Part shown: in pieces, positions 1-64,000 of the stretch
Layout: the number at the start of each line of letters is the position of its first letter
Position numbering within the stretch: position 1 is the first letter of the stretch
From: Escherichia virus TH47
Sequence record: MT446416.1
Direction: 5' to 3' (one strand)
Length of the DNA stretch: 64,000 nt
Notes under the pieces: generated by a model
Database searches by the model: none
Seen by the model: the letters and a program-made list of their open reading frames with translations, nothing else
Told to the model about the DNA's origin: nothing
Position numbers and translations under genes: made by a program

Positions 1-123
1 ACTGAACTCGTCATATTGGAACATTCCACCAAAAGGTTTAGGACTTCTAAACTCCTTTGCAATGCGATGAATGTTAGATGCAAATTCTAAAACACCATCG
101 TAATCATATTCTGTTGTAATCAT
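1..123 (-). CDS. hypothetical protein, 3' end truncated by window edge
   Basis: ATG at 121-123 (minus) overlapping stop of upstream gene (ATGA); reading frame MITTEYDYDGVLEF... runs off window start. Confidence 0.3.
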   Translation of the reverse strand, partial: MITTEYDYDGVLEFASNIHRIAKEFRSPKPFGGMFQYDEFS

Positions 124-602
124 AGACCATTTTTCTCCATGTACTCAATGATTTCATCTACGAAGTTTAAATCCATATAGAATCTATCATCTGCGTTATT
201 GAGTTCATCTTTAAGTACTGTAAAAATTGTAGAACTAAACACGATTCTCTCATTGTACAAAGTACTGTACTGGAAGAATTCTTCTTCTGATCTAACATTA
301 AATGTGTCATATTCATATTCATCATCATTAAATCTAGGATGATAGTACTTAAAACTATCAGATGTATGGAAACAATATGAGATAAAATCCCCTGATGGTG
401 CATCGTCAAGTACACGAATACCACAGAAATTCTCATCTGTAGTATGCAACAAATTGCTATTCATTGACAAATAATTTTTGTACGCATAAAGTGTGCATCG
501 TGGGAGAATTATATTCTCTTTAACTGTTACAAAGAACTTATGAAGTTTAATGATATTTTGTGCGATTTTTTGTGCATTGCTAAATGATAGGTCTTTGGAC
601 AT
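120..602 (-). CDS. FamA paralog (C-terminal E-E-x-F-F-Q-x-S module), function unknown
   Basis: 160-aa ORF; motif SEEEFFQYSTLYNE near C-terminus. Confidence 0.6.
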   Translation of the reverse strand: MSKDLSFSNAQKIAQNIIKLHKFFVTVKENIILPRCTLYAYKNYLSMNSNLLHTTDENFCGIRVLDDAPSGDFISYCFHTSDSFKYYHPRFNDDEYEYDTFNVRSEEEFFQYSTLYNERIVFSSTIFTVLKDELNNADDRFYMDLNFVDEIIEYMEKNGL

Positions 603-661
603 AGTGATATAACCCTTTACAATTAATATAAAGAGATTATATCACAAAGATTTGGAGGGTG

Positions 662-1213
662 TCAAGAGTTCTCACGAAGTTCTACCATTTCTTTCCATAC
701 TAAATGGTAATCTTCTAAGTCCAGATAGAAGTCTTCATTTAAGTGCTCATATAAGTACTTGTACATGAATAGTACACCTAAATTGTATTCAGTAGTAAGC
801 AATGATTGTTGGAAGTAGTTTTCTGCATTTAGTTCTATATCCATGAACTCGAATCTACCTAGACCTTTTAATGTACGTATCTCAACATGTGAAGTATCTG
901 TTTTACTGAAGCACATAAATCCACCTCTAAATTCGGGATCATATTCACATTCATACTGTGCACTGTTATTATAGAAATCTCTATTACCATCCTTATCTTT
1001 TGGATTAACAACAGATACGTGAAGGTAGTCATCTTTGTACATTGTACGTTCGGGCGTTTTCACGCATTTTAACTTATTTTCTTTAATGTACTTGATAATA
1101 TCAATTATATCTTGTGCAGTACTGATTGCTGCCTCAAATGTATCCAACTTAAGATGATTGTATAGAGTTCCCTCGTTCTTTATTTTATCTAACATAAAAA
1201 CCTCATAGTTCAT
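662..1213 (-). CDS. FamA paralog, function unknown
   Basis: ORF 662-1252; motif AENYFQQSLL; start moved to internal ATG 1213 to avoid 50-nt overlap (alternative start 1252). Confidence 0.5.
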   Translation of the reverse strand: MNYEVFMLDKIKNEGTLYNHLKLDTFEAAISTAQDIIDIIKYIKENKLKCVKTPERTMYKDDYLHVSVVNPKDKDGNRDFYNNSAQYECEYDPEFRGGFMCFSKTDTSHVEIRTLKGLGRFEFMDIELNAENYFQQSLLTTEYNLGVLFMYKYLYEHLNEDFYLDLEDYHLVWKEMVELRENS

Positions 1214-1541
1214 ACATCTTTGATTTGAATTGCATTGTTCCACCAACTTCACATGGATAATTTTCCATAATACGATTCAAAAGTATCTGGTACTGTTGTA
1301 GTACTTCAATTTCCAAATGTATACTACTATCCAGTACTAATGACTCCTGGAACAATTCACCTGTATCTAAACATGAAAAATCATTTATAGTTAGCATTGG
1401 CTTATCATTGGTACGCAATGTAAATGATTCCTCATTTCGGATTAATGTACAGAATTCATTATGTTTTCTGTTATAATCCATTTTAACCAATAATAACTTG
1501 GTGTGAGTTGCGTACATTATTTTTACTAATTCAGTCTTCAT
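1203..1541 (-). CDS. FamA paralog, function unknown
   Basis: 112 aa; motif TGELFQESLVLD. Confidence 0.6.
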   Translation of the reverse strand: MKTELVKIMYATHTKLLLVKMDYNRKHNEFCTLIRNEESFTLRTNDKPMLTINDFSCLDTGELFQESLVLDSSIHLEIEVLQQYQILLNRIMENYPCEVGGTMQFKSKMYEL

Positions 1542-1890
1542 AACGGAATAAAATTCTCCTGTACTGCTCCGGCTTAGTACTCAATCTCTTCACCGGATAA
1601 TTGTCGAAGATCCTTTTCATTTCTTTCTGGATTAAACAAAGAAAATCAAAATTGCAATAGTATTTTTTATCCCATACTAAACTTTCTTGAAATAACTCAT
1701 CTTCTTGCATTAGCGTAGTATCAATTGTATCTTCACGTGTATTTGAGTACGCTTCATGACATTGAAAACCATCTTCTGATAATTCTAATGTATATGCCGC
1801 CATTTCAAACATATCATCATTTGTCTTTAACGAAAGTAAACAACAAACGTATTTTTTCGTTGTGTAGTACGTAATACTAATGGTATTCAT
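1531..1890 (-). CDS. FamA paralog, function unknown
   Basis: 119 aa; motif EDELFQESLVWD. Confidence 0.6.
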   Translation of the reverse strand: MNTISITYYTTKKYVCCLLSLKTNDDMFEMAAYTLELSEDGFQCHEAYSNTREDTIDTTLMQEDELFQESLVWDKKYYCNFDFLCLIQKEMKRIFDNYPVKRLSTKPEQYRRILFRYED

Positions 1891-1895
1891 GGCAT

Positions 1896-2498
1896 TTAAA
1901 CCTCAGTATAAAGCTTACAATAGCTTTCATCGAAATCAAAAATACTTCTCAAGAACTGACAAAGGTCAGTAAAAATATTTACATTTGCTATATACACATT
2001 ATCAAATTCTGTTCTTTCGAAGAATGTATGCATAGAATTTGTAATATATCTCATTGCAGATTCACGCTGCATTGTTATATCATTTGTGAACATTGCATCT
2101 TCATCAGTACTGACCAATTCAATATCAAATGATTTCATATATGGGATGGACCTCCCTAGTGCAAAACTATCACCATATGATGCTTCTACTGCACCTTTAG
2201 AATACACCAATTGATATAAGTCCGAAATAGGGTTATAAAAAGTACGACATATTGATGAACATAATTTATTATCTATCCAAAAGAAAACCCTATTTGAGTT
2301 TCTGTCAAATGCTATACGCAATCCATCACCATCTAACGATATATCACCATCGAGATAAAAAGAGAACTGAACTAATGCTTTTTCTAAGTCCATTCTTTTG
2401 TGATAAATGATTTCTTGCATATAGATAATATCATTTACTAATTTCTTAAAATACAAATGAACCTCAGTACTACAACATTTATTTGCATTTAATAACAT
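1896..2498 (-). CDS. hypothetical protein
   Basis: 200-aa ORF in same operon-like packing; no family motif recognised. Confidence 0.5.
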   Translation of the reverse strand: MLLNANKCCSTEVHLYFKKLVNDIIYMQEIIYHKRMDLEKALVQFSFYLDGDISLDGDGLRIAFDRNSNRVFFWIDNKLCSSICRTFYNPISDLYQLVYSKGAVEASYGDSFALGRSIPYMKSFDIELVSTDEDAMFTNDITMQRESAMRYITNSMHTFFERTEFDNVYIANVNIFTDLCQFLRSIFDFDESYCKLYTEV

Positions 2499-3043
2499 AG
2501 TAGATCCTTATACATTGCATGTATTCTTACAATGTCTCTGTAATAACTCATATCTTCACGATTATCATTAAAAACAGTAACACTGAATACAGCAGTACTA
2601 ATTGAACTATCAACAATGTACTCTTTTAATTTATTATAAAGATATATGCACTTGGCAGATGTATCATCCCACATAAGACTATTTTGAAAGATGTTTTCTT
2701 CTGTGTTAGGATATAAGTACTGCTCAATCTTGTACCCCAATGAACTATCACAGTTTTTATATACAGAAATAGATGGGACATTCATATTGCACATAATACT
2801 AATAACATTATCATTGTATGTAGAAATTAAACTGGTACTGGATGCTACACTTTCATCATAATTCAGTACTGAAATTCTTGCATTATCTGTGCAGTACAGA
2901 TGTTTCATTCCACCTCTCATAGCCATAGTAAGAAATTTATCAGTGAACCATATTCCTTTTGTTTTCAGTATAGTTTCATGCATAAGATAAGTTTCAATGA
3001 AGATTTTTACACGCTCAAATGCCAAGTCAAGTTCATTGTACAT
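2489..3043 (-). CDS. FamA paralog, function unknown
   Basis: motif EENIFQNSLMWDD; internal ATG 3041-3043 preceded by AAGGA chosen as start. Confidence 0.55.
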   Translation of the reverse strand: MYNELDLAFERVKIFIETYLMHETILKTKGIWFTDKFLTMAMRGGMKHLYCTDNARISVLNYDESVASSTSLISTYNDNVISIMCNMNVPSISVYKNCDSSLGYKIEQYLYPNTEENIFQNSLMWDDTSAKCIYLYNKLKEYIVDSSISTAVFSVTVFNDNREDMSYYRDIVRIHAMYKDLLCY

Positions 3044-3224
3044 AACGGATATCCTTCTGTAAAGAATCAATATATTCTTTAACAACTTGTTCCTGATACT
3101 GTGTGCCCAAATACATCAGTACTTTTAATTCTTTGAACTCAGTACTATATGAGTCGGTTTGCATCATTTTAGAAGAATATATATTGAATAGTTTAGCAAT
3201 ATCATCTTGGTCTATTATTTTCAT
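3033..3224 (-). CDS. FamB small protein (LGTxYQE family)
   Basis: 63 aa; motif MYLGTQYQEQ. Confidence 0.55.
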   Translation of the reverse strand: MKIIDQDDIAKLFNIYSSKMMQTDSYSTEFKELKVLMYLGTQYQEQVVKEYIDSLQKDIRYVQ

Positions 3225-3420
3225 ATATTCTCTTCTGGATTAGTTCCTGTAAGTGCTGAATATAACCCTTCATTGCAACATCCTGTTTGTTAGAGCCAAC
3301 GAAGAACAATAGCTTAAAGTCATGGTAATCCATTTTTGGTTTAGTAGTGAACCATATGTCCCACACTGCACTCACAGTTCTCATGTATTCAATTCGATTA
3401 AATGTTTTTGAATACTTCAT
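3202..3420 (-). CDS. FamB-like small protein
   Basis: 72 aa; degenerate motif FFVGSNKQDV, C-terminal YIQHLQELIQ. Confidence 0.45.
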   Translation of the reverse strand: MKYSKTFNRIEYMRTVSAVWDIWFTTKPKMDYHDFKLLFFVGSNKQDVAMKGYIQHLQELIQKRIYENNRPR

Positions 3421-3934
3421 CGATGTTCATCGCCAATAAGTTAATATACAAATTACTGTTAAATGCAATCTGCAATTCCATATAGAACTGAATGATAGCA
3501 TAGTCAGGGTCAGTACACGATAGTTGAAAACACTGTTCGTCAAATGCATTGTAATTGTACTTAGGGATGTGAATTTCACGCTTCAAATCAGGTTGACCCC
3601 ACTTCATCGCATACACACCAATGTTATTGTTCTTTTTCCTTTTCTTAAATGTTAATTGTTGAATATTTCCAGCGTTGTCTAGGAAAATAGTATTATTCGA
3701 CACAGGTGCACCAATAGAAAACAATGATGTATCAATGACGTGTTTCTCACGTATCTCACACTTCTGGAATGCACCATTCCCTTGTAACAGTTTATGGAAA
3801 TCGTACTTCTCACTAATAACTGTACTAGGAACAATTAATCCAGTACTGCATTTTTTCAGTACTGGTACGATAGTGCGAATCTTTTTTGATAAATCTTGTA
3901 ATGCATCATAATCATTAATGTTAATTTTTCTCAA
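3398..3934 (-). CDS. hypothetical protein
   Basis: 178-aa ORF, tight packing with neighbours. Confidence 0.5.
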   Translation of the reverse strand: MRKININDYDALQDLSKKIRTIVPVLKKCSTGLIVPSTVISEKYDFHKLLQGNGAFQKCEIREKHVIDTSLFSIGAPVSNNTIFLDNAGNIQQLTFKKRKKNNNIGVYAMKWGQPDLKREIHIPKYNYNAFDEQCFQLSCTDPDYAIIQFYMELQIAFNSNLYINLLAMNIDEVFKNI

Positions 3935-4377
3935 AAGGATGCCTCTTCTATAGTAACGAAATCAACTAACCTATCAAGTTTTTCAGTGTCTAGATAAAAT
4001 ATATCCAGTACTGACTTCTGATATAGTACACTAAATGTACATAGATTGTCAAGTGTTCCTTCATTATAAACAGTACTTCCCTGGAAGTACCCTTCTTCTG
4101 TACTCAGAGATAAAATATCAGAAATTTTAAAAGATTCTTCATACTCATGACGCTCTATCGTAACTTCATCATATTTTCTGTTCAATGAAATATAATCATA
4201 TGCTATCTCAATAGTACTACAATTATTGCCATCCGTATCAAATAAAGAATCAATTGTAATCTTCGTGCCATTAGAAACTTCTCTTAGTTCATCATCTACA
4301 TAATCAGGATAGTCCTTTAAGAACTGAACAACGCGTAGAATATCATTTGCTTTCTTGATTGCACTTTCGTAACTCAT
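3931..4377 (-). CDS. FamA paralog, function unknown
   Basis: motif EEGYFQGSTVYNE; ATGA overlap with neighbour. Confidence 0.6.
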   Translation of the reverse strand: MSYESAIKKANDILRVVQFLKDYPDYVDDELREVSNGTKITIDSLFDTDGNNCSTIEIAYDYISLNRKYDEVTIERHEYEESFKISDILSLSTEEGYFQGSTVYNEGTLDNLCTFSVLYQKSVLDIFYLDTEKLDRLVDFVTIEEASF

Positions 4378-4817
4378 TTTTTTCTGGACTCCATATATAT
4401 CACCTGATTTAGTTCATATACATAATTTAAATCAATGAATATAGAATTATTAAAGTTCTCTTTCAGAAATGCATTAAAAACTACTAAAGCTCTTAATGCA
4501 CTATTTGGGTATATAGTACTGTACTGGAAGTAAGCATCTTCTGAATTTAAGAATAGTACGTCTTCTTCGGTGAATTCAAAATATTTACCACTTTCATCGA
4601 TTGAATAGAAAGTTCCAGGATTCCATTCGAAGTACTTGAATTCCAAATCATAATCATGGGACTCGTACTTATATTCATTACCTAATCCTAGAATATCTGT
4701 ACCAACACTTATAGTACTAATATATGCCCCTTTGTCGTCTAAGTACTTTACATTATTTTGAAAGAACTTTACTATATTAACTAATTCCTCAGCGTGCTTA
4801 AGATCACTTTCGTACAT
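4374..4817 (-). CDS. FamA paralog, function unknown
   Basis: motif EDAYFQYSTIYP. Confidence 0.6.
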   Translation of the reverse strand: MYESDLKHAEELVNIVKFFQNNVKYLDDKGAYISTISVGTDILGLGNEYKYESHDYDLEFKYFEWNPGTFYSIDESGKYFEFTEEDVLFLNSEDAYFQYSTIYPNSALRALVVFNAFLKENFNNSIFIDLNYVYELNQVIYMESRKK

Positions 4818-5131
4818 TATATTTCAATCTCTATATATTCTTGGGTAATTAAGTAATCCCAGTAGTACTTCACTTGTTTTTGTATCTCAATTAAGGCATG
4901 AAAATTAATTCTCTTATCCCATATAAGTGATTCCTGAAAAAGAAATGTTTCATGATCATCTCTGTAATCACATTCAAGGAAGTCAGGAATATAATCACAA
5001 TCGTGAAGATATTCAATCATTAAAGATTCATTACATCTTCTAACGGCAAGGTGCTGGAAATTATCATGATCGAAGAAATACATTAAACTAATTATACCTG
5101 GAATGTACTGAATACTGTATAAGAATTTCAT
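4817..5131 (-). CDS. FamA paralog, function unknown
   Basis: motif ETFLFQESLIWD. Confidence 0.6.
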   Translation of the reverse strand: MKFLYSIQYIPGIISLMYFFDHDNFQHLAVRRCNESLMIEYLHDCDYIPDFLECDYRDDHETFLFQESLIWDKRINFHALIEIQKQVKYYWDYLITQEYIEIEI

Positions 5132-5571
5132 CGTTTACCCTTATATACTTCACATACATATTCATAATCCAAATAAAATCTTGTACTATCAATACTTTTA
5201 AAGTACCACATTATAACTAAAGTATCTAGTACTTCATCATCATACAAAGTACTATTCTGAAAGTAATACTCTTCACTATCCCACGGACCTTTCAGCACTT
5301 CAAAGTTCAATTTTAAAGGTCTGCTGCGATTATAAAAACGGATTTCACCACCATAAGCATAACTGATAAATTCTGCATCTGGATTGTATTGTGAAAAATC
5401 TGCGGGACTTTTGGAATTCAACCCAAGAATAACTGTAGTTGTAGCAAAATCACTATCCTTGTAGTAGTTACCATTCTCGGCTTTGTATACTTCTTCGAAC
5501 TTCCCAGCCTTGATATCTTCAATATATACCTGTAGTTCTTTTGCTTTATCCAGAGCACTTTGTAATGACAT
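5128..5571 (-). CDS. FamA paralog, function unknown
   Basis: N-term MSLQSALDKAKE shared with next two genes; motif EEYYFQNSTLYDD. Confidence 0.6.
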   Translation of the reverse strand: MSLQSALDKAKELQVYIEDIKAGKFEEVYKAENGNYYKDSDFATTTVILGLNSKSPADFSQYNPDAEFISYAYGGEIRFYNRSRPLKLNFEVLKGPWDSEEYYFQNSTLYDDEVLDTLVIMWYFKSIDSTRFYLDYEYVCEVYKGKR

Positions 5572-6037
5572 TATCTTCCCCTACAGTATTCTCTACGTAT
5601 TCATAATCGAAATAGAAACTACCAGAGCCAATACTTTTAAAGTACCACATAATTACAATAACATCTAATGCTTCTTCATTGTACACAGTACTTTGCTGGA
5701 AGTAATATTCTTCACTATCCCACGGGCCTTCCAGTACTGAATACGGAATGATTGTGTCATCATCATCGTAATCATGGCTGTAAATTATAATATCTTCATC
5801 GCTACAATAACTAATGTACTGATTGTACATATGATATTCACAGTCATCTGTATCACCCGTATCAGTGTGCAGTACTAACGTTTCTGCACATATCTCTGAC
5901 TCATCATAATCGTCACGATCTTTTACAAAAAATTCAGTATCAGATGTTTTATACACACCTGGAACTGAACCTTCTTGTACCATAATCATGTACTCATGAA
6001 TCTTCTTTGCTTCTTTCAATGCACTTTGTAACGACAT
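5546..6037 (-). CDS. FamA paralog, function unknown
   Basis: N-term MSLQSALKEAKK; motif EEYYFQQSTVYNEE; acidic insert. Confidence 0.6.
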   Translation of the reverse strand: MSLQSALKEAKKIHEYMIMVQEGSVPGVYKTSDTEFFVKDRDDYDESEICAETLVLHTDTGDTDDCEYHMYNQYISYCSDEDIIIYSHDYDDDDTIIPYSVLEGPWDSEEYYFQQSTVYNEEALDVIVIMWYFKSIGSGSFYFDYEYVENTVGEDNVITKCSG

Positions 6038-6480
6038 TACAAATCCCCTGTACTTAAATATTCACATGCTCCCCAGTCAAGAAAGAATGGATCGAAATTC
6101 AATTCCTTAAAGTACCACAACACAACCAAGGAATCAAGCATTTCTTGGTTAAAAATAAGACTCTGTTGGAAGTAATACTCTTCAGTACCCCACGGGCCGT
6201 CAAGTACCCCGAAGTCAATAGGTGTATTTGATGTGTCGAAAGTAATCTTAGTACCTGGAATATATACAAAAAAACTAGTATATTGACTACATGAAGAGTA
6301 CTGTATAGTATTGTCTTTATCATGGCCCATAAGTAAAATATCATCAGAGTATGTCTTTATACCTGATAGATAATACTCATTACCAAATGCACTTACTTTA
6401 TCACCATAGAAACCACTTTTTATGTTATCGTGGAAGTGATGTATTTTGTGGGCCAGTTTAAGTGCACTTGCTAAACTCAT
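6037..6480 (-). CDS. FamA paralog, function unknown
   Basis: N-term MSLASALKLAHK; motif EEYYFQQSLIFNQE. Confidence 0.6.
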   Translation of the reverse strand: MSLASALKLAHKIHHFHDNIKSGFYGDKVSAFGNEYYLSGIKTYSDDILLMGHDKDNTIQYSSCSQYTSFFVYIPGTKITFDTSNTPIDFGVLDGPWGTEEYYFQQSLIFNQEMLDSLVVLWYFKELNFDPFFLDWGACEYLSTGDL

Positions 6481-6947
6481 ATATCCTCTTTAATAACTCG
6501 TAGTAGATCCAAGTCCAGATAGAAGCTAGGACAATCGGTATTATTAAAGTACCACAGAATGACAAGCTTGTCAAGCACATATTCCTCGTAGATAGTATTC
6601 TGCTGGAAGTAGAACTCTTCACTTCCCCAGTCATTATCCAGTACTGAATACGGAAGATGTTTTTCTGCTGCACCAGTTATAATGTCAGTATATTGTATTA
6701 AAATATCAGCATCACGACAGAAGCACATGTAATTATCTTCCAGATTAACATCACACCCAGTGAGTGTTGTTTCAGAAGAATCTAAGTTTTCTTCGTACAT
6801 GTGAATGTACTCACTACTGTCATCGTATATCATTCGACAATAAGCTTTACCTTCCTTGAATAGATACCCATTGAGTCGATTGAGTACTATTTCCTTTTTA
6901 CATAAATCAATTAACTTAGCAATTTCTAATGCTCTTGCAAAACTCAT
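6477..6947 (-). CDS. FamA paralog, function unknown
   Basis: N-term MSFARALEIAKL; motif EEFYFQQNTIYEE. Confidence 0.6.
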   Translation of the reverse strand: MSFARALEIAKLIDLCKKEIVLNRLNGYLFKEGKAYCRMIYDDSSEYIHMYEENLDSSETTLTGCDVNLEDNYMCFCRDADILIQYTDIITGAAEKHLPYSVLDNDWGSEEFYFQQNTIYEEYVLDKLVILWYFNNTDCPSFYLDLDLLRVIKEDI

Positions 6948-6948
6948 A

Positions 6949-7134
6949 TCAACTCCTGTGTTGTGTCTTGATATAATCTCGGTACACCATGTGAATATTA
7001 GCTATATACAATTCACTAATATCATATGTACCGAAGTACATGTCATTCCTAATGCTGTTGTTATGTCTAATATCAATTACGAATCGTCGAAGTATTGTAT
7101 TCATGAATGATTCCATTTGTTCTTTTTTATTCAT
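6949..7134 (-). CDS. hypothetical small protein
   Basis: 61-aa ORF filling gap between FamA genes. Confidence 0.35.
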   Translation of the reverse strand: MNKKEQMESFMNTILRRFVIDIRHNNSIRNDMYFGTYDISELYIANIHMVYRDYIKTQHRS

Positions 7135-7475
7135 AGCTTAAAACAATACCTATCTTTGGAATCAGTCTCTATACAGATTCTTCTATATTCTTTCATCTTC
7201 TGTTGGAGTTCAATTACTTCCTCTAGTGTACACAAGTACTTCTTGTCAAATATTAATGACTCTTGAAATATTTCAGCCTCACCCTGTACTGTTGTATAGT
7301 CTTTCATATTTTCTACAACTGTTCCTTTGGTCTGATAATCAATGAAGCTAAAGTAAGAACCATTAAATTTAATGTACTGATCCATTTTGTGTTCATAATC
7401 ACCTTTGTTAAGATTGCAATACACTTCCAGTGAAGTACTAATCTTAGGTATAAACATAGAAAAATCAAATGTCAT
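7131..7475 (-). CDS. FamA paralog, function unknown
   Basis: motif AEIFQESLIFDKKYLCTLEEV. Confidence 0.6.
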   Translation of the reverse strand: MTFDFSMFIPKISTSLEVYCNLNKGDYEHKMDQYIKFNGSYFSFIDYQTKGTVVENMKDYTTVQGEAEIFQESLIFDKKYLCTLEEVIELQQKMKEYRRICIETDSKDRYCFKL

Positions 7476-7831
7476 TCTGGAATTCCTATATTGAATTTGT
7501 ATTCTTGATTAATACTGACATTGCCTTTATTCAAAGCAGCATACTCTTTTATTTCATTTTGTATAGCAATTACTTCTTCAAATGTACACAAGTACTTCTT
7601 ATCAAATACTAATGACTCCTGGAATAGTTCAGCGGCATCCAGTACTGTATAATCCGGCATATCCTGATGCGGATACTGTAATGAATTGTAATCAATGAAT
7701 GTAAATTTACCCTGAGTGTAATGAATGTACTCATTTGCACTGTGCATTAAATCACCTTTGTTTAAATTACAAAAGTACTGAAAACTGTTCTTAAAAGAAT
7801 GTACTGATATTACAAAATCAAATTCCATCAC
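7472..7831 (-). CDS. FamA paralog, function unknown
   Basis: motif AELFQESLVFDKKYLCTFEEV. Confidence 0.6.
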   Translation of the reverse strand: MMEFDFVISVHSFKNSFQYFCNLNKGDLMHSANEYIHYTQGKFTFIDYNSLQYPHQDMPDYTVLDAAELFQESLVFDKKYLCTFEEVIAIQNEIKEYAALNKGNVSINQEYKFNIGIPE

Positions 7832-8204
7832 TCTTCCCTAGATTGAAATGATTACTAAAATTAATTTCACCAGTTTTACACCATTTATCTATACATTCCC
7901 TGTGAATGCATTTAATTCTACGCTGGATTTCAACAATCTCTTCTAATGTACAGATGTACTTCTTGTCAAATACTAATGACTCCTGAAATAGTGCAGCATC
8001 ATCCATTAAGGTATAGTCCAGCATATCGGTTGCTTTACAACTAAATCCAGTGCCAAGATCCATTAAATAAAATTGTGAATTCCAGAACTTTATAACCTTG
8101 CCCCTTGTGTAGTTTAAATCACCTTTGTACAAATTACAACACGTAATCAACTCACCCGTGTACATCCATGTCCCTATACAAAATTCTTTATATTTTATTT
8201 CCAT
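7818..8204 (-). CDS. FamA paralog, function unknown
   Basis: motif AALFQESLVFDKKYICTLEEI; start placed at internal ATG 8202-8204 (MEIKYKEF); upstream extension looks non-coding. Confidence 0.5.
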   Translation of the reverse strand: MEIKYKEFCIGTWMYTGELITCCNLYKGDLNYTRGKVIKFWNSQFYLMDLGTGFSCKATDMLDYTLMDDAALFQESLVFDKKYICTLEEIVEIQRRIKCIHRECIDKWCKTGEINFSNHFNLGKSDGI

Positions 8205-8618
8205 AATAATCTCTACTGTAATTAATAAGGTAAACTCCAATATAAGGAGCACGTTCGCGGCGGGGTATTTTTTTTTGTTTAAGGAAACATGCCCTGTACT
8301 CTGAAAACACATTTTAAAACTTTATATTAAACATATACCTTAACATGTTTTTCAGCGAAAATTTTTTTACCCCCCCCTCCTGTGGCCTGTGAAAACGAAA
8401 CGTCTCTATTTATTCAGCCTAGAAAGCTTGATTTCTTCAATCCTTTTCATCGCACAAAGCCTTAGACTCGTCTTCTCGTATATATATTCAATACTCGTTG
8501 TACTGCATTATCTGTATTATCTGTAACTGCAATCTGAACCAAATATGTATCCTTCAAAATCGAATCCATCATGTATTCAAAACCTTTCACACTATAGCAA
8601 TACACCACTTCCGGCTCT

Positions 8619-8822
8619 TCAAACGTAATCATAATTCCAATCTCCTATCCCATCTAACCTTCTAATATATCTTGCGTAAATTATTTCGAAATATCTGTGC
8701 AACGAAATTACGGATTGCTCATAATCAGCATTCCTGTACATTGTGCATGTAAGAAAATCATTTAAACCGTAATCTAAACTGCACTCCAACTTCTCCTTTG
8801 CAACATCTCTAAAATTATTCAT
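8619..8822 (-). CDS. hypothetical small protein
   Basis: 67-aa ORF after a 300-bp intergenic region. Confidence 0.35.
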   Translation of the reverse strand: MNNFRDVAKEKLECSLDYGLNDFLTCTMYRNADYEQSVISLHRYFEIIYARYIRRLDGIGDWNYDYV

Positions 8823-8975
8823 AATATGTCCTCTGTACAGCGTAGGTGTACTGTGAACTCAGCACCGTTAATATGTAATTTATATTATAAGCACGATTTC
8901 CTCGTTGACTAGCATGACTGGAATAAAGAATATTGTCCACATATGCATCGAACTGTTCTTCAAATAGCTCTTTCA

Positions 8976-9530
8976 TCAGCACCCTTTAATAACTTTCGAA
9001 ATGTAATCTTCTAATACACCAATGTTCTTTGTATTCGTTCGAACTAAAAGATAATTTAAATCCTCGAACTCCTGTGCATAATGCTTAACAGCGTACATGC
9101 ATCGTATTTCAAAATCTGTATAGACCATTTTGTACTGAAATAACATCTCTTCTGAAGCCTCTAAAAGCTCCATAGCTTGTTCTGTATTAAACTTAAAGGG
9201 ATTCTGTACTGATGAACAAAAACACCTGTGTTCGTTCGTCAGTACACCCTGTGATAGATATAATCCTGTACTACCATCTTGTGTTGATACCGAATTAAAA
9301 CCATTACTTGAAACCATTAAATCTGAACTCAATACAAATAATAATTTATCTTCCTTATGAATTAATAAATCTGACTTCAGGGATTTTATTCCTGTACTGG
9401 TTATATCACCTATACTAAGATTGTCACTGAACTTCTCAGCGTTGTTCGCAATGCTCTGGACAAGATTTTTTAATCTCTTAATGGCACTTCTGTCTTTTTC
9501 TAATGTATCTAATAAACTCATTGAACTCAT
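8976..9530 (-). CDS. FamA-like protein
   Basis: motif SEEMLFQYKMVYTD; start at internal ATG 9528-9530 (MSSMSLLD). Confidence 0.5.
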   Translation of the reverse strand: MSSMSLLDTLEKDRSAIKRLKNLVQSIANNAEKFSDNLSIGDITSTGIKSLKSDLLIHKEDKLLFVLSSDLMVSSNGFNSVSTQDGSTGLYLSQGVLTNEHRCFCSSVQNPFKFNTEQAMELLEASEEMLFQYKMVYTDFEIRCMYAVKHYAQEFEDLNYLLVRTNTKNIGVLEDYISKVIKGC

Positions 9531-9540
9531 TGTACTTTCC

Positions 9541-9885
9541 TTACATATTTGTACCGAACAAAACGGAACTTTGAATGCCATTAATCGACACTTCATGTAC
9601 ATATATATTTTGTCTGAATACCTGAAGCAATTGAACTAAACTTTGTTGCATAATAATATGCATCGCTACATTATCAAAGGCCGTTTCGTATTGGAATCGT
9701 GCAGCTTCATCTTCTATGAAATTCGGAACTTGGACTGGATTCTCAAAATTTGTCCTTGTACTGAACTGCACATCATTGTCCTGTACCTTAATACCATATG
9801 CATTATCATTGTCATCAACTACATCAAATTCAATTAAACTACCATCACTTTTTATGTTTACCACACAAACCGAAAATCTACTCAT
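9541..9885 (-). CDS. FamA-like protein
   Basis: motif DEAARFQYETAFDN. Confidence 0.5.
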   Translation of the reverse strand: MSRFSVCVVNIKSDGSLIEFDVVDDNDNAYGIKVQDNDVQFSTRTNFENPVQVPNFIEDEAARFQYETAFDNVAMHIIMQQSLVQLLQVFRQNIYVHEVSINGIQSSVLFGTNM

Positions 9886-10397
9886 AATCCTATTTCCTTT
9901 AAATCTTCCAAAAATGTTTCATAATCACTTAAGGAAAAAAAGATATCCGTATCGATGTTCGCATCTAATACATTATACAAATTCTGCATCTGTAACACAT
10001 CAGGAGCATCAATCAAAGATTGCTGAAAATAGGCAGCTTCATCTTCCAATATATCTCTGAATGTTCTCTCTCGTACTCTGTGGTGTACTGAACCGAACAA
10101 TGTATTATCCTTGAGCATTGGTAGGTATCGGATGTACATGTGTTCTCTTAGCTCAGAACTGATGGAACCCCTGAACTGTAACACGTATTCGAAGCACATA
10201 GCCACATCTTGAAGATAATTAGCACTGTAATTATTGCTGTAAACAATCTTATGACTTCTGAACTCATCATCATTCCTGAACCAATTGTCACCTACTTTTG
10301 TGTACTTATGACTAAGCAATCCACCCTCTAACGCTTTGATGATCTTCAAAATGTTGTACCCATACTCATATGATGTATTGTACTTGTGCTGATACAT
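9882..10397 (-). CDS. FamA paralog, function unknown
   Basis: motif DEAAYFQQSLIDAPD; start at internal ATG 10395-10397 preceded by GAGG; track N-terminus is Cys-rich low complexity. Confidence 0.5.
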   Translation of the reverse strand: MYQHKYNTSYEYGYNILKIIKALEGGLLSHKYTKVGDNWFRNDDEFRSHKIVYSNNYSANYLQDVAMCFEYVLQFRGSISSELREHMYIRYLPMLKDNTLFGSVHHRVRERTFRDILEDEAAYFQQSLIDAPDVLQMQNLYNVLDANIDTDIFFSLSDYETFLEDLKEIGL

Positions 10398-10413
10398 ATG
10401 TGCCTCATCTACC

Positions 10414-10608
10414 TCATTTGGTGTTAAAATATTCACTGAAATGATTATAACACAAAAGCACCACGATGTTAAGCACTCTGTTGTCAAAATCATCTTGTGA
10501 TGCAGGATGCAATGACGCATTGATGTTAAAATTCACTATATCATTGTGGAATTGGTATGTGAACAAATCAAACTTCGTATGCCTTTGTTGGATATCATAA
10601 GCGTTCAT
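10414..10608 (-). CDS. hypothetical small protein
   Basis: 64-aa ORF starting 2 nt after stop of upstream gene. Confidence 0.35.
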   Translation of the reverse strand: MNAYDIQQRHTKFDLFTYQFHNDIVNFNINASLHPASQDDFDNRVLNIVVLLCYNHFSEYFNTK

Positions 10609-10609
10609 A

Positions 10610-11218
10610 TTATATATTCAACCCTTGAATGCAGGAAATAAATTCTTTGTATACATTTTCAGGTAAAGCTCTACTACCATAAAGAACACTAAATTCAGGT
10701 AACATATTCGAAATCTCTTTCGCTAAATTTATTTCATCCCTGAACATTTGCACAGGCATGATATCCTGTACCAATGATAACTGAAAGAAAAATGATTCAA
10801 TATCTTCATGTATCTCTGAATTTAAATAAATCTCTTCTGGAAACTCTTCTGTACTGTAATAATAAAATACGTCAATTCTTTTATCATTATTATTCACAAG
10901 AGGTAAATTTCTTTCGTCTCTCTTATTAATATTTGTTTTCCATGACTCAATGTTATTCGGAACCCAAAACTCATAAGGTGTCTTCTCTCCTGAAATATTA
11001 TCCAGCTTCAATCCATAATATTCACCTTCTCCGTACTTTTGCTTCAAAACAATACCTGCACTACTAATGTTTACAATGTACGGATCAACAATCCCCTCTG
11101 CGGTAAAAGGAATATTTAACTCTGAACCTTCAGGGTACTTAGCATTGAATGCATCTAATGCTTTACTTAGCACTGGAATTGCACTTGTACTGTACTTCAT
11201 TAATTGGTCTATGTTCAT
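10610..11218 (-). CDS. FamA paralog, function unknown
   Basis: motif ESFFFQLSLVQDIM. Confidence 0.6.
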   Translation of the reverse strand: MNIDQLMKYSTSAIPVLSKALDAFNAKYPEGSELNIPFTAEGIVDPYIVNISSAGIVLKQKYGEGEYYGLKLDNISGEKTPYEFWVPNNIESWKTNINKRDERNLPLVNNNDKRIDVFYYYSTEEFPEEIYLNSEIHEDIESFFFQLSLVQDIMPVQMFRDEINLAKEISNMLPEFSVLYGSRALPENVYKEFISCIQGLNI

Positions 11219-11781
11219 TTTAATTCCCCTGTAATCATACTGATATTTGAACGATACATATCGTACACTGTACTTTCTTTCTTGTGCACAATGAAATCAT
11301 AAAGATCAACGAATGCAGAAATAATAATCTTGAATGATTTATTTGGGTACGTCCCAAAATCAACTGTACTCAATTTTGCAACGAGCATAACAACAAAGAT
11401 TTCTTCTGGACTATGCAATGTACTGTACTGAAAATATTCCTCAGCACTCATGGCACTTATTGCATTTATATCTTGTGTTTGTAATGTAATATTAAGATAT
11501 TCAAAAATAGAATAAAACTCTGATTTTGTTTGTATTTTGTATTTTGTTTGTATTTTGTATTTGTCAATTGGGGTATCTCTCATGAACCATAAACGATCTT
11601 GTTCATAAAAAGGAATGATTGAATTTGGGGAAGCCAGAAATACTTCTTCTCTATCAATATCTTTTAACTCAATTTGCATACCGGATGAATTGGCAATAAT
11701 TAATTCATGAAAAATATAATGAACCTTATGTACCATCTCTTGTACTGAATTGAAATCATCTGGTATTTTAAAATTTTCCAT
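11215..11781 (-). CDS. FamA paralog, function unknown
   Basis: motif AEEYFQYSTLHSPEE. Confidence 0.6.
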   Translation of the reverse strand: MENFKIPDDFNSVQEMVHKVHYIFHELIIANSSGMQIELKDIDREEVFLASPNSIIPFYEQDRLWFMRDTPIDKYKIQTKYKIQTKSEFYSIFEYLNITLQTQDINAISAMSAEEYFQYSTLHSPEEIFVVMLVAKLSTVDFGTYPNKSFKIIISAFVDLYDFIVHKKESTVYDMYRSNISMITGELK

Positions 11782-11856
11782 AGGTATCTCCTTAAAAAAT
11801 GATTACATATTGTACCATGCATTTGTACTCGTGTCAAACGAAAAAAAGCCCATATC

Positions 11857-12354
11857 TTACGATACAGGCATGTTTATTTGAATTTCATTGTACAAATCAT
11901 CAATATATAGACATGAAAAAGATACACTATCTTTAACTATATTGTTGTGATAAAGCATTTTAAACACAATATAGAAAAATAAATCAATATCATCATGTAC
12001 TAAATTCTGCTGGAACCACCACTCTTCTGTTAAATCTTGTGCATTAAAATCATCAGGAACTTCAATGAACGACATATCACCATCTTCTTTGTACTCAAAC
12101 CACATGTCGTCATTCGGATAACGTTCATGCTTCTCTGGGTAACAATTGGTGGGATTAAATGCTAAAATATAAAACGCCGTCGAAGAATATTCTTTATTTA
12201 GAAATGAATTATTCCACACCTGATACCTTTCACCAACATCAAACTCTGGTGCTACTGATTTTATTGCACATAATGTACTGTATATTGTTTCTATCTTGTG
12301 AACAAATTTAAAGGCAGCATCTAAACTAAACTCTAAATCATACATGTACTGCAT
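11857..12354 (-). CDS. FamA paralog, function unknown
   Basis: motif EEWWFQQNLVHDDID. Confidence 0.55.
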   Translation of the reverse strand: MQYMYDLEFSLDAAFKFVHKIETIYSTLCAIKSVAPEFDVGERYQVWNNSFLNKEYSSTAFYILAFNPTNCYPEKHERYPNDDMWFEYKEDGDMSFIEVPDDFNAQDLTEEWWFQQNLVHDDIDLFFYIVFKMLYHNNIVKDSVSFSCLYIDDLYNEIQINMPVS

Positions 12355-12674
12355 AAAATTACCTCAACTAAAGCAAGGACTGTATTGAATTCCAAATTAC
12401 TTGTAATTCCTTGAAGGTACATGTACTTTGCTACTACATATTTCTGTACTAAATTATAATTTTTAAATTTCTCAAAATTGTAATTTAGAACAAAATCTGT
12501 ACTCAAAAATAACTTATGCATCTCTAATGCACTTTGATAATATTGGTACAACTCACTGATATCAATACTGGTTAAATTATATTGTTCATATCTATGATAC
12601 GGGATGGCTTCAATTTCAATACTATAAAACCATTCTCTTAACTTATTAATATCAAATGTATTATTCAGCTTCAT
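12333..12674 (-). CDS. hypothetical protein
   Basis: 113-aa ORF, no family motif seen. Confidence 0.45.
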   Translation of the reverse strand: MKLNNTFDINKLREWFYSIEIEAIPYHRYEQYNLTSIDISELYQYYQSALEMHKLFLSTDFVLNYNFEKFKNYNLVQKYVVAKYMYLQGITSNLEFNTVLALVEVILCSTCMI

Positions 12675-13245
12675 AACTCAATACCTCCATTAAGCACTCA
12701 TAAACACCATCAATCGCATAAGCACAAAAATTGAAATTAATTTTGTGATTCTTGTGTAATGGACTATTGTGTACTGTACTAATAAGGACATTATAAAACA
12801 ACAAACGCACTGGTACAAGCATTGAACCTTGGAAAAATTCTTCCTCTGATTTATATGTATTGTACTCTATTGCTTTGTTCGTTTCTTTATCATATTTTAC
12901 CATTACTAACGGGGTATTTTTATTATACCATGCGTACTCTAAATCATTATTTCCAATAACAGCACCAGGGGAGAAATCCAAAAGACCAATAACACTACTT
13001 GCATTTGGTGTATATGGTGTATTGAATCGTTTATCAAAATGACTCGTGCACGCAATATGTGAATTAAAATCAGATGGTTTAAACCCTATGCACGCGTTAA
13101 TTATTCTTGTATATGGTTTTTTATTATGTGCTGCTTTCTGGGCATTATATAAGGCTGCAACAATACAAGCTAACTTTTGCCCCATAAGGATTGCATTAGC
13201 GTAGGTGTACTGAATATCATTGCTGGTACGGTACTTCGAGGTCAT
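12661..13245 (-). CDS. FamA paralog, function unknown
   Basis: motif EEEFFQGSMLVP. Confidence 0.55.
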   Translation of the reverse strand: MTSKYRTSNDIQYTYANAILMGQKLACIVAALYNAQKAAHNKKPYTRIINACIGFKPSDFNSHIACTSHFDKRFNTPYTPNASSVIGLLDFSPGAVIGNNDLEYAWYNKNTPLVMVKYDKETNKAIEYNTYKSEEEFFQGSMLVPVRLLFYNVLISTVHNSPLHKNHKINFNFCAYAIDGVYECLMEVLSYEAE

Positions 13246-13528
13246 AATATTTCCTTTGCCATATCATGGGCTTAAAATCAATAACAGCTTTCTGTATCTT
13301 TTTTAATAATAAGACATCATAACCACCCGTGTCAATCACTAATTGCTGTTGGAACAATTCTTCATCGGATAATGTATTGAAATCTACAAAATAATCTGTA
13401 ACTATCGAATCATTTAAATGTGCCATGTACCAACCTGAACTTCTTGAATAAATCAAATTCCACCCATCGTCATCATCTTCTAATTCAACATAAATCATAT
13501 CTGGGGTATACATCATTTTATACTTCAT
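13217..13528 (-). CDS. FamA paralog, function unknown
   Basis: motif DEELFQQQLVIDTGG. Confidence 0.6.
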   Translation of the reverse strand: MKYKMMYTPDMIYVELEDDDDGWNLIYSRSSGWYMAHLNDSIVTDYFVDFNTLSDEELFQQQLVIDTGGYDVLLLKKIQKAVIDFKPMIWQRKYYDLEVPYQQ

Positions 13529-14024
13529 AACTATATCCTTGCATCAAAATATCATAAACGTTTGAAAGGTACGGAATTTTGATATAAAATTTAAAACCCT
13601 TAATTAAAGGATTCGCGTACAATGAACTGAATAACTTTAGATAATGTATTTGACGAGGACTGTATAATAACGATTTCTGAAATAATTCAGAACTACAATC
13701 TGAACTAATATCAATTAAATCAATTCGTGCTTCTACTTCATCATTTTGTTTCAAATCATAAAAGAAATAATCGTTTGTGTTGACCCACAAATACCCTTCA
13801 CTATTTTCGTATATAACAGGAGATGCTTGTTCTGGATTGCCTTGGGCAAATGCTGCAAAACAAACTTTTGCATTACTTTCATCTTTAAACAAAAACGATA
13901 ATTTATCATATCTATCTTCTATGCGTAAATCACCTATATAAATGTACTTATACATAGAATGATTATTCTTGAGCATAAGCATTACTGTACTAATCTTGTG
14001 TGCTAATAATTCTATCTCATTCAT
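13518..14024 (-). CDS. FamA paralog, function unknown
   Basis: motif SSELFQKSLLYSP; N-term MNEIELLAHKIST and C-term LMQGYSYEV identical to 14096-14650. Confidence 0.6.
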   Translation of the reverse strand: MNEIELLAHKISTVMLMLKNNHSMYKYIYIGDLRIEDRYDKLSFLFKDESNAKVCFAAFAQGNPEQASPVIYENSEGYLWVNTNDYFFYDLKQNDEVEARIDLIDISSDCSSELFQKSLLYSPRQIHYLKLFSSLYANPLIKGFKFYIKIPYLSNVYDILMQGYSYEV

Positions 14025-14039
14025 ATATTATTACCTATT

Positions 14040-14105
14040 GATGGATGCATCATCTTCTAATTCAACATAAATCATATCTTGGGGTATACATCATTTTATA
14101 CTTCA
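14040..14105 (-). pseudogene. duplicated fragment of the 5' end of gene 13217-13528
   Basis: ~65 nt near-identical to 13480-13545 with a 1-nt indel; part of a tandem duplication. Confidence 0.35.
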
Positions 14106-14650
14106 TAACTGTATCCTTGCATTAAAAGATCATAAACTACATGGACTAAATTTAATTGAATATAAAATTTTAAACCTTTAATTAATGGATTCAAATGCAT
14201 TGTACTGAATAACATTAGATACATCATCTCATGCGGTTTTGTGATTAATGATTTTTGAAATACTTCAGCTTCATCATAAGGGTCTATGAACTGAAATTTG
14301 TCTTCATCATAATTTGTATTGGAATGCTGATATATAAAATAATCATCATTGGTATTGTACCACAAATACCCTTCGAATCCTGTACTAACATCTTTGGTCA
14401 ATGGGGATGCTGATACTGGATTTGAACTGATTAATGCACCTACATCAACAATCCCCGTTGTATCATATTCGATTTCATCATCAATGTCAATATCAATGTA
14501 TTTCCTTGCGATATCTGCGTTTATGGACAAATATAAACTACCACCTGTCCTCTGACTCAGGATTCCATCTATCTGCGATATAGGATGGTTGTTATTGAGG
14601 ATAAGCATTATTGTACTAATCTTGTGTGCTAATAATTCTATCTCATTCAT
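14096..14650 (-). CDS. FamA paralog, function unknown (recent duplicate of 13518-14024)
   Basis: motif AEVFQKSLITKP; shared N- and C-termini with 13518-14024. Confidence 0.6.
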   Translation of the reverse strand: MNEIELLAHKISTIMLILNNNHPISQIDGILSQRTGGSLYLSINADIARKYIDIDIDDEIEYDTTGIVDVGALISSNPVSASPLTKDVSTGFEGYLWYNTNDDYFIYQHSNTNYDEDKFQFIDPYDEAEVFQKSLITKPHEMMYLMLFSTMHLNPLIKGLKFYIQLNLVHVVYDLLMQGYSYEV

Positions 14651-14658
14651 AATTTACC

Positions 14659-14835
14659 TTATGGATTCGGGTGCAATAAATGATCTTGATAATTTAAATG
14701 TTCTATTGTAACTAATGAAAGATAATAATTGTAATTATCTATACCACCCTTTAAATGTATATTGTAAAACATCTTGATACTTACTAATAAAGAATCATTT
14801 AAATCATTTATTGCTTTTGTATTAACGTCTTTCAT
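14659..14835 (-). CDS. hypothetical small protein (58 aa)
   Basis: manual translation MKDVNTKAINDLNDSLLVSIKMFYNIHLKGG...; below ORF-track length cutoff. Confidence 0.3.
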   Translation of the reverse strand: MKDVNTKAINDLNDSLLVSIKMFYNIHLKGGIDNYNYYLSLVTIEHLNYQDHLLHPNP

Positions 14836-15032
14836 TAATGTTCTTCTCTTAAAAAACGCTTAATGGCACAATCTAAATAAAAATCATAATACATCATATC
14901 TCGATTCTTAACCCATACACAATAATCTGCATTAATATTTCTTAATAATATATTCATATTATAATCTTCACTCCCTAATCGTGCCATTTGATAGGATACT
15001 CCTTCCCTTGCACTACATAAGATATAATCCAT
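14835..15032 (-). CDS. hypothetical small protein
   Basis: 65-aa ORF. Confidence 0.4.
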   Translation of the reverse strand: MDYILCSAREGVSYQMARLGSEDYNMNILLRNINADYCVWVKNRDMMYYDFYLDCAIKRFLREEH

Positions 15033-15364
15033 CCGTAATGAATAGGACTATTCTTGTCTCCTTTTGGAATAAAATATAAAGATGTACTGGAATTATAACT
15101 GAATAAATCATTATTGTCAAATGTAAAATGAGATAACGTTATCTTCCTTGAACTTGGACTAATAACATTCTTAACACCGAACACTGTATCTTGATATTTC
15201 TCTGAAAATTCAAACAATGCATCTGTAATTAAATCATTGAATTCTATATATAATGGTTTAAAAGAACCATCCTTATCTTGGAACTCCTTATATAAAGAAC
15301 TTCTGGTATTCAAAAGAAATATTACTTTTTTAAGATCCTGAACTATTTCTGGATTCATATTCAT
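14975..15364 (-). CDS. hypothetical protein
   Basis: 129-aa ORF; start uncertain. Confidence 0.45.
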   Translation of the reverse strand: MNMNPEIVQDLKKVIFLLNTRSSLYKEFQDKDGSFKPLYIEFNDLITDALFEFSEKYQDTVFGVKNVISPSSRKITLSHFTFDNNDLFSYNSSTSLYFIPKGDKNSPIHYGWIISYVVQGKEYPIKWHD

Positions 15365-15623
15365 TTATCTCATTCATCTCATTCTGTAACTTATGCATCA
15401 AAATTTGTATATTAATTTTTTTTCCAAGGTGATTGAGAAATTTCTGTACCATTTCTTCTTGTACTGATGTACCAAGATAAAATAACATATTAAATTCCGA
15501 TAATCTCAGAGCAAAATCTTCCTCTCCCCCTCGTAAACAAAAATCCCTGTACTTTGATGCATACAAATAACGGTTTATTTTTTTGTACATTTGGGTCTGC
15601 ATTGTATCTCCTTTTTCAAACAC
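15330..15623 (-). CDS. FamB-like small protein
   Basis: motif FYLGTSVQEE. Confidence 0.5.
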   Translation of the reverse strand: MFEKGDTMQTQMYKKINRYLYASKYRDFCLRGGEEDFALRLSEFNMLFYLGTSVQEEMVQKFLNHLGKKINIQILMHKLQNEMNEINEYESRNSSGS

Positions 15624-15787
15624 CTTATTAGATTATCAACGTATTGGTCCTGTACTATTGTCCCTAGATAAAATGATACTTCGAACTCTGCAAATTTGAT
15701 ATTAAAAGGATCTACATATACATCTTTAATAAACTCTTTGTACTTCAACAAATATTCATTAGGTAAATTCTTATATATCGATTTCAA
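15575..15787 (-). CDS. FamB-like small protein
   Basis: motif FYLGTIVQDQ. Confidence 0.5.
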   Translation of the reverse strand: MKSIYKNLPNEYLLKYKEFIKDVYVDPFNIKFAEFEVSFYLGTIVQDQYVDNLIRCLKKEIQCRPKCTKK

Positions 15788-16082
15788 TGATCCTCCCTGA
15801 CATACCTTGTATTAGCTTATCATACATATCGAGCATAACTTTTTGTATATTAATTAATACTGGCATCGTGCAAATATCAATGTCGTATATTAAGCTGTAC
15901 TGGAATAATTCCTCTTCCTGCATTTGTACTAAATTAGGTAAAAGATAATTGTCTGCCTCTTCATCCTGGTACTTGAAATGCATAACACCATTCGTTTTGT
16001 ACAATAGAATGTCAATATCACCCAATTCATAGGAATAACCAAAAATACATATACTCGATGTTTTTGCTATATTAAATTTCAT
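15771..16082 (-). CDS. FamA paralog, function unknown
   Basis: motif EEELFQYSLIYDID. Confidence 0.6.
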   Translation of the reverse strand: MKFNIAKTSSICIFGYSYELGDIDILLYKTNGVMHFKYQDEEADNYLLPNLVQMQEEELFQYSLIYDIDICTMPVLINIQKVMLDMYDKLIQGMSGRIIEIDI

Positions 16083-16091
16083 ATTATTCTC

Positions 16092-16415
16092 TTATATGTG
16101 GAATTCACATACGTGTTGAACAAAATTCTTTGGAAGATGACAATGTGATATCATCTGCTTTTGTACTTCCTTCATATCTTCGAATGTAAATCCTAAAGAA
16201 TCATCATGTACTAACAAGTACTGAAACTCTTCTTCTTCAGAGATAGAACATAAATTCGGTACTGAAATTGTTTTTGTTTTTCTTGCACCCAATTTCCAAT
16301 GAAAAGAATTATCACATTTTCTGTACTCAAATATCTTCAACCCAGAACCCGTATTAAAATCAGCTACTACAATGTAACAAGAATTCTTACGTACAATACA
16401 ATTGAACTTACGCAT
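16092..16415 (-). CDS. FamA paralog, function unknown
   Basis: motif EEEEFQYLLVHDD; start at ATG 16413-16415 preceded by GGAGA. Confidence 0.55.
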   Translation of the reverse strand: MRKFNCIVRKNSCYIVVADFNTGSGLKIFEYRKCDNSFHWKLGARKTKTISVPNLCSISEEEEFQYLLVHDDSLGFTFEDMKEVQKQMISHCHLPKNFVQHVCEFHI

Positions 16416-16719
16416 TATCTCCACCTCTCCCCGTCTGTACAAGAGTACTGGTACGTTGTCGTTATGGTAGGGACCATGTTTGTAATGGGCATATTATTAA
16501 CAATAACGGTAACAGGCATAAGAATCGTCTCTACTCTACTCTGTCCTGTCTTTGTGCAATTCATCTTCTGCATTTCATCTGAATCCATGAAATACAATAC
16601 AAATGGTGCAATCCCAAGAACAATACACAAGACGATAAGGAAATTTAAAAAATTTAACATAATTTTTACCCTATGATTAACGTTAGTGTACTATATCAGT
16701 AATGAAAAGTACTGTCAAG

Positions 16720-17115
16720 CTAGTATTGCACTGTTCTAATGAAAGTACCTTTACTCATGGATTTAAGCTTATGAACCTCTTCCTGTATACCCTTGAGCAA
16801 CCCTAAAGGTATAGGTACATCATGTACTAAGCTGTACTGAAAGTATTCTTCTTCAGATAAAGTACTAACATCTGGAACGCCAATTTTAGTTATATAATCT
16901 TGATGTGTTGACCAATAAATTATATCTTCAGTAGAATTGTACTCCCCATATACTGAACAATATTGATGAATATCTTTCCTGTACCCTTGAGCAATAAAGA
17001 ACTTATCTACTGCATTACCAGCATTAATAGAATTCACTTCGATTGTCACAGTACTTGAGCTTGTATAACTCTTAATATTATCAGTACTCAACTGTGTGTT
17101 CTTCATAATCACCAT
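16720..17115 (-). CDS. FamA paralog, function unknown
   Basis: motif EEEYFQYSLVHDV. Confidence 0.6.
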   Translation of the reverse strand: MVIMKNTQLSTDNIKSYTSSSTVTIEVNSINAGNAVDKFFIAQGYRKDIHQYCSVYGEYNSTEDIIYWSTHQDYITKIGVPDVSTLSEEEYFQYSLVHDVPIPLGLLKGIQEEVHKLKSMSKGTFIRTVQY

Positions 17116-17425
17116 TAGGCTCCTGTTTAGATTCTTTCATTAGTACTATCATCTTATGTACTAATGGCATAGGAAACTCTAAATCCCATACTAATGATTC
17201 CTGGAAGTATTCCTCTGGTGATAAAGTACTTAAATCTTTAATATCAACGTGCTTGTATATTTTATTTTCGTAATTAACAAATGATATATATAAATCACTA
17301 ACATAAGAATCATAGGTAATTGTGAATGGCTTACCCTTGTAATCCATTACATCTCTACATAGACTACTTTTGATATATGTATGTTCAAATGATTTATATA
17401 CCTTGAGTTTTATATTAGTTTTCAT
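17081..17425 (-). CDS. FamA paralog, function unknown
   Basis: motif PEEYFQESLVWDLE. Confidence 0.6.
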   Translation of the reverse strand: MKTNIKLKVYKSFEHTYIKSSLCRDVMDYKGKPFTITYDSYVSDLYISFVNYENKIYKHVDIKDLSTLSPEEYFQESLVWDLEFPMPLVHKMIVLMKESKQEPNGDYEEHTVEY

Positions 17426-17690
17426 ATTTCTCTTTATTAGCTTGTTTGGTTTTATAGTGAATGAAATCTATTAATGTAATCAAGTACAACGTCAAATAGT
17501 ACTCTTGTTGATCTGTACCTAATGATACAAAGAACTTGTGCTCATAGATTAAAACCTGTTTCTCTTCAAATGGACATTTAATCCTCTGTATAGGCTTAAG
17601 TAAATGATAGTACTTATTAAATCTATGATACATTTCTAGTTCTGTCAGTACTTTCATATTAAACACATACTCCATTAGCAGTAGCATCAC
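17415..17690 (-). CDS. FamB small protein
   Basis: motif VSLGTDQQEY. Confidence 0.55.
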   Translation of the reverse strand: MMLLLMEYVFNMKVLTELEMYHRFNKYYHLLKPIQRIKCPFEEKQVLIYEHKFFVSLGTDQQEYYLTLYLITLIDFIHYKTKQANKEKYEN

Positions 17691-17880
17691 GTAAAGCTGT
17701 CAAATACTTCTGTACGGCTTGCTCTTGCTTATTTGTACCTAAAAGTATATACATCCATAATTCACTGTAATGTACATCTTGTGTATAAGGGTTGTTGTAA
17801 CTTTTTGATACTATAACATCAAATTCAGATGCATGAACCCTTGTGAACTTAAGAATATCTTTTTGTGTTATGATTCTCAT
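17659..17880 (-). CDS. FamB small protein
   Basis: motif ILLGTNKQEQ. Confidence 0.55.
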   Translation of the reverse strand: MRIITQKDILKFTRVHASEFDVIVSKSYNNPYTQDVHYSELWMYILLGTNKQEQAVQKYLTALRDATANGVCV

Positions 17881-18092
17881 ATCTTTTCCTGTATAAGCTT
17901 CTTAAGAATCTCAATATGTGAATTAACAGTTCTTTATTGATGTTGTGTTCCTAAGAGTGTCAGTACTATCATCTCTGAACGCAAAAGATTTTTTTCAAGT
18001 TCACTGATATCAGTTCTTGTATCAAGTACTAAAAATTCTTGACTATTTTTTCTGAATAATGCCAAGTACTCTTGGTTTGATATTACCTTCAT
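17877..18092 (-). pseudogene. FamB member interrupted by in-frame ochre codon
   Basis: frame MKVISNQEYLALF...LLGTQHQ-TAA-RTVNSHIEILKKLIQEKI; TAA at 17934-17936; ATGA overlaps at both ends preserved. Confidence 0.45.
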
Positions 18093-18319
18093 AGTTTATC
18101 CCTGATGCCATTTAAAAGTGCTCTAATATGCTCATTGACAAAACGCTCTTGGGAATCTGTGTCTAGGGTGAGAAGCATTCTTAAATCTGAACTTTTGATA
18201 TGATATTCTAAATCATTATTTGATTCTTGCATCAGTTTCTGAAAGGATGAGAAGTTTGCTGCCATTAGTTCAATGTATTCTGCTGTTCCTAGGGGTTTGT
18301 GTATGTGCTGTCTGTGCAT
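18089..18319 (-). CDS. FamB small protein
   Basis: motif LTLDTDSQER. Confidence 0.5.
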   Translation of the reverse strand: MHRQHIHKPLGTAEYIELMAANFSSFQKLMQESNNDLEYHIKSSDLRMLLTLDTDSQERFVNEHIRALLNGIRDKL

Positions 18320-18531
18320 TTTAATTGTATTACCCTTTTGAGTGTATTAATGTAATTATACACATTGGCTTCTTGATAGTTAGTTCCTAGAGTAGCTTGA
18401 ACGTAGATTTCATTTAACTTAATAATTTTATCCGTATCTGGTAGTTTTGATGTGTTAATGGCAAATAACTTCAAAAACAGTCCATTTATGATTGTTCTGT
18501 ATTCTTCTCCGGTAATGATTCGCATTTGCAT
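18289..18531 (-). CDS. FamB small protein
   Basis: motif ATLGTNYQEA. Confidence 0.55.
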   Translation of the reverse strand: MQMRIITGEEYRTIINGLFLKLFAINTSKLPDTDKIIKLNEIYVQATLGTNYQEANVYNYINTLKRVIQLKCTDSTYTNP

Positions 18532-18737
18532 GTTCTCAGTACTGATTCTTTAAGTTCATTGATGTAGCACTCTACATATTCTTCTTGTAGGTTTGTTCCG
18601 ATATGTAACAGTACTCTTAAATCTGCTCTCAGTACTTCTTTGTCATCTTCATCTATATCAGACAGTGTTATGTTTAAGAATTTACTTGAACTCTCTATAA
18701 GTAATATTACTGAATCACCTTTGCTTAAAATTTTCAT
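18486..18737 (-). CDS. FamB small protein
   Basis: motif LHIGTNLQEE. Confidence 0.55.
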   Translation of the reverse strand: MKILSKGDSVILLIESSSKFLNITLSDIDEDDKEVLRADLRVLLHIGTNLQEEYVECYINELKESVLRTCKCESLPEKNTEQS

Positions 18738-18945
18738 AATCTCTTTTTGCTTTCCTCGCCAAAAGGTACATATACGATTCTTCGTATTGTGCTTGGTAGT
18801 TTGTGTTTAAGAGTCGAAACAACTTCTGTTCTGCTAGAACGAGTTGCTTATCTTCATAACAACGATAGCGTATCAACTTTTTGTATTCGATGTTGATTAC
18901 ATCCATTACTATAAGCCTATGTTCATCATCAGTCAAGTGTTTCAT
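18715..18945 (-). CDS. FamB small protein
   Basis: motif LLNTNYQAQ. Confidence 0.5.
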   Translation of the reverse strand: MKHLTDDEHRLIVMDVINIEYKKLIRYRCYEDKQLVLAEQKLFRLLNTNYQAQYEESYMYLLARKAKRDYENFKQR

Positions 18946-19183
18946 GCTTTTTTCTTTTCCTGATGTTCTTAGTTAAAAGGTATATTAGTTTTCTATTGTA
19001 TTCTTCCTGATAGTTTGTTCCTAATAGTGCAAGAAGTTTTGCTTCAACTAGAGCTAATTGACGTTCTTCAAATGTGTGTTCCAGTATATACTTTGGGTTT
19101 GATTTTTTAGCGTAAGCACTATTAGTTTTCATTACAATCTTATGATATTCATTAACTGTTAGGATTTTTAAATTCTTGAGCAT
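18929..19183 (-). CDS. FamB small protein
   Basis: motif LLGTNYQEE. Confidence 0.55.
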   Translation of the reverse strand: MLKNLKILTVNEYHKIVMKTNSAYAKKSNPKYILEHTFEERQLALVEAKLLALLGTNYQEEYNRKLIYLLTKNIRKRKKHETLD

Positions 19184-19409
19184 GTATCTTTTCCTTTATA
19201 GAGAATTTAAGATATCGAAGCATACTTTCAATGTAATACTCTTGTCTGTCAGTTCCAAGAAAGTACATGAGTTGAATGTATAAAACTTCTGCACTCCTTT
19301 CGGCATGTGACTTGTTTGTGTCGTTTGGAAGTTGATTTGTAAGTTTTCTGGATTTAATTAATCGTTCTTTTAACTCATCGTCTGTTAAGTATATCATTTC
19401 ACTTTTCAT
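19152..19409 (-). CDS. FamB small protein
   Basis: motif FLGTDRQEY; N-term MKSEMIYLTDDE shared with next two genes. Confidence 0.55.
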   Translation of the reverse strand: MKSEMIYLTDDELKERLIKSRKLTNQLPNDTNKSHAERSAEVLYIQLMYFLGTDRQEYYIESMLRYLKFSIKEKIHAQEFKNPNS

Positions 19410-19629
19410 TTACTTTTTCCTTAATACTCATTACAAGATGTTCAATCATATTTTGAACCATAAATTCTTGTTTATCAGTTCCAAGAACGTATGGTAGCTT
19501 CTGAAACAATACATTCGCAGACATTTCATATATTGATTGATTTGGAACGAACTTAAGAGTAATGTTATTGGCTTTTAACATCTTCTCTTGAAATTCTTCA
19601 TTCGTTAAGTATATCATTTCATTTTGCAT
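19399..19629 (-). CDS. FamB small protein
   Basis: motif VLGTDKQEF; N-term MQNEMIYLTNEE. Confidence 0.55.
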   Translation of the reverse strand: MQNEMIYLTNEEFQEKMLKANNITLKFVPNQSIYEMSANVLFQKLPYVLGTDKQEFMVQNMIEHLVMSIKEKVNEK

Positions 19630-19855
19630 TTACTTTTTCCTTAATAGTAATTTTGAGATATTTAATTATACGTTCAATGTGATACTCTTGTCTATCAGTT
19701 CCCAGAAGATATGGTAGTGATTGGAATAAAACTTCTGCACTCCTTTCTGCTGGGGTTTGGTTTGTGTTGTGAGGAAGTTTATTTGTAAGTCTTTTGGATT
19801 TAGATAGTCTTTCTGATAACTCATCATGTGTTAAGTATATCATTTCCTTTTGCAT
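19619..19855 (-). CDS. FamB small protein
   Basis: motif LLGTDRQEY; N-term MQKEMIYLTHDE. Confidence 0.55.
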   Translation of the reverse strand: MQKEMIYLTHDELSERLSKSKRLTNKLPHNTNQTPAERSAEVLFQSLPYLLGTDRQEYHIERIIKYLKITIKEKVNAK

Positions 19856-20083
19856 TTACATTCTCTCATGTGCATTTTGGGTTAAAAGATCAATCCAGAT
19901 TTCCACATATCGTTGTTGGTGTTGCGTCCCTAACAGTACACCTAACTTGGCTTCGGACTCTAATATCATTCTGGTTTTGAACGGTAGACTTTGAAATCCT
20001 ATTGTAGCATCTAATTTGGTAATTGCATATTTGATTCGGATGAATCTTTCTTGTAATGTGATGTTGATCATTTCACAGTACAC
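19856..20083 (-). CDS. FamB small protein
   Basis: motif LLGTQHQQR. Confidence 0.55.
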   Translation of the reverse strand: MYCEMINITLQERFIRIKYAITKLDATIGFQSLPFKTRMILESEAKLGVLLGTQHQQRYVEIWIDLLTQNAHERM

Positions 20084-20346
20084 CTTAGTGGTTGGGTCAT
20101 TTGATAAAAGTACAGCTTACCTTTGATTTCCATTAGTAATTCATTTAATACGCGTTGGACCTCTGGTTCTTGATAGTTTGTCCCTAACAATGCACCCATC
20201 TTTAGCTCACGATACATAATCATCTTCTTACGGTGTTGAATTTCTGGGTTGTGATAGATTTCATTTCGTTTAGTTGAGATTTTAGCCATGCGTTCATGAT
20301 ATTCATCTGAATTTAAATTAATCATTTTTATTCTCCAAAGCATCAC
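20068..20346 (-). CDS. FamB small protein
   Basis: motif LLGTNYQEP. Confidence 0.55.
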   Translation of the reverse strand: MMLWRIKMINLNSDEYHERMAKISTKRNEIYHNPEIQHRKKMIMYRELKMGALLGTNYQEPEVQRVLNELLMEIKGKLYFYQMTQPLRCTVK

Positions 20347-20563
20347 ATTTATTTTCGATACAATTCATGAGTTCTCTAAGATAGTTTTTTACCTTACCTG
20401 ACTGATAGTTCGTCCCTAGGAAGTTGCACAACACGGCTTCTATGATTTTGATTTTCCTGATATCAGGCTTCAATTTTTTGTTATTGAAGATTTGAATCCT
20501 TATATCTCTGGATGCATTTAAACGTTTTTGATATTCATGGTAAGTTAAATTAATCATTTTCAT
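20318..20563 (-). CDS. FamB small protein
   Basis: motif FLGTNYQSG. Confidence 0.55.
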   Translation of the reverse strand: MKMINLTYHEYQKRLNASRDIRIQIFNNKKLKPDIRKIKIIEAVLCNFLGTNYQSGKVKNYLRELMNCIENKCDALENKND

Positions 20564-20778
20564 TTACGTTTAACCTCTCGCTGGAGGGCATCAATTAACA
20601 TCAGTACAGCATTCTCTTGATAGTTTGTTCCTAAGAATGAAAGCATCTTTATATCAGACACTAAAATCAACTTCTTTGAGCGTTCAATAATGTTACTATT
20701 ATAAACGGCGTTACGTGCTGGATAAGTTTTTGCAAGACGAACATAATATTCATCTTTACTTAAATTAATCATTTGCAT
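20560..20778 (-). CDS. FamB small protein
   Basis: motif FLGTNYQEN; ATGA overlap. Confidence 0.55.
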   Translation of the reverse strand: MQMINLSKDEYYVRLAKTYPARNAVYNSNIIERSKKLILVSDIKMLSFLGTNYQENAVLMLIDALQREVKRK

Positions 20779-20987
20779 TTACTTTTAACCTCTTTAATTA
20801 GTGCATCAACCCATAGGTCTACATACATTTGTTGATAGTTTGTCCCCAATAGTGCACCTACATAGAGTTCAGCTTTCATTGCGTGCTTTAGGTCAATAGG
20901 GATGCTCTTATCGTTTGATATCATTCTCCTTCTGCTGCCACATGTTTTCAGAAGCTTAACATATTCGTAACCTATTAATTTTCTCAT
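20769..20987 (-). CDS. FamB small protein
   Basis: motif LLGTNYQQM. Confidence 0.55.
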   Translation of the reverse strand: MRKLIGYEYVKLLKTCGSRRRMISNDKSIPIDLKHAMKAELYVGALLGTNYQQMYVDLWVDALIKEVKSKCK

Positions 20988-21199
20988 TCTTTTGATATCA
21001 CCTTGTTGCGTAAGGCACTTAACAATACGTCAGTGTAGATGTTTTGATAGTTTGTTCCTACGAATACACCCAACTTCATTTCAGCTATTATAACACATTT
21101 GTCCTCTTGTGCAATAGACTTGTCTAAAGAAATACTAACAACTTTCCTTCTTATAGCTTGTAACCTCCAATGATACTGATACTCATTTAGGGTTATCAT
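20984..21199 (-). CDS. FamB small protein
   Basis: motif FVGTNYQNI; ATGA overlap. Confidence 0.55.
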   Translation of the reverse strand: MITLNEYQYHWRLQAIRRKVVSISLDKSIAQEDKCVIIAEMKLGVFVGTNYQNIYTDVLLSALRNKVISKE

Positions 21200-21434
21200 T
21201 CTCTCGTCTCCATATCTCGGTTCTAATGTGTTGGCATTGTGCTTCGATGAACATATCTATTGATTTGGCAATTGCTTTTTTATCAGTGCCTGTCATCAGT
21301 ACAAGCATCTCGGCCTCACAGTGAAGTAAACGCATGATATCATAGGGTAATATTTCAGATACCGTGTCATAGTGTTTCTGTGCCAGTGTCTGCAATAGTT
21401 TACAATACATTTTGTGGTTCATTCTTTGTCGCAT
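21183..21434 (-). CDS. FamB-like small protein
   Basis: divergent motif MTGTDKKAI. Confidence 0.45.
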   Translation of the reverse strand: MRQRMNHKMYCKLLQTLAQKHYDTVSEILPYDIMRLLHCEAEMLVLMTGTDKKAIAKSIDMFIEAQCQHIRTEIWRRENDNPK

Positions 21435-21691
21435 TGTTTATTCCATTCTTTTTTGGCCTTGGTGGTTTTATATTGGATTTGGTTTCTTAATGCTGATAAG
21501 TATCGTTGAATGAACAGATCTTGATAGTTTGTCCCAATGAATTTCATAAGATAAACATCACCGTTGATAACATCCACTTCAGGTACACCATGTAATGCAT
21601 TGTTATTTCTAAGGGTTCTAATAAGAGAGAACAGGGCAGTTTGATACTCAACTCCTGATAAAATCTTCATATTTTGCGTGGATGTATTCAT
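21419..21691 (-). CDS. FamB small protein
   Basis: motif FIGTNYQDL. Confidence 0.55.
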   Translation of the reverse strand: MNTSTQNMKILSGVEYQTALFSLIRTLRNNNALHGVPEVDVINGDVYLMKFIGTNYQDLFIQRYLSALRNQIQYKTTKAKKEWNKQCDKE

Positions 21692-21905
21692 CTAGTTTAT
21701 CCTGTATAACATTCGTTAATTGATCGATATATTCTGTGCAAAACTTATCTTGATATTGAGTCCCCATAAAGTACAGCAACCATAGCTCATCAACTTTAGC
21801 TCGCATTTGGTTCCATGTAAGGGTGGGGTCATCGTAGACTATCCTTGCGACTGGGGTTAGTTTACGAACTATAGTTTCATATTCATCTTGTGTTAAGCGT
21901 CTCAT
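21648..21905 (-). CDS. FamB small protein
   Basis: motif FMGTQYQDK. Confidence 0.55.
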   Translation of the reverse strand: MRRLTQDEYETIVRKLTPVARIVYDDPTLTWNQMRAKVDELWLLYFMGTQYQDKFCTEYIDQLTNVIQDKLDEYIHAKYEDFIRS

Positions 21906-22126
21906 TTACCTAAATCCCTGACATGACATTTTAAGGCCGTGATGTGGTTGTCTACCATAACCTCCTGATAGTTTGTCCCTACAAATGGTATTAATGTTGA
22001 GTCTGTTAGTATAACATACTTTTCATTGGATGTTAGTGATTCATCATCGTAAACTTGAAGTCTAAAGTTCTTCCCTTGTTCTAATCGTTTAAGATATTCT
22101 TGAGTGTTTATGTCTTTCATTTGCAT
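21902..22126 (-). CDS. FamB small protein
   Basis: motif FVGTNYQEV; ATGA overlap. Confidence 0.55.
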   Translation of the reverse strand: MQMKDINTQEYLKRLEQGKNFRLQVYDDESLTSNEKYVILTDSTLIPFVGTNYQEVMVDNHITALKCHVRDLGK

Positions 22127-22335
22127 TTGTCCATAATGTATTTCTTGAGTGCAACTATGTGCTCATGGACATAACTTTCCTGATAGTTTGTCCCCAGTAC
22201 AGCCATCATGCGTACATCGGTGGTGTTTATCTTGTGTTCAAATCGTGTTAAGCCTTTTTTTTGTAAAAGGGTATCGTATTTGTTTAATGCATCAATGATA
22301 ATTCTCATCTTCTCTATATTACTTAAATGTTTCAT
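22117..22335 (-). CDS. FamB small protein
   Basis: motif VLGTNYQES. Confidence 0.55.
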   Translation of the reverse strand: MKHLSNIEKMRIIIDALNKYDTLLQKKGLTRFEHKINTTDVRMMAVLGTNYQESYVHEHIVALKKYIMDKCK

Positions 22336-22547
22336 ATTTTGTTTCTATGGTGCTCCATGAGTGTTTCTGTGTAGTTCTTCATGAATTTATCTTGAAACTG
22401 TGTCCCGATGAATTGTAAGACCCATAGTGCATATATTCGTTCTTCCTTGTCCACCAAAGATAAATGTATATTATTATAAATCCTTTGTTCTTTATCTAGG
22501 GTAGACAGTACACGAGCCTCGTATTCACCTTGTGTTATTTTAATCAT
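22332..22547 (-). CDS. FamB small protein
   Basis: motif FIGTQFQDK; ATGA overlap. Confidence 0.55.
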   Translation of the reverse strand: MIKITQGEYEARVLSTLDKEQRIYNNIHLSLVDKEERIYALWVLQFIGTQFQDKFMKNYTETLMEHHRNKI

Positions 22548-22759
22548 AGTTTGCTCTTAATGTATTTCTTGAGTGCATTTATATACACATTCAAGAAATG
22601 CTCCTGATAGTCTGTTCCCAAGAATGCACCCAATAGTATATCATTTTCCAATACCTCGGCTAAGTTTAAATCAGAAGTCTCTTCATATACTATGAGGATT
22701 TCAAGTTGTCTGGCAGCAACGCGTTCGGTATATTGATGTGAGTTTGTAATGATATTCAT
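22544..22759 (-). CDS. FamB small protein
   Basis: motif FLGTDYQEH; ATGA overlap. Confidence 0.55.
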   Translation of the reverse strand: MNIITNSHQYTERVAARQLEILIVYEETSDLNLAEVLENDILLGAFLGTDYQEHFLNVYINALKKYIKSKL

Positions 22760-22967
22760 AGTTTACTCTTAATGTGGTTCTTGAGTGCAAATAAGTATTC
22801 CCCTACATAATACTCCTGAAAGTCTGTATCCAAAAATGCACCCATGAGTAAATCCTTCTCCATTGCCCTTGATAAGTTAAGGTCTACGCTTGAAAGGTAT
22901 ATCAGTAAGATTTCAGCCTGTGCCGAATTGAAACGTATCTTATATTCTTCTGGTGTTAAAAAATCAT
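22756..22967 (-). pseudogene. FamB member with frameshift after start codon (T6 homopolymer)
   Basis: ATG-ATT-TTT-TAA at 22956-22967 (minus); remaining frame ...ITPEEYKIRFNSAQAEILLIYLSSVDLNLSRAMEKDLLMGAFLDTDFQEYYVGEYLFALKNHIKSKL is a clear FamB protein without an in-frame start. Confidence 0.45.
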
Positions 22968-23170
22968 AGTTTACTCTTTATATCTTTTATTAAATGTAAA
23001 ATCCAATCATTAACAAAACTTTCTTGGAAGTTGGTTCCCAGTCCAGCCATCATCCACCACTCCGATAGAATAAACTTTTTTTCATCCCTAGATAACTCAT
23101 CTGGTATATATATATTCTTTCTATATTCGATCATAAGATTATATAGTTGAAATTGTGTGATAATTTTCAT
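22964..23170 (-). CDS. FamB small protein
   Basis: motif GLGTNFQES. Confidence 0.55.
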   Translation of the reverse strand: MKIITQFQLYNLMIEYRKNIYIPDELSRDEKKFILSEWWMMAGLGTNFQESFVNDWILHLIKDIKSKL

Positions 23171-23364
23171 AGTTTACCCGTTATATCTTCAATTAAATAT
23201 GAAATCCAATCCTTGACATACCTTTCCTGAAAGTTAGTTCCAATGAATAGTGCCATAACCAATTCACGCTTATAGGCCATACCACGTTCATGTGACTTAT
23301 ACATTATCATAGCCATGTTATTGATAAGTCTTTCGTGATGTTCTGCTTGAGTTAAAATACGCAT
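23167..23364 (-). CDS. FamB small protein (first gene of the array)
   Basis: motif FIGTNFQER; preceded by 250-bp intergenic region. Confidence 0.55.
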   Translation of the reverse strand: MRILTQAEHHERLINNMAMIMYKSHERGMAYKRELVMALFIGTNFQERYVKDWISYLIEDITGKL

Positions 23365-23613
23365 AGGGACTCCATTAAAAATAATATCAATCCTATAATA
23401 TACGATTCGTATAAAAAGTCAATAACATTTTATTAGTAATACCCCTTTATCGAAGTCGCTAAGGTTACCCGCAGTTTAGCCCCCTACGCATTTTGCCATA
23501 GTCCAATCCCTTTTTATTCATAAAAGTCAAGGGATTACCTATGCATTTTTTTAACGCTGAAGTTTAAAAATGCCTTGACTTTTTTATGATTCAGTACTAA
23601 ATCCTTTTACGCA

Positions 23614-23823
23614 TTAATCCTTCGTTACGCTTACGATTATCTGTGTATCCCCATAGTCCTGCCATACTTCCACGCCAGCCGCCGACCTGGTTAGTCGTGC
23701 TGTCATCTGCTTAATGGTCTTAGGCTTTAGTGGAACCTGTTGCAGTACTGTACGCATGGCACTATCGACGTTATCATGTACGCCTGCAATAGTACCTAGA
23801 ACGCTGTATACTGTATAGATCAT
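23614..23823 (-). CDS. hypothetical protein
   Basis: 69 aa; AGGAG 9 nt upstream of ATG. Confidence 0.5.
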   Translation of the reverse strand: MIYTVYSVLGTIAGVHDNVDSAMRTVLQQVPLKPKTIKQMTARLTRSAAGVEVWQDYGDTQIIVSVTKD

Positions 23824-23891
23824 GTGTATGTACTCCTGATATAGTTAAGGCCGCTACAAGGCGGCCTATGATGTTTGATGATGTGTAACGC

Positions 23892-24293
23892 TTACAACCC
23901 TAAGATAGTACGTGCTTCGTTACGTTCCTTAGTTTGCTGCATGATGTAAGCTAACTGGTCCTTGCTAATGTATCCCTTGTCCATAGCTTCACGGATAGAT
24001 ACATCATAAGCACCGAACCCCGTGCGAACGATACGCACATCATTCAGGTTAGTGTTATATATACCGCCGAGATCAACGGATTCGAATACTGCATCAACTG
24101 TATATTCGTTGTTACCGTCATTGAAGTTTTCAATCTCAATATTACGGGACACGGCCCAACGTTTACAGCTACCGATAATGCGGCAATATTCCGGTTGCAT
24201 ATGACCATTACTTACAGCGTGCTCAAGGCCAGCTTTACCAAAAGTCCGGGCCAGTACTAAAACGTCAGCGTAAGAAGTGATAGTGAAAGTCAT
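23892..24293 (-). CDS. hypothetical protein
   Basis: start MTFTITSYADV at 24291-24293 after AGGAG; track N-extension MYNVLHREG is translation of the promoter/stem-loop cassette. Confidence 0.55.
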   Translation of the reverse strand: MTFTITSYADVLVLARTFGKAGLEHAVSNGHMQPEYCRIIGSCKRWAVSRNIEIENFNDGNNEYTVDAVFESVDLGGIYNTNLNDVRIVRTGFGAYDVSIREAMDKGYISKDQLAYIMQQTKERNEARTILGL

Positions 24294-24382
24294 GATGATA
24301 CTCCTTAAGTTAGGAGGGAGAACCATTTCCCCCTCTCTATGTAAAACATTATACATGAATCTAAGTACTATGCAAGTACTTT

Positions 24383-24715
24383 TTACATTTTAATACCTGG
24401 ATTCAGGTAGCGGTGAGATCCATACTCTGGGTAGGTTTCAGTCCAGTACTGTAAATCTATAGTACCTTTAGCGTTAATCTTGTCTACCAGCTTATTCATC
24501 TTAGCGTATACTACATTAGCATCGATGCGTTTAAAGCCAGTGGCTTTAGTGAAGTAGTAGTGATTTGCTTCACTATCATTAAGGATATACCGAGCACCGT
24601 TTGCCGTTTGTGCAATAATGATTGAGTATTCTACTTCCCGATCCAGTCCGTCAATGAATACAGATGAAACATTAGTACGGATGAAAGCGTTTACGATAGC
24701 GATTGAAGTACTCAT
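24383..24715 (-). CDS. hypothetical protein
   Basis: 110 aa; AGGAG RBS. Confidence 0.55.
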   Translation of the reverse strand: MSTSIAIVNAFIRTNVSSVFIDGLDREVEYSIIIAQTANGARYILNDSEANHYYFTKATGFKRIDANVVYAKMNKLVDKINAKGTIDLQYWTETYPEYGSHRYLNPGIKM

Positions 24716-24860
24716 TTTGAATCTCCTAACTTTGTGGGCCGTCGCACCATTGCCGCCCTACGAGATACATTATTGCAGTACTGCTATACTTTGTCAATAG
24801 TTTTTTATTAATAGTTTTAGTACTGGCAGTACATCCACCAGCAGATAGTTACTCACCGTT

Positions 24861-24965
24861 ATTAACTATATATTTTAGATACACCTATGCACCCGGTGGG
24901 CTAGTTTTTGTCTATGCGTATATAATAGCAAAGGGACTTACCGGAGTCAATCCCTTTTTTATTCT
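24861..24965. repeat. ~100-nt conserved intergenic element, copy 1 (TATAAT...ATGCACCCGGTGGGCTAG...hairpin+T-run)
   Basis: near-identical copies at 25966-26066, 28698-28800, 32948-33055. Confidence 0.55.
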
Positions 24966-24967
24966 TT

Positions 24968-25225
24968 TTATGAAATATCTTCGATGTAGTCGGCCCATTT
25001 CATTTTTTCAGTACTGTCAATGGCTACCGGATTATTTGGATCAAACCATTCACCATTACCGCAATACATACCCACGGCTACGGTTTTATAGCCATCCTGT
25101 GCCGTATTCCATGACATTGCACGATAGATATGGCCTTTAATTGGTGTTAGTACTGGTAACGTTTTATGGTCTTCTACGTAGGCCATAGCTTGAGGATTTA
25201 CCCGATATTGTGTGAACTGTTCCAT
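24968..25225 (-). CDS. hypothetical protein
   Basis: 85 aa. Confidence 0.5.
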   Translation of the reverse strand: MEQFTQYRVNPQAMAYVEDHKTLPVLTPIKGHIYRAMSWNTAQDGYKTVAVGMYCGNGEWFDPNNPVAIDSTEKMKWADYIEDIS

Positions 25226-25301
25226 TATGTTTCCCCTTGTAGTTAGTAAAGTTATTACATCAGTACTATCAAGCTATGTCAATAGTACTGAAATAAAACT
25301 T

Positions 25302-25526
25302 TTAGATTAGATTATTGATACCTTCGATGGTAGACTCGCTTTCTTCTTTCTCCCATTGTCGGTAGTACTTCCATGTTTCATGATATGTGGCGATTAGTTC
25401 ATCTTTTTGATCCTGGTTACATGCCAGTACTGAATCACGGTGAGCGGTGTTATAGATAGAATCGAATGATTTCTTCTCTTCTGCCAGGTTAGCTACTTCC
25501 CGCATCAGTTCATCAAAGTTAGCCAT
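25302..25526 (-). CDS. hypothetical protein
   Basis: 74 aa; AAGGAG RBS. Confidence 0.5.
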   Translation of the reverse strand: MANFDELMREVANLAEEKKSFDSIYNTAHRDSVLACNQDQKDELIATYHETWKYYRQWEKEESESTIEGINNLI

Positions 25527-25593
25527 TTTAATACTCCTTTTAGTGGGGGAGGATATCTCCCCCTATGCAAAACATTATACGCTTTATTCAGTA

Positions 25594-25857
25594 CTATGCA
25601 AGTACTTTTTTCATATAAACATTAAATTCTACACCGCCGTAACCTTCCACGATGATATGTTTTGCGTTATCACGCTTGCACATAGTGAAACCGTTGTTGA
25701 TATGTTCTGCATTTTCCAGGGCTACATCACCGATAGCGGCACATACAGCACTAATAACAGTATTCCGCAAAGTACTGGTATCATTAGCGGTCATAGTAGT
25801 TTGCAGTACTACGTTGTCATATACGTGTGCATTGATAGTGATTTCAATAGCGTTCAT
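25594..25857 (-). CDS. hypothetical protein
   Basis: start MNAIEITINAH at 25855-25857 after CCAGGAGA; track extension is cassette read-through. Confidence 0.5.
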   Translation of the reverse strand: MNAIEITINAHVYDNVVLQTTMTANDTSTLRNTVISAVCAAIGDVALENAEHINNGFTMCKRDNAKHIIVEGYGGVEFNVYMKKVLA

Positions 25858-25865
25858 GGTGTATC

Positions 25866-25928
25866 TCCTGGACTTGAGGGGAAACCATTTCCCCCTCTCG
25901 ATGTAAAACATTATACGCGAATTGCGAT
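25866..25928 (-). promoter_or_regulatory. sigma70-like promoter (TTGCAT-16-TATAAT) followed by palindromic stem-loop GGGGAAAnnnTTTCCCC and RBS
   Basis: -35 at 25922-25927, -10 at 25900-25905, stem-loop ~25868-25885 (minus-strand sense). Confidence 0.55.
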
Positions 25929-26073
25929 AGTATGCAAGTACTTTTTTAAAATAGTTTTCAGTACTGAATACTTATATAATAGATACATTTATGCACCCGG
26001 TGGGTTAGATTGTTTTCATGCATATATAATAGCAAAGGGACTGACCTGAGTCAATCCATTTTTTTAATCTTTT

Positions 26074-26658
26074 TTATCGTGTTATAGTTACGGCTTTTAC
26101 ATCACGCTTTTTATAGTACTGATTCCAGATATTGCGGGTTAAACCGTAATCAAGTACTTTAATCAAGCCGTTACGATCCTGGCCGATATTCTGTTTTCTG
26201 ATATCTCTTATAGTTAGTGTTGATAAGGTATCATCAACGTGTTGTAGTGCATCAGCAAAGCGGTGCTGGCGTTCAATGGTATTACGTTTAATATTGCACT
26301 TTAATTCGTTGCACGCGTTAACGTGCTTTACGCTGCCTTTGCTTGCAGTACTCAAACGATCCATAACAATAAACATATTATCAGGATCGCTTAAATGCAT
26401 ATGCACCTTAGCAAAGTACTGTTTCATTTGAGGGCGGTCATAATCTAAAAAATTCCATACCTTACATTCAGTTTCATTTTGTTCTACACCCGCATCACAA
26501 TTCGCGACCTTGATCACTAACCGATCATTTAAAGCGAATACTATACGGGAAGAACCCGCACCGATGATCTCAAGACCAGCTAACCGACAAGCTGAAAGGA
26601 TCTCTTTGTTGGTTTCCATTTCTGACAGTGTACGGATAAATTTAGTATAATTACGCAT
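26074..26658 (-). CDS. protein-kinase-like protein (Ser/Thr kinase fold)
   Basis: Gly-rich loop IIGAGSSRIV, VIKV lysine, catalytic-loop-like IRDIRKQN, DFG-like LDYG; start MRNYTKF at 26656-26658 after AAGGAG. Confidence 0.5.
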   Translation of the reverse strand: MRNYTKFIRTLSEMETNKEILSACRLAGLEIIGAGSSRIVFALNDRLVIKVANCDAGVEQNETECKVWNFLDYDRPQMKQYFAKVHMHLSDPDNMFIVMDRLSTASKGSVKHVNACNELKCNIKRNTIERQHRFADALQHVDDTLSTLTIRDIRKQNIGQDRNGLIKVLDYGLTRNIWNQYYKKRDVKAVTITR

Positions 26659-26705
26659 TGCATTTACTCCTTGAATTGATGAAACTATATTACAGTACTT
26701 TACTA

Positions 26706-26933
26706 TCAATGGCAACTACTTTTTTTAACATTAACGGCGTGGATCACTTCCTTAGTGTTTTTAGTACTGAATACTTTTGCCGCTCCTTGTTCGACCGTGA
26801 TGCGATAGCGACCATTAACATCAACCATATTAATAAAGTCCGGCGTGCTGAATGGTGTTGTTTTACATTTCAGTACGGTTAACAGTTCCACCAGCGATGT
26901 AGTTTATTTGATACGTTTTTCTAAAGTAATCAT
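26706..26933 (-). pseudogene. small ORF with in-frame TAA at codon 10
   Basis: ATG 26931-26933 with RBS-like context; TAA at 26904-26906 in frame; downstream frame continues ...TTSLVELLTVLKCKTTPF (track ORF 26706-26891). Confidence 0.3.
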
Positions 26934-26987
26934 TTTGTTTTCCCCCGTGTTGGTATATATACATAGTACTAAAACATTTGAGTACTG

Positions 26988-27242
26988 TCAACGTGAAATT
27001 CTTTTAATAGCAGTATTATACTGCTGGTGCTCATACAAACTAATTTTACCAGTACTCTCGATAACGATTCTATTGTTAGTGTCTACATCGATAACACGCA
27101 GTTTACCGTTGCTTAACTTCCTAGGTAATATGTTACCATTAATAAACTCATTAGCAAGCTGTACGGCCTTTGTGATGATTCTCTGAGGGGCTTTATAGTG
27201 TACCCGCAAGATATTATCTTTAGATAGTTGTACCTTAATCAT
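26988..27242 (-). CDS. hypothetical protein
   Basis: 84 aa; AGGAT RBS. Confidence 0.5.
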   Translation of the reverse strand: MIKVQLSKDNILRVHYKAPQRIITKAVQLANEFINGNILPRKLSNGKLRVIDVDTNNRIVIESTGKISLYEHQQYNTAIKRISR

Positions 27243-27304
27243 TTTAGTTTATCCTATAAAAAAAGCGGGAACTGATCCCGCCGTGTTGTTAGTACTGCTA
27301 GGTA

Positions 27305-27700
27305 TTAGATAACCTGTCGGCGTTTACTGAATACAGTAACACTGTTTCCCTTGCGGTCGTGGCGGATCTCTCGTTGGTTGCGAATCAGTACACTTGGACG
27401 CTTCAAGTTAGCCAGATGATCCGCGTGAGTCCATGCATTCGAATTTACGGAAACTTTAATATCAGAACCCGCGACGAATTCATCTTGAGCGTTAAGAATT
27501 GCCGCCAGTTCTTCAGCTTGTTTTTGTTCTGCTGCTGTCAGTACTGGCTCAGGTGAATTCACAATATCAGAGATTTCTTTGAACTGTACGGCCCAGCGTT
27601 GGCCTTTCGGTGCATCTTTGCCCATGTCTTTAAATAGCTCACCTTCCTCGCGTGCAACAATACGGGCAGCTTCACGGGTAGCGTAGAATTTAGTAATCAT
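27305..27700 (-). CDS. hypothetical protein (paralog of 39218-39481)
   Basis: shared segments ATREAARIVA...FKDMG...RWAV...HDRKGN-VTV. Confidence 0.5.
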   Translation of the reverse strand: MITKFYATREAARIVAREEGELFKDMGKDAPKGQRWAVQFKEISDIVNSPEPVLTAAEQKQAEELAAILNAQDEFVAGSDIKVSVNSNAWTHADHLANLKRPSVLIRNQREIRHDRKGNSVTVFSKRRQVI

Positions 27701-27795
27701 GGTATACATCCTATTAGTTAAGTTAGTACTACAAGCGAGAGTCTATTATAAAGTACTATCTGTGTAATGTCAAATAGTACTTTAAATGGATTCTA

Positions 27796-28119
27796 TTACA
27801 TGTCTTTCTTACGTTTTACATCGTAGTAGCGAACTGTTATTTCTTTGTTAATCTCTTTTTCGATGCGGTGAATAACTTTTTCTTTCGGGTTGAAACCTAT
27901 AACGGTTTCTTTAATGATCTCCAAACCAGTGTATTCGCCTTGCGTACCGTAACCGTATGTAAAGGTTTCGTGTCCCAGGTCTTCCCAGCGGTCGCCAATT
28001 AACGCAGACACGTAGCAAGAGTGGTAAGTATTGCCGTTCCGATCAGTCCAGCGATTAACTTTAATGTCAAAGGAGGTTACAATTTTCAGTTCTACTTTCT
28101 GGGTAAGGATCATAGCCAT
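27796..28119 (-). CDS. hypothetical protein (paralog of 34364-34708)
   Basis: shared YGYG motif and C-terminal DVKRKKD[ML]. Confidence 0.5.
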   Translation of the reverse strand: MAMILTQKVELKIVTSFDIKVNRWTDRNGNTYHSCYVSALIGDRWEDLGHETFTYGYGTQGEYTGLEIIKETVIGFNPKEKVIHRIEKEINKEITVRYYDVKRKKDM

Positions 28120-28206
28120 TTTTATTTCTCTCTTTTAGTTAGGAGGGGAACCATTCCCCTCACTTGATGTAATCTATTATACAGTACTAAGATACTTTGT
28201 CAATAC

Positions 28207-28482
28207 TTAAGTATTGTAAATGTCGTGAATAGTGATAAAGTTTTTACGACCGTAAACCTGTAAATCGGTATCAATGTAGTGTTTATCTAGTACATCCTCG
28301 ACGCTTAACGCGGTGTCGTGGATATCTTCGTAGAATTGAGGATCTACAATCTTGCTTAAGTCATCCGGTGTTAACTTATCGTTAAGCCATTGCACCGCCT
28401 GGATATCTGCTTCACGTTTCCAGTCTTGCAGGTTAGTAGTCAGTACTTGCTCGATTTCGTTAGCTGTCAGTAGAATCCGCAT
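28207..28482 (-). CDS. hypothetical protein
   Basis: 91 aa; preceded by TTGACA-16-TATAAT. Confidence 0.5.
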   Translation of the reverse strand: MRILLTANEIEQVLTTNLQDWKREADIQAVQWLNDKLTPDDLSKIVDPQFYEDIHDTALSVEDVLDKHYIDTDLQVYGRKNFITIHDIYNT

Positions 28483-28536
28483 TTTAATGTTTCCTTATCA
28501 GTGGTTGATGTAAGTATTATACTCGTTTACTTTCTA

Positions 28537-28620
28537 TTGTCAATCTTTTTATCAGGGGAGTTTTTCGTATGTCTTACTCCTGGACTACTTAACGGGGTTA
28601 CTTGTTTCGTTCCCCCGTCC
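28537..28620. repeat. ~80-nt conserved element (ATCAGGGGAGTTTTTCGTATG...CCCCGTCCTGATG), copy 1 of 2
   Basis: second copy at 38537-38622; internal inverted repeats. Confidence 0.5.
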
Positions 28621-28942
28621 TGATGTAAAACATTATACTTGATTTTAAGTACAATGCAAGTACTTTTTAAAAATAGTTTTCAGTACTAGCCACCAGCAAA
28701 TAATAGATACATTTATGCACCCTGTGGGCTGATTTGTTTCTATGCGTATATAATAGCAAAGGGACTTACCGGAGTCAATCCCTTTTTTAATTATTTTTAA
28801 ACTTGTTTTGGGTTGCGATATGTGATAGCGTTCGGGTACATTTGTTTAATGTTATTCCATGCCTGGTTAACATTATAACCACTTGAGCGAATCAGTTGGT
28901 TACTACCGACACCTTGAAACACTACTTCGAATAAGAATTCTT

Positions 28943-29116
28943 TCATGCTTTCACCTCGCGATCTGCTTTACCTTTACGCCACGCTGTTGCTAATTGTTCG
29001 CGTTGCCATAAGTCGAGTGATACGTAAAGTTTTGCATTATCACCCTTCGGATATTCGCCAGTAGTACCAATCCGATAAAACAGATCTTTCAGTACTGTCA
29101 ATTCTACCTGGATCAT
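28943..29116 (-). CDS. hypothetical small protein
   Basis: start MIQVELTVLK at 29114-29116; track N-extension is cassette. Confidence 0.45.
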   Translation of the reverse strand: MIQVELTVLKDLFYRIGTTGEYPKGDNAKLYVSLDLWQREQLATAWRKGKADREVKA

Positions 29117-29134
29117 TATACTTTCCTCTTTGTT

Positions 29135-29195
29135 AGGAGGGGAACTATTCCCCTCTCGATATAAAACATTATACACTTTATTCAGTACTGTGCAA
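29135..29195 (-). promoter_or_regulatory. sigma70-like promoter (TTGCAC-16-TATAAT) plus stem-loop AGGGGAAnnnTTCCCCT
   Basis: -35 29190-29195, -10 29168-29173, stem-loop 29135-29156. Confidence 0.55.
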
Positions 29196-29202
29196 GTACT
29201 TT

Positions 29203-29415
29203 TTAATCTTTCAGCCAATGATCCTGAATGAATTTTTCACCAAATCCCTGTTTCATGGATTCTAACAGGCGTTCACGGTGAGCGTTGGCGAATTGCTCCG
29301 TACTATGCGTTACACCTGGTTGATATCTGGATTCACCATTGGGGGCGATGTATTGCACATCCCACGGTTTAGCGTTAGTATCAGACCATTTACGAACGAT
29401 TAGTTGACCTTGCAT
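29203..29415 (-). CDS. hypothetical protein
   Basis: 70 aa; GAGGAAAG RBS. Confidence 0.5.
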   Translation of the reverse strand: MQGQLIVRKWSDTNAKPWDVQYIAPNGESRYQPGVTHSTEQFANAHRERLLESMKQGFGEKFIQDHWLKD

Positions 29416-29501
29416 TTTTCTTTCCTCTTAGTGGGGAGAATCATTTCTCCCCTTCATGTAAACTATTATACAGTACTATAATCTATTGTCCAGTACTTTT
29501 T

Positions 29502-29690
29502 TTACAGTTTATGAATCAATTCTTTATCTAAGCGATAGCGTACATTATTAATAGTAACGGCATTGTTTTTAATGCTACGCTGTACTGGTCCACCAGCAAT
29601 AACAAACGTTGCCTTATTACCCCGAACAATGATAGCACTTCCTGGATTGCTGTATTCATCTTGTACTAAAATACTTGATAAGTTTTCCAT
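29502..29690 (-). CDS. hypothetical small protein
   Basis: 62 aa. Confidence 0.45.
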   Translation of the reverse strand: MENLSSILVQDEYSNPGSAIIVRGNKATFVIAGGPVQRSIKNNAVTINNVRYRLDKELIHKL

Positions 29691-29777
29691 TTTTATTTCC
29701 TCTTAGTAGGGGAAGATGTTTCCCCTTGATGTAATACAGTATACACTATCTTTCAGTACTGTCAATACTTTTTAGTA

Positions 29778-30134
29778 TTACGATAAAATCATGATAGGAT
29801 ATTCACTATCGATCAGTACTTCGAATCCAAAACCTTCGTACCATTCTTTAAGATTAAAGGCGTTATCTTCTCCCGTATCGCATTCTAAAATGATACAATC
29901 GGAATCATCAGCGGCATCAATAAAGGCATTCATTAATTCGTTACCTTCACCATTGCCCCGACTATCAGGATCAACATAAAGAGAATCAATAAACGCTACA
30001 CGGTCATAATCAAGATCCGGTGCAATGATTCCACGTTTTTCAAACCAGTACTGCAATTGTGCTACTTTGCCCTGTACTTGATAGCCAGTGATCTCGCCAT
30101 TGTCAGTAGTACGCGTGATATGTTGTATTCCCAT
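29778..30134 (-). CDS. possible GNAT-type N-acetyltransferase
   Basis: 118 aa; segment VDPDSRGNGEGNELMNAFIDAA resembles acetyl-CoA-binding motif A; weak. Confidence 0.35.
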   Translation of the reverse strand: MGIQHITRTTDNGEITGYQVQGKVAQLQYWFEKRGIIAPDLDYDRVAFIDSLYVDPDSRGNGEGNELMNAFIDAADDSDCIILECDTGEDNAFNLKEWYEGFGFEVLIDSEYPIMILS

Positions 30135-30197
30135 GATTTCTATCCTCAGTTAAGATATAAAATATTATACACTATCTTTCAGTACTGTCAATACTTT

Positions 30198-30455
30198 TTA
30201 TCTCATAGATCTATGCCAACAATTACGCGGGGGACGTTTAAAAGTACTATCATGATCCTCCTGGCAAGTTATGCAGTACATGCACCCTACAACGGCCTGG
30301 CGTCGATTCTCAGGGATTAAATCACCGCAATCATGACAATGTGTTAGTGATTCTCTTTGTGCGTTAATTTGCTTTCTAGCGTGGTTTACGGCGGCCTGAA
30401 TCACTGCGTTAATCTCGTCTTGTTCGGCCCCGTCTTTCGCGAATCCTACTGCCAT
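30198..30455 (-). CDS. TraR/DksA-family C4 zinc-finger protein
   Basis: CHDCGDLIPENRRQAVVGCMYCITCQ closely parallels TraR CEACGNPIPEARRKIFPGVTLCVECQ. Confidence 0.75.
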   Translation of the reverse strand: MAVGFAKDGAEQDEINAVIQAAVNHARKQINAQRESLTHCHDCGDLIPENRRQAVVGCMYCITCQEDHDSTFKRPPRNCWHRSMR

Positions 30456-30783
30456 TATTTTAACCTCATTATAAAAATACTATATTACTGTAATGCTACA
30501 ATAATACTACTAGTACTAATCTTATTCAAACCACATGATACTACATATCCACCAGCATTACCACGGATAGTAACGCCTTTGTACTGTCTATATAAATTCA
30601 ACTGCGTTTATTGCCTTTGATCAAGAATTGATCAGAATTATACGCCTTATGCTAAATTGATCCAGTACTTTTTGATCATTTATTGATCAATATTATACAG
30701 TTACATTTGTGCACCCTATGGGTTGGTGACGTTCTCGTCTTGATGTAAGTATTATGCCAGTACTGGATGATATTGTCAATAGA

Positions 30784-30981
30784 TTATTTTAACTTTTTTC
30801 TGTCATTGATTAATGCTTTCAGTACTATACTAATGATTTGCAATGATTCATCAATGACTATAAAATTATTATCTTTCATTAGATGATAGTTACCATTGAT
30901 ATTATATTCTAATGAGTACTGTTTACGTTTAATTTTTGATAATGTTTCTATTTGTTTTTGTACTGATTTCATGCTAATCAT
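30784..30981 (-). CDS. hypothetical small protein
   Basis: 65-aa ORF. Confidence 0.35.
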   Translation of the reverse strand: MISMKSVQKQIETLSKIKRKQYSLEYNINGNYHLMKDNNFIVIDESLQIISIVLKALINDRKKLK

Positions 30982-31087
30982 TGTTAAACGTCCTGTAACG
31001 CATTCTAACGATATAAACGGTTTAGTACTGGCATTGTATAGGGTAAATGATTAAAGCCCACCAGCGTTAACTAGTGGGCTATAATCT

Positions 31088-31237
31088 TACATCTTGCGGA
31101 TAATCTTAACAGTATCTTTCACCGATTTACCGTCTTGCTGGCATTGCTCGATCATCGCGTATTGTTCTGCGGTCAGATCCTCGCCAGTTTTTGCCAGTAC
31201 TGCATCGATGAATGAATCCAGTGCGATCATTTTATTT
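31088..31237 (-). CDS. hypothetical small protein (49 aa)
   Basis: manual translation MIALDSFIDAVLAKTGEDLTAEQYAMIEQCQQDGKSVKDTVKIIRKM; GAGAGAAATAAA upstream. Confidence 0.4.
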
Positions 31238-31320
31238 CTCTCTTAGGTTAAGTTAACTACTGTTTATAAAACTTATTATACAGTACTATCAATCTATGTC
31301 AATAGTACTGGTAATATATT

Positions 31321-31572
31321 TTATACGGGCTGTACCGCCAGTGTATTATCTGTTATAACCTGGTACATAACTTTTACAGTACTGTATGCTTCTTTGATGC
31401 TTAGCCCTTGAACTACAGGGACTTCATCAGCACCACCAGGAAGGGTACGCGAGATAACCAGTTTATCATTTTCTGAATGTACACAGTAACGATAGGTCAT
31501 CTGGCGACGGGCTAACGCATCATTCAAGTACTGTAAGTGGCGTTCTACGTTCTCGCGAGTAATACGGGTCAT
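31321..31572 (-). CDS. hypothetical protein
   Basis: start MTRITRENVERH at 31570-31572. Confidence 0.45.
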   Translation of the reverse strand: MTRITRENVERHLQYLNDALARRQMTYRYCVHSENDKLVISRTLPGGADEVPVVQGLSIKEAYSTVKVMYQVITDNTLAVQPV

Positions 31573-31608
31573 GATTGTTTCCTTAATAGTGTGGACTTGA
31601 TAAAACTT

Positions 31609-31636
31609 ATTATACAGTACTATCAATCTTTGTCAA
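31609..31636 (-). promoter_or_regulatory. consensus sigma70 promoter TTGACA-16-TATAAT
   Basis: -35 31631-31636, -10 31609-31614 on minus strand, upstream of 31321-31572. Confidence 0.55.
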
Positions 31637-31655
31637 TAGTACTGTGATAATATTT

Positions 31656-31868
31656 TTAGTTAATGATAGTCAGTGTAAAATTGTAATCCCCTGCCTGGTA
31701 TAGTACTTTGTCGCCGAACGTACCAACACGTTTCATATTGCAATAGATACCCATAACACTTTTTACATCTTTGATATTCCGAACGCCTGTGATATCCTTG
31801 TTGAAATTTTCATGATCAGAAAATAAAACTTGTTTTGCATTTTTCAGTACAGTGCAGATATTAGCCAT
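31656..31868 (-). CDS. hypothetical protein
   Basis: 70 aa. Confidence 0.5.
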   Translation of the reverse strand: MANICTVLKNAKQVLFSDHENFNKDITGVRNIKDVKSVMGIYCNMKRVGTFGDKVLYQAGDYNFTLTIIN

Positions 31869-31962
31869 TTTGTTTTCTCTTTGTTAGTGGGGAGAATCAT
31901 TTCTCCCCTTGATGTAACTTATTATACAGTACTATAATCTATTGTCAAACTATTTTTTAATA

Positions 31963-32301
31963 TTATTCGAAATCTTCTGGACCGGACTGATAATCATCTT
32001 CACCGTATGCACTTTCTAACTTCTCGCCAGTGTGATCATCAGTTAGTGAGTCATCCTCATAGTTCACGTCTACGCCCGTGATGTAAAACTGGCTATCGTC
32101 TGGATCATTGAAATTAATTTTCTGAATGTTTACAATAACTGTATTGATTCCCAGGACACCGCCATCAGCCGTTACAAAGTACTGATAGTTTTCACAACCG
32201 CCTGAATTGAAACCGTAATTAATTTCGGCCCGACCATCATTTAAACGCAGTGCCTGGGCGATGATTTCGTTTTCAAAGTTAGATTGAGCGATTGAGATCA
32301 T
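31963..32301 (-). CDS. hypothetical acidic protein
   Basis: 112 aa, D/E-rich C-terminus. Confidence 0.5.
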   Translation of the reverse strand: MISIAQSNFENEIIAQALRLNDGRAEINYGFNSGGCENYQYFVTADGGVLGINTVIVNIQKINFNDPDDSQFYITGVDVNYEDDSLTDDHTGEKLESAYGEDDYQSGPEDFE

Positions 32302-32365
32302 TTTGTAGTTCCTTGTTTGCTTAAGATGGGACTATTATATAATAGCCCCGTTGTGTTGTCTAGTA

Positions 32366-32833
32366 CTATTTCACGTTAATTTCAAAGTACTGCTCTTTGA
32401 TGTTTTCCTGTTGGTAAATCTCGTTTAATGCTTTAAGATCTAACACCTGTTTACCTGCGGCCCGAATATACTTGTTAAGAGTCGCTAACAGCTTCTCAGG
32501 CGTGTTTGTAGTCTTACGTGTTGGGATCTTATCGTGTCCCATAGCGTAGTACTGTTTACGTGGAATAGTACTGATAACGCTGCGGTACGGTTCCATGATC
32601 AGCTTGTCTGTGTATTCGTCGCTATCCCCGAACTTCATACCGTGGATCGCAAAGGTCATCATCATGCGGTCGTTATCGCGGATATTGTGGGGGCAATCGG
32701 CAAGCTCGCGAGTCAGTGACATAGTGATCCCCACGTCGCCACCCAGCGGTAAAGGTCGGGCGATAAAGAAACCGTTAGGGAATACTTTCAGGAAGTTTTC
32801 TTGTACTGCTGCGACGAATTCGATGCTATTCAT
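32366..32833 (-). CDS. hypothetical protein
   Basis: 155 aa; AAGGAAATG context. Confidence 0.55.
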   Translation of the reverse strand: MNSIEFVAAVQENFLKVFPNGFFIARPLPLGGDVGITMSLTRELADCPHNIRDNDRMMMTFAIHGMKFGDSDEYTDKLIMEPYRSVISTIPRKQYYAMGHDKIPTRKTTNTPEKLLATLNKYIRAAGKQVLDLKALNEIYQQENIKEQYFEINVK

Positions 32834-33499
32834 AATTCATTTCCTTAATTAGTGGGGGAAGTTGTTTCCCCTCTCGATGAAAAACATTATACGCCAATTG
32901 AGATAGTTTGCAAGTACTTTTTAAAAATAGTTTTCAGTACTCAATACTTATATAATAGATACACTTATGCACCCGGTGGGCTAGTGAGCTATCTCTCAAT
33001 GAATATATAATAGCAAAATGGCTGACCGAAGTCAACCACTTTTTTCATTTATTTTTTAGCTTTTAGAATCGCCGCCTTTCGCGTCATGCCTTGCTTAATG
33101 TACTCCTTTACTTTCGCTTTACGTGCTTTCGCTTTATTTGCTTTCGTAAATGCCGAACAACTTTTATAGTTTAAACCTGTTGGATTCATTTAAATCACCA
33201 TAAAGAATAGATAGGTTACTAACAACGCCGCGATCAATGCACCGATCACCGCCGAACTGTAATAAGCAAATGATTTCATTTTTTAGCCTGGAAGTAATGT
33301 TTAATTTGTGCGGCGGTCAGTGCACAATTTCGCAGGAAGTTTTCTGTATAACTGCGGCGAGTACTGAAAGAAAATTGACCTTTGCCGTTGCCGATAGTAA
33401 CATCAAACCGAGCGTTGTATTGTTTCATTTTGATTCTCCTTGTATCAGGGAGGAACCATTTCCCCCCCCTCTATGTAAAACATTATACAGTACTGAAAA

Positions 33500-33709
33500 C
33501 TAATTGCAAGTATTATTTTCTAAAAAATGATTGTATGCTGAATCAACCACTCTTTCGATAACATACGCCAACGGCCCGTATCCAACTACATGACTACAAT
33601 AGAAAGGACTACGATTAGAATCATCGTATGCAAATACTTTTTCAGGATCTGCATCAATCACATACATATTAACCTCTAAGATGTCGATCTTATCCTGTAC
33701 AGTAAGCAT
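33500..33709 (-). CDS. hypothetical small protein
   Basis: start MLTVQDKIDIL at 33707-33709, abutting stop of 33711-33962. Confidence 0.4.
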   Translation of the reverse strand: MLTVQDKIDILEVNMYVIDADPEKVFAYDDSNRSPFYCSHVVGYGPLAYVIERVVDSAYNHFLENNTCN

Positions 33710-33710
33710 A

Positions 33711-33962
33711 TTAATTACCTTTTTCAATGTTTGATAATTCTTCCCAAAAACTTCCCGGATCAATATTATCATAATCCCCTGTAACGTCCTGTAACGCATT
33801 CTCAGGCTGTTTAACGGCTGGGGTAGCCATAGCCATTGCCTGGACTTGTTCGACGCTATAACGCTCATATAGGCGGCATTCTTCCGGTGTTAACATAGCA
33901 TCAATGCGTTTCATTGGTTTAATGATGCTTTCAACTTCATTCAGTACTTGATTAACGTTCAT
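33711..33962 (-). CDS. hypothetical protein
   Basis: 83 aa; GAGGAT RBS. Confidence 0.5.
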   Translation of the reverse strand: MNVNQVLNEVESIIKPMKRIDAMLTPEECRLYERYSVEQVQAMAMATPAVKQPENALQDVTGDYDNIDPGSFWEELSNIEKGN

Positions 33963-34013
33963 GGTATAATCCTCAATATAAGCGGCCTAAATCGACCGCT
34001 AACGATGTTTTGA

Positions 34014-34283
34014 TTAATAGGTGTATGGTTGACGCTCAAACAATGATTGCACGTTGTACGCCCCGCTAATGGGCTTCGCTGGTATGTCGATCTTATATTT
34101 CTCACGCTTAAAGATAATAAAACGGCAATTGTTCTTAACATCAAAATTGATTGAACGTTCCAGGAGTTTTCCATCGTGCACAAATACAAGATAACCGCTC
34201 GCTACTTGTTTTGTAGTACTGGTTGCAACCATTGACCGCCTAACATGCGTACCTGCATCGATTAAAGTACTGATATTTTTCAT
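34014..34283 (-). CDS. hypothetical protein
   Basis: 89 aa; GAGGATAG RBS. Confidence 0.5.
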   Translation of the reverse strand: MKNISTLIDAGTHVRRSMVATSTTKQVASGYLVFVHDGKLLERSINFDVKNNCRFIIFKREKYKIDIPAKPISGAYNVQSLFERQPYTY

Positions 34284-34363
34284 TTTACTATCCTCTTAAT
34301 TTGATTTAATTTCTTTCCCCTATGCAGACACTATATCAAAGTATCTGCATAAAGTAAAGCTAA

Positions 34364-34708
34364 TTAAAGATCTTTTTTGCGTTTAACATCAGTTACCGAA
34401 CTGTAAACAGTGATATTATTGTCACGGCAAAAACGGGAAAGATAAGAACCGCGTAAAAACTCTTTACCTTCCATATTAATAACCTTGCTAAATTCTTCCA
34501 TTGCTACAGTGTCAAAGTGATCCCCATAGCCATATTGGAACGGCACGTTTACTACTTCAATAAATTCGCCATTGATTTCAACATCTACCGTTAAAGAGAA
34601 ATAAGTATTACCATAAGACGCCTGGAACCAACGCCGGGCTGCAATATGTACAACTTCAACAGAAGACAGGTTGATGTTTTGTGCTGTGATAGTGTTGATG
34701 ATAGCCAT
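34364..34708 (-). CDS. hypothetical protein (paralog of 27796-28119)
   Basis: 114 aa; YGYG motif, C-term DVKRKKDL. Confidence 0.5.
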   Translation of the reverse strand: MAIINTITAQNINLSSVEVVHIAARRWFQASYGNTYFSLTVDVEINGEFIEVVNVPFQYGYGDHFDTVAMEEFSKVINMEGKEFLRGSYLSRFCRDNNITVYSSVTDVKRKKDL

Positions 34709-34790
34709 TTTTTGTTTCCTCTTAGTGGGGGAACCATTCCCCTTGATGTAATGTATTATACTTTATCTGATTTACTTTGCAAGTACTTTT

Positions 34791-35018
34791 TTAATTTAAT
34801 TCATCCAGGCAAAGGATACGTTCTACACCTAAATCAGTTAAACTAATAGACGGCACTTGATAGGTTTCAATGTATGCTACACTTGCCCACTGACCGAACT
34901 CATTAACGGCCCAGGTATCCATTGCAAAATGCAATTCCGCACCTGCCTTGTTGGTAATGACTGCAACTACTTGTTCGTTGCCAGTAGTACCAGATACGCG
35001 AGTAATGATAATAGCCAT
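34791..35018 (-). CDS. hypothetical small protein
   Basis: start MAIIITRVSG at 35016-35018; track extension is cassette. Confidence 0.45.
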   Translation of the reverse strand: MAIIITRVSGTTGNEQVVAVITNKAGAELHFAMDTWAVNEFGQWASVAYIETYQVPSISLTDLGVERILCLDELN

Positions 35019-35305
35019 TGTTTTGATTCCTTTTATTTGGAGGGGAAACTGTTTCCCCCCCTCTCGATGTAAAACATTATACGCTAATCTCTTTATAGTG
35101 CAAGTACTTTTTATTACTTTTTGCAAAATACTTTAAACGCTCTCAATCGCTCTATAACAACATTAACGCCACCAGCTAGGGAAATGCATCAGATATTCAG
35201 TTTAATGCGTTAGAATCGTTTCTAGGCGGTGCTGGTGGCCTGGTAAACGGTAAACACAAAAAATCCCACTGTTTAAGGTGGGCTAGTGATTCAGTACTTT
35301 AATTG

Positions 35306-35788
35306 TTATGCTTCAACTTTGCGATGAGCTTCGATCCATTCCTCGCGAGTCAATCCGCTTTCTTTGATAGCATCCAGTACTACCGAAATGCAGTTACCAC
35401 GCACCGGAATCAGATATTCTTCCCCGTTATCAAGTACTACCGCTACACGTTCTTGAATCCATTTTTTAGGCTTAGACTCCGGCTTATCTTCCCCATACTT
35501 AACCGCCAGGGCTTTTTGTGCCATCTCGGTAACTACTTCCATATCCAGCCCATCTACTACCGCCTGGATACTTTCAATTGTTGCTTGTAGTTCTGCTTCA
35601 CGGGCCGCCTTCGCTGCTTCAATCTCTGCCGCTTTATTTGCTTGTAGTTCTTTCGCAGTACTGTAAGCGATGTTAAAATTATTGCGAACCGCTTTCATGG
35701 TATCGTTATCCAGTTCAGCCAGGATCTCTGCCGCTACGTTAGTTTCATTTGCTACCAGTGCTTTGATGAATGATTTGATGTTAGCCAT
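35306..35788 (-). CDS. hypothetical protein, Ala/Glu-rich (coiled-coil-like)
   Basis: start MANIKSFIKAL after GAGGAT; followed by hairpin terminator CCCAC-N-GTGGG + T-run (~35245-35280). Confidence 0.5.
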   Translation of the reverse strand: MANIKSFIKALVANETNVAAEILAELDNDTMKAVRNNFNIAYSTAKELQANKAAEIEAAKAAREAELQATIESIQAVVDGLDMEVVTEMAQKALAVKYGEDKPESKPKKWIQERVAVVLDNGEEYLIPVRGNCISVVLDAIKESGLTREEWIEAHRKVEA

Positions 35789-35939
35789 TAGATAAATCCT
35801 CAATTAAAGTTTAGTTTACGTTCATTAGTGTATCAAAGTTTAATCGACGTGTCCAGTTTTTCGTTCGACTTACTGGCGGTCTACTTAGTGTTCCCCGTCT
35901 TGATGTAATACATTCTACGCCTTTTTGCGGTAATGTCAA

Positions 35940-36500
35940 CTATCTTTTTGAATATTTTTTAATGTATCTCATAATCGCTGGCGGTGTAGTATTATACCTT
36001 TCAGCTAGTATAATTGAGTTAGCATCATGTGAATATGGTTTATACAGTTGTATAACTTCGTTAATCTCTTTTTCAGTTAGTTTTGTCCTAACATGCCTTA
36101 TACCTTCACTCTCATACTTCACTATTTTTTTAATAGGCGTTGCGTCGTCATGTATTCCGGTATCGTGTGCGTGTATTATGTTTTCCTTTCCGGTTGACCA
36201 TTCCAAATTACTGTAATGATTATTACTTTTATTTCTATCCTTATGATTAACCTGGACTTTCTTTCTTTTTGTTTTTTGTGCCCATTCTATTTGTGCAGGT
36301 GTCGGAGGGGGTAGATAGTTGGATGCAACCAATCTTTGAACATACTCAAAATGTTTTGATTTGTCTTCTCTTACAAGCGTTAATCTATGATACCCATCAG
36401 GGCGAATTGTTGGAGAAAGAATATTACTACCATAACGCCTAACATCCCCATACTCACTAATTTCATAAAGGGGATTCTCTTTTAATTGTTTCCATTCCAT
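35940..36500 (-). CDS. HNH-family homing endonuclease
   Basis: N-terminal YEISEYGDVRR...GYHRLTL and LEW-like pattern typical of phage HNH homing endonucleases. Confidence 0.65.
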   Translation of the reverse strand: MEWKQLKENPLYEISEYGDVRRYGSNILSPTIRPDGYHRLTLVREDKSKHFEYVQRLVASNYLPPPTPAQIEWAQKTKRKKVQVNHKDRNKSNNHYSNLEWSTGKENIIHAHDTGIHDDATPIKKIVKYESEGIRHVRTKLTEKEINEVIQLYKPYSHDANSIILAERYNTTPPAIMRYIKKYSKR

Positions 36501-36581
36501 TGATTTGATCCTTTTAGTTTCTCCTTTGTATTATATCACACAAAAACAAAAAAAGCCCACTGTTTAAGGTGGGCTAGTGAT

Positions 36582-36881
36582 TTATAAACAGTTAATTACT
36601 CCTGTGTGCGTTACTTTCTCAGTATCCATTACAGTGACCGAACCGCGTTTAGTACTGGCATCATAATAAATTGTTGTGCTACCTTTCGCATCTTCTTCAT
36701 GGAACGGGCCGTTTTTAAATGCTTCTGGCTGGATCTCTAGATCCTTTAAAACAATATCGCCAGTTCTTTCTTCGGTCATTGCAACAGTGCACTGAATGAA
36801 TTTTTCACTACTTACATCTAACGACGCATTAACAGCGAAAGAGGAAACAGATAAAGCCAGGGAGATGATTGCTACTTTCAT
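36582..36881 (-). CDS. small secreted/periplasmic protein (signal peptide)
   Basis: start MKVAIISLALSVSSFAVNA; hydrophobic core + AxA-like site. Confidence 0.5.
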   Translation of the reverse strand: MKVAIISLALSVSSFAVNASLDVSSEKFIQCTVAMTEERTGDIVLKDLEIQPEAFKNGPFHEEDAKGSTTIYYDASTKRGSVTVMDTEKVTHTGVINCL

Positions 36882-37122
36882 TTGATTATCCTTAGTTACC
36901 AGGGGAACCGTTCCCCCTATGTAAAACATTATACGCGTTTAAAAACTATTATCAAGTACTTTAATATAAAAGTATTTGAAAAATAATTGTTGACAACTGC
37001 ATCCAGTACTGGCATAATACCTACATAAAGACAAAACAGTCTCCAACCCACCGGGTGCATAGATCCGTCTATTAAATGATTCAGTACTGCAAAATAAAGG
37101 GGATCAATTGATCCCCTCTGTA

Positions 37123-37344
37123 TTACTTAGTAAGGTATAAACAGAAGTCACCTTTATTTGCTACGCCGCCAGTGTAACGCGATGAATAGTTAGAAATATC
37201 TTGTACTTCTGCTATTACCAGTGTATCATCATTCATTTCGTCGCAGAAGCAAACGGCTGGATCTTTTACGCCGATATTGTCGGCATGTTCCCGCATAGAT
37301 TTAACCAGTGCTTCCAGTTGAGAAAGAGTAGTGATATTAGCCAT
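37123..37344 (-). CDS. hypothetical small protein
   Basis: start MANITTLSQLEAL at 37342-37344. Confidence 0.45.
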   Translation of the reverse strand: MANITTLSQLEALVKSMREHADNIGVKDPAVCFCDEMNDDTLVIAEVQDISNYSSRYTGGVANKGDFCLYLTK

Positions 37345-37534
37345 TGTATTTTCCTCATTACCAGGGAGAACCATTTCTCCCCTCTATGTAAACTATTATA
37401 CAGTACTGGAAACTAATTGCAAGTACTTAATGGTAAGATCCGCAACGGTTGCAGTAGTTTTATTTGTTCGATCATGATGCTTACTCCTGGTTAAAGGCGG
37501 GAACCATTCCCCGCCATTGTCACAGTACTGAATA

Positions 37535-37774
37535 TTACATTCCAACCATTGCAGCACGGATCGCAGTAGTGCTATACTTGAATCCGTCCGGCGTTGTAGT
37601 AGTACCGTTGGCTTTTAATCTGCGGTACATACATTCCGCTGCAATATCTTTCGTTTTACTTTGAGCGATGCAATTTTGAGCAATCCGGTACAATGATTCA
37701 TCGTTATTGATCCAAAGGCTTACATTCCAATGAGTTTTGTTTTTGTGTCCGTTGTAAGTTTTAGTACTAGCCAT
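37535..37774 (-). CDS. hypothetical protein (paralog of 39563-39790)
   Basis: shared NGHKN-HWNVSLWINNDESLY...AAMVGM. Confidence 0.5.
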   Translation of the reverse strand: MASTKTYNGHKNKTHWNVSLWINNDESLYRIAQNCIAQSKTKDIAAECMYRRLKANGTTTTPDGFKYSTTAIRAAMVGM

Positions 37775-37863
37775 TTTTTAATCCTCTTATATAGTGGGGA
37801 ACTATTCCCCACCTGATGTAAAGTATTATACGCTTTTAAACTTAGTTTGCAAGTACTTTTTAA

Positions 37864-38475
37864 TTAATATGCGATTGATTCTACTACGCCATCAATAACA
37901 TTGAATTGATATTCGTTACCCTCAATCAGTGCCGTAATGTTTTCAGTAGTGAATTGATCCTTATATGCATTCTCTAAATCACGGTAAAACTTGCGTGACA
38001 ATTCACGAATAGTATCAGTTAGTAGTTTCTCAAGCTCATTAACTAACGTTTCTTGTTTTGAGGTTAAATCAGTGTAAGCCGATTCAATGTACCCGCTTAC
38101 AGTGTTCTCATGCGAGTAATGGGAGTGAGATCGCTTTACACTCATCGCCAAATCATCTTCATTCAGCAGGTGACGGATTGAGCGATACTTAGTTAATGCT
38201 CTTACCTTGCGTAAAAACTTCACTGCGTCAACGTGGTCAGTACTGATTGATGCACCGTCACCCTGGGACCAAAAACCACTGAATTGTATTTCAGCGTCAT
38301 TAATGCCATATTCTGGTAGTACTGTTTCTTTATAGTATTCAATTTCACTTTCAGAAAAATAATCGTCGTTTGTGTTTTTTTCACGTTCCCGAACCAGTTC
38401 GATAGCTGACGTTTTTTGTTCTGCGTTCAATTCAGAAAAATCCATAACATAAGTAGTAGTAGTGATAGTTTTCAT
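37864..38475 (-). CDS. hypothetical protein
   Basis: 203 aa; GAGGG RBS. Confidence 0.55.
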   Translation of the reverse strand: MKTITTTTYVMDFSELNAEQKTSAIELVREREKNTNDDYFSESEIEYYKETVLPEYGINDAEIQFSGFWSQGDGASISTDHVDAVKFLRKVRALTKYRSIRHLLNEDDLAMSVKRSHSHYSHENTVSGYIESAYTDLTSKQETLVNELEKLLTDTIRELSRKFYRDLENAYKDQFTTENITALIEGNEYQFNVIDGVVESIAY

Positions 38476-38899
38476 TTTGTAACCCTCATTCAGTAGTTGA
38501 TGTAAGTATTATACGCTTTTAAAAACAATTGTCAAACTATTTTATCAGGGGAGTTTTTCGTATGCCTTACTCCTGGGCTACTCAACGGGGAGTTACTTAT
38601 TTCGTTCCCCGTCCTGATGTAATACATTATACGCCGTTAAACATAGTATGCAAGTACTTTTTAAAATAGTTTTCAGTACTGAATAGTAAAAAGGTATTGA
38701 CAGCACTATCCAGTACTGGCATAATATACCCCATGACAACAGCTAACCCACCGGGTGCACAATTGTAACTGTACTAAACTACTTTTTCTATAGATACACT
38801 CCCGCACCCCGTGGGCCAAATTGTTCGTTTCAATAGATACATTATGCCAGTACTGACAAAATAAGTCAATACTGGCAATTGTAAAGATTTGTAAACTAC

Positions 38900-39130
38900 T
38901 TATACTGCAATCGCGTCCAGGCTATAATAATAATAAGTGCCGTATTGGTGTACTTTATTACCTTTTATTTCAGTACTGAATGAATCCGAACGATTAGCAT
39001 ATGATGTTAATTTAAAGTACTTTGCTTTACTAATACGTTGCCATACACCGCAGATCCGCTGTAAGTAAGTAGTTTTATTAGTGGTAGTATCTTTTACGGT
39101 TTTAACTTCGGTCATATACATATTAGCCAT
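38900..39130 (-). CDS. hypothetical protein
   Basis: start MANMYMTEV at 39128-39130. Confidence 0.45.
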   Translation of the reverse strand: MANMYMTEVKTVKDTTTNKTTYLQRICGVWQRISKAKYFKLTSYANRSDSFSTEIKGNKVHQYGTYYYYSLDAIAV

Positions 39131-39217
39131 TTTTTTAATCCTCTTATGTAGTGGGGAAGTATTCCCCATCTGATATAAAGTATTATACGCTTTTAAACTT
39201 AGTATGCAAGTACTTTT

Positions 39218-39481
39218 TTATAGTACTGCAATCTTTTTAGTACGGTACACGGTAACGCGATTGCCCTTGCGGTCGTGCTTTATTTCTACTACTCGCCGCG
39301 ATACACTATCAGGACTTTTTAACGCCGCCAACCAGTACTGTAAAGATCTGGCTTTACTTTGCTTTACTACCGCCCAACGTTTACCACGTTCCGATTGTCC
39401 GCCCATATCTTTAAACGTCGCCCCGTCCAGACGTGCGGCGATCCGTGCTTGTTCACGCGTCACAAAGTACATAATATTCAT
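39218..39481 (-). CDS. hypothetical protein (paralog of 27305-27700)
   Basis: 87 aa. Confidence 0.5.
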   Translation of the reverse strand: MNIMYFVTREQARIAARLDGATFKDMGGQSERGKRWAVVKQSKARSLQYWLAALKSPDSVSRRVVEIKHDRKGNRVTVYRTKKIAVL

Positions 39482-39562
39482 GCTGTTACCCCATCGTTGA
39501 CGTATAAAAGAAATCTATTATAAAGTACTATCACCGTGCAATAGTACTTTAAATATATTCTA

Positions 39563-39790
39563 TTACATTCCAACCATCGCCGCACGCACGCTTGATTTGC
39601 TATAACGTGCCCCATCAGGCGTGTGAGTACCTAAAAGGCGTAACATCCGCTCAACCGCTTTATCTCGCGTGTTGGTGCTTTTAATACTTTCCAGGGCCAA
39701 TTGGTACAGTGATTCATCGTTATTGATCCAAAGGCTTACATTCCAATGGTTGTAGTTTTTATGGCCGTTGAAAGTTTTAGTAGTAGTCAT
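39563..39790 (-). CDS. hypothetical protein (paralog of 37535-37774)
   Basis: 75 aa. Confidence 0.5.
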   Translation of the reverse strand: MTTTKTFNGHKNYNHWNVSLWINNDESLYQLALESIKSTNTRDKAVERMLRLLGTHTPDGARYSKSSVRAAMVGM

Positions 39791-39883
39791 TTTTAATTCC
39801 TCTTAAGTGCAGCGGGAACCATTCCCGCTCTCGATGTAATACATTATACGCTATTTGATAGTACTGTCAAACTAATTTTTAAC

Positions 39884-40246
39884 TTATTCGTAAATTTTGC
39901 CACTGTCAGCCCATACCAGGAAACGAGGCATATTATCCCATGCATCTTGTTTTAAATTTAAACCGTGTAATACTTCTGTACTTTCCATTCCTGGTACTGG
40001 TTTACTATACACCGCGAACATTTCACCCATATACTGATAAGCCATCGTTAAATCACTGGCGATCATCTTATGGATCATCGCATCAAGCATCACGGTAGCG
40101 GCGTATTGTTCACGCTTAAGCGGCAACATTGCAATAAGTCCACGATAAGCTGAAATGTGAATTTTTACCGTTTCTGCCGGAAGATCTTTCATCTCGTCGC
40201 GGAAGTTAACCAGGTTAGCAATAATTTTATTGATTTGTGTCGCCAT
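39884..40246 (-). CDS. hypothetical protein (first gene downstream of the 2-kb control region)
   Basis: 120 aa; preceded by TTGCAT-N16-TATAAT and stem-loop. Confidence 0.55.
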   Translation of the reverse strand: MATQINKIIANLVNFRDEMKDLPAETVKIHISAYRGLIAMLPLKREQYAATVMLDAMIHKMIASDLTMAYQYMGEMFAVYSKPVPGMESTEVLHGLNLKQDAWDNMPRFLVWADSGKIYE

Positions 40247-40380
40247 CGTTTTTAATCTCTCTTAAAGTGCAGCGGGAACCATTCCCGCTCTCGATGTAAT
40301 ACATTATACGCCGTTAAACATAGTATGCAAGTACTTTCTACAAATACTTTTAAAATAGTTTTCTTTCTATATAGGGGAAC

Positions 40381-40436
40381 TATCTTTCAGTACTATCTTT
40401 CAGTACTATCATTCAGTACTATCATTCAGTACTGAA
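40381..40436. repeat. four tandem 12-13-bp repeats (TTCAGTACTATCWT)
   Basis: ctttcagtactat x2, cattcagtactat x2 read directly. Confidence 0.7.
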
Positions 40437-40596
40437 TCAATCCACTAAATCATCCCTATACCCCGTAAAACGGCCTCAGACGCATTCTAACGCATTAATA
40501 CACCTAAGCTATACATTTGCACCATTCCAATCATTCCAGGGCTTTACGGGCCGTTGAAACGCGTTAAATTATTTTCAATTATTTTGTTTTTAGGTA

Positions 40597-40624
40597 TTGA
40601 CTTGATCCTGAAAAAGCGTATAAT
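40597..40624 (+). promoter_or_regulatory. plus-strand sigma70-like promoter TTGACT-16-TATAAT
   Basis: -35 40597-40602, -10 40619-40624; no convincing ORF downstream. Confidence 0.5.
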
Positions 40625-40937
40625 TACTACATAAGCCGGACACAAGGCACTAACCCACAGGGTGCGGAATTACGCCCAAAATTCAAGATATAAAAAAAGG
40701 ATACACTCCCGCACCCTAGCAGGTCAACGCACTTTCTCAGTACTGAAATATAGTACCATAGTACTTGCCAGGATAGCAAGCAAATTAATTAAAACTTTTT
40801 TGCTTCCAGGGTATTGCTTTATTTTTTCAGTACTGTATAATAGTTTCATCAAGTCGAGAAAGACTCAAGCCCACCGGGTGCATAGTTACGCCCAAAATTC
40901 AGTACTGAAAAAATTTTTAAAATATCTGTCCAGGCCG

Positions 40938-40966
40938 TTGACATTGCCCCCAGTTTATAAGATAAT
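40938..40966 (+). promoter_or_regulatory. plus-strand sigma70-like promoter TTGACA-17-GATAAT
   Basis: -35 40938-40943, -10 40961-40966; followed by palindromic GGGGAAnnnTCCCC hairpins and iteron-like repeats. Confidence 0.5.
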
Positions 40967-41060
40967 GATTCCAGATTCAGAAAAATCTAACTCCAGATAC
41001 TGCGGGGAAACTATCCCCACGCGGTAGGGGAACTATTGGAAAAAACAAAATAAAATTTTG

Positions 41061-41175
41061 ATTTAGCCGTCTATACTTCCAGACGTGTAACCATCTAGCC
41101 GTTTAGCCGTCCAAACGTCTAGCCATCCAGCCATCCAGAAATCTAGCCGTTTAGCCGTCTAGATGGATAGCCATC
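41061..41175. repeat. iteron-like direct repeats (TAGCCGT / TAGCCAT / CCAGCCAT)
   Basis: at least 8 copies of 7-8-bp units within ~115 bp, locally GC-richer. Confidence 0.6.
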
Positions 41176-42109
41176 TTTACTTCCATACTTCTGGAGGTCT
41201 AGACATATCTACGTCCAAAATCCACCCAGGGTTACTACACCCAAAATCCGTCAGTACTATACCATAGATCTATCTTTTGAAAGGGAGTATTCAGTACTGC
41301 CATCATAGCCCTCACTATGTTACCCTAGGAGGATGAAGACTATCATGTAGTACTGAATACTGTTAGAGGGAATCCACCAGCTTGTGCTGGTGGCATAATG
41401 CTTTAGATTAAAATCAGTACTGACACCATTCTGTTAATATCAGTACTGTTATTACGATTTTCATATGAGGTTCAAAAAGATGTACCACCACAGGAGGAAC
41501 TATCTTTTCTGTACTGTCTCACGACAGGAGGTAGAGTAAATGAATTGTTCGCAGCAACTCATCTCTCTATGTAGAACATTATACAGTACTGAATCATAAT
41601 GTCAATAACTTTCTTTCACCATTCAGTACTGATATTCTTGAGAACTACCCGTCTACAAACATCATTATATCCCACAAATCATAAACGTCCCAACGTAAAT
41701 TTCAACTTTCGAAGATCCAACTTTTATTTCATAGGTACTCCAAAATTTTTAGGATCGAGATTTAGGATGGAGTACTAACCAACTTTTTGCTGGAGCCTCA
41801 AGGGGTAATTGAATTTTACCCCGAAGGGTAAAAGGGTAATTGAAATTAAGGTGAAAGTAATAATTCAGTACTAATCATTGCGTGATTACTTTTGATTACA
41901 TTTGATGTAATTTGCAAAATGGAAAAGGAGCTTGGAAACTAAAAAGTACGGTAGACTTCCTCTGCCTACTTAGTGGGATATCGACACCTTCAGTACTGAA
42001 TACTTTTGGGGCAGTACTGCTACGTTCTTGATTAAACGTGCACATTCCTGTACTCTATTACACTCTAGTACTCACTACTGATCAGTACTGATCACTACAG
42101 TGATTATAA

Positions 42110-42157
42110 ATGATTACTTAAATGTTTATATATGATTACTTATGATTACTTATGACA
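42110..42157. repeat. tandem ATGATTACTT repeats
   Basis: three to four copies read directly. Confidence 0.6.
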
Positions 42158-42312
42158 AAGAGAAGCCAAAAGCTTCTCTGTAGAGTTACGGGGTTTAGCC
42201 TGGAGAGAATCCTAGTGATCGCATTTGTCCAGGCTGAATTTTAACAATTCGCCTGTACATAAAGGTTGTTCACTAGGAGCTTCCCCAGTCTCTATGTGCT
42301 CTATATGTTGAA

Positions 42313-42522
42313 TTACTTCCTATATATAAGTATTAACATATAGTAGTACTGATTATGCTGTACATTCTCTTTAATATTATAAGGGTCTATAGCAATCTCG
42401 GTACATCTGTTAAATGCATATCTATTAAATGCCAGTACTATTAGATTGTTAACCCATGCTTGTTCGTTTTCTTTTAGTTTACTTATATAGTACTCTTTAT
42501 ACTCTTTATACTCTTTATGCAT
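42313..42522 (-). CDS. FamC small protein
   Basis: N-term MHKEYKEYKEYYISKL, C-term LILIYRK. Confidence 0.5.
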   Translation of the reverse strand: MHKEYKEYKEYYISKLKENEQAWVNNLIVLAFNRYAFNRCTEIAIDPYNIKENVQHNQYYYMLILIYRK

Positions 42523-42535
42523 AGTATTATCTCTA

Positions 42536-42718
42536 TTAATATGATAGTACTAGTGTTAGTACTGAGCACAATTGTTCTTTATAGTTCTTAGGGTATATAG
42601 AATCTTTTATGCACTCATTGAAGTGCCATAGGTATAATCTTGGGTCGCATTCTTTATATATTTTTACGGGGACGAATGTTAGTTTTCTTATATAGAAGTC
42701 TTTATGTTCTTTATTCAT
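42536..42718 (-). CDS. FamC small protein
   Basis: N-term MNKEHKDFYIRKL. Confidence 0.5.
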   Translation of the reverse strand: MNKEHKDFYIRKLTFVPVKIYKECDPRLYLWHFNECIKDSIYPKNYKEQLCSVLTLVLSY

Positions 42719-42920
42719 ATAGGAATAGTATACCTATGATGCCTGAGTACAGGTTAGTACTGTTATTATTGTCGTTTGCGTTTAAAGTCATTTGAATACA
42801 ATTATTGTAGCATAATCTGCCGAAATATGTATCAGTACTTAAAGGTGGTGTAGTTCTTAGAAACATTTGTTCTGATGTACTGAGGTGTTTGGAGTAGTAT
42901 TCTTTATGTTCTTTATTCAT
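42711..42920 (-). CDS. FamC small protein
   Basis: N-term MNKEHKEYYSKHL. Confidence 0.5.
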   Translation of the reverse strand: MNKEHKEYYSKHLSTSEQMFLRTTPPLSTDTYFGRLCYNNCIQMTLNANDNNNSTNLYSGIIGILFLYE

Positions 42921-42925
42921 ATTAG

Positions 42926-43111
42926 TTAGTGTCTGTATATAAGTAATAGTAAGAATACGTACTGCACCTGTTCATCTTTAGTATTGAGTACTGTACGTAT
43001 TGCGTCATGGAACAAGAATATAGTACTTGGGTCATTAGAATTTAAGGGGTTTACGGGGACGGCGTGTTTGTAGTTCCCTTTAACAAATTGTATATAGTAT
43101 TCTTTATACAT
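42926..43111 (-). CDS. FamC small protein
   Basis: N-term MYKEYYIQFV, C-term LLLLIYRH. Confidence 0.5.
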   Translation of the reverse strand: MYKEYYIQFVKGNYKHAVPVNPLNSNDPSTIFLFHDAIRTVLNTKDEQVQYVFLLLLIYRH

Positions 43112-43112
43112 A

Positions 43113-43292
43113 TTAGTACCTGAATATTAGGGCGAGAATGTAGTACATATAATTTTGGTTCACAGCACAGTCAGTATGGTCAATGAATTGTTGGGTCTTT
43201 TTCTTATCCTTGAAATCTATTGGGTTTAGTAGTATAAGCATTTGGGAGTTTATATCCAGATGGCTTACGTAGAATTCTTTATAGTTATTCAT
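43113..43292 (-). CDS. FamC small protein (59 aa)
   Basis: manual translation MNNYKEFYVSHLDINSQMLILLNPIDF...ILALIFRY; below track cutoff. Confidence 0.45.
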   Translation of the reverse strand: MNNYKEFYVSHLDINSQMLILLNPIDFKDKKKTQQFIDHTDCAVNQNYMYYILALIFRY

Positions 43293-43491
43293 AGAAGAAT
43301 ATTAGTCCTATTACACCTGAGTACATAATATTTTTGTTATTGTATTCTAATGCGTCTAGAGTACTACGTATACAATTATTAAAGCAATCTCTGGCGTGTT
43401 GTGTATCTAAACGTAAAGGTGATACACTCCTTAGAAACATTTGTTCTTCGTTGCTGAGGTATTTGGTGTAGAATTCTTTCTGTTCGTTCAT
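43285..43491 (-). CDS. FamC small protein
   Basis: N-term MNEQKEFYTKYL. Confidence 0.5.
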   Translation of the reverse strand: MNEQKEFYTKYLSNEEQMFLRSVSPLRLDTQHARDCFNNCIRSTLDALEYNNKNIMYSGVIGLIFFYE

Positions 43492-43501
43492 ATTGGCCTC
43501 T

Positions 43502-43690
43502 TTAGTACACGAAAGCTAGGTACAGTACATGATACAGTACTTGATTATAGTTGTAATAATTTATCACGCATTTAGTGCACGTAATGAAGTAGTCTTTTTC
43601 GTAGTTTATTTCTATACCGCGAGGTTCATCTTCTAACAGATTACCTTGAAGGTGCGGTGGTAAATCTTTTATGTAGTATTCTTTATACAT
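43502..43690 (-). CDS. FamC small protein
   Basis: start MYKEYYIKDL at 43688-43690. Confidence 0.5.
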   Translation of the reverse strand: MYKEYYIKDLPPHLQGNLLEDEPRGIEINYEKDYFITCTKCVINYYNYNQVLYHVLYLAFVY

Positions 43691-43691
43691 A

Positions 43692-43882
43692 TTAGTACCT
43701 GAATATAAGTAGGATAGTGTTATATAGTTGGTCATAACTACTACTATTTTCTATACTGCGTTCTATGCAGTTATTGAATCCCAGTACTGCCAAATCGTTA
43801 TCCAGGGGGGGACTTTATATCTGGCGTAGTATTCAAAAATGCTGGGGAGAAATTGTGTGTAGTATTCTTTGTGGTTGTTCAT
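43692..43882 (-). pseudogene. FamC member with frameshift at a C7/G7 homopolymer
   Basis: MNNHKEYYTQFLPSIFEYYARYKVPP... then second frame ...FNNCIERSIENSSSYDQLYNTILLIFRY; shift at run ~43803-43812. Confidence 0.4.
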
Positions 43883-43892
43883 ATTGTTCTCT

Positions 43893-44075
43893 TTAGTACT
43901 TATATATTAGGGCGAGGATGTAGTACAGTTTATATATTCTATCCTCGTACATTAGGGTGTACTTAGTACATTCTTGAAACATTGTTTTTGCGTCATCTTT
44001 TATGCCCAATGCAACGTTTGGTATATGGCTCTGTAGATGCATTGGAAGTTTCTCTATGTAGTATTCTTTATACAT
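43893..44075 (-). CDS. FamC small protein
   Basis: start MYKEYYIEKLPMHLQ at 44073-44075. Confidence 0.5.
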   Translation of the reverse strand: MYKEYYIEKLPMHLQSHIPNVALGIKDDAKTMFQECTKYTLMYEDRIYKLYYILALIYKY

Positions 44076-44739
44076 AGTTTGAAATATACGTAATGAGGTG
44101 ATGAATTTTCTTATCAGTACTGATAAGTTCCTGTACATGTTTTGTTAGTTTGTACGCGTTTTTATAGAGTCCTGGATTATCGATTACAGTACTGTACATG
44201 AATTCTTCTTCTGGTGTTAATTCTTTGTTTTGTAGTTCTTTTAGGAATTGCAGTACTGTAATAGTTTCTTCTGTACGTTGCTGTTGGAAGAAATGCATGT
44301 TATCGTGTACTTTTTCTGAACCAATGCAGTACATATCGCCGATTTGGAATTGTGCTGTACGGATATCATGGGTGCTATTACAATTCCCGAAGAAGTATAC
44401 ATTCCCGAAAGATAGAATTATAGTGCACGGGATATTATCCAGGTGCATATAGATATAGATAGATGCGTCCTCTAGTGCTTTTGTGCTGGTATTAGTACTC
44501 AATACTTTTAAATCAGTATTATAGATATTCATATAATGAACAGCTATATTATTTTTCTTCATGTACAATTCAAGGTTCTTTGATACGTTAACTCCATTTG
44601 TACTGGTTTTTTTACTTTTCTTTAGGTTCTTTAGTACATTAGGGTGATAAGTATATGCATTAGTAATAGATTCAGCCTGGATGGATTGCAAGTACTTAAA
44701 GTGCTGTAGGTATCGTTTACTTTGTGGATTGAGTTTCAT
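44068..44739 (-). CDS. hypothetical protein, paralog of 53657-54307, with FamA-like C-terminal segment
   Basis: 223 aa; shared KKNNIAVHYMN/CNST segments; C-terminal EEEFMYSTVIDNPG. Confidence 0.5.
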   Translation of the reverse strand: MKLNPQSKRYLQHFKYLQSIQAESITNAYTYHPNVLKNLKKSKKTSTNGVNVSKNLELYMKKNNIAVHYMNIYNTDLKVLSTNTSTKALEDASIYIYMHLDNIPCTIILSFGNVYFFGNCNSTHDIRTAQFQIGDMYCIGSEKVHDNMHFFQQQRTEETITVLQFLKELQNKELTPEEEFMYSTVIDNPGLYKNAYKLTKHVQELISTDKKIHHLITYISNYV

Positions 44740-44750
44740 ATTGGTTTCCT

Positions 44751-44930
44751 TTATATAGATGCGAGTGCGAGGATTTCCCTGTAGGGATTATCTTGTGTTA
44801 GTGCGTGATGAATGCAGCTATTGAGATTAATATTTTTAGTACTGTTAGTTGCTAGGTTGTAGTACTTCACGAAGGTGTCGTACATGAAACGGTCTTTAAT
44901 GCTTATGTGTTCTATATAGTATTCTTGCAT
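44751..44930 (-). CDS. FamC small protein
   Basis: start MQEYYIEHISIKDRF at 44928-44930. Confidence 0.45.
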   Translation of the reverse strand: MQEYYIEHISIKDRFMYDTFVKYYNLATNSTKNINLNSCIHHALTQDNPYREILALASI

Positions 44931-44994
44931 ATTATTCCTTAGATTTAGATTAGTTTTAGTACTTCTCTGTACGTGTACTTTTCGTTTTGTGCTT

Positions 44995-45117
44995 CTACTG
45001 TACATGATAGAAAGTATCGTTTTTATCTCTTTTGTTCCCGACTGTGTAGTACCTTTGGAATTGATTATAAATGTATCTATCTTTGTGCTGAAGTTTATAG
45101 ATATAGAATTCTTGCAT
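44995..45117 (-). pseudogene. truncated FamC remnant (40 codons)
   Basis: MQEFYIYKLQHKDRYIYNQFQRYYTVGNKRDKNDTFYHVQ then stop. Confidence 0.3.
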
Positions 45118-45125
45118 AGAGTACC

Positions 45126-45311
45126 TTAGATAGAGATTAGTTTTAGTACTTCAATATATGTGCGGTACTCTGCTTTAATTAAATTTGTACACACTGTAAG
45201 GGAACTTCTTTGTATAAGTTTATTGCCGCTTTTATACGCATTTCTCCACACATAGAGATGAGATCTTTCTGGCATAGATAGTTTATTTGTATAGTACTCA
45301 AATGTATTCAT
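45126..45311 (-). CDS. FamC small protein
   Basis: start MNTFEYYTNKLSMPE at 45309-45311. Confidence 0.45.
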   Translation of the reverse strand: MNTFEYYTNKLSMPERSHLYVWRNAYKSGNKLIQRSSLTVCTNLIKAEYRTYIEVLKLISI

Positions 45312-45321
45312 AGTATTCTCT

Positions 45322-45507
45322 TTACATATCAATAAGTTTCAGTACTGCTCTGTACGTGTACTTAGTTGTTAGTGTTTCTTTTATAGCAGTACAGAAGTAA
45401 TGTTGTTTGTCTCTAGTACTGACGCGTTTGTAGTACCATACATGGGAGTTGTGGCTGTACTTGTCCCTGTCGGATAGTTTTTGGTAATAGTAGCTTTTAT
45501 GATTCAT
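45322..45507 (-). CDS. FamC small protein
   Basis: N-term MNHKSYYYQKL. Confidence 0.45.
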   Translation of the reverse strand: MNHKSYYYQKLSDRDKYSHNSHVWYYKRVSTRDKQHYFCTAIKETLTTKYTYRAVLKLIDM

Positions 45508-45728
45508 TGTAATGTAATTAGCCTTATTATGTTAAAGTACTCGGTCCCTGGTACACCTTGTAGAATATTATCAACTACATTTATTTGGTGCAGGATGAGT
45601 ACATTCGGTGCGGATCTTTTAAGGTTTTTTTAAAGTACTGAATTCTTGTTTAAGGATGTTCTGCACATCTTTAGGGAGAATATCTAAGTAGTACTGATGA
45701 ATGTTCATAGTTTTCATATAGTACTCTT

Positions 45729-45914
45729 TTAGAACTTAAAGATGAGGTTCATGATAGATAAGTACTTAGTTTCAGGAAATTGATGTTCTATTGCATAACG
45801 TGTCGCCAGTCTGAAGTCAAATTTATAAAAGGGAGTATTCATATCCAGAGGTTCATTGGGGAATGAATCTCGGTATTGCTTGTGCAGCTTACTACAGTAG
45901 AATTCTTTATACAT
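45729..45914 (-). CDS. FamC small protein
   Basis: N-term MYKEFYCSKL. Confidence 0.45.
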   Translation of the reverse strand: MYKEFYCSKLHKQYRDSFPNEPLDMNTPFYKFDFRLATRYAIEHQFPETKYLSIMNLIFKF

Positions 45915-45915
45915 A

Positions 45916-46128
45916 TTAGTGCTCGATTAATAGGGTAAGGATGTAATAGTATTGCATACTTTCTACCCCTTGTAAAGCATTTCTTATTTTATTATTCCTG
46001 TACGAGTTCAAGAGTTTAGGACAATGTTTGAGGTTTATATAATTATTTTGTGTATACAGTAGGCTTTCTCGTAGACCTTTTGTTGGTAGTGCATCGATGT
46101 AGTACTGTTCAATGTTCATAGTGTTCAT
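45916..46128 (-). CDS. FamC-like small protein
   Basis: N-term MNTMNIEQYYIDAL. Confidence 0.45.
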   Translation of the reverse strand: MNTMNIEQYYIDALPTKGLRESLLYTQNNYINLKHCPKLLNSYRNNKIRNALQGVESMQYYYILTLLIEH

Positions 46129-46352
46129 AGAGCTACCAGTACTAAGATTTTTGATAATTGTTTATTGCTATCCCCGCAGATGTTGCTGTGTAAAATACTC
46201 GCGGTGAGGGTATCAAGTGCACTGTTCAGCATAAGGTTACATCCAGTACTGTTATGTGTTTTTAGCTCTATCAGCCACGAACTATCCGCGAGAAACTTCG
46301 CGTACTCTAGTTCAGTTAGAGTATTGATGTAGTACTTAAGTGTAGTTGTCAT
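46125..46352 (-). CDS. FamC-like small protein (first gene of the array)
   Basis: N-term MTTTLKYYINTL. Confidence 0.45.
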   Translation of the reverse strand: MTTTLKYYINTLTELEYAKFLADSSWLIELKTHNSTGCNLMLNSALDTLTASILHSNICGDSNKQLSKILVLVAL

Positions 46353-46455
46353 GTACAGTTCTCCTTATATTCCTTCTATAGTACACCAGTACTGAAAGGA
46401 TGTCAAGGGTTTTGTTTATGGGGTAAATATGATATAATGAATAAAGGAGGGAAAT

Positions 46456-47577
46456 ATGTTACCTTTTGTTAGAATGTTTGATTATGGAAATGAAGCACCT
46501 GATCCTAGTTCGGGATTTCGAATAATAAGTACAGGAGACGCATTACTATTAATTACTGAGAGTGGTGATTTGTGGGTGCGTGGTTATAACCGTTATGGCA
46601 AGTTAGGTATAGGTAATAACACCACTACCTATGTACTTGATTGGACGAAGGTTAGAAGTGATGTGAAGTTTGCGTGTGGTAGTGGATTGGTAACAGTTAT
46701 CTTTACTAAGGATAATCGTATATTGTACTGTGGTGACAAATGGTTTGAAACGGGTGGTGTTGGTAGTGCACAGATTTTCACATGGACAGATGTTACGCAC
46801 CAATTTGGGGTAGTAGATTTGAGTACAGTAAGGGATATGAAAATGTCTTATTACACGATTGGATTATTGACTACTAATAATCAATTATACGCTAAGGGAT
46901 TTGATAATAACCTATCATTTGGTGGGGTTACTAATAAGGCGACTGCTGTGTTTATTGCGAATAATGTACAAGAGTTGTATACGAGTTTAGTTAGTACTAT
47001 CTACGTTGATACAAGTGGTATATTACATCGTTGTGGCATGAGTGATAACGGTTCGTTGGGTAATAATGGTAGTTTAACTTCGTATCTAAGTTATTCACAG
47101 CCTGGTATGACGATTAAGGACATTGGAATGATGACTACGAACACTGGGTTATTATATACTGATTCTAGTGCACGCACGAGATATTTTATTGCTGGACAGA
47201 ACTTGAATAAACAGATGGGTAATGCGGCGTCTGCGAGTGCCATTACGAGTACTTACACAGAGCTTTCTGGTAGTGTTGATAAGTTTTCTTCTTTATGGGA
47301 GAATGATGGGATATTGATGACATTTGCTGTGGGTAAGAACACTAATCAGTTATTTTATGCTGGGACGAATACTTTTCATGCGAGTGGTGGTGAATCTTCA
47401 TATGCGGATACATATGAGTTAGTCCCGATGGTGTTTAATGACATACAGGAAGTGTTATGTGCACAGCGTTTATCGGTGGTACATGATTCTACGAAGTGGT
47501 ATTACTGTGGTGATGCTAATTCAATGTATGGTTTACCGGACGTAAGTACTTTTACTGAGTTACCGTTGCCCTTTTAA
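46456..47577 (+). CDS. RCC1-like repeat (beta-propeller) protein, FamD copy 1
   Basis: N-term MLPFVRMFDYGN; repeats GYNRYGKLGIGN etc.; AGGAGGG RBS; TATAAT 46434-46439. Confidence 0.8.
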   Translation: MLPFVRMFDYGNEAPDPSSGFRIISTGDALLLITESGDLWVRGYNRYGKLGIGNNTTTYVLDWTKVRSDVKFACGSGLVTVIFTKDNRILYCGDKWFETGGVGSAQIFTWTDVTHQFGVVDLSTVRDMKMSYYTIGLLTTNNQLYAKGFDNNLSFGGVTNKATAVFIANNVQELYTSLVSTIYVDTSGILHRCGMSDNGSLGNNGSLTSYLSYSQPGMTIKDIGMMTTNTGLLYTDSSARTRYFIAGQNLNKQMGNAASASAITSTYTELSGSVDKFSSLWENDGILMTFAVGKNTNQLFYAGTNTFHASGGESSYADTYELVPMVFNDIQEVLCAQRLSVVHDSTKWYYCGDANSMYGLPDVSTFTELPLPF

Positions 47578-47585
47578 TAATAGGT

Positions 47586-47615
47586 CAGTACTGAAATATG
47601 TACTGGTATTTTTTG
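47586..47615 (+). terminator. intrinsic terminator hairpin + T-run
   Basis: CAGTAC-N8-GTACTG followed by TTTTTTG. Confidence 0.55.
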
Positions 47616-47654
47616 TAAATACTATATAATTATTTTAATTTTGGAGATTTAATC

Positions 47655-48824
47655 ATGTTACCTTTTGTTAGAATGTTTGATTATGGGAATGTAGCACCTG
47701 CACCACCGAAATTTAAAAAAATACTCACCAATAACTACAACGTTGCAGTTTTAACAAGCAGTGGGGATTTATATGTACGTGGGAATAATCAAAACGGTCA
47801 ATTGGGTTTAGGTCACAAAGAAAAAGTTACTACATGGACGTTTAGTACTTCTGGTGTTCAAGATTTTTGGTTTGGTAGTTCAACACTAGTGGTTAAAAAA
47901 ACCGATGATGAAATATGGTACAGTGGACAGTCAACCTCTGTTGGTATGCCAGGGGCATCTGTATCGGGGTGGACTTCTGCCATGCCGACATTCAATACAT
48001 TAACATTACCAATATTAGATATGGCAGTTAGTAATCAGACTACAAGTGTATTACTATCAGACCGAACAATATGGAGTACTGGGGTAGGAAGTAATGGTCA
48101 ATTGGGTAATGGAACTGCGACGAACAACATTTCAGGTAAATTCGTCAAAAGTACTGTTTCGACAGAAGAAGAACAATTACCAGTTAAATTGTTTGCCAGT
48201 AATTTAATGCATGGATATGTTACCGAGAACGGCTGGTTATACTACACTGGGCAACCCAATGCAGTTAGCACTAATGGCAGTGCGGTATATAGTGTTTATA
48301 CTAGTGCTCCTATTAGTCTAAGGAATACCATTAATATCAAGTACTATACAAATAATGGAACTTCGATGGCGATGGCTATTGGTACAGATCCAAATGGTAA
48401 GACCGTACTTGCTAATGGTGGCCCTAGGATATTTGGTGCACAGGCTGACGGAGTAAATGGTCAACTAAGTAATATTAGGCCATTTGCTGTTCAAACCGAA
48501 TCATTGATGCCTCCTGGGGATTTGGTAAGTATTGCTCATAATACTTCATATTATAACCAAGTTATTGCTACAACAGATGGTATATATTGTTGCGGCTACA
48601 ACCAATCTACACACGCTGGTATGTTAGGCATTGGTACATCTACTAACGCATTAGTATATACCAAAGCAATCGTACCTGATGGTTTTGATTATAGTAAATC
48701 GCAAATGGCAGGTGAGTATAACCGTACTTATATAACTGATGGTAATTTTGTATATAGTACAGGGACAGATGTCACATATGGTGGCATTAATAGCTTAGAA
48801 TTTGTAATAGATTCACCATTATAA
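47655..48824 (+). CDS. RCC1-like repeat protein, FamD copy 2
   Basis: N-term MLPFVRMFDYGN; GNNQNGQLGLGH, GSNGQLGNG. Confidence 0.8.
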   Translation: MLPFVRMFDYGNVAPAPPKFKKILTNNYNVAVLTSSGDLYVRGNNQNGQLGLGHKEKVTTWTFSTSGVQDFWFGSSTLVVKKTDDEIWYSGQSTSVGMPGASVSGWTSAMPTFNTLTLPILDMAVSNQTTSVLLSDRTIWSTGVGSNGQLGNGTATNNISGKFVKSTVSTEEEQLPVKLFASNLMHGYVTENGWLYYTGQPNAVSTNGSAVYSVYTSAPISLRNTINIKYYTNNGTSMAMAIGTDPNGKTVLANGGPRIFGAQADGVNGQLSNIRPFAVQTESLMPPGDLVSIAHNTSYYNQVIATTDGIYCCGYNQSTHAGMLGIGTSTNALVYTKAIVPDGFDYSKSQMAGEYNRTYITDGNFVYSTGTDVTYGGINSLEFVIDSPL

Positions 48825-48830
48825 AAAGAA

Positions 48831-48861
48831 AAGCCAGTACTTGATACTGGCTTTTCTTTTT
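48831..48861 (+). terminator. intrinsic terminator (AGCCAGTAC-TTGA-TACTGGCT + T-run)
   Basis: hairpin read directly; same element after copies 3 and 6. Confidence 0.6.
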
Positions 48862-48868
48862 GTATTAA

Positions 48869-48884
48869 ATATAGTATAATGAAT
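48869..48884 (+). promoter_or_regulatory. -10-only promoter-like motif TATAATGAATA (T4-late-like?)
   Basis: TATAAT 48875-48880, ~17 nt upstream of ATG, RBS AAGGAGGG; no good -35. Confidence 0.4.
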
Positions 48885-48897
48885 AAAGGAGGGAATT

Positions 48898-50007
48898 ATG
48901 TTACCTTTTGTTAGAATGTTTGATTACGGGAATATTGCACCTGAAGCTCCAAAGATAAAGAAAGTACTGTGCGGTCGTGATAATTTGTACGTCCTCTATG
49001 GCGATGGCTCACTTTATGGTTGTGGGGATAATGCGTATTTTCAGTTAAACGTTAAAAATGCAGCAACAAGAAATACTTGGATATTAATTTCAGAAGGTGT
49101 TACTGATGTATGGGCTGGGGCGTACAATATTCTTTATCTCAAGGGTGAAGAATTCATAATGCATGGAGTTACCACACAATTAGGCACAGGAGATACTATG
49201 ATTCCGTTGGGTGGTTTGAATGTTACTTCTTCATTTCCACATATATCTAATATTAAAATGATATCAATTGGTGCAGATACAATGCACTACGTTGATGCTA
49301 GTGGTTCGATTGTTTATGGTAGAGGCATGAATGGTAACTATTCACTCGGTGGTGGGTATTCCACGGCTCAGAGTACTTTTGTTTCAGTTATTAATACCGG
49401 AGCTAATACAGTCCTTGATATATTGGGTACACAGAATAACACATTAATATTAACATCAAATGGTGAACTTCTCGGTTGTGGGAGTAGTGGGTATGGTTCA
49501 CTTGGCGTAAGTCCAGGACAGTATACTACACTAGTAAGCAGGTTAACCAGTGTTAAACTGTTTGGTGGTAACAGTACTGGTACTCTTGCTTATTCAGCCA
49601 GCAATATATACAACGCAGGTTGGCAGTATGTTGGTCAACTTGGTAACGGTATTACAACGAACACACTACTATATCCATTTGCATTAAACTCCACTACTAT
49701 TGATAGTAAGATACATAAAATATCAAAATCAAGTACAACTTCACGTGTTAATATGTACGCAACAACCGAAGGAAAGATATATAGTACTGGTGAATTTGGT
49801 AGAAATGGTTCTGGTGGTAGTTTGAGTAGATTCACCAATACACTAACTTTAGATAATTACAACCCAGAAAAATCAGCATTATACACATGTGCAAATTTTA
49901 GTATAGTATTTGATGGTAATAATCAAATTTATGCTTGTGGTTCTTTTTTGTATGTGCCAGGTCCTATTACCACGAACTCATGGTCTGCAATTACAATGCC
50001 GAAATGA
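48898..50007 (+). CDS. RCC1-like repeat protein, FamD copy 3
   Basis: N-term MLPFVRMFDYGN. Confidence 0.8.
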   Translation: MLPFVRMFDYGNIAPEAPKIKKVLCGRDNLYVLYGDGSLYGCGDNAYFQLNVKNAATRNTWILISEGVTDVWAGAYNILYLKGEEFIMHGVTTQLGTGDTMIPLGGLNVTSSFPHISNIKMISIGADTMHYVDASGSIVYGRGMNGNYSLGGGYSTAQSTFVSVINTGANTVLDILGTQNNTLILTSNGELLGCGSSGYGSLGVSPGQYTTLVSRLTSVKLFGGNSTGTLAYSASNIYNAGWQYVGQLGNGITTNTLLYPFALNSTTIDSKIHKISKSSTTSRVNMYATTEGKIYSTGEFGRNGSGGSLSRFTNTLTLDNYNPEKSALYTCANFSIVFDGNNQIYACGSFLYVPGPITTNSWSAITMPK

Positions 50008-50021
50008 TACTATAAAACTAT

Positions 50022-50050
50022 GCCAGTACTTGATACTGGCTTTTCTTTTT
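50022..50050 (+). terminator. intrinsic terminator (GCCAGTAC-TTGA-TACTGGC + T-run)
   Basis: read directly. Confidence 0.6.
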
Positions 50051-50085
50051 GATTAAATATAGTATAAAGAATAAAGGAGGGAATT

Positions 50086-51243
50086 ATGTTACCTTTTGCT
50101 AGAATGGTTAAGTACGGAAATAGAGTTCCAGTACCTGTTGGGATTAAGAAGATAAACTCTGTCGGTACTAGTCAGATGATATTGACGAATACAGGCGACG
50201 TGTATGCATATGGTCAAAACACCAACTGGAGATTTGGTAGTGGTAGTTCTAGTGAGATTAGTGGGGGAGTTCCACAGATGGTAATGCAGGGTGTATCGGA
50301 TATGATATGTCATCCCAGATGTACATTATTAATAATGTCTGATGGACGTTATCTTGCTGCTGGGAACTCTACAGTACTGGGAGGTAGTTCAGGATTGAAT
50401 TATGTAGATGTTAGTTCTAAGTTCGCTACATTAGGAACTATCAAGAAAATTGATTTTACCCGAAGGAACAGTACTTCGTATACAGTATATGCATTAAACA
50501 CTGATGGTGATTTATATGGTATTGGATATGGAAACCGTGGTCAATTGGGGTTAGGTAAAAATAATAGTTTAGGTGCATTTACGAAGATAAACACCAATTG
50601 CAGGAATTTTGTAAGTTGTTCTTATGAGACGATAGTGGCTCTTAAGAATGATAATACTGCGTGGTTCTGTGGAAATTATTCGTTTATTAGTGGTAATACT
50701 GATGTTACTACATTTACTAACCTTGGTGATACTGCAATACTTAATATCTACGGTAATGGTTTAAATGGTGAGTTGTTATACACAAAAAGTGATGGTTTAT
50801 ATTTCCGTGGTTTAGCGTCGAACCGATATGGTTATTCATTCAGTTTAGAACAGCGTGCAATTAATAGCAAGATTACATTGCCGTTTGCTTATGATGTAAG
50901 TACGTTTAAGATTCTCACAGATGAACAGACAACAACCGTCAGTGTGTGGATTTCCAATTCAGACGTTCATTATGGGGTTGGTGCAAATAGCAGTAACACT
51001 AACAGAATGGGATTCACCAACCCAACTATGCCAGGTGCTGGTTCAAACTTTACATTACAGGATTTCAGTTCAGTGCAGGGCACTATTGAGACTGTTGTTA
51101 GTGCAAGTTATTATACAACTCTTATAAACTCTAATGGGAAAGTATTTGGCAGTGGGCCTTTTGATGATGATTCTTTAACTTATTTTCCTGGGAATAATCC
51201 AAAACTGATGAACTACACAGAAATTAAATTGAATATAAATTAG
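50086..51243 (+). CDS. RCC1-like repeat protein, FamD copy 4
   Basis: N-term MLPFARMVKYGN; GYGNRGQLGLGK. Confidence 0.8.
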   Translation: MLPFARMVKYGNRVPVPVGIKKINSVGTSQMILTNTGDVYAYGQNTNWRFGSGSSSEISGGVPQMVMQGVSDMICHPRCTLLIMSDGRYLAAGNSTVLGGSSGLNYVDVSSKFATLGTIKKIDFTRRNSTSYTVYALNTDGDLYGIGYGNRGQLGLGKNNSLGAFTKINTNCRNFVSCSYETIVALKNDNTAWFCGNYSFISGNTDVTTFTNLGDTAILNIYGNGLNGELLYTKSDGLYFRGLASNRYGYSFSLEQRAINSKITLPFAYDVSTFKILTDEQTTTVSVWISNSDVHYGVGANSSNTNRMGFTNPTMPGAGSNFTLQDFSSVQGTIETVVSASYYTTLINSNGKVFGSGPFDDDSLTYFPGNNPKLMNYTEIKLNIN

Positions 51244-51255
51244 GAGAGAATAATT

Positions 51256-52416
51256 ATGTTACCTTTTGCTAGAATGGTTAAGTACGGAAACATTGCACCA
51301 TCCCCTGCTGCCATTAAAAAATTAGTTACCGGATATAACTGGGTTATGGTATTGGGTAGTAATGGTAAATTATATACCCGTGGTGCCAATTCAAGTGGTC
51401 AGTTGGGTTTAGGAGACAATACAGCCAGAACATCATGGACATTAACTGCATCGGATGTCATTGATGTATGGTGTGGTCAGTATGCCACAATGATTCACAA
51501 ATCAGATGGTACATATCAATACACAGGGAAACAATACAATGTGTGTATGGGTACATCATCTGTTAATGCATGGACTTCTATGCAAACTCTTATTAATCAA
51601 GTTAATTCTCAAGGAACAATTACAGAAATATCACTAGGAAATAACTTCATTTCAATACTTATGAGTAATGGGACCATTTGGTGTGGTGGTTATAACACAG
51701 GAGGACAGCTTGGCAATGCTTCTTATTCTAACAGTTTTACTACATTAGTAAAATCAATTATACCAAGTGGTGCGGTTCCGAAAAGGATTATTGCAGGTAT
51801 AAACATGTGTTCATTTATTGCCGAAAGTGGTAGATTATATTACACAGGTGAAGTTAATGGTGATACTAACAGTACTTCAACCGTGAGTTTTTATAATGTA
51901 TTCACATTGTCAGATAGATTACCAGCAACTGTTAGTACTATAGCATTTATAAGTACTGTTAATGATATGGTGCAAGGTATTGCAAGAAACAAAAGCACGT
52001 CAGTTGTTTCAGTGTACACAGGTGGTGATCAATTATATGGACAGGCTGCTACTGGTACTGATACTACAACAAAAATATTGACAACTGTTGTGGCAAATCA
52101 ACCACAAGGAAATATATTAGATATAGGATATGGGTACGGATATTACTCTAACTTTGTTATTACTGACACAGGTGTATACGTTGCTGGTAATAACTCAGCG
52201 ACTTCATACTATGGACAATTAAGTACAGGTTCAACTACTAACGTATTAACTTACACTAAGTCTATTACTCCTGATTTAAATTTCAATGATGTTAAAATCC
52301 AAAGTTGCTATGGTAAAACATATATGACAGATGGAAACAAAATATATTCAAGTGGTACTAACCTAGTATCTGGTGGTACTGCTAGTACTATATTTGTTGA
52401 AGATTCACCAATTTAA
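51256..52416 (+). CDS. RCC1-like repeat protein, FamD copy 5
   Basis: N-term MLPFARMVKYGN; GANSSGQLGLGD, GYNTGGQLGNAS; no terminator between copies 4 and 5. Confidence 0.8.
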   Translation: MLPFARMVKYGNIAPSPAAIKKLVTGYNWVMVLGSNGKLYTRGANSSGQLGLGDNTARTSWTLTASDVIDVWCGQYATMIHKSDGTYQYTGKQYNVCMGTSSVNAWTSMQTLINQVNSQGTITEISLGNNFISILMSNGTIWCGGYNTGGQLGNASYSNSFTTLVKSIIPSGAVPKRIIAGINMCSFIAESGRLYYTGEVNGDTNSTSTVSFYNVFTLSDRLPATVSTIAFISTVNDMVQGIARNKSTSVVSVYTGGDQLYGQAATGTDTTTKILTTVVANQPQGNILDIGYGYGYYSNFVITDTGVYVAGNNSATSYYGQLSTGSTTNVLTYTKSITPDLNFNDVKIQSCYGKTYMTDGNKIYSSGTNLVSGGTASTIFVEDSPI

Positions 52417-52422
52417 AATAAT

Positions 52423-52450
52423 GCCAGTACTCTGTACTGGTATTCTTATT
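52423..52450 (+). terminator. intrinsic terminator hairpin
   Basis: GCCAGTAC-TCT-GTACTGG followed by T-rich tract. Confidence 0.5.
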
Positions 52451-52486
52451 TGTATTAAATATAGTATAATGAATAAAGGAGGAATT

Positions 52487-53623
52487 ATGTTACCTTTTGC
52501 AAGAATGGTTAAGTACGGGAATATAAAAGTAAAGAGTACTATCCAAAAAGTTATCCTTGGTGGTGGTGGTCAATGTGTGGTAACATTACTCAGTGATGGT
52601 AGAGTGTATGGACGTGGTTACAACACTACACATGGGTTAGGTACTGGTACAACAACATTCGTAAGTGATTGGGTATTAATGGGCGATAATATTGTTGATA
52701 TCCATTCAAATGGTGTTCCTGGCACATTCCTTATCACCAAAGAAAATAGAATTTTGTATTCTGGTTGGGCGACACCAATCAATGGTACAACTGCACATTA
52801 TACACGTTTCACTGATTTAACATCAACTGTATTTGCTGCGGTGGATGTTAGTAATATTAAAACAATTACTGGAAATATTAATGCTACAATGGTCCTGTTG
52901 AATGATGGTTCTCTTTATGGTAGTGGTGCAAATACAGGTGTTATTGGTAATGGTAGAAATGTTGCATTATCAACACAAACATATGTAACTAATGATGTGA
53001 GAGAAGTAAAAACATATGGATCCATGACTACTATAACAAAAAATAACAATCAAATACTGGGTAGTGGTCTTTTATACCACGGCGTGAACGGTACAAATTC
53101 AATAATAAACACGTCTTCATATACATTACTGTACACATTACCGAGTTCTGATTGTTTTCAATTTGCATTTGATGAATATACATTTGGATATGTTGACCCT
53201 AGCACTAATACTTCTTATATAAGAGGTATACCAATAAATGGTTCATTGGGTAATGGTGTTACTAATAATACAGCAGTTACAACATGGGTTACTAAAGTTT
53301 GGAATACACCAATTGATAGTTCTATACCTAATAAATCACATACACTTAACCATGTCTCCTTGTTCAATGATGGAAACTTATGGACAACTGGTGCATCTAA
53401 TGTCGGTTATTCCAATGGTACAAATAGCACAACAGCTAATACTTGGACCAGTTCATCTAATTTACCATTCAACACCAATAACATCACAGACTATGCGTTG
53501 GGTAGTAATATTACTGTGGTGGTAATCGACTACAGGTCTATGTACATACTAGCTAACAACTTAATTGCTGGAACTACATCAACCACTTACAAATTTGAGC
53601 CATATAATTCTCCACCAGTTTAA
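52487..53623 (+). CDS. RCC1-like repeat protein, FamD copy 6
   Basis: start MLPFARMVKYGN at 52487 after AAGGAGG; track N-extension from 52373 rejected. Confidence 0.75.
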   Translation: MLPFARMVKYGNIKVKSTIQKVILGGGGQCVVTLLSDGRVYGRGYNTTHGLGTGTTTFVSDWVLMGDNIVDIHSNGVPGTFLITKENRILYSGWATPINGTTAHYTRFTDLTSTVFAAVDVSNIKTITGNINATMVLLNDGSLYGSGANTGVIGNGRNVALSTQTYVTNDVREVKTYGSMTTITKNNNQILGSGLLYHGVNGTNSIINTSSYTLLYTLPSSDCFQFAFDEYTFGYVDPSTNTSYIRGIPINGSLGNGVTNNTAVTTWVTKVWNTPIDSSIPNKSHTLNHVSLFNDGNLWTTGASNVGYSNGTNSTTANTWTSSSNLPFNTNNITDYALGSNITVVVIDYRSMYILANNLIAGTTSTTYKFEPYNSPPV

Positions 53624-53629
53624 TATAAT

Positions 53630-53659
53630 GCCAGTACTTGAGTACTGGCTTTTCTTTTA
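53630..53659. terminator. bidirectional hairpin terminator between convergent genes
   Basis: GCCAGTACTTGAGTACTGGC + TTTTCTTTT. Confidence 0.55.
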
Positions 53660-54307
53660 CATATTATATAATGTGAATGCAGTCACTTTACCAGTTGTTG
53701 TTAGTTCATTATAAAGATACTCCAAGATTCTCGCACACTCTAAGTATATCTCGATATCATCATGAATAAGTGAGTACTGGAATAGCTGTTCTTCAGATAA
53801 TTTGTATTGACTCCCTCTTAATGAATTGAGAATATCTTTCACATCATCAAGTACTGGGTAAAGTACGAAATCTTCATCATATTTTGAAGCAATAAATTCA
53901 AATCCACCACCATCAGTACTAGATATACCAATCAGTACTTTATCAATCAAGTTAATGTTTATATAACGGTTGTGATTTGGGTGAATTGAAATCTCAAACA
54001 TACGAGTACTGTTACAATCAACATCAATATACAAATATACATCATTGAATTTATAAGTTAAGCAACCATACTCAATGTAATCAGAGCAAATAATTGATGA
54101 ATTTTTTCTCGTCTCTGCGTAATGCATATTGATATTCTTTTTACGCATAAGTAATTCGAACTTTGCACTAAACTTACCACCAGTAAGATAATTAGTATTA
54201 GGACGTTTGTAACTGGCAACTGGCCTATGGGATGATGAAAAGTATCTTTTTGTGAATCGTTTCTGTTTAGTGAAATATTCTTGATAGAACTTATTTCTTT
54301 TATTCAT
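53657..54307 (-). CDS. hypothetical protein, paralog of 44068-44739, with FamA C-terminal module
   Basis: motif SEEQLFQYSLIHDDIEIY; start MNKRNKFYQEYF at 54305-54307 after GAGG. Confidence 0.5.
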   Translation of the reverse strand: MNKRNKFYQEYFTKQKRFTKRYFSSSHRPVASYKRPNTNYLTGGKFSAKFELLMRKKNINMHYAETRKNSSIICSDYIEYGCLTYKFNDVYLYIDVDCNSTRMFEISIHPNHNRYININLIDKVLIGISSTDGGGFEFIASKYDEDFVLYPVLDDVKDILNSLRGSQYKLSEEQLFQYSLIHDDIEIYLECARILEYLYNELTTTGKVTAFTLYNM

Positions 54308-54385
54308 GAGTGCCTCAATTAAATTGCTGTAAAATTGTACGTTATAAAATGAGTAAATAAAGTATAACACAAGGAGATTTTTATT

Positions 54386-55510
54386 ATGTTACCTTTCGTA
54401 TTGTTATTTGATTATGGGAACGAAAAACAAGAAAGTTCTTATGATGTTAGTGTATATGGAAACAATAACTACATTTTAAATAAACAAACTGGAAACCTTT
54501 TTGCATCTGGTGCTGCGGCATTTATGGGTGATAACACCGTTAAGTATTATATTACCCAAATCGAATCAAATGTTCATAGCTGTGAGATAGGCTTCCTATC
54601 ATCATGGATAATTAAGAAGGACAAAACTGTTTTCATTTTAGGAAACAAAAGTTCAATTGGTCTAACCGATTCGACCACATCATGGTTTGAAATTACAAAT
54701 TTATTTTCTGCTGTTCCTGAAATATGGGACAACCTATTTGAATGTAAAGTTCAATTGGGATATAACTGCATACGTGTTATGACACCACTAGGTTCAATCT
54801 ATGCGATTGGCACAAACACTTATGGTGCATTGGGTACTGGTACTACATCCTCATCAACTTCGTTCGTTAAAAGTGGTGCTGTGGATGCTGTACGCATGGA
54901 ATCAACTGAACGTTCAGTTTTCTATCAAAACAGTTCTGGAAAATGGTTTGGATGTGGTGATAACACATATGGTATACTAGGTCTAGGAACTACCGCCAGT
55001 CGTGTAAACTCATACACCGCACCAGTATGGACTAATGCAGAAGCTGTTAGCTTCTCTAACCGTGGTATCATATACAGCCTCAATGGTACTCTATACTCAT
55101 GTGGTGACAAAGTTAATGGTCAGCTAGGGGATGGATATACACAAAGCATAGACGCTGCCAGGAGCACACCATACACCATAGGAACCGCATTCCAAATTGG
55201 TAAGGCAATAACATCAGCTACACAAGCATCAGCCAACGTATTCATTGGTAAAGATAATAAGTTCTATGGTACTGGTAGTATTGCTGCTGGTATAAATGGT
55301 AGTGCTAGTGCTACATTAAGTAAAGTTACTGCGTTATCAGCATCACTACCACCTGACATTACATACAATGATATTATAACATTTAATACAGGGACCGTAA
55401 CTTTTATTCAAGCAAAAGGACAACTATATTATGTTGGTAGAAGAACTTACATAGATAATAGTTCAGACGTTACCACACAGTTCAGTTTAATTGGTGGCTT
55501 AGATAATTAA
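54386..55510 (+). CDS. RCC1-like repeat protein, FamD copy 7 (most divergent)
   Basis: N-term MLPFVLLFDYGN; GTNTYGALGTGT, GDNTYGILGLGT, GDKVNGQLGDGY. Confidence 0.8.
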   Translation: MLPFVLLFDYGNEKQESSYDVSVYGNNNYILNKQTGNLFASGAAAFMGDNTVKYYITQIESNVHSCEIGFLSSWIIKKDKTVFILGNKSSIGLTDSTTSWFEITNLFSAVPEIWDNLFECKVQLGYNCIRVMTPLGSIYAIGTNTYGALGTGTTSSSTSFVKSGAVDAVRMESTERSVFYQNSSGKWFGCGDNTYGILGLGTTASRVNSYTAPVWTNAEAVSFSNRGIIYSLNGTLYSCGDKVNGQLGDGYTQSIDAARSTPYTIGTAFQIGKAITSATQASANVFIGKDNKFYGTGSIAAGINGSASATLSKVTALSASLPPDITYNDIITFNTGTVTFIQAKGQLYYVGRRTYIDNSSDVTTQFSLIGGLDN

Positions 55511-55515
55511 AATTA

Positions 55516-55547
55516 ATCCAGTACTATAATAGTACTGGATTTTTTAT
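55516..55547. terminator. bidirectional hairpin terminator
   Basis: ATCCAGTACTATAATAGTACTGGAT + TTTTTT between convergent genes. Confidence 0.6.
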
Positions 55548-55918
55548 TATAACATACGTTTTTTACGAATAGTATTGTGGATATTTTTTAAGTAGTTCAC
55601 ACCTTTACACAACCCATAAAATACACCAGCACATACACCAAATACAGGTATCATACATGCAAACATCGTTATCAATTCCCACATCTCCATGCCATCTTGA
55701 TTCGGTCCAAGGTCAAAGATAACAACCGAAACCAAACCTGTGATACTTAGCATATAATATGCCATGAAGATAAAAAAAGAAACAATACCAACATCAGAGC
55801 GAACTGAATTTAGCATATTATATACTGGGGTTACACAGAAGTAATACAATAACCAAACCAAAGAGCCTAAACTAAACACAATAATAGTAATGATCGAAAA
55901 TATTTCACGATAACTCAT
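55547..55918 (-). CDS. FamE small multi-TM membrane protein
   Basis: 123 aa, several hydrophobic helices; last of seven tandem paralogs. Confidence 0.6.
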   Translation of the reverse strand: MSYREIFSIITIIVFSLGSLVWLLYYFCVTPVYNMLNSVRSDVGIVSFFIFMAYYMLSITGLVSVVIFDLGPNQDGMEMWELITMFACMIPVFGVCAGVFYGLCKGVNYLKNIHNTIRKKRML

Positions 55919-55919
55919 T

Positions 55920-56282
55920 TTAGTTCCTCTTACCTAAACGCTCATGGATTTCGGAAATCTTATTATACATCCACGCCATCAACTCAACGGATGCACAGAG
56001 AATAACCACACACAGTGTTAGTGAACATACCATAATACCAAATGTTATAAAATTCAAACTCGATGTTAATAATGCAACCAGCATTAGAATAAAACCAAAA
56101 TTGAATGCTGTACTCAACACAGTATATGCTGGACTATATCTCCTTTGTATTACATCATATATATTTGATAATGGTCGCTTATGGAAGTACTTCCCAATGC
56201 ACACGAATGCATTCAGTGAGAAGATAAATGTATACGCCATTACCATTAATTGACCAATAAAAGATAATTCAATATTATTCAT
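55920..56282 (-). CDS. FamE small membrane protein
   Basis: 120 aa, hydrophobic. Confidence 0.6.
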   Translation of the reverse strand: MNNIELSFIGQLMVMAYTFIFSLNAFVCIGKYFHKRPLSNIYDVIQRRYSPAYTVLSTAFNFGFILMLVALLTSSLNFITFGIMVCSLTLCVVILCASVELMAWMYNKISEIHERLGKRN

Positions 56283-56283
56283 G

Positions 56284-56655
56284 TTATCCTCGTTTGCGGT
56301 ATTTGATGCTTTGGTGCATTCTCTGAAAATGTGGAACTAATACATATTGTACGGTTTGCCAAATTACCATCAGATTATGGACAGCACCACCGAGTAGACC
56401 AAACATTAGACAGATAATTACCAGTACTGGATCACCATCTACCATACCCCATTTGAATATATGTAAAATCCATACAGTGATAAGTAGTAATAAACTAATC
56501 CAATACGTAGTAAAAAATCCCGCATGTAATTCATAATCATCAGCAATTTCATCGTATACGGTTTCCAAGAAGGATACACAGAAGAACTTGCCAATAATAA
56601 CAATTGTACTAATAAACAACATAGCAGTTAATATAATAAGTGCAATTTCCATCAC
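56284..56655 (-). CDS. FamE small membrane protein
   Basis: 123 aa, hydrophobic. Confidence 0.6.
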   Translation of the reverse strand: MMEIALIILTAMLFISTIVIIGKFFCVSFLETVYDEIADDYELHAGFFTTYWISLLLLITVWILHIFKWGMVDGDPVLVIICLMFGLLGGAVHNLMVIWQTVQYVLVPHFQRMHQSIKYRKRG

Positions 56656-56966
56656 ATCCCTCGTTTACGCTTTTGATTGCGTCTAAATTCGGTTAGCCCA
56701 CGAATAATCGGTGGCATCAGACTACATAAAAAAATAACAGTTGTTGGCAATAACATGAAGTCAATCATTGCTGTATTAACAGGTGGATCACATACCAAAT
56801 AATACAAACACGTAATACTAATTATGGTTGACCCAATAAAAAGAATACAAAATTCTTTTATCTGTTTTTCAACATAATCAAACATCTTCAATACAAATAA
56901 AAATCCAACCCAACACATAATAAAATAGAATGAATACAACGTGTAAATCAATGTTACGATATCCAT
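56652..56966 (-). CDS. FamE small membrane protein
   Basis: 104 aa; ATGA overlap. Confidence 0.6.
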   Translation of the reverse strand: MDIVTLIYTLYSFYFIMCWVGFLFVLKMFDYVEKQIKEFCILFIGSTIISITCLYYLVCDPPVNTAMIDFMLLPTTVIFLCSLMPPIIRGLTEFRRNQKRKRGM

Positions 56967-57304
56967 TAGTACCTCGCATCAGGAACTTTAGAACGCAATT
57001 TATGAACGGCTGGGATCAACAACAAACTTACATATGCAATAGTTGAACCCCAATAGAATACTAATATAATTGGTTCACCATTAGAACGTAAACCTCTACT
57101 AATCATTGAGTAGTGAATAATAGGCATAAACATCGCCATAAAAAACCATGCGTGTAATTTTAATTGCAGCATGTTATCAGAGATGAATACTGAAATTGGT
57201 CGTTTAAAGAACCACATCAGAAAGTAGAACCCAGCACTAACAATATAGTACATAGTACTAACTTTCATATACCACGGCATTAAGTGTAAAAAATATTCCA
57301 TCAT
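56966..57304 (-). CDS. FamE small membrane protein
   Basis: 112 aa. Confidence 0.6.
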   Translation of the reverse strand: MMEYFLHLMPWYMKVSTMYYIVSAGFYFLMWFFKRPISVFISDNMLQLKLHAWFFMAMFMPIIHYSMISRGLRSNGEPIILVFYWGSTIAYVSLLLIPAVHKLRSKVPDARY

Positions 57305-57648
57305 TCCTCCGGTATCTTGTTTCGAAGTTCAATCATAACACAACAAAGTTTAATGAACAAGTAAAAAACTACACATATCATACCTATGGTTCCATAAACG
57401 ACTGAAAAAGCTGGTAGTGCTTTTCCGGCGAGAACAGCCACAACACATGCTATAAATGTTGATGCAAACAATGATTGATTAATGAAAGAATTCATAAAAT
57501 CTTCACCATTACGCTTATAGAATTGTCGTTTAAAATACCATCCTAGAAACATAACTACCCAAAATGTTACATAACCTGTTAGAATAATCCCTGCAATTGA
57601 ATGTGCAACAGAACTACTCTTTAAAAACTCAAGATAAGATTCAAACAT
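57301..57648 (-). CDS. FamE small membrane protein
   Basis: 115 aa; ATGA overlap. Confidence 0.6.
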   Translation of the reverse strand: MFESYLEFLKSSSVAHSIAGIILTGYVTFWVVMFLGWYFKRQFYKRNGEDFMNSFINQSLFASTFIACVVAVLAGKALPAFSVVYGTIGMICVVFYLFIKLCCVMIELRNKIPEE

Positions 57649-57986
57649 TAGAAGTCCCCACGAATTTTTGCTCTACCATTAATGATGAGATTAAACAAGT
57701 ATATCAGCACCCAAATTAGTAATCCAAGGAATACAATATATTGTGATATTGAGTTCAACTGTGGATTAGCACAATAAATTAAGTGTGCGATAAGACCAAC
57801 AATTGCAAACATACCTTGGATAATAGTGAAAAGAAGTAGTGAAATGTTTCCATCAGGATACAGTTTGAAAACGATTTTCTTTTTAAAATACCATAGTACT
57901 ACAACTAGTGCATGATAAAAGAAAAAACCAAACAGATAAATCAAAGTAATACTAAGCATTGTATCTGAATTAAAAAACTCAAGCAT
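57648..57986 (-). CDS. FamE small membrane protein
   Basis: 112 aa; first of seven. Confidence 0.6.
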   Translation of the reverse strand: MLEFFNSDTMLSITLIYLFGFFFYHALVVVLWYFKKKIVFKLYPDGNISLLLFTIIQGMFAIVGLIAHLIYCANPQLNSISQYIVFLGLLIWVLIYLFNLIINGRAKIRGDF

Positions 57987-58053
57987 ATCGTATCTCCGGT
58001 GGTGAATATTAAGTTATAGTACTACACTATGGTAGTACTGTCAATACATGTAA

Positions 58054-58824
58054 TTAAATTTTCTCAAGGAACAAGTTTTCGCACTGCTCTTCCCAATCAT
58101 ACGGGTTGTTGTTGTATACTGCTGAAATCAACAGAGGCATACGCAGTGAAGGAGCACGAAGTGCATCTTCATGTTTCAGCATCCAATTCAGGATTGCTTT
58201 GCTACCATTACTATTAACACCTTTAGTTGACAGGATGTTGGTCTTGTTCATTACGTTTTCAATGTGAATCATGATATCGCTTTTAGTCTGGATCTGTAAG
58301 TCAACATACACAGAGCGAGACATAAGAGCAGCATAGTGAGCAGACATTTTGGTTTTAGCTTTAGCATTCAGTGCTAAATCTTTGTTAGTAATGAATACGA
58401 TACGACCGTTAAAATCAAAGCTGTTAGGGATACCGTTGGTAGTTAAGTACTTAGAGCTAGTCATGTAAGACACAGTACGTTTACCGCTGTCCAGTACTGC
58501 TTTGAGCAGGTTCATACCGTCTTCTGAATCAAAGATGCTGTCCATATCATCCAGTACTAATACGTTAGTGCTGTGACGATTCTTGTACAGAACTTCATAC
58601 AGAGCAAGAGTAGTCATCTTACCACTGATAGTAACTACGTTCCATTCTGCTGCGTCATGAGCTTTCTGGAGGCGTTGTGACAGGGTGTAAGTCTTACCAA
58701 CACCAGGTGCACCGCTGACAACCATACTTTTTACAGTACTGCTATCATCGAGCAAACACTCAAGAGCAACCATCATGGAGTTGAAGTTTTTCTGGATTTG
58801 AATGCTACGTGCTTCTCTGGTCAT
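58054..58824 (-). CDS. P-loop NTPase (AAA-type ATPase-like)
   Basis: Walker A VVSGAPGVGKTYT, Walker B-like VLVLDDMD. Confidence 0.65.
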   Translation of the reverse strand: MTREARSIQIQKNFNSMMVALECLLDDSSTVKSMVVSGAPGVGKTYTLSQRLQKAHDAAEWNVVTISGKMTTLALYEVLYKNRHSTNVLVLDDMDSIFDSEDGMNLLKAVLDSGKRTVSYMTSSKYLTTNGIPNSFDFNGRIVFITNKDLALNAKAKTKMSAHYAALMSRSVYVDLQIQTKSDIMIHIENVMNKTNILSTKGVNSNGSKAILNWMLKHEDALRAPSLRMPLLISAVYNNNPYDWEEQCENLFLEKI

Positions 58825-58865
58825 TTCGTTATCCTCATCAGTTGATGAAATAATTATAGCAAAAA

Positions 58866-58885
58866 GGGCTGACCGAAGTCAACCC
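58866..58885 (-). terminator. terminator-promoter cassette: UUCG-tetraloop hairpin + T-run with -35 (TTGAC) inside the stem and TGcTATAAT -10
   Basis: minus strand reads GGGTTGACTTCGGTCAGCCCTTTTTGCTATAAT; repeated at 60313-60331, 61118-61137, 61701-61719, 63286-63305, 33019-33040. Confidence 0.6.
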
Positions 58886-58895
58886 TTTTGTATTG

Positions 58896-60044
58896 TTATT
58901 TCTTGTCTAAGATTTGTACTTCACCATAAATCTGTACGATTTGCTTTTCTGGATTACCTTCGATAAGTTTTAGAAAAGATTTCAGTACTGCAACGTGGTC
59001 TTCATAGTATGCAATCCTAATGAAGTTGTAACCGTTGTTGATGGCGTACTCAGTTTTTATTGCGTCTTTTATCTTTCTTTGTTCAAAAGCACTTTTGCCG
59101 CCCCATAATTTGATTGATTGAAAATGTTGTACTCCATCATATTCCAGAAGGATTCGTTTACTTTCAATAAATCGATCAAAAGGTAATGGCTTTTTGAACT
59201 TACAATCAATGAAGCGTTTCTCTTTTATGGTATCATCTTCTAACATACCATCAATATCAACTAAATTCTTACTCTCACCTGATGAACAGGTAGGACATGA
59301 AGACTCAGATGATATATAGTTATGATATGATGGATAAAATGGGTTATTACAATCATTACACTGTAAATGTAATTTTGTTTTTGATGTTTCATAAACACCT
59401 CCCACAAATCCAATAAAGGTATTATTACAAACTGCGTTTCTTTTATCTATTTCATATTTGACTACTAGAATATTCAAACGAATCTTTTTTGCCGAGCTGT
59501 AATCACGACATTCAACACAATTATGACCATTAAGAAAATCATAAATGTTCTCACATAAACGAGTATGGTTGTTTTTACATTTGTACCAAAATTTAGATTT
59601 GAATTTTGTAGTAAATTCACCTTCAAATTTGATAAATGTAATAGATTCACGTTTACACTCTTTTTGTATTTCTTTTAATGCATCAGATTCAGATATTTTG
59701 ATAGTGTTTTGGTACTCTTTTCTTTTCTTCTTACCACATATCTGACATCCACCAGAGATAAGATAACTTTTCAGTGAACTTGTACATAAAGTGCTGCATG
59801 TTCCACATCTAAACAGAACTTTATTCTTTTCTAGTCCAAAAAATTGATTACTGTTTGATATCTGTAAGCCAAAAATAGTATCTTCTTTTTCAATGGCTTT
59901 TAGTTTAATTTCATCAATTCTAACGATAGTTTTTTTATTTTTTACAGGAACATTTTCTATTTTCATGTACTCAAATTTAGTACATAATTCTTCAATAATA
60001 TAAACTTTCTCACCATCTTCATTTAAATAGTACTTTTCAAACAT
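58896..60044 (-). CDS. zinc-ribbon repeat protein with C-terminal endonuclease-like domain (homing-endonuclease-like)
   Basis: three Cx2C...Cx2C repeats; C-terminal EYDGVQHF...IRIAY resembles PD-(D/E)xK / Vsr-like endonuclease. Confidence 0.5.
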   Translation of the reverse strand: MFEKYYLNEDGEKVYIIEELCTKFEYMKIENVPVKNKKTIVRIDEIKLKAIEKEDTIFGLQISNSNQFFGLEKNKVLFRCGTCSTLCTSSLKSYLISGGCQICGKKKRKEYQNTIKISESDALKEIQKECKRESITFIKFEGEFTTKFKSKFWYKCKNNHTRLCENIYDFLNGHNCVECRDYSSAKKIRLNILVVKYEIDKRNAVCNNTFIGFVGGVYETSKTKLHLQCNDCNNPFYPSYHNYISSESSCPTCSSGESKNLVDIDGMLEDDTIKEKRFIDCKFKKPLPFDRFIESKRILLEYDGVQHFQSIKLWGGKSAFEQRKIKDAIKTEYAINNGYNFIRIAYYEDHVAVLKSFLKLIEGNPEKQIVQIYGEVQILDKK

Positions 60045-60060
60045 TACTCAATACTCCTTT

Positions 60061-60273
60061 TCAGTACTGAACCCGTCCAGCACCATTAATCTTAGCCTGA
60101 ATCTTATCTTTTTCGACAAGACCTTCTTTGTAATCGATGGACGTATTATCGCACTGAATTACATCTAAGTCAAGTACTTCTTGTGTACTTAATGAAGTAT
60201 TGTCTGCAATTTGTTGTAAAGTAATGATATCAGTACCGAAGAATTCTGCTAAACGTATAAAAGATAATTTCAT
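60061..60273 (-). CDS. hypothetical small protein
   Basis: 70 aa; AAGAGG RBS. Confidence 0.45.
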   Translation of the reverse strand: MKLSFIRLAEFFGTDIITLQQIADNTSLSTQEVLDLDVIQCDNTSIDYKEGLVEKDKIQAKINGAGRVQY

Positions 60274-60325
60274 GTGTTACCTCTTAAGTTGATGAAATAA
60301 TTATAGCAAAAAGGGCCGACCGAAG

Positions 60326-60595
60326 TCAACCATGTTTGAAAGGATTTTTTAATGGTTTTAGTACTGTATGTATTCTGCTGTGTAGTTCTTCTTCCCACAA
60401 AACATTTACATTATAAACTAAATCATTGTAATCACTGTACTCAAATATAAAATCATACTTTTCATCAAAAGTATGAGAAATCAATTTCATTTTCATCAGT
60501 ACAATAGAACTTTTAAATTTATATGTTTCTTTTTCTTCTCCGGTTTTTGAGATTGGTATATTTTTTACAAATTCTTTGAATTCATCATCAGTCAT
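60326..60595 (-). CDS. hypothetical protein
   Basis: 89 aa. Confidence 0.4.
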   Translation of the reverse strand: MTDDEFKEFVKNIPISKTGEEKETYKFKSSIVLMKMKLISHTFDEKYDFIFEYSDYNDLVYNVNVLWEEELHSRIHTVLKPLKNPFKHG

Positions 60596-60613
60596 AGTTT
60601 AACCATATATTAT

Positions 60614-60835
60614 TTAACCAGTATTAGTCCCAATATAGTCACTCCATAAATTATATATATTGTTTTCAACACAATCATCATCGCTTAATTCTATCATTGA
60701 TGATATAAGTACTGATACGGTTTGTGTGTTCAAATCGGTATCGCGATGTTTCAACCACCATTTCAGGGTGAGGGTGAGTGTTCGTGCTGTGTTTGGATTA
60801 TTTGTAAATTTATATCTGGTGGTATCGAGAATCAT
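60614..60835 (-). CDS. hypothetical small protein
   Basis: 73 aa. Confidence 0.4.
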   Translation of the reverse strand: MILDTTRYKFTNNPNTARTLTLTLKWWLKHRDTDLNTQTVSVLISSMIELSDDDCVENNIYNLWSDYIGTNTG

Positions 60836-60883
60836 TTTAAATCTTCTTTCATTTAATTATATAAACAAAGTACTCATGTAATT

Positions 60884-61081
60884 TTAATTACTTTTGTATA
60901 TTGAATCACATTGTCTACTCAATAGTTTATAGTATGCTTTACCACGAGGAAATAGTTTACGTGTATGTTCTCCTTTTCCCCACGGTCCTAAATATGTTTT
61001 ACGCGTGTCATGATTATTAAAGTTCTTTGATACAGTTGATTTTGTACCAATAGGATCTTTCTTACTAAAATAGATAGACAT
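60884..61081 (-). CDS. hypothetical small protein
   Basis: 65 aa. Confidence 0.4.
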   Translation of the reverse strand: MSIYFSKKDPIGTKSTVSKNFNNHDTRKTYLGPWGKGEHTRKLFPRGKAYYKLLSRQCDSIYKSN

Positions 61082-61143
61082 TATAAAGTTTTCTCTTTAC
61101 TAAGTTTATGTATTAACGGACTGACCGAAGTCAACCCTTTCCT

Positions 61144-61659
61144 TTAATAATTATTCATTTCATCTTTGATTTGTTCTTCAATTTCGTCGAACATATCAGT
61201 ACTAGATTCTATATTACTACTTACGTCCTGCATATCTTTAACGTACTGTGGGCGTTCAACGTCAGTAAATTTATACCACTTAGGCTTCATCTGGAGCTTC
61301 TCAATCAAACGCTCACGAGACATTTTAATCTCTGACTCCGATGGTACGTAGTCATTACAAAACTCAGCAGGGAAGCCGCTAATGTCGTTTACTTCAGTGT
61401 TTTGAATCTTCATACCACGACGCAAACATTCATTAACAATATCAATATGACGCTTCTGTAAGTACAATAACTTGTTGTAGAAGAATGTTACATGACCTGA
61501 ACCTAACAGGTAAGTACTGTTAATTTTGAAATCACGGACTCGCTTACGTGCTTGAACATGTTTTTGTACAGCACCAAACACACGTGGGAGTTCACGATAT
61601 TCAGCCATCAGATGTTGGTCAGCAAGTTCTTTAACGTGTACTAAGTTAATGCGTGTCAT
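61144..61659 (-). CDS. denV: pyrimidine-dimer DNA glycosylase / endonuclease V
   Basis: [30 protein letters not shown]...KRVRDFKI...GHVTFFY closely matches phage T4 endonuclease V as recalled; longer C-terminal acidic tail. Confidence 0.85.
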
Positions 61660-61728
61660 GTATTCATCCTCTCGTTTCGATGAAATGATTATAGCAAAAA
61701 GGGCTGACCGAAGTCAACCTTTTTCTTA

Positions 61729-63243
61729 TTATTGTTTTACCCCGCCCCACTTTTCATAGATTGCAATAATCTTATACAAGTTTGTGATGTTAGTTGTTTC
61801 CGTGTAACCATCTTTCATTTCATTTTTGGTAAGTACACCTTTACCAAAAATCCTCTTACACTCCTGTTCTGCTGACCTACAACTTTTGGGAGTGCTGAAA
61901 TGATAATACAACATTGAAGAAACTTTATATATACATTTATTGTCTTGGTGCTTCTGGCGGCGACCATGAACCTTTTCAATTCCATATTTCAATGCAATAG
62001 GTAACTCACCATCATAGATCACATGAATGTATGCAAATTGTTGATTATGATTAGAACATTCGGGGCAACCGGAACCACCAAGGTGAGCATTTGGAGTTAT
62101 TTTGAACTCACCATGTTCGCTACATTCAACCTTAACTAATTTATGTGCATTCACATAATTCGTTTTAGGATATGTGTACTTCCCATTATGTACTTTAGAT
62201 GCCTTTTCAATAAATTCAGGTGTACTAGAACGTTCACATCCTGAACATTTAGAACAACCATTTTTTTCATGTAGATGGTGTGTTGGTTGCTGCGTGAACA
62301 CACCATGTTCTTTACAAACAATCGATACTTTAGTTTTTAAGTTTTTATATTTAACTAAAGAATAATCATATTTGTCTCCATGTATTTCATGTGCTTTTTT
62401 GATGAACGTTTCGGTAGTTAACGCCATCTTTCCACTACACTCTAAACAACCATTGCCAGCCACATGTTTACTGGCAAGTTGCTCAAAATCACCATGTTCT
62501 GGACATGTAATTATAACTTTTCCACGTCCATTTATATAGATAGTTTTATCATATGAATATTTGTCACCGTGAACTTCTTTACATTTTTTGATGAAATCCG
62601 GGGTGTCTTTATATCTATACGTACCACTACATTTAGCACATTTAAAACCACTTAGGTGGTTTGCTGGGGTTTGTTCAAAATCACCATGTTCTTTGCATGT
62701 TATTGTAACTTTGGTTTTTGAGTTGATGTACACAACTTTATCGTATGTGTACTCAAAATTATGTTTAACATTTGCCTTCATGATAAAGTGCTCATTCGTA
62801 GAAACTCTTCCCAAGTGTACAATTGAACCGTCTTTATTCATCTTAGTGCATAAATTACATCCACGTTTTTTTCTTAAATGATCACTAACTCTTTTCTCAA
62901 AATCACCATGTTCTGGACATGTTATAATTACTCTAGAAGAATTAGAAACATCATCTTGTACCTTATCATAAAGGTACACATCACCAAAAATAGCACGAGA
63001 CTGTTCGATGAATTTAGCTTTACCCTTTCGAAAGTGTAGTCCATTTTTTGTATATCTACATTTTTTGCAGCCAGATGACCGTAAATGAGTTCCAGCAATT
63101 TGTTCGAACTCACCATGTTCTGGACATGTAATAATCACTGAGGTTCTTGAATTAACATAAACCACTTTAGTATAATCGTACTTAAAATTATGCAATTTAT
63201 TCGCTTGTTTTACAAACTCTTCTTTATTCATTGCGACTGGCAT
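61729..63243 (-). CDS. multi-zinc-ribbon protein (6-7 tandem CxEHGxF...HL...GCxxC repeats), possible nuclease
   Basis: repeats ITCPEHGEFEQ...; C-terminal VIY-N9-YGI...RR loosely GIY-YIG-like (weak); start MPVAMNKEE with same upstream context as denV. Confidence 0.5.
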   Translation of the reverse strand: MPVAMNKEEFVKQANKLHNFKYDYTKVVYVNSRTSVIITCPEHGEFEQIAGTHLRSSGCKKCRYTKNGLHFRKGKAKFIEQSRAIFGDVYLYDKVQDDVSNSSRVIITCPEHGDFEKRVSDHLRKKRGCNLCTKMNKDGSIVHLGRVSTNEHFIMKANVKHNFEYTYDKVVYINSKTKVTITCKEHGDFEQTPANHLSGFKCAKCSGTYRYKDTPDFIKKCKEVHGDKYSYDKTIYINGRGKVIITCPEHGDFEQLASKHVAGNGCLECSGKMALTTETFIKKAHEIHGDKYDYSLVKYKNLKTKVSIVCKEHGVFTQQPTHHLHEKNGCSKCSGCERSSTPEFIEKASKVHNGKYTYPKTNYVNAHKLVKVECSEHGEFKITPNAHLGGSGCPECSNHNQQFAYIHVIYDGELPIALKYGIEKVHGRRQKHQDNKCIYKVSSMLYYHFSTPKSCRSAEQECKRIFGKGVLTKNEMKDGYTETTNITNLYKIIAIYEKWGGVKQ

Positions 63244-63298
63244 TGTATTCATCCTCTCGTCTTGATGAAATAATTATAGCAAAAAGGGCTGACCGAAG

Positions 63299-63712
63299 TC
63301 AACCCTTTTTTCTTTCAATCAAACATAGTCTACCAGAATGTACCATGCGATGGTGATTAGAACAAAGAATCATACACTTTCGAATTTCATCTTTGATAGA
63401 TTCTCGACTTTTACTGAACATAGAACTTGGTGTATGTTCTTTGGTATTAGGATCAAGATGGTGAAAGTCTAAACATTCTGGATACTTCATCATACAAATA
63501 CTACAACCATAAAATGATTTAACTCTGGTCATGAAATCTTTATTTTTTCTTTTGATTTCTTCAAGTTTTTTGACCTCAGTTTTTTTATTTCTGGTTTTCT
63601 TACTGGTAATATTTCTACAATCGTTGCATGTATTTCTATGTTTCCCAGTATCACTTCTTATACCAAATTCACTAATGTTTTTTTCAATATTACATGTAAT
63701 ACACTTCTTCAT
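63299..63712 (-). CDS. HNH endonuclease
   Basis: Cys pairs plus DFHHLDPNTKEH...CSNHHRMVH HNH motif. Confidence 0.65.
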   Translation of the reverse strand: MKKCITCNIEKNISEFGIRSDTGKHRNTCNDCRNITSKKTRNKKTEVKKLEEIKRKNKDFMTRVKSFYGCSICMMKYPECLDFHHLDPNTKEHTPSSMFSKSRESIKDEIRKCMILCSNHHRMVHSGRLCLIERKKG

Positions 63713-63724
63713 TGTTTAATCCAT

Positions 63725-63994
63725 TTATTCAACAATACCCAACTTCACAATCTCATACCCGTCCAGATAGCCGTAGTAACACTCAGGTGTTTCATAAGAT
63801 GAACCATCATGGATGCCCTGGCATTGACTTTTGGAATTCTCAAGCAATCGTTGCAGTACTGATACGTCATCATGAACGTAATACAAGTTAGCATATAGGT
63901 CAGTTACAATACAGTACTCCAACATGTCAAATGTATCAATCGAAATTTCAACCTTAGCAAATCGTTTCTTTTCTTTATTACACAATGCGTACAT
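63725..63994 (-). CDS. hypothetical protein
   Basis: 89-aa ORF near window end. Confidence 0.4.
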   Translation of the reverse strand: MYALCNKEKKRFAKVEISIDTFDMLEYCIVTDLYANLYYVHDDVSVLQRLLENSKSQCQGIHDGSSYETPECYYGYLDGYEIVKLGIVE

Positions 63995-64000
63995 ATTAAT

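Follow-up and report, generated by a model that had tools for sequence, protein, structure and literature searches.

An array of seven tagged RCC1-like propeller genes in an Escherichia phage: candidate virion adhesins

Organisation of the array

The window analysed here, a single stretch of 64 kb, derives from an Asteriusvirus (121Q/Rak2-like) jumbo phage. All that it has in common with T4 is a set of core genes and late promoters of the form TATAAATA, so that 'T4-type phage', the term used in the first-pass annotation, is imprecise. The ORF listing places seven intact ORFs of 369–389 aa each on the plus strand, whereas outside the array ORFs of at least 110 aa lie on the minus strand, bar a few short ones; this listing and the alignment of the products bear out the initial observation of seven plus-strand paralogues against minus-strand surroundings. 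The neighbourhood consists of small uncharacterised genes with an adjoining sigma-70-type promoter, and the tail modules are distant. The genes are as follows:

46456-47577, plus strand: copy 1, RCC1-like propeller of 373 aa, tag MLPFVRMFDYGN
47655-48824, plus strand: copy 2, 389 aa; 92.0% identity to phAPEC6 gp003
48898-50007, plus strand: copy 3, 369 aa; 94.6% identity to phAPEC6 gp009, 93% to 121Q gp236
50086-51243, plus strand: copy 4, 385 aa, tag MLPFARMVKYGN
51256-52416, plus strand: copy 5, 386 aa; the copy modelled with AlphaFold2
52487-53623, plus strand: copy 6, 378 aa, ATG start; weakest Pfam match of the seven
53657-54370, minus strand: embedded ORF between copies 6 and 7, 237 aa, phrog_34359
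54386-55510, plus strand: copy 7, 374 aa, tag variant MLPFVLLFDYGN

For copy 6 the ORF listing runs upstream to a GTG at 52373, and the ATG at 52487 was taken as the start. The embedded minus-strand ORF, overlooked earlier, is not RCC1-like; in G17 and 121Q the array ends at its homologue, while the window phage resembles vB_Ec-M-J and WPEC5 in carrying an extra copy beyond it.

A hairpin with a T-run lies downstream of six of the seven copies (1, 2, 3, 5, 6 and 7; -8.1 to -19.5 kcal/mol), with arms of the form GCCAGTAC...GTACTGGC, and the 12-nt spacer between copies 4 and 5 contains none. The near-identical TATAAT/AAGGAGG element ATATAGTATAATGAATAAAGGAGG precedes copies 1, 3, 4 and 6 (four matches at up to three mismatches, compared to none in 100 shuffles), and copies 2, 5 and 7 have differing Shine-Dalgarno contexts. 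The junction features are:

46406-46378, minus strand: TTGACA-17-TACTAT site, in the same divergent intergenic region as the copy 1 element
46427-46450, plus strand: promoter-like/RBS element ATATGATATAATGAATAAAGGAGG of copy 1, within the divergent intergenic region
47584-47607, plus strand: terminator-like hairpin and T-run of copy 1, -8.1 kcal/mol
48833-48851, plus strand: terminator-like hairpin GCCAGTACTTGATACTGGC and T-run of copy 2, -19.5 kcal/mol with flanks
48869-48892, plus strand: promoter-like/RBS element of copy 3, exact consensus
50022-50040, plus strand: terminator-like hairpin of copy 3
50057-50080, plus strand: promoter-like/RBS element of copy 4, one mismatch
52420-52444, plus strand: terminator-like hairpin of copy 5
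52459-52482, plus strand: promoter-like/RBS element of copy 6, exact consensus
53630-53649, plus strand: hairpin of copy 6, scoring on both strands
55515-55541, plus strand: terminal hairpin of copy 7, 12-bp stem and T-run, -15.7 kcal/mol

As it scores on both strands, the copy 6 hairpin may double as a terminator for the minus-strand ORF that converges on it. The description of most genes as cassettes individually bracketed by RBS and hairpin is borne out. That the genes are independently expressed is only inferred; the promoter-like element is TATAAT, unlike the TATAAATA late type that precedes the phAPEC6 head and baseplate genes.

Fold and divergence of the propellers

The array products are RCC1-like seven-bladed propellers, as had been proposed from their repeats. 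Pfam WD40_RLD matches all seven (E 3e-8 to 5e-25, no score reaching the 150 bits of the gathering threshold), copies 2, 3, 4, 5 and 7 have above-gathering hits to RCC1 or RCC1_2 repeats, and a profile of the seven copies searched against PDB sequences matched UVR8 (E 1e-32), HERC1, RPGR and RCC1. An AlphaFold2 model, made for copy 5 only (pLDDT 85.9, pTM 0.87), was matched by Foldseek to UVR8 (4dnu; E 3.5e-24, TMq 0.79). The repeats themselves are only partly canonical: a loose pattern, G-x5-[LFIMV]-G-x-[GNA], occurs 2–4 times per copy, and just 1–3 of these matches keep the canonical G-x-N-x-x-G-Q-L-G, which is absent from the other blades. The eukaryotic RCC1-like domains (UVR8, RPGR, HERC1/2, RCC1) share the seven-bladed propeller and GxLG-type repeats with the array (TMq 0.65–0.79), but identity is just 12–23%, the canonical motif survives in only some blades of the phage proteins, and a phage offers no Ran, histone or UV-B context.

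The paralogues are, as noted at the outset, well diverged, with 21–26% identity to copy 1; half of the 14 invariant columns in the alignment of the seven fall inside residues 1–12. Their pI is 4.9–8.4, with 20–28 Lys+Arg per approximately 380 residues (about 6%), and S/T/N/G make up 36–45% of residues. High S/T/N/G with few Lys and Arg is typical of fibre and adhesin domains.

A shared N-terminal tag

All seven copies open with a 12-residue tag, MLPFxRMxxYGN. It is predicted to be disordered: the propeller model gives residues 1–10 a pLDDT of about 48, and the model of a tagged Gly-rich protein gives them 47. This 245-aa Gly-rich protein is encoded within the arrays of G17, 121Q, WPEC5 and phAPEC6, and CBB gp144 (annotated 'structural protein') belongs with it. 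The tag also heads a separate CBB protein with a Laminin_G_3/ConA-like lectin domain (E 2e-12, above gathering) and, likewise on the lectin side, GAP32_002 (annotated 'virion structural protein'). The tag is thus a separate module that heads three unrelated folds, namely propeller, Gly-rich fibre-like protein and ConA-like lectin. The best PDB matches of the Gly-rich model were the cyanophage Pam3 fibre (probability 0.99, but TM-score only 0.30) and the Bxb1 tail tip; S16 gp38 was missing from its top 50 fold matches, and comparison with PDB sequences gave no match. A second tag, MLEML.., is common to the W70 RCC1-like proteins and most members of the Gly-rich family.

Relatives and cassette shuffling

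The array is known in 121Q/phAPEC6-type jumbo coliphages and cannot be called an undescribed system, as had been suggested: its proteins are labelled "regulator of chromosome condensation" in GenBank, all seven are present verbatim in public collections, and multi-copy RCC1-like arrays have been discussed in three papers [PMC5259590, PMC7247149, PMC13070987]. Added here are the tag, its reuse on other folds, cassette shuffling at the tag point, the tail-fibre-module position of Vequintavirinae homologues, and doubt about the DNA-condensation label. Phage homologues occur in Asteriusvirus and Vequintavirinae. In the Asteriusvirus arrays (121Q gp234-248, PBECO4, phAPEC6 gp001-010 and gp549-551, G17, vB_Ec-M-J, WPEC5) the locus, flanks, tag and hairpin/promoter-like junctions are as in the window phage and the proteins, like the window copies, all match phrog_4219, but these arrays hold 10–15 copies rather than seven, and differ in cassette set and order. 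A Gly-rich tagged gene, found in 18 related records, is missing from the window. Relatives of at least 90% identity exist for all seven cassettes, six of them in named phages: copy 1 in ph0011, EJP2, UE-S1, vB_Ec-M-J and fEgEco12, and copies 5, 6 and 7 in vB_Ec-M-J and WPEC5 (93–94%, 93% and 98%, respectively; the copy 5 orthologues carry a different tag variant). Close relatives of copy 4 are confined to phage-sized contigs within E. coli assemblies.

Grouping the 64 array genes of six phages at an identity of at least 60% yields 26 groups, and no two of these phages share cassette order and content; the flanks are about 91% identical, while a given cassette may be as much as 98% identical or missing altogether. 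When near-identical phages are compared, array genes are among those that differ most, according to the fEgEco12 paper. Tag variants track the phage and not the cassette, and ATGTTACCTTTT is unchanged at 65 of 65 junctions, synonymous sites included. Sequence comparison thus indicates that cassettes have been shuffled between phages at the tag.

Virion association of homologues

The virion mass spectrometry proposed as a check on the array already exists for close orthologues. Eight RCC1-like proteins were detected in phAPEC6 virions, among them gp003 and gp009, the counterparts of copies 2 and 3, although each paralogue yielded few peptides (1–5 unique). GAP32 gp001, W70_237-239 and CB7_37 were also detected in virions; the apparent counts listed for the three W70 proteins are 141–233, compared to 311 for tail sheath in the same table.

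The Vequintavirinae homologues (W70_237-239, themselves phrog_4219; 4MG gp038; CB7_37 / phiTE_242) resemble the array products in being virion-detected RCC1-like propellers of about 40 kDa, encoded in tandem or as single-gene units between terminators. They differ in having 1–3 copies, compared to 7–15 in Asteriusvirus, and in their N-termini, which are either MLEML.. or MFPIP../MIPFA.., the latter pair loosely resembling MLPFxRMxxYGN. Some also lie at the end of a tail-fibre module, unlike the array: 4MG gp038 and CB7_37 close the tail-fibre/baseplate module, and 4MG gp038 runs from an N-terminal MFPIP through the RCC1-like domain to two C-terminal Big_2 Ig-like domains (E 5e-23). Copy 5 additionally matches phrog_11922 'tail protein', Pseudomonas phage Littlefix has RCC1-like domains within an annotated tail fibre, and among bacterial homologues there are proteins with an Ig-like, PKD, T9SS-sorting or cell-wall-anchor domain. 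The main text of a whole-virion cryo-EM study of phiTE does not mention the RCC1-like homologue.

Function of the array proteins

We consider the array best read as a library of virion adhesins, shuffled between phages, docked by the tag and exposed on the particle surface, with a probability of about one half. The binding-specificity or decoration role suggested in the first-pass annotation remains the best-supported reading, given the mass spectrometry of orthologues, the position of Vequintavirinae homologues in the tail module and the Ig-domain fusion of one of them, and the presence of the tag on lectin-like and fibre-like proteins. Counting against it are the silence of the phiTE cryo-EM main text, the inner body of phAPEC6 and 121Q, the distance of the array from the tail modules and its setting of small genes beside a sigma-70-type promoter, a promoter that is not of the TATAAATA late type, the few phAPEC6 peptides, the poor TM-score to the Pam3 fibre and the loose likeness of the Vequintavirinae tags. 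The proposed docking has parallels in the detachable adhesins, T2/S16 gp38 and the 'conserved peptide' second receptor-binding proteins (RBPs) of Klebsiella podophages, which are small separate binding proteins attached by their N-terminus to a fibre or adaptor. The gp38 adhesin is glycine-rich, as is one tagged body type of the Asteriusvirus loci; however, the propeller is not a known receptor-binding-protein tip, and the array genes are not beside fibre genes.

The main alternative, considerably less probable, is that these are packaged internal proteins, the tag acting as a capsid-targeting sequence as in the T4 internal proteins. Propellers would then enter the prohead and reach the host cell together with the DNA, where they would bind host factors, defence proteins for instance, and neutralise them, and the array would diversify in an arms race. 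The T4 ip locus (Repoila/Krisch, Black) has a short conserved N-terminal peptide, hypervariable cassettes, conserved junctions and virion-associated products, an anatomy that the array, with its diverged or unrelated bodies, reproduces. Among the T4-like proteins of the window phage are a prohead protease and a late sigma factor, the orthologues are of low abundance in virions, the array sits among early-type small genes without a TATAAATA late promoter, and phAPEC6 and 121Q possess an inner body of unassigned composition, which makes an internal location possible. Yet beyond the tag neither the array alignment nor the junction comparison showed conservation of an (L/I)-x-E cleavage motif or of a single Glu, and the array proteins are 40 kDa, near-neutral, S/T/N/G-rich and of a binding fold, whereas the T4 internal proteins are small and basic. 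A ConA-like lectin and a glycine-rich fibre-like protein bear the same tag, and homologues lie within a tail-fibre module, one with Big_2 domains, which are known from exposed virion surfaces. A seven-bladed propeller would also presumably have to unfold to pass the tail tube.

It is improbable that the proteins are non-structural binders of intracellular host factors, made during infection and carried over into virion preparations. Propellers are generic protein-binding scaffolds, and the sparse phAPEC6 peptides, the separation from structural modules and the non-late promoter-like element would suit such a role, but the recurrence of family members in virion preparations that different laboratories made from at least four phages (phAPEC6, GAP32, W70, CB7), the apparent W70 counts, and the structural annotation of other tagged proteins do not. 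Least probable of all is a role in DNA condensation or as an inner-body scaffold organising the 350-kb genome in the head, as implied by the labels in GenBank and PHROG and by RCC1 homology and suggested by the phAPEC6 authors, with the inner body and virion association also in its favour. The pI range and low charge make the label look unfounded, UVR8, RPGR and HERC come closer in structure than RCC1 does, 7–15 copies of variable content (some split in 121Q and ELP-22) are unexpected of a core packaging component, and the related jumbo phage CBB lacks an RCC1-like protein according to its authors. RCC1 itself meets chromatin via histones and its N-terminal tail, both missing here.

Under the adhesin reading, each virion-associated protein of approximately 40 kDa would consist of a 12-residue address peptide and a propeller binding module, the tag docking it on a shared phage-encoded site on the particle exterior; candidate sites are the capsid-hexamer fibres and the 'hairy' tail fibres, arranged in three rings, of phAPEC6/121Q. 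Since all have the same tag, the paralogues would compete for the same sites, and each virion may therefore display mixed propellers that serve as accessory adhesins, with ligands on the host surface or in the environment. The conserved junction, which runs from the terminator through promoter-like element and RBS into the opening 36 nt of the coding sequence, would serve as a homology patch at which phages exchange, lose and acquire cassettes, diversifying the repertoire.

Organization of the array

The seven RCC1-like genes form a tandem array on the plus strand, with products of 369–389 aa; in the rest of the 64 kb the ORFs of at least 110 aa lie on the minus strand, bar a few short ones. 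The ORF, alignment, hairpin and 24-mer checks bear out the first-pass annotation, which was correct in describing a plus-strand array amid minus-strand genes. The array comprises:

46456–47577, plus strand, copy 1, intact ORF
47655–48824, plus strand, copy 2, intact ORF
48898–50007, plus strand, copy 3, intact ORF
50086–51243, plus strand, copy 4, intact ORF
51256–52416, plus strand, copy 5, intact ORF
52487–53623, plus strand, copy 6, intact ORF
53657–54370, minus strand, 237-aa ORF between copies 6 and 7
54386–55510, plus strand, copy 7, intact ORF

Copies 1, 2, 3, 5, 6 and 7 each have a hairpin of the form GCCAGTAC-loop-GTACTGGC, and then a T-run, on their 3' side (−8 to −19.5 kcal/mol), while copies 4 and 5 are separated by 12 nt. 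The 24-mer ATATAGTATAATGAATAAAGGAGG occurs upstream of copies 1, 3, 4 and 6 (four matches vs 0 in shuffles). This promoter-like element is not of the TATAAATA late type, the kind which precedes structural genes in phAPEC6, and no good −35 hexamer was seen when the sequences were inspected by eye. The transcript boundaries and expression class that we infer for the array are based on motifs only.

The array is flanked by two further tandem arrays. On one side (43893–46352, minus strand) are small, weakly paralogous ORFs of 61–84 aa, which also occur in WPEC5 (locus L006, 2966–7566), where approximately 20 genes of this type lie consecutively; their products carry an (E/K)YY.x.L motif near the N-terminus and end in ..IL.LI, and a promoter-like site in the divergent region (TTGACA-17-TACTAT, 46406–46378) is directed into them. 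Directly beyond the RCC1-like array, in a position kept in all relatives, are seven tandem ORFs of 104–123 aa (55547–57986, minus strand), judged by eye to encode multi-pass membrane proteins; the one member scanned belongs to phrog_27618, function unknown. The 237-aa ORF (phrog_34359) and a second minus-strand ORF at 44068–44739 (phrog_29152) are weak paralogues (22% identity, E 5e-4) lying one near either end of the array. In G17 and 121Q a homologue of the 237-aa ORF marks where the array stops; copy 7 is therefore outside the normal limit, and vB_Ec-M-J and WPEC5 show the same arrangement.

Relatives and published data

The window belongs to a jumbo coliphage of the genus Asteriusvirus (121Q/PBECO4/G17/phAPEC6 group) and is, outside the array, ~91% identical to G17 and BAU.Micro_ELP-22. 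The phage is only distantly T4-like, so that its initial description as T4-type is imprecise; phAPEC6 has a gp43-like polymerase, a prohead protease, a late sigma factor (annotated in the record as 'sigma factor for late transcription') and TATAAATA motifs before head and baseplate genes. Between 130 and 180 kb of phAPEC6 (locus L010), the gene for the major head protein and several others of the head, tail and baseplate regions have T4-type late promoter motifs 25–50 nt 5' of them, which read TATAAATA apart from one CATAAATA variant, and gp224 is preceded by a perfect TTGACA-17-TATAAT.

A syntenic tandem array, with the small-ORF array on one side and the membrane-protein array on the other, is present in vB_Ec-M-J, ELP-22, G17, WPEC5, 121Q and phAPEC6. 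GenBank entries for homologues already bear names such as 'regulator of chromosome condensation', 'putative DNA condensation protein' or 'HERC1'. Three papers deal with these genes. The CBB paper tabulated multiple copies for 121Q and PBECO4, reported GAP32 gp001 as a virion protein by mass spectrometry, and noted that CBB itself lacks any RCC1-like protein (PMC5259590). In phAPEC6 eleven copies were counted, eight of which were found in the virion by mass spectrometry, and the authors proposed an inner-body or DNA-condensation role (PMC7247149). Array genes were among the most divergent between near-identical phages in the fEgEco12 study (PMC13070987).

The window proteins themselves are also in public collections, where all seven occur verbatim (six on a 352,450-bp NCBI contig, copy 6 on a 355,685-bp ENA contig). 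At 90% identity each clusters with other public sequences, and six of the seven clusters include named phages; the relatives of copy 4 are found in E. coli assembly contigs only. Cassettes 1 and 4, which had seemed unique within a first six-phage panel, were both located elsewhere by exact-sequence look-up. Two phAPEC6 proteins in the virion proteome are close orthologues of window copies (gp003, 92.0% identical to copy 2; gp009, 94.6% identical to copy 3). The array is thus a known, annotated hallmark of Asteriusvirus, and the claim that it is an undescribed system fails because it is annotated and published, with orthologues detected in virions; the virion mass spectrometry which the first-pass annotation had proposed as a check was already available for orthologues, with a positive result. 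On the localization or function of phage RCC1-like proteins, literature searches turned up mass spectrometry lists and passing remarks only. The array genes are not mentioned in the Sharanji and UE-S1 papers, nor is the RCC1-like homologue in the main text of the phiTE whole-virion cryo-EM paper, and in PMC10218006 and PMC12906663 'RCC1' is merely a locus or strain name.

Propeller fold

The copies are 21–26% identical to copy 1 in a full-length alignment, with 14 invariant columns. Pfam WD40_RLD matches all seven (E 3e-8 to 5e-25, each under the 150-bit gathering score), and RCC1 or RCC1_2 repeats exceed gathering in copies 2, 3, 4, 5 and 7 while copies 1 and 6 fall below it. A profile of the seven copies matched the PDB sequences of UVR8 (1e-32) and RCC1 (1.7e-22), and also HERC1 and RPGR. 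AlphaFold2 was run for copy 5, using a 33-sequence alignment, and gave a model of 29 strands (pLDDT 85.9, pTM 0.87) for which Foldseek returned full-length UVR8 (E 3.5e-24, TMq 0.79), then RPGR, HERC2 and RCC1. The model confirms a predicted closed seven-bladed propeller for copy 5, and the full-length alignment suggests the same for the other six; the RCC1-like fold proposed initially is therefore upheld. The phrog_4219 HMM matched the three copies scanned with it (copy 1, E 6e-56; copy 5, E 2e-69; copy 7, E 9e-41), and copies 2, 3, 4 and 6 cluster with annotated members.

A shared N-terminal tag on unrelated proteins

Seven of the 14 invariant columns (M1, L2, P3, F4, Y10, G11 and N12) fall within the first twelve residues, where every copy fits the consensus MLPF(V/A)(R/L)(M/L)xxYGN. 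This tag, MLPFxRMxxYGN, is present in 7/7 window copies and at 76/76 junctions in seven phages, the junctions being defined by a search for the tag pattern. That it is no more than the closing strand of the propeller finds no support: residues 1–10 have a pLDDT of only ~48 in the copy 5 model, the first strand begins at residue 20, and the same tag is found on proteins that are not propellers.

These include a 245-aa glycine-rich protein (N-terminus MLPFGRMIKYGN), encoded behind the same junction within the arrays of G17, 121Q (gp243), WPEC5, phAPEC6 and others. A relative in CBB, gp144, begins MLPFSPLIVYGN and is annotated 'structural protein'. CBB also encodes a 234-aa protein beginning MLPFSRMLEYGN with a Laminin_G_3/ConA-like lectin domain (E 2e-12, above gathering), which came to light through a scan of IMG/VR for the tag DNA whose only matches were 121Q, CBB and three by chance. 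GAP32_002 (N-terminus MLPFARIFRYGD), a 'virion structural protein' in RefSeq, has a weak match to the same Laminin_G_3/ConA-like fold. A second tag, M(L/I)E(L/M)L.., is carried by three RCC1-like virion proteins of W70 and by most members of the glycine-rich family. The tag is therefore independent of the propeller, and across phages two tags pair in several ways with three or more body folds. Every tagged body type has members that are annotated as virion components or have been reported as such.

The glycine-rich gene is single-copy and 92–100% conserved inside most Asteriusvirus arrays (18 records), and is absent from the window. Carrying this tag and junction, it is found at:

10574–11311 in locus L005, glycine-rich tagged gene
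locus L007 (121Q), glycine-rich tagged gene, gp243
7325–8056 in locus L019 (phAPEC6), glycine-rich tagged gene

The phAPEC6 record has no annotation for the full-length ORF at 7325. No match to the glycine-rich protein was found by sequence in the PDB. Its model has a pLDDT of 91.9, with residues 1–10 again disordered, and its best PDB folds are a cyanophage Pam3 fibre (probability 0.99; TM 0.30, weak), the Bxb1 tail tip and the ALK glycine-rich domain. The matches to phage fibre proteins are weak and of low TM, and are taken as support rather than proof.

Cassette shuffling at conserved junctions

The 64 array genes of six phages fall into 26 groups at 60% identity or more, with order and content differing in every phage, and the window copies represent seven separate groups. 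Copies 5–7 are 93–98% identical to the final three cassettes of vB_Ec-M-J and WPEC5, while for copy 3 the identity is 93% (to 121Q gp236) and for copy 2 it is 80% (to a gene of G17). At the junctions, which run from the hairpin terminator into the start of the coding sequence, ATGTTACCTTTT is identical in 65/65 cases, synonymous positions included, and the hairpin and the promoter-like element are each found at ~50 of 76. The junction is conserved and the bodies are not.

Variation in the tag goes with the genome, not with the cassette. ARMVK is the variant in copy 5, whereas orthologues 93–94% identical to it carry VRLFD or VRMFD; in copies 2 and 3 it is VRMFD, against GRMIK in phAPEC6 gp003 and ARMVK in gp009. 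Such a pattern suggests either that the tag undergoes recombination or gene conversion, or that it co-evolves with a phage-encoded partner. The junction before copy 5 (51244–51255, GGAGAGAATAATT-ATG) is that of a different WPEC5 cassette (L006, upstream of 19318), the WPEC5 orthologue of copy 5 having another junction, which is consistent with deletion or recombination at the tag.

Over- and under-represented motifs

The window contains 269 AGTACT sites against ~21 expected, 246 of CAGTACT (8.3 ± 3.1 in shuffles) and 65 of CAGTACTG (0.66 expected). They are spread over the whole window (e.g. 23.5–46 kb, 1–8 kb), sparsely at 8–16 kb, and are denser in intergenic DNA, which makes up 16% of the sequence and holds 42% of the sites, often with flanks that are T-rich 5' and A-rich 3'. 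The motif forms the stems of the array hairpins, and adjoins late promoters in phAPEC6. It is in 5–23-fold excess in every locus examined from Rak2-like phages (Asteriusvirus, CBB, GAP32), over-representation being recorded in loci L001, L004–L008, L010, L012, L016 and L019, whereas AGTACT is absent from the four Vequintavirinae loci (0 vs ~17 expected in total). The palindromic hexamers CCATGG, CAGCTG, AGGCCT, AGCGCT and ACCGGT (~6 expected each) and CCCGGG (1.8 expected) do not occur in the whole window, which looks like avoidance of restriction sites.

Location and function of the array products

We propose, with a probability of about 0.5, that the array products are accessory adhesins or decoration proteins. 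The tag would dock each protein onto the exterior of the particle, the paralogues would be displayed there as a mixture since all would share one address, and the swapping of cassettes at the conserved junction would diversify the repertoire. The predicted propeller, ConA-like and glycine-rich bodies, together with one Big_2 fusion, are distal domains of the binding type seen in receptor-binding proteins and adhesins. That fusion is 4MG gp038 of the Vequintavirinae (N-terminus MFPIP..), in which an RCC1-like domain is combined with a pair of Big_2 Ig-like domains (E 5e-23); like CB7_37, which is marked 'MS/MS confirmed', it closes a tail-fibre/baseplate module as a separate unit bracketed by terminators. 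The N-termini of these Vequintavirinae proteins resemble the tag loosely. Their tail-module position is not shared by the window array, which has no tail-fibre or baseplate genes next to it, its neighbours being small ORFs without known function and membrane proteins. Copy 5 also matches phrog_11922 'tail protein', Pseudomonas phage Littlefix has RCC1-like domains within an annotated tail fibre protein, and among bacterial homologues there are some with Ig-like, PKD, T9SS-sorting or cell-wall-anchor domains.

More tentatively, this could be one case of a wider 'tag-and-dock' system, in which an address peptide of ~12 residues would load a recombining library of unrelated binding modules (RCC1-like propellers, glycine-rich fibre-like domains and ConA-like lectins) onto shared virion sites, in Rak2-like jumbo phages and, with the second tag, in Vequintavirinae. 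The adhesins on each particle would then be a stochastic mixture, with the array as their cassette store, and the two tag alleles VRMFD and A/GRMVK would address different sites.

The main rival, which we consider unlikely, treats the tag as a capsid-targeting sequence of proteins that would be internal or ejected. A short N-terminal peptide on diverged proteins is indeed a feature of T4-type internal proteins, the locus has an ip-like anatomy, the inner body of phAPEC6 and 121Q has no assigned proteins, and the array lies in an early-gene neighbourhood with a promoter-like element of non-late type. However, neither a conserved prohead-protease cleavage motif (L/I-x-E) directly after the tag, as in T4-type internal proteins, nor a conserved Glu is present in the first ~25 residues (position 13 is E, V, I or R), and the copies, at 39–42 kDa and pI 4.9–8.4, do not fit the small, basic proteins of that type. 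The lectin and fibre-like bodies among the tagged proteins, and the tail-module and Ig-domain context of the Vequintavirinae homologues, also argue against an internal location. It is highly improbable that the proteins are non-structural binders of host factors, detected in virions through mass spectrometry carry-over.

A role in DNA condensation is less probable still. Across the board, public records label these genes 'regulator of chromosome condensation' or 'DNA condensation protein', and PHROGs places phrog_4219 in 'DNA, RNA and nucleotide metabolism', but the sequence properties disagree. A basic, DNA-binding character was sought in the composition of the seven copies and not found (Lys+Arg 20–28 each, Ser/Thr/Asn/Gly 36–45%). 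Copy number varies, from 7 in the window up to 14–15 in WPEC5, and 121Q gp234/235, 237 and 239/240, like several ELP-22 copies (L004), are annotated as split or truncated genes; these may be frameshifts or decay, which suggests that individual copies are dispensable. Low charge, variable copy number, split genes and the reported lack of RCC1-like proteins in CBB make a poor fit to a core DNA-organising component. The copies also differ from RCC1 proper, a Ran-GEF and chromatin binder, in their near-neutral pI and in the ranking of UVR8 and RPGR above RCC1 as structural matches to the copy 5 model; to our knowledge the host has neither Ran nor histones. The label appears to be a name transferred from eukaryotic RCC1, and is probably wrong.

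As the array itself is ordinary for the genus, the value of this analysis lies in correcting the record and in a sharper, testable question; what remains of interest is the function of the proteins, a database label that is probably wrong, and the modularity of the N-terminal tag. If tag-docking is true, it would explain part of the unassigned 'hairy' particle decoration of the 121Q/phAPEC6 type, provide a short peptide handle for placing foreign binding modules on jumbo phages, and identify a determinant of host range or adhesion in which candidate therapeutic phages differ although they are otherwise nearly identical.

What the first reader, a model, noticed from the sequence alone, without database searches (positions are those of the whole stretch)
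46434..54430. Near-identical N-terminal leader (MLPF[VA]RM[FV][DK]YGN) and 5' region across all seven RCC1-like genes
The first ~12 codons and the RBS are almost identical at nucleotide level while the rest of each protein has diverged. Such a leader could be a virion or capsid targeting peptide (by analogy with the capsid-targeting sequence of T4 internal proteins), a secretion signal, or the closing strand of the propeller; alternatively the identity is maintained by recombination between cassettes.
Basis: inference. Interest (0 to 1): 0.7.

Follow-up and report, generated by a model that had tools for sequence, protein, structure and literature searches.

The report
Shared virion-docking tag on jumbo-phage propellers
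Seven very different beta-propeller genes of an E. coli jumbo phage all begin with the same 12-residue peptide, which related phages also put on other lectin-like virion proteins, so it most likely attaches swappable accessory proteins to the virus particle.

Summary
The window comes from an Asteriusvirus-like (121Q/PBECO4/phAPEC6) E. coli jumbo phage. Seven RCC1-like genes start with MLPF[VA]RM[FV][DK]YGN (g7: MLPFVLLFDYGN). Nucleotide identity is 0.83 in codons 1-12 and 0.25-0.52 in the bodies, which are 17-36% identical in amino acids.

The leader is not the closing strand of the propeller. AlphaFold2 leaves residues 1-12 unstructured (pLDDT below 50). It is not a secretion signal either.

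It behaves as a modular tag. In related jumbo phages (CBB, GAP32, Munch, fENko-Kae01, Kaldavass and metagenomic contigs) the same 12-mer heads Kelch propellers, ConA/LamG lectin folds and a glycine-rich domain.

In Munch/fENko-Kae01 the tag's synonymous sites vary freely while its residues stay fixed, so selection acts on the peptide.

Published virion proteomes contain tagged proteins: 8 in phAPEC6, 7 of 9 in CBB, and GAP32 gp001.

In Asteriusvirus, recombination also homogenises the tag together with a terminator-promoter-RBS junction. Synonymous codons 2-9 are nearly invariant. Homology blocks end at codon ~12. Orthologous bodies carry different tag alleles.

Best reading: a virion-incorporation or docking peptide sitting on a recombination-prone cassette junction. 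I found no description of it in the papers searched. It is a new variant of a known kind (T4 capsid-targeting sequence; KP32 RBP2 conserved peptide).

The parts
46456..46491 (+). 12-codon tag of g1 (MLPFVRMFDYGN)
46456..47577 (+). g1, RCC1-like 7-blade propeller gene (373 aa)
46424..46450 (+). junction upstream of g1: TAAATATGATATAAT (late-promoter-like TAAATA core) followed by the AGGAGG RBS
47584..47607 (+). terminator-like hairpin after g1 (a CAGTAC...GTACTG variant) followed by a T-run
47616..47647 (+). diverged junction of g2: TAAATACTATATAAT followed by a GGAGA RBS
47655..48824 (+). g2, RCC1-like gene (389 aa); tag at 47655-47690 (MLPFVRMFDYGN)
48833..48892 (+). full junction cassette: hairpin GCCAGTACTTGATACTGGC, T-run, TAAATATAGTATAAT and AGGAGG
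48898..50007 (+). g3, RCC1-like gene (369 aa); tag at 48898-48933 (MLPFVRMFDYGN)
50022..50080 (+). full junction cassette between g3 and g4 (hairpin 50022-50040, TAAATATAGTATAAA 50054-50068, RBS 50075-50080)
50086..51243 (+). g4, RCC1-like gene (385 aa); tag at 50086-50121 (MLPFARMVKYGN). Its C-terminal extension reads through a degenerate junction
51225..51255 (+). degenerate junction remnant (TAAATTGAATATAAA followed by an AGGAG RBS that overlaps the g4 stop); no hairpin
51256..52416 (+). g5, RCC1-like gene (386 aa); tag at 51256-51291 (MLPFARMVKYGN). This protein was modelled with AF2
52420..52481 (+). full junction cassette between g5 and g6 (hairpin 52420-52444, TAAATATAGTATAAT 52456-52470, RBS 52477-52481)
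52487..53623 (+). g6, RCC1-like gene (378 aa); tag at 52487-52522 (MLPFARMVKYGN)
53630..53649 (.). hairpin GCCAGTACTTGAGTACTGGC, read as a terminator on both strands, between g6 and the minus-strand ORF
53657..54370 (-). 237-aa ORF of unknown function (phrog_34359) that interrupts the array. It is not tagged. A minus-strand hypothetical ORF holds the same position in WPEC5 and ph0011
54354..54376 (+). diverged junction of g7 (TAAATAAAGTATAAC followed by an AGGAG RBS)
54386..55510 (+). g7, RCC1-like gene (374 aa); divergent tag at 54386-54421 (MLPFVLLFDYGN)
55515..55541 (.). hairpin (CCAGTAC...GTACTGG core) that ends the array

Best explanation
The first 12 residues, M-[LI]-P-F-x-[RK]-[MIL]-[VLIF]-x-Y-G-N, form a portable N-terminal tag. 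It is flexible in the free protein and does not belong to the propeller. Rak2-like jumbo phages place it on a whole repertoire of small globular binding modules: RCC1 propellers in this phage, and Kelch propellers, ConA/LamG lectin folds and a glycine-rich domain in relatives. The tag most likely directs these proteins into the virion by binding a common acceptor protein.

My preferred form is docking of interchangeable adhesin-like heads onto an external virion structure such as fibres, hairs or decoration proteins. The alternating hydrophobic residues (L2, F4, V/L8, Y10), the YGN turn and the Pro-rich linker that follow suggest a strand that folds on binding.

In Asteriusvirus the tag's DNA is also the 3' end of a ~100-nt repeated junction: terminator hairpin, late-promoter-like TAAATA box, RBS, then codons 1-12. 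This junction is the only sequence neighbouring cassettes share. Homologous recombination and gene conversion within it shuffle bodies and tag alleles, and that is why the identity holds at nucleotide level.

Shown here or in the literature: the tag is modular; selection acts on the peptide; AF2 leaves it unstructured; tagged relatives are found in virions; there is a recombination footprint. Inferred: that the tag is what causes incorporation; the identity of the acceptor; an external location.
For: - Peptide-level selection. In Munch/fENko-Kae01 (22 unique copies) the residues are fixed while synonymous codons vary about as expected (homozygosity 0.57 observed, 0.47 expected; R6 is AGG 9, AGA 8, CGT 1; G11 uses all four codons).
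- Deep conservation. The tag occurs with different codons in GAP32, Kaldavass, fHe-Yen9-03, CBB and IMG/VR contigs.
- Modularity. The same 12-mer heads ConA-like proteins P0057-P0067. It also heads Laminin_G_3, Kelch and Gly_rich_2 proteins scoring above Pfam cut-offs. All nine tagged CBB genes are non-RCC1.
- The same ConA-like body occurs with a different N-terminal motif in other phages.
- Structure. AF2 leaves residues 1-12 below pLDDT 50 and unstructured in both the RCC1 model and the ConA-like model. The bodies match UVR8/RPGR propellers at TM 0.79 and carbohydrate-binding jelly rolls.
- Virion association. phAPEC6 gp003, 005, 006, 007, 009, 010, 549 and 551 were found by MS in CsCl-purified virions (PMC7247149), and all begin with the tag. 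CBB_536, 537, 548, 549, 551, 552 and 553 were found by MS, which is 7 of its 9 tagged proteins (PMC5259590). GAP32_001 was identified by MS. GAP32_002 is named 'virion structural protein'.
- Distant RCC1 relatives in Vequintavirinae have collinear N-termini (MIPFAII.., MFPIP..). They close the tail-fibre cluster, and two of the three examined (GAP31, PsgM04F) carry Big_2 domains.
- Recombination. Across 52 Asteriusvirus copies L2 is TTA in 51/51, P3 is CCT in 52/52 (body usage 30%), K9 is AAG in 33/33 (body usage 29%) and R6 is AGA in 49/50, while codons 10-12 vary. Homology blocks with five relatives end at +20 to +43 of the next gene or start at -4 to -24. Bodies 92-95% identical carry different tag alleles, VRMFD versus [AGT]RM[VI]K.
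- The junction core TAAATA resembles the ATAAATA late-promoter consensus reported upstream of CBB and GAP32 structural genes.
Against: - No experiment links the tag itself to incorporation. The MS data only show that the proteins, tagged or processed, are in virion preparations.
- Peptide counts for the phAPEC6 RCC1 proteins are low (1-5 peptides, 3-17% coverage).
- In the fENko-Kae01 record, only one of the 13 tagged genes in this array carries an LC-MS/MS note, and that preparation was only ultrafiltered.
- No acceptor protein was identified.
- The location, external or inside the capsid, is unresolved.
- AF2 disorder in a monomer model is compatible with several functions.
- My literature search covered open-access text only.
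Confidence: 0.6

Rival explanations
1. Capsid-targeting sequence in the T4 sense. The tag binds the scaffold or core during prohead assembly, so the proteins are packaged inside the head (the inner-body or 'DNA condensation' idea of the phAPEC6 authors). They may then be injected as host-directed effectors.
For: - The overall pattern matches T4 internal proteins: a hypervariable locus, unrelated bodies, and only a short conserved N-terminal peptide (PMC3012670).
- The proteins are in virions.
- phAPEC6 has an inner body with no assigned proteins.
- Propeller and Kelch folds can also bind proteins.
Against: - No conserved Glu or protease motif ((L/I)xE or (S/A/G)xE) lies in or just after the tag; position 9 is variable.
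- The bodies are 23-45 kDa rigid beta-propellers or lectin jelly rolls, unlike small basic ejectable internal proteins (inference).
- Distant relatives lie in tail-fibre modules, and some carry surface-type Big_2 domains.
- PHROG families are 'tail protein' or 'virion structural protein'.
Confidence: 0.2
2. No peptide function. The identical 5' ends are only a by-product of gene conversion or recombination between tandem cassettes, or of recent duplication of a promoter-RBS-start module.
For: - Synonymous sites of codons 2-9 are invariant in Asteriusvirus, including non-preferred codons.
- Block boundaries fall at codon ~12, and tag alleles are swapped between orthologs.
Against: - In Munch/fENko-Kae01 many genes are translationally coupled and lack the junction. 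Their synonymous sites vary freely, yet the residues are fixed.
- The tag is conserved across genera with different codons and on unrelated folds.
- M1, P3, F4 and Y10 are invariant in 99 of 99 copies, although the scan pattern itself required [MV]-[LI]-P-F.
Confidence: 0.05
3. The peptide acts before or apart from assembly. It could be a recognition site for a dedicated chaperone or modifying enzyme, a degron, or a co-translational or expression element controlling the amounts of these proteins.
For: - A disordered, conserved N-terminus is typical of such signals.
- Genome-specific flavours of the tag (MIPF..RIL in Munch, MLPFP in Kaldavass and fHe-Yen9-03) fit co-evolution with any single phage-encoded partner.
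Against: - It does not explain why nearly all tagged proteins that have been looked for are virion components.
- No significant mRNA structure surrounds the start codons (z from -0.9 to +1.4).
Confidence: 0.12
4. The leader is the N-terminal 'velcro' strand that closes blade 7 of the propeller, or a secretion signal.
For: - RCC1-type propellers usually close with an N-terminal strand (established knowledge).
- The leader has alternating hydrophobic residues.
Against: - AF2 shows no strand before residue 20. The first strand (residues 20-25) is the likely candidate for closing the ring, and residues 1-12 have pLDDT below 50.
- The same tag sits on jelly-roll and Kelch proteins.
- There is no h-region, and charged R6 and K/D9 lie inside the 12-mer (sequence).
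Confidence: 0.03

Closest known systems
Capsid targeting sequence (CTS) of T-even phage internal proteins (IPI, IPII, IPIII and their polymorphic replacements)
   Same: - A short N-terminal peptide of about 10 residues is the only conserved part of an otherwise unrelated, fast-evolving set of virion proteins in a hyperplastic locus.
- It is portable to foreign proteins (PMC3012670).
   Different: - The T4 CTS ends at a gp21 protease site and is cleaved off. Here no conserved acidic residue or protease motif exists.
- The cargo here is 23-45 kDa propellers and lectin folds, not small basic proteins.
- Location inside the capsid is not shown.
- There is no sequence similarity.
N-terminal 'conserved peptide' of the secondary receptor-binding protein (RBP2) of Klebsiella phages KP32/K11/KP34, which docks onto the T4gp10-like branching domain of RBP1
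   Same: - A short N-terminal peptide (29 aa in KP32gp38) is dispensable for folding but required for virion incorporation.
- It is transferable to a foreign body (PMC13352976).
- Bodies are exchangeable host-recognition modules.
   Different: - In that system one peptide sits on one trimeric beta-helix depolymerase per phage. Here one 12-mer sits on 5 to about 15 paralogous globular proteins of at least four folds.
- The acceptor is unknown, and no branching domain was examined.
- No homology has been shown.
- The function here is inferred, not tested.
PeSL composite terminator/promoter cassettes of T4-like phages
   Same: - Repeated intergenic stem-loop plus promoter units flank variable genes.
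- They act as the points of exchange between otherwise unrelated sequences (PMC4122927; PMC2839356).
- Here, hairpin plus TAAATA box plus RBS repeats show block boundaries and allele swaps at the repeat.
   Different: - Here the repeat extends 36 nt into the coding sequence and encodes a functional peptide.
- The promoter looks late-type (TAAATA) rather than early sigma-70.
- The phage lineage is different.
- No minicircle or experimental recombination data exist.
Eukaryotic RCC1/RLD propellers (RCC1, UVR8, RPGR, HERC2) and the database label 'regulator of chromosome condensation / DNA condensation protein'
   Same: A seven-bladed RCC1-like fold, shown by Pfam RCC1, RCC1_2 and WD40_RLD hits and by Foldseek TM 0.79 to UVR8.
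   Different: - There is no evidence of Ran-GEF or chromatin function.
- The 'DNA condensation' label comes only from the domain name.
- The context (tagged arrays mixed with Kelch and lectin folds, virion proteomes) points to a binding module on the particle.

Membership tests
T4-type capsid targeting sequence | A short N-terminal peptide shared by otherwise unrelated proteins of a hypervariable locus | tested here: met
T4-type capsid targeting sequence | The peptide ends at a prohead-protease site ((L/I)-x-E in T4) and is removed | tested here: not met
   No conserved Glu or Asp lies in residues 1-12 or just after. Position 9 is K/D/T/Q/S/E. Actual processing could not be tested.
T4-type capsid targeting sequence | The cargo is packaged inside the capsid through the scaffolding core and ejected with the DNA | not testable with these tools
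   MS shows only presence in virions.
RBP2-type docking 'conserved peptide' | An N-terminal peptide outside the folded body that is dispensable for the fold | tested here: met
   AF2 gives residues 1-12 pLDDT below 50 while the body is confident, for two different folds. This is a prediction only.
RBP2-type docking 'conserved peptide' | The peptide is necessary and sufficient for virion incorporation | not testable with these tools
   The evidence is only correlative: tagged proteins are in the virion proteomes of phAPEC6, CBB and GAP32.
RBP2-type docking 'conserved peptide' | A partner with a T4gp10-like branching domain | not tested
   No structural genes lie in the window. The acceptor was not searched for.
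PeSL-like recombination cassette | A repeated intergenic stem-loop terminator plus promoter flanking variable genes | tested here: met
   The CCAGTAC...GTACTGG hairpin occurs exactly five times in the window, all in this array. It is followed by TAAATAnnnTATAAT and an RBS.
PeSL-like recombination cassette | Replacement or indel boundaries between related phages coincide with the repeat | tested here: met
   Block ends fall at 46476, 47689, 48937, 48941, 50122 and 52522, and block starts at -4 to -24 of an ATG. Tag alleles are swapped between orthologs.
PeSL-like recombination cassette | An early sigma-70 promoter, as in the T4-like phages | tested here: inconclusive
   There is no convincing -35 element. 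The core TAAATA resembles the late consensus ATAAATA of CBB and GAP32.
RCC1-like (RLD) seven-blade propeller | RCC1 repeats and a seven-blade fold | tested here: met
   Pfam hits for all seven genes. AF2 model with Foldseek TM 0.79 to UVR8.
RCC1-like (RLD) seven-blade propeller | The leader contributes the ring-closing strand | tested here: not met
   The first strand is at residues 20-25, and residues 1-12 are unstructured.
Sec/Tat/lipoprotein signal peptide | An n-region, a hydrophobic core of at least 7-10 residues, and a cleavage site or lipobox | tested here: not met
   Read from the sequence: R6 and K/D9 interrupt the 12-mer, Pro-rich polar residues follow, and there is no Cys. No predictor was run.

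The most novel reading that the evidence does not exclude
The 12-mer is a universal plug, perhaps a donor-strand-like beta-augmentation peptide. It would let Rak2-like jumbo phages load a combinatorial, rapidly exchangeable repertoire of 5 to about 15 lectin-like heads (RCC1, Kelch, LamG) onto common acceptor sites on the unexplained capsid and tail 'hairs'. The two co-existing tag alleles (..RMVK.. and ..RMFD.., which swap charge at position 9) would address two different acceptor sites. The cassette junction would make the repertoire shuffle by recombination. Together this would be a built-in adhesin display and diversification system.
Probability: 0.25. Interest if true: 0.85.

Novelty: new variant of a known kind. 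Interest (0 to 1): 0.62.

Why it matters
- It reinterprets the puzzling arrays of 'chromosome condensation regulators' in the largest coliphages. They become one branch of a tagged family of accessory virion proteins rather than DNA-condensing factors.
- It gives a concrete, testable handle, a 12-residue peptide, for finding the acceptor structure. That may include the unassigned hair-like fibres of phAPEC6 and CBB.
- The tag could be used to display foreign proteins on jumbo-phage particles, as the T4 CTS and the KP32 conserved peptide already are used.
- It shows a coding tag fused to a terminator-promoter junction that doubles as the recombination site for cassette shuffling. This links assembly logic to the mechanism that diversifies the genes.

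Tried and rejected
- RNA structure around the start codons. Folds of -30..+48 for all seven genes gave z-scores from -0.9 to +1.4, so I rejected this.
- Velcro strand. Rejected on the AF2 model.
- Flanking synteny between the array and the Vequintavirinae RCC1 'tail protein' loci. BLASTP found only the RCC1 genes themselves and no shared neighbours.
- Leader-only profile search of 1.84 billion representatives. HMMER weighting turned the ConA-like columns into profile positions (214), so the search became a ConA-like family search. It did not give the intended census of tagged proteins. It did reveal an alternative N-terminal motif on the same body.
- Peptide-level MS data that could show whether the tag is retained. 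No phAPEC6 supplement is held and the PVP-SE1 proteome paper is not held.
- Exact-pattern scan of IMG/VR with the leader DNA. It found only one 121Q-like contig, with all matches in its RCC1 array.
- The fEgEco12 and Sharanji papers. They say nothing about the leader; the first notes only that RCC1 genes are among the most divergent between close relatives.
- tRNA scan of the window. None found.

Full report
**What the window is.** Megablast of 46300-54500 hits only E. coli and Salmonella jumbo phages of about 350-385 kb: Asteriusvirus and relatives such as 121Q, PBECO4, phAPEC6 and vB_Ec-M-J. Identity is 84-95% but coverage is patchy and never exceeds 44%. The window is therefore a new mosaic of this group. 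The hit genes are annotated 'regulator of chromosome condensation', 'DNA condensation protein' or 'hypothetical'.

**Observation.** Seven + strand genes carry Pfam RCC1, RCC1_2 and WD40_RLD matches. They are g1 46456, g2 47655, g3 48898, g4 50086, g5 51256, g6 52487 and g7 54386. All begin with MLPF. Six read MLPF[VA]RM[FV][DK]YGN and g7 reads MLPFVLLFDYGN.

A 35-nt degenerate pattern finds exactly those six sites in 64 kb, and none in 100 shuffles. In a codon alignment, mean pairwise nucleotide identity is 0.83 for codons 1-12. It drops at once to 0.42 and stays at 0.25-0.52. Third-position identity is 0.71 against 0.36. The bodies are only 17-36% identical in amino acids.

**Anatomy of the 5' region.** Upstream of g1, g3, g4 and g6 lies a near-identical cassette. 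It consists of:
- a hairpin, GCCAGTAC-loop-GTACTGGC, followed by a T-run, which terminates the preceding gene (g1 has only a partial CCAGTAC remnant upstream);
- TAAATA(T/C)nnTATAAT;
- AAAGGAGG(G)AATT;
- the ATG.

g2 and g7 have diverged versions of this cassette. g5 follows g4 after 12 nt. There, g4 reads through a degenerate junction (..EIKLNIN*) and its TAG stop overlaps the g5 RBS. The exact CCAGTAC...GTACTGG hairpin occurs five times in the window, only in this array. The TAAATA core resembles the ATAAATA late-promoter consensus reported upstream of structural genes in CBB and GAP32, which is itself T4-late-like (PMC5259590). Each gene is thus a self-contained cassette that is probably expressed late. 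The repeat runs from the hairpin to codon 12.

**Peptide-level or DNA-level conservation? Both.** I collected 99 tagged genes from 12 loci.

In 52 unique Asteriusvirus copies the synonymous sites of codons 2-9 are almost frozen:
- L2 is TTA in 51 of 51 copies.
- P3 is CCT in 52 of 52, although CCT is only 30% of Pro codons in the bodies.
- R6 is AGA in 49 of 50.
- V8 is GTT in 26 of 27.
- K9 is AAG in 33 of 33, against 29% usage in the bodies.
- Codons 10-12 vary roughly as codon usage predicts.

That is nucleotide-level homogenisation. In Salmonella phage Munch and Klebsiella phage fENko-Kae01 the picture differs. Many of their genes overlap (ATGA) and lack the junction. There the residues MIPF[AT]RIL.YGN are kept while synonymous sites vary about as expected (0.57 observed, 0.47 expected; R6 is AGG 9, AGA 8, CGT 1; G11 uses all four codons). 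That is selection on the peptide.

The tag is also present, with other codons, in:
- GAP32 (MLPFSRIIQYGN);
- Erwinia phage Kaldavass and Yersinia phage fHe-Yen9-03 (MLPFP..);
- CBB;
- two IMG/VR jumbo contigs.

M1, P3, F4 and Y10 are invariant in all 99 copies, although the scan pattern itself required [MV]-[LI]-P-F.

**Not part of the propeller.** AlphaFold2 of g5 with a 20-sequence alignment gives mean pLDDT 82 and pTM 0.85, and a seven-blade propeller (Foldseek TM 0.79 to UVR8; also RPGR, HERC2 and RCC1). Residues 1-12 are the most conserved columns of the alignment, yet they have pLDDT below 50 and no secondary structure. The first strand is at residues 20-25 and the last at 377-382. The closing-strand idea is not supported. 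Charged residues inside the 12-mer and the Pro-rich polar stretch that follows rule out a classical signal peptide (read from the sequence).

**The tag is modular.** GAP32_002, next to the RCC1 gene GAP32_001, starts MLPFARIFRYGD but has a ConA-like body. Its ten relatives (P0057-P0067) all start M[LI]PF[AP][RK]... AF2 of this family (pLDDT 85) again leaves residues 1-12 below pLDDT 50, ahead of a jelly roll that matches carbohydrate-binding domains.

In the arrays of related phages, every + strand array gene but one small ORF (ENKO_522c, apparently a fragment of a disrupted ConA-like gene) starts with a form of the tag. Three of the five fHe-Yen9-03 genes carry a diverged form. The bodies include:
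- Laminin_G_3, up to 48 bits against a gathering score of 27.6;
- Kelch propellers, up to 113 bits;
- Gly_rich_2;
- an RCC1+Kelch double propeller;
- unassigned folds.

Phage CBB has nine tagged genes and none of them is RCC1. A 366-kb IMG/VR phage has ten genes, all starting MIPFARI[SV]KYGN (one MIPFPRISTYGN), on RCC1, Kelch and LamG bodies.

Each genome has its own flavour of the tag. This fits co-evolution with one phage-specific partner, homogenisation within the genome, or both. An accidental by-product showed that the same ConA-like body family carries a different conserved N-terminus (M-x-E-x-L-L..KK) in other phages such as Serratia phage PCH45. So N-terminal tags are exchanged on a constant body as well.

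**Virion association (literature).**
- phAPEC6: ESI-MS/MS of CsCl-purified particles found gp003, 005, 006, 007, 009, 010, 549 and 551 (PMC7247149). I checked that all of them start with the tag.
- CBB: MS found CBB_536, 537, 548, 549, 551, 552 and 553, with up to 50.7% coverage (PMC5259590). Using the mapping CBB_n = gp(979-n), these are 7 of its 9 tagged proteins. Four of them are among the six MS-identified structural proteins that the authors list as absent from GAP32, and the authors reason that CBB's tail 'hairs' should be built from structural genes absent from GAP32.
- GAP32: GAP32_001 was identified by MS, and GAP32_002 is named 'virion structural protein'.
- fENko-Kae01: only the Gly-rich tagged protein carries an LC-MS/MS note, and that preparation was merely ultrafiltered.

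Distant RCC1 relatives in Vequintavirinae have collinear N-termini: GAP31_232, phiTE_242 and PsgM04F CDS0002 begin MFPIP.. or MIPFAII... They are the last gene of the tail-fibre cluster. GAP31_232 and PsgM04F CDS0002 carry Big_2 Ig-like domains, and GAP31_232 scores 1051 bits against phrog_11922 'tail protein'.

**Recombination footprint.** Local blastn of the array against five relatives shows homology blocks ending at 46476, 47689, 48937, 48941, 50122 and 52522. That is 20-43 nt into the next gene, at or shortly before the end of its tag. Blocks start 4-24 nt upstream of an ATG. Array size ranges from 5 genes in ph0011 to about 15 in phAPEC6.

Most tellingly, orthologous bodies carry different tag alleles. 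Window g1, g2 and g3 have VRMFD, while their 92-95%-identical orthologs have GRMVK, GRMIK, ARMVK or TRMVK. Window g5 has ARMVK, while its orthologs have VRMFD or VRLFD. The tag therefore moves independently of the body, with a breakpoint near codon 12. dN/dS against orthologs is 0.12-0.67, so the bodies are selected but evolve fast.

**Mechanism proposed.** The 12-mer is a virion-incorporation tag bound by a common acceptor. I favour external docking of interchangeable lectin-like heads. I give about 0.6 to the tag concept as a whole, and about two thirds of that to an external site. The reasons are these:
- all identified bodies are binding or lectin-type folds;
- the Vequintavirinae relatives are in tail-fibre modules, and two of the three examined carry Ig-like domains;
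- rigid 23-45 kDa propellers are poor candidates for ejection through a tail tube (inference);
- phAPEC6 and CBB have unassigned fibres on capsid and tail.

The junction that includes the tag DNA acts like a PeSL, as the recombination site that shuffles cassettes (PMC4122927).

The main rival is a T4-like capsid-targeting function (0.2). It shares the overall logic but lacks a conserved protease site. A chaperone, degron or expression signal (0.12) cannot be excluded. Pure gene conversion without peptide function (0.05) and the velcro-strand or secretion readings (0.03) are contradicted by the data.

**Comparison and novelty.** Functionally the closest precedents are two. One is the T4 CTS (PMC3012670). 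[quoted passage not shown]

The present tag differs in four ways. It is only 12 residues long. It is shared by up to about 15 paralogs per genome and by at least four folds across several genera. It co-exists as two alleles. It is physically fused to a recombination junction. None of the papers I could search on phAPEC6, CBB, fEgEco12 or RaK2 mentions it, but my search covered open-access text only. I rate it a new variant of a known kind.

**Limits.** No experiment ties the peptide to incorporation. The acceptor and the location are unknown. AF2 disorder is only a prediction. The intended census of tagged proteins failed.

Noticed in passing
46456-46491, 47655-47690, 48898-48933 versus 50086-50121, 51256-51291, 52487-52522: Two tag alleles co-exist in this genome: MLPFVRMFDYGN (g1-g3) and MLPFARMVKYGN (g4-g6), with a charge swap at position 9. 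Orthologs in other Asteriusviruses with 92-95% identical bodies carry the other allele. This could mean two acceptor sites, or simply neutral conversion tracts.
   Followed up: partly
52373-52486: The junction between g5 and g6 is open in the g6 frame, so ORF callers start g6 at GTG 52373 (416 aa). The same over-extension through the terminator and promoter is annotated in public records (phAPEC6 gp002, ENKO_526c, P0007).
   Followed up: yes
51200-51255: g4 has a C-terminal extension of about 12 aa (..YTEIKLNIN*) that translates a degenerate junction (TAAATTGAATATAAAT). The terminator hairpin is missing, and the TAG stop overlaps the g5 RBS. This makes g4-g5 the only co-transcribed-looking pair.
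   Followed up: partly
53657-54370 (-): An untagged 237-aa minus-strand ORF of unknown function (phrog_34359) interrupts the array between g6 and g7. Minus-strand hypothetical ORFs hold the same position in WPEC5 and ph0011, and vB_Ec-M-J is 96% identical across this stretch.
   Followed up: no
55547-57304 (-): Five tandem paralogous small hydrophobic proteins (104-123 aa, with basic C-termini) lie directly downstream of the array. A similar row of small ORFs, annotated as membrane proteins in Kaldavass, CBB and partly vB_Ec-M-J, lies next to the tagged arrays of vB_Ec-M-J, WPEC5, Kaldavass, fHe-Yen9-03 and CBB.
   Followed up: no
43893-46352 (-): Seven small minus-strand ORFs (61-84 aa) upstream of the array share an N-terminal (E/Q)YY[IT]xxL motif, so they look like another paralog family.
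   Followed up: no
P0072-P0140 (ConA-like family; e.g. Serratia phage PCH45 MN334766 34531-35190): The same ConA-like 'virion structural protein' body that carries the MLPF..YGN tag in Rak2-like phages carries a different conserved N-terminus, M[LIQE]E[LSM][LM]L..KK, in most other cluster representatives (about 50 of 74). This may be a second docking or targeting tag.
   Followed up: partly
codon 11 of every tag (e.g. 46486-46488): Gly11 of the tag is GGA or GGG in all Asteriusvirus copies and mostly so in the other genera, although GGT is the preferred Gly codon in the bodies (53-62%). Unexplained.
   Followed up: no
L011:5117-7141 (Erwinia phage Kaldavass CDS0058): A tagged 674-aa protein combines an RCC1-like propeller and a Kelch propeller in one chain.
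   Followed up: no
18000-42000: This stretch has higher G+C (0.35-0.40 against about 0.32) and strongly negative AT skew. It is densely packed with short minus-strand ORFs. There are no tRNA genes anywhere in the window.
   Followed up: no

Follow-up and report, generated by a model that had tools for sequence, protein, structure and literature searches.

RCC1-like genes of an Asteriusvirus-like jumbo coliphage are preceded by terminator-promoter cassettes that probably contain T4-type late promoters

The window, by which we mean the whole 64-kb stretch of DNA that was analysed, belongs to an Asteriusvirus-like jumbo coliphage with 91-95% identity to vB_Ec-M-J, phAPEC6, and 121Q. Its plus strand carries an array of RCC1-like genes, designated c1 to c7:

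46456..47577, plus strand, c1 (373 aa, N-terminus MLPFVRMFDYGN)
47655..48824, plus strand, c2 (389 aa, 92% identity to phAPEC6 gp003)
48898..50007, plus strand, c3 (369 aa, 94.6% identity to phAPEC6 gp009)
50086-51243, plus strand, c4, first of the pair c4-c5 (50086..52416)
51256-52416, plus strand, c5, with neither terminator nor promoter in front
52487..53623, plus strand, c6 (378 aa)
54386..55510, plus strand, c7 (374 aa)

The RCC1-like repeat (beta-propeller) was recognized above the Pfam gathering score in c3 (RCC1_2, 40 bits at a cut-off of 22, with a match to phrog_4219 at 1.6e-84) and in c7 (RCC1, 50.3 bits at a cut-off of 21.7). The paralogs are ~30% identical to one another as proteins and ~55% as DNA. 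Because c5 starts only 12 nt past c4, it lacks a separate promoter, and the two genes are presumably co-transcribed. Eight RCC1 paralogs (gp003, 005, 006, 007, 009, 010, 549, and 551), including the c3 counterpart gp009, were already known from mass spectrometry of phAPEC6 virions, with thin support of 1-5 peptides for each protein (PMC7247149). A first-pass annotation of the present DNA had proposed that, if their promoters are late, the RCC1-like products would have a virion-associated role, and these proteomic data fit that proposal.

The same annotation had noted a TATAAT or TATAAA element ahead of c1, c3, c4, and c6. All four were confirmed, with their 3' ends 16-17 nt from the ATG, and two more were found before c2 and c7:

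46433-46438, plus strand, TATAAT of c1 (ATG at 46456)
47625-47630, plus strand, TATAAT of c2, beyond the four flagged (24 nt to the ATG)
48875-48880, plus strand, TATAAT of c3 (ATG at 48898)
50063-50068, plus strand, TATAAA of c4 (ATG at 50086)
52465-52470, plus strand, TATAAT of c6 (ATG at 52487)
54363-54368, plus strand, TATAAC of c7, beyond the four flagged (17 nt to the ATG)

The gap between hexamer and ATG is 16-24 nt across the six promoter-bearing copies (c1-c4, c6, and c7). As had been claimed, none has a credible -35 element: the best matches reached 2-3/6 (TTTTGT, TTTTCT, and TTCTTA, with 16-18 nt spacers), and the -35 region is occupied by a T-run and the 3' arm of a terminator. An extended -10 (TGaTATAAT) is present in c1, and the other five copies lack the TGn. 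The hexamer is a perfect TATAAT in four of the six, with the T at -7 missing from c4 (TATAAA) and c7 (TATAAC). The contrast drawn with the minus-strand genes was also borne out. Approximately 19 window genes, of which 18 are encoded on the minus strand, scored 10.5-12/12 against the sigma70 consensus (TTGACA/TTGACT, a 16-18 nt spacer, and TATAAT), several further genes carry CTTGCA-17-TATAAT, and one minus-strand early promoter diverges from that of c1:

46406-46378, minus strand, TTGACA-17-TACTAT, back to back with the c1 promoter

Upstream of the six promoter-bearing copies the only fully invariant block is TAAATA, which is retained even where the flanks have diverged (c2 and c7) and which is separated by 3 nt from the flagged TATAAT downstream:

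46424..46438, plus strand, c1 promoter, GG-TAAATA-tga-TATAAT
47616..47630, plus strand, c2 promoter, TG-TAAATA-cta-TATAAT
48866..48880, plus strand, c3 promoter, AT-TAAATA-tag-TATAAT (the TATAAT part alone had been flagged)
50054..50068, plus strand, c4 promoter, AT-TAAATA-tag-TATAAA (another base replaces the sigma70-critical T at -7)
52456..52470, plus strand, c6 promoter, AT-TAAATA-tag-TATAAT
54354..54368, plus strand, c7 promoter, AG-TAAATA-aag-TATAAC (diverged flanks)

The c7 ortholog in vB_Ec-M-J reads AT-TAAATA-aag-TATAAC. The 26-mer AAATATAGTATAATGAATAAAGGAGG occurs four times in the window at ≤3 mismatches (0.00 expected), and TAAATANNNTATAA occurs six times (0.43 expected), each time preceding an RCC1 gene.

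These promoter boxes are part of larger cassettes, in which an intrinsic terminator closes the preceding gene:

47586..47605, plus strand, terminator-like hairpin downstream of c1, CAGTACTGAAATATGTACTG with a trailing T-run
48825..48859, plus strand, terminator hairpin AAAGAAAAGCCAGTACTTGATACTGGCTTTTCTTT (-19.5 kcal/mol, z = -6.2)
50022..50040, plus strand, terminator hairpin GCCAGTACTTGATACTGGC followed by TTTTCTTTTT
52420..52444, plus strand, terminator hairpin AATGCCAGTACTCTGTACTGGTATT
53630..53649, plus strand, terminator hairpin GCCAGTACTTGAGTACTGGC followed by TTTTCTTTT
55515..55541, plus strand, bidirectional terminator hairpin AATCCAGTACTATAATAGTACTGGATT, which closes the array

The hairpins of the cassettes (z = -2.1 to -6.3) have a CCAGTAC...GTACTGG stem and a T-run, after which TAAATA follows within 5-8 nt; then come 3 nt, TATAAT, a strong Shine-Dalgarno sequence (AAGGAGG), and the ATG. 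We consider it reasonably probable that the RCC1-like genes, singly or as a pair, form separate transcription units. The conserved unit reaches into a 12-codon N-terminal peptide, MLPFxRMxxYGN. Judged from sequence comparison, recent duplication does not account for the likeness of the cassettes: the 45-nt upstream segments of c1, c3, c4, and c6 are 78-96% identical and the gene bodies (DNA) ~55%, with ~30% identity between the paralogous proteins.

Such a block might instead be maintained for reasons unrelated to promoter function, that is, by local gene conversion among the paralogs, as a recombination cassette, or through an RNA-level role in a read-through transcript. The far greater likeness of the ~110-nt cassette and N-terminal codons than of the gene bodies would suit this explanation, as would the apparent exchange of gene bodies between phages around cassettes that keep their positions. 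We nevertheless regard it as very improbable. Because a terminator lies directly upstream of each cassette, a new transcription start is needed; moreover, TAAATA is invariant despite the diverged flanks and also across genera, it likewise marks non-paralogous virion genes, and the block matched no Rfam family.

The comparison was extended to eight phages (Asteriusvirus, Eneladusvirus, and others), in which RCC1-family genes were divided into those with their own upstream gap and those in operonic positions. TAAATA preceded 40/40 evaluable genes with their own gap versus 1/22 operonic genes, although the 40 cases do not represent 40 independent events because the cassettes are related by descent. 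The base at -12 in these 40 cassettes was T in 30 and G in 10, never A or C, whereas the structural-gene promoters of this phage group have A or C at that position. The TATAAT hexamer was perfect in 29 of the 40 and deviated in 11, with TATAAA, TATAAC, TATTAT, and TATATT among the variants, so that the sigma70-critical T at -7 was also affected. Eneladusvirus has lost TATAAT and retained TAAATA. The perfect retention of TATAAT in most Asteriusvirus and Munch cassettes suggests that this hexamer may have a role of its own. A literature search located no transcript data on either Asteriusvirus or RaK2-like phages.

T4 late promoters carry TATAAATA at -13 to -6 and are served by the gp55 sigma, the gp33 co-activator, and the gp45 sliding clamp; the boxes adhere tightly to consensus, with A(-13) variants at 9/50 sites, and the region downstream is AT-rich (PMC2988020). 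The corresponding 8-mers of the RCC1 promoters (GGTAAATA, TGTAAATA, ATTAAATA (three times), and AGTAAATA) agree with TATAAATA at 6-7/8 positions. The TAAATA core matches 6/6 in all six promoters, and the mismatch always falls at -12, with or without -13. As in T4-type late promoters, there is no conserved -35 element, and the stretch just downstream of the box, tagTATAATgaataaa, is AT-rich (14/16 A/T). The base at the expected +1 is T, not A.

The exact T4 box TATAAATA was absent from the 64-kb window (0 versus ~12-15 expected), where ATAAATA occurred once (~40 expected) and TAAATA 24 times (~115-139 expected), the RCC1 promoters accounting for 6 of the 16 plus-strand TAAATA sites. In the complete phAPEC6 genome TAAATA was the most under-represented hexamer (230 observed versus 496-714 expected), whereas its one-base neighbours, including TAAAGA, were near expectation (observed/expected 1.0-1.7). 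All four NTAAATA words were depleted there, to 0.27 (A), 0.29 (G), 0.41 (C), and 0.53 (T) of expectation. The word also marks virion genes in phAPEC6: at 61% of ATAAATA sites, a ribosome-binding site and start codon follow within 90 nt, compared to ~10% for control AT-rich hexamers (70-nt scan), and these sites include those of the major capsid protein, scaffold, protease, baseplate gp244, and sheath gp277c as well as the early-region virion proteins gp035c, gp037c, and gp077. TAAATA was found ≤100 nt upstream of 33/55 virion genes verified by mass spectrometry versus 52/594 others (odds ratio 15.6, p = 2e-18). An A is located 6 nt past the box in 25 of 33 sites, like the T4 +1, and there is no preference for T at -13 in the phage group. 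A box that precedes structural genes and is avoided elsewhere was found in both relatives, phAPEC6 and RaK2, and the late consensus of the group is (A/C)TAAATA.

When the RCC1 promoters were set against this complete-genome consensus, the TAAATA core was shared and the -12 base differed (T/G versus A/C). The first-pass annotation had described them as -10-only promoters of the T4 late type with TATAAT(G)AATA as the motif; their kind was supported, given the missing -35 and a gp55-family sigma in relatives, but the motif had been misassigned, since the group consensus is (A/C)TAAATA and the window contains no TATAAATA. In the register of that annotation, TATAAT(G)A itself would be the gp55 box aligned to TATAAATA, with the start at the Shine-Dalgarno sequence. 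The alignment has some merit (TATAATGA agrees with TATAAATA at 6/8 positions, and TATAAAGA of c4 at 7/8), but we regard this register as very improbable: the late consensus needs the TAAATA core, and near-miss words such as TAAAGA are not avoided; the TATAATGA box lies only 15 nt from the ATG, closer than at any bona fide phAPEC6 late promoter (16-64 nt); the Shine-Dalgarno sequence would form the very 5' end of the mRNA; and other genera do not conserve the hexamer.

The strand distribution of promoters in phAPEC6 bears on a further alternative, in which host sigma70 would use the hexamer as a -10-only or extended -10 promoter, expression would be early or constitutive, and TAAATA would be an incidental AT-rich spacer. 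All 31 strong sigma70 matches in that genome are on the minus strand, and among 47 plus-strand genes none has a match of ≥11/12 and 28 have TAAATA; the RCC1 genes occupy the strand that has no strong sigma70 promoter in phAPEC6. The consensus TATAAT is present, the extended -10 of c1 could be used by host sigma70, and the array adjoins the early-gene region, yet with TGn missing from five of six copies, a -35 of 2-3/6, the -7 variants and hexamer loss in other genera against an invariant TAAATA, and the identity of TAAATA as the most avoided hexamer and a mark of virion genes, we judge this alternative to be improbable. The presence of RCC1 products among the virion proteins also argues against it.

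A candidate reader of the TAAATA box is encoded by phAPEC6, whose gp237c matched phrog_12791 (3e-154) and the 'late sigma transcription factor' family phrog_234 (8.4e-18); Pfam and PDB sequence searches with this protein gave no match. The gene adjoins gp46/47-like genes, an arrangement shared by gene 55 on the T4 map, and the phAPEC6 capsid protein is a gp23 homolog. For the phage of the window we infer a gp55-family sigma from relatives because the gene lies outside the 64-kb window. The RCC1 promoters are probably T4-type late promoters of a variant form, with T or G at -12, embedded in terminator-promoter cassettes. TAAATA would be the -11 to -6 core, read without any -35 contact by a phage gp55-family sigma on the host core RNA polymerase. 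Melting would occur in the AT-rich TAGTATAAT, and transcription would start inside this segment, ~6 nt past TAAATA, to give a leader of ~20 nt. From such gp55-type reading it follows that the RCC1 genes would be expressed late, alongside the structural genes, and that their products would enter the virion. The T or G at -12, in place of the A or C found at head and tail genes, may define a probably weaker subclass, which would fit low-copy virion proteins. Taken as a whole (separate units, TAAATA core, gp55-type sigma, and late expression), this explanation appears to us moderately probable.

The two elements might also act together, with a gp55-type TAAATA overlapping the -10 TATAAT of host sigma70 or of a phage RpoD-like sigma. 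Such a composite implies low early or middle RCC1 transcription and stronger late transcription. Consistent with it are the perfect hexamer in 29/40 cassettes, the TGnTATAAT of c1 and its orthologs, the RpoD-like sigma gp066c (with regions 2, 3, and 4) encoded by phAPEC6, and the occurrence of TATAA 3-4 nt past the box at the phAPEC6 late promoters of gp077, gp274c, gp231c, gp179c, and gp244. We consider the composite unlikely, however, in view of the missing -35, the restriction of TGn to c1, the replaced -7 T in c4, c7, and other cassettes, and the Eneladusvirus promoters that have TAAATA and no hexamer; furthermore, a TATA-like AT-rich downstream stretch is already a trait of T4-type late promoters (PMC2988020).

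The RCC1 promoters and their phage group have several likenesses to T4: one box in the -10 region, no -35, and an AT-rich melting segment downstream; a core identical to T4 -11 to -6; close relatives that encode a gp55-family sigma; a box that precedes head and tail genes and that the rest of the genome avoids; and late genes on either strand with early genes on one. They differ in the -12 base (A in T4), in the lack of a T preference at -13 in the group, and in the gp33 and gp45 homologs, which were not found in CBB (PMC5259590). A predicted late consensus of the (A/C)TAAATA type was published earlier for the RaK2-like jumbo phages CBB and GAP32 as ATAAATA plus an AT-rich tail (PMC5259590), in the same supergroup and with the same core as the RCC1 cassettes, and the same type was independently recovered here in phAPEC6 and RaK2. 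The CBB paper analysed structural genes and mentions RCC1 0 times (PMC5259590), and the RCC1 box differs from those predictions at the first A, in being fused to a terminator, and in having TATAAT at a fixed 3 nt. Variation at -12 with TAAATA kept has a precedent in Aeromonas phage Aeh1, whose late consensus has (a/g)C at -13/-12 (cited in PMC2988020); there the change is genome-wide and to C, whereas here T/G is confined to one gene family and the rest have A/C. The extended -10 of E. coli (TGnTATAAT) is matched by TGaTATAAT of c1, which has no -35, but not by the other five copies, which lack TG, two of them also lacking the -7 T.

The cassettes also resemble the PeSLs of T4-like phages, which are short conserved units of stem-loop terminator and promoter repeated between variable genes, with gene bodies that vary between related phages while the cassettes persist (PMC2839356, PMC4122927). 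The RCC1 cassettes show this same composite structure, and we infer recombination at them. They differ in that PeSLs contain an early (sigma70) promoter and the RCC1 cassettes a late-type box with no -35, and in that the conserved RCC1 unit extends into the first 12 codons. More tentatively, [T/G]TAAATA-N3-TATAAT might be a distinct conserved late-promoter subclass, and more than a weak form of late promoter, fused to a terminator of conserved sequence and to the 12-codon peptide; the ~110-nt unit would then be a PeSL-like recombination module that shuffles and diversifies a virion-packaged beta-propeller array, a possibility that we consider rather unlikely. If it is true, the T-even polymorphic internal-protein locus with its capsid-targeting peptide would be an analogue.

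The biology is mostly as expected: earlier work on related phages had predicted a T4-like late consensus, and the cassettes call for no new mechanism. The results provide a sequence-based ground, in agreement with the published proteomics, to class as late and virion-destined the expanded RCC1-like family that Asteriusvirus shares with related jumbo phages, and they pinpoint TAAATA as the promoter element to mutate or map. The late signal of this group can be read directly from genome-wide word avoidance, which offers a cheap means of temporally sorting genes of unknown function in jumbo phages, where >80% of genes are unannotated.

Megablast identified the window as jumbo coliphage DNA of the Asteriusvirus group, with 91-95% identity to vB_Ec-M-J, phAPEC6, 121Q, and relatives. 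Outside an array of seven plus-strand RCC1-like paralogs (c1 to c7) at 46.4-55.5 kb, it holds mostly small minus-strand genes.

RCC1-like gene copies in the window
46456-47577, plus strand, c1, RCC1-like
47655-48824, plus strand, c2, RCC1-like
48898-50007, plus strand, c3, RCC1-like
50086-51243, plus strand, c4, RCC1-like
51256-52416, plus strand, c5, RCC1-like
52487-53623, plus strand, c6, RCC1-like
54386-55510, plus strand, c7, RCC1-like

Pfam RCC1/RCC1_2 matches exceeded threshold in c3 and c7, the two copies scanned. Identity is 78-96% over the 45 nt that precede c1, c3, c4, and c6, whereas the gene bodies of the paralogs share ∼30% (protein) or ∼55% (DNA) identity, so the upstream conservation does not reflect recent duplication. 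The first 36 coding nt of the same four copies are 81-97% identical. All seven genes encode MLPF(A/V)RM(V/F)(K/D)YGN in their first 12 codons, and MIPF or MLPF starts recur in other genera, including in neighbors without RCC1 annotation (a "virion structural protein" in Hallingskeid; hypothetical proteins in Munch and BF); by analogy with the T4 internal proteins, this peptide could be a candidate virion- or capsid-targeting signal. A tblastn search of the 53.6-54.4 kb gap for a decayed RCC1 pseudogene gave no significant match, and neither RNA families (Rfam at gathering thresholds) nor tRNAs (tRNA scan) were found over the whole window.

The first-pass annotation had described TATAAT or TATAAA elements before c1, c3, c4, and c6, without a credible -35 and unlike the promoters of the minus-strand genes. 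These hexamers are present and end 16-17 nt from the ATG; c2 has TATAAT at 24 nt, c7 has TATAAC at 17 nt, and c5, which begins 12 nt past c4, has no signal of its own. The absence of a -35 was confirmed, as the best hexamers at a 16-18 nt spacer agree at just 2-3 of 6 positions, and among the RCC1 copies an extended -10 (TGaTATAAT) occurs in c1 only. The contrast also held: ∼19 window genes (18 on the minus strand) carry TTGACA or TTGACT, a 16-18 nt spacer, and TATAAT (sigma70 score 10.5-12 of 12), and several more have CTTGCA-17-TATAAT.

Near-consensus sigma70 promoters (TTGACA-16/17-TATAAT, 11-12 of 12) are dense on the window minus strand, almost one per small gene, with examples upstream of the minus-strand genes at 27305-27700, 27796-28119, 29778-30134, 31321-31868, 37864-38475, and 39563-39790; such a series is typical of a host-takeover early region. 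The window is gene-poor at ∼41.0-44.0 kb, and tandem repeats at 40379-40433, 41064-41162, and 42089-42155, with units of 13 nt × 4.2 (ACTATCATTCAGT), 8 nt × 12.4 (TAGCCGTC), and 22 nt × 2.4, lie in ORF-poor sequence that may be origin- or iteron-like or may mark where the early region ends.

The motif upstream of the RCC1 genes is far above chance: a 26-mer form occurs four times in the window versus 0 expected, and TAAATANNNTATAA occurs six times versus 0.43 expected, each time ahead of an RCC1 gene. Alignment of the six upstream regions gave a sole invariant block, TAAATA-N3-TATAA, of which the informative part is TAAATA, overlooked in the first-pass annotation. Counts in the window were 24 versus ∼115-139 expected for TAAATA, 1 versus ∼40 for ATAAATA, and 0 on both strands versus ∼12-15 for TATAAATA; 6 of the 16 plus-strand TAAATA sites are the RCC1 promoters. 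When numbered as in the T4 late box (TAAATA at -11 to -6), the 8-mers of the six cassettes (GGTAAATA, TGTAAATA, ATTAAATA in three, and AGTAAATA) have a perfect core with T or G, not A or C, at -12. The lone ATAAATA of the window (8406-8412, minus strand, ggctgaATAAATAgagacgtttcgttttcacaggcc) has no gene start within 90 nt downstream; phAPEC6 conserves this sequence at 309389.

Since the window lacks head and tail genes, the complete genome of the related phage phAPEC6 was assembled for analysis. TAAATA is its most under-represented hexamer (230 versus 496-714 expected); its one-base neighbors all occur at 0.9-1.7 of expectation, and the NTAAATA words are all depleted (A, 0.27; G, 0.29; C, 0.41; T, 0.53). 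A Shine-Dalgarno sequence and start codon follow within 90 nt at 33 of the 54 ATAAATA sites, compared with ∼10% for control AT-rich hexamers (70-nt scan). The genes so preceded include those for the major capsid protein, scaffold, prohead protease, baseplate wedge, gp245, and tail sheath, and also, inside the early region, the virion proteins gp035c, gp037c, and gp077; CTAAATA or GTAAATA precedes the virion genes gp228c, gp274c, gp280c, gp306c, gp256, and gp247. With the published virion proteome (PMC7247149) as the virion gene set, the 100 nt ahead of the gene contained TAAATA for 33 of 55 virion genes and for 52 of 594 other predicted genes (odds ratio 15.6, p = 2e-18). Six of the 33 are RCC1 genes and enter that statistic; a hand tally without them gave ∼27/47 versus 46/588. 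The logo of the phAPEC6 boxes shows no preference at -13, and an A follows the box by 6 nt, the T4 late start position, in 25 of 33 sites. The same (A/C)TAAATA precedes the head genes of RaK2, and ATAAATA was reported ahead of structural genes in CBB and GAP32 (CBB paper).

A late sigma factor of the gp55 family is encoded by phAPEC6 as gp237c (PHROG profile phrog_234, 8.4e-18), an identity that comes from PHROG profiles only, as Pfam and PDB sequence searches gave no match. Its gene adjoins gp46/47-like genes, as gene 55 does in T4, and the phAPEC6 capsid protein is a gp23 homolog. Together with the TAAATA evidence, these homologies indicate that the late promoter of the family is T4-like with a TAAATA core. 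The first-pass annotation had read the RCC1 motif, TATAAT(G)AATA, as a T4-type late promoter to be compared with the late consensus of the complete genome; that comparison, made with phAPEC6, yielded (A/C)TAAATA instead. The proposal was right in kind, a late-type promoter ahead of virion-destined genes, but assigned it to the wrong motif. In that original register, with TATAATGA as the gp55 box, just 15 nt would be left to the ATG and the words concerned are not avoided ones, which makes it very improbable.

Strand usage in phAPEC6 mirrors T4, in which early and middle transcripts share one polarity. TAAATA accompanies 28 of the 47 plus-strand genes of 100 aa or longer, and none of the 47 reaches a sigma70 match of 11 of 12. 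The 31 strong sigma70 matches all fall on the minus strand; the RCC1 genes lie on the other, plus strand. Words resembling restriction sites, palindromes among them, are nearly absent from phAPEC6 (CAGCTG, 2 versus 73 expected; GGCACC/GGTGCC, 1 versus 40; ACCGGT, 4 versus 55; GCCGGT, 1 versus 24), consistent with restriction-site avoidance.

RCC1-family genes, recognized by an M(L/I)PF start, were all listed in eight phages (the window, phAPEC6, vB_Ec-M-J, Salmonella SD-15_S21, Salmonella Munch, Erwinia Hallingskeid, Yersinia fHe-Yen9-04, and Serratia BF). TAAATA was present in 40 of the 43 genes that had at least a 55-nt upstream gap or stood first in an array, the three exceptions being at locus edges or operonic by annotation, and in 1 of 22 operonic genes. 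At -12, 30 cassettes had T and the other 10 had G, to the exclusion of A and C. TAAATA mostly stood 25-33 nt from the ATG, within the 16-64 nt range of structural-gene promoters.

Hexamers downstream of TAAATA in the RCC1 cassettes
TATAAT, 29 cassettes
TATAAC, 3 cassettes
TATAAA, 2 cassettes
TATATT, 2 cassettes
TATTAT, 1 cassette
No recognizable hexamer, 3 cassettes (Eneladusvirus: TTACAA, GATATT, ATGATT)

The position struck by these substitutions, the T at -7, ranks with the most important of a sigma70 -10 element. Because TAAATA is kept while the downstream hexamer varies at this T, we consider TAAATA to be the conserved functional element. A sigma70 promoter consisting of the -10 alone is improbable given these substitutions, the missing -35, and the lack of TGn in five of six copies. 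A composite promoter, with TATAAT additionally recognized by sigma70 or gp066c (an RpoD-like sigma of the phage), is possible, if on balance unlikely; in its favor are the extended -10 of c1 and how strongly Asteriusvirus conserves TATAAT. The T4 review describes an AT-rich segment for melting and initiation, with which TATAAT agrees. Variation at -13 and -12 has precedent, since according to that review 9 of 50 T4 sites are A(-13) variants and the Aeh1 consensus has C(-12). An exact-pattern IMG/VR scan for TAAATANNNTATAATGAATAA returned 116 loci, which were useless for sampling cassette variants because nearly all were lone chance matches in unrelated AT-rich viral contigs.

Each full cassette runs from a terminator through TAAATA-N3-TATAAT and AAGGAGG to the ATG. 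The terminator is an intrinsic hairpin, CCAGTAC...GTACTGG plus a T-run (z = -2.1 to -6.3), that is missing at c1 and c7. Such upstream terminators mean that a fresh transcription start is needed before each unit; they and the conservation across genera contradict the idea that the cassettes contain no promoter at all, which we regard as barely plausible. The palindrome AGTACT (often CAGTACTG) forms the terminator stems, in Munch and Hallingskeid too. It is strongly over-represented, with 269 sites in the 64-kb window (70 intergenic, 199 in ORFs; for example 47586-47605, 48833-48851, and, on the minus strand, 46395-46388) versus ∼22 expected from base composition. It is also the most over-represented hexamer of phAPEC6 (918 sites, 9 times expectation) and falls within at least one early-promoter spacer (46406-46378).

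Two other candidates were rejected. TATAAATT at 51231-51238, a 7/8 T4 match in the last codons of c4 and 17 nt upstream of the c5 ATG, is probably not a functional c5 promoter because TAAATT is not avoided (observed/expected 1.0) and the c4-c5 gap is 12 nt. The terminator 3' arm TGGCTTTT loosely resembles the MotA box TGCTTtA of T4 middle promoters; this reading was dismissed, on inspection alone, because TATAAT is ∼18 rather than ∼12 nt away, the arm is variable, and c1 and c7 lack the hairpin. A further point against it is that neither MotA nor AsiA is annotated.

The array is mosaic. Copies c2 and c3, adjacent in the window, are 92-95% identical to phAPEC6 gp003 and gp009, which lie 6 kb apart without cassettes of their own; c3 is 94.6% identical to gp009, which was detected in virions. 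No close phAPEC6 ortholog was found for c1, c4, c6, or c7, and the c1 promoter region is common to gp549 although the proteins differ. In vB_Ec-M-J, orthologs at 93-98% exist for c5, c6, c7, and a 131-residue part of c1, the portion covered by the compared locus. These sequence relationships are suggestive, though not proof, of gene bodies having been exchanged around stable cassettes and of shuffling at the cassettes.

Overall, a gp55-type late promoter at TAAATA is the reading we consider probable from the sequence comparisons. A gp55-like sigma on the host core polymerase would read TAAATA at -11 to -6, the TAGTATAAT stretch would melt, and transcription would begin within TATAAT, giving an mRNA leader of ∼20 nt and late RCC1 expression. 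T or G at -12 may make these promoters weaker than the A/C forms, matching low-copy virion proteins; phAPEC6 virions yielded 1-5 peptides from each of eight RCC1 paralogs (PMC7247149). Among known systems, the T4 late promoters and the late consensus predicted in silico for CBB and GAP32 come closest, and in architecture the composite PeSL cassettes (terminator plus promoter) of T4-like phages do. The RCC1 cassettes differ in having systematically T or G at -12, a fixed 3-nt spacing to TATAAT, and a conserved unit that reaches into the first 12 codons, and their promoter would be late whereas that of PeSL is early. Literature searches for transcriptome or promoter studies of Asteriusvirus gave none. 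The promoter biology of the RCC1 genes is largely as expected from T4 and from what has been published on related jumbo phages.
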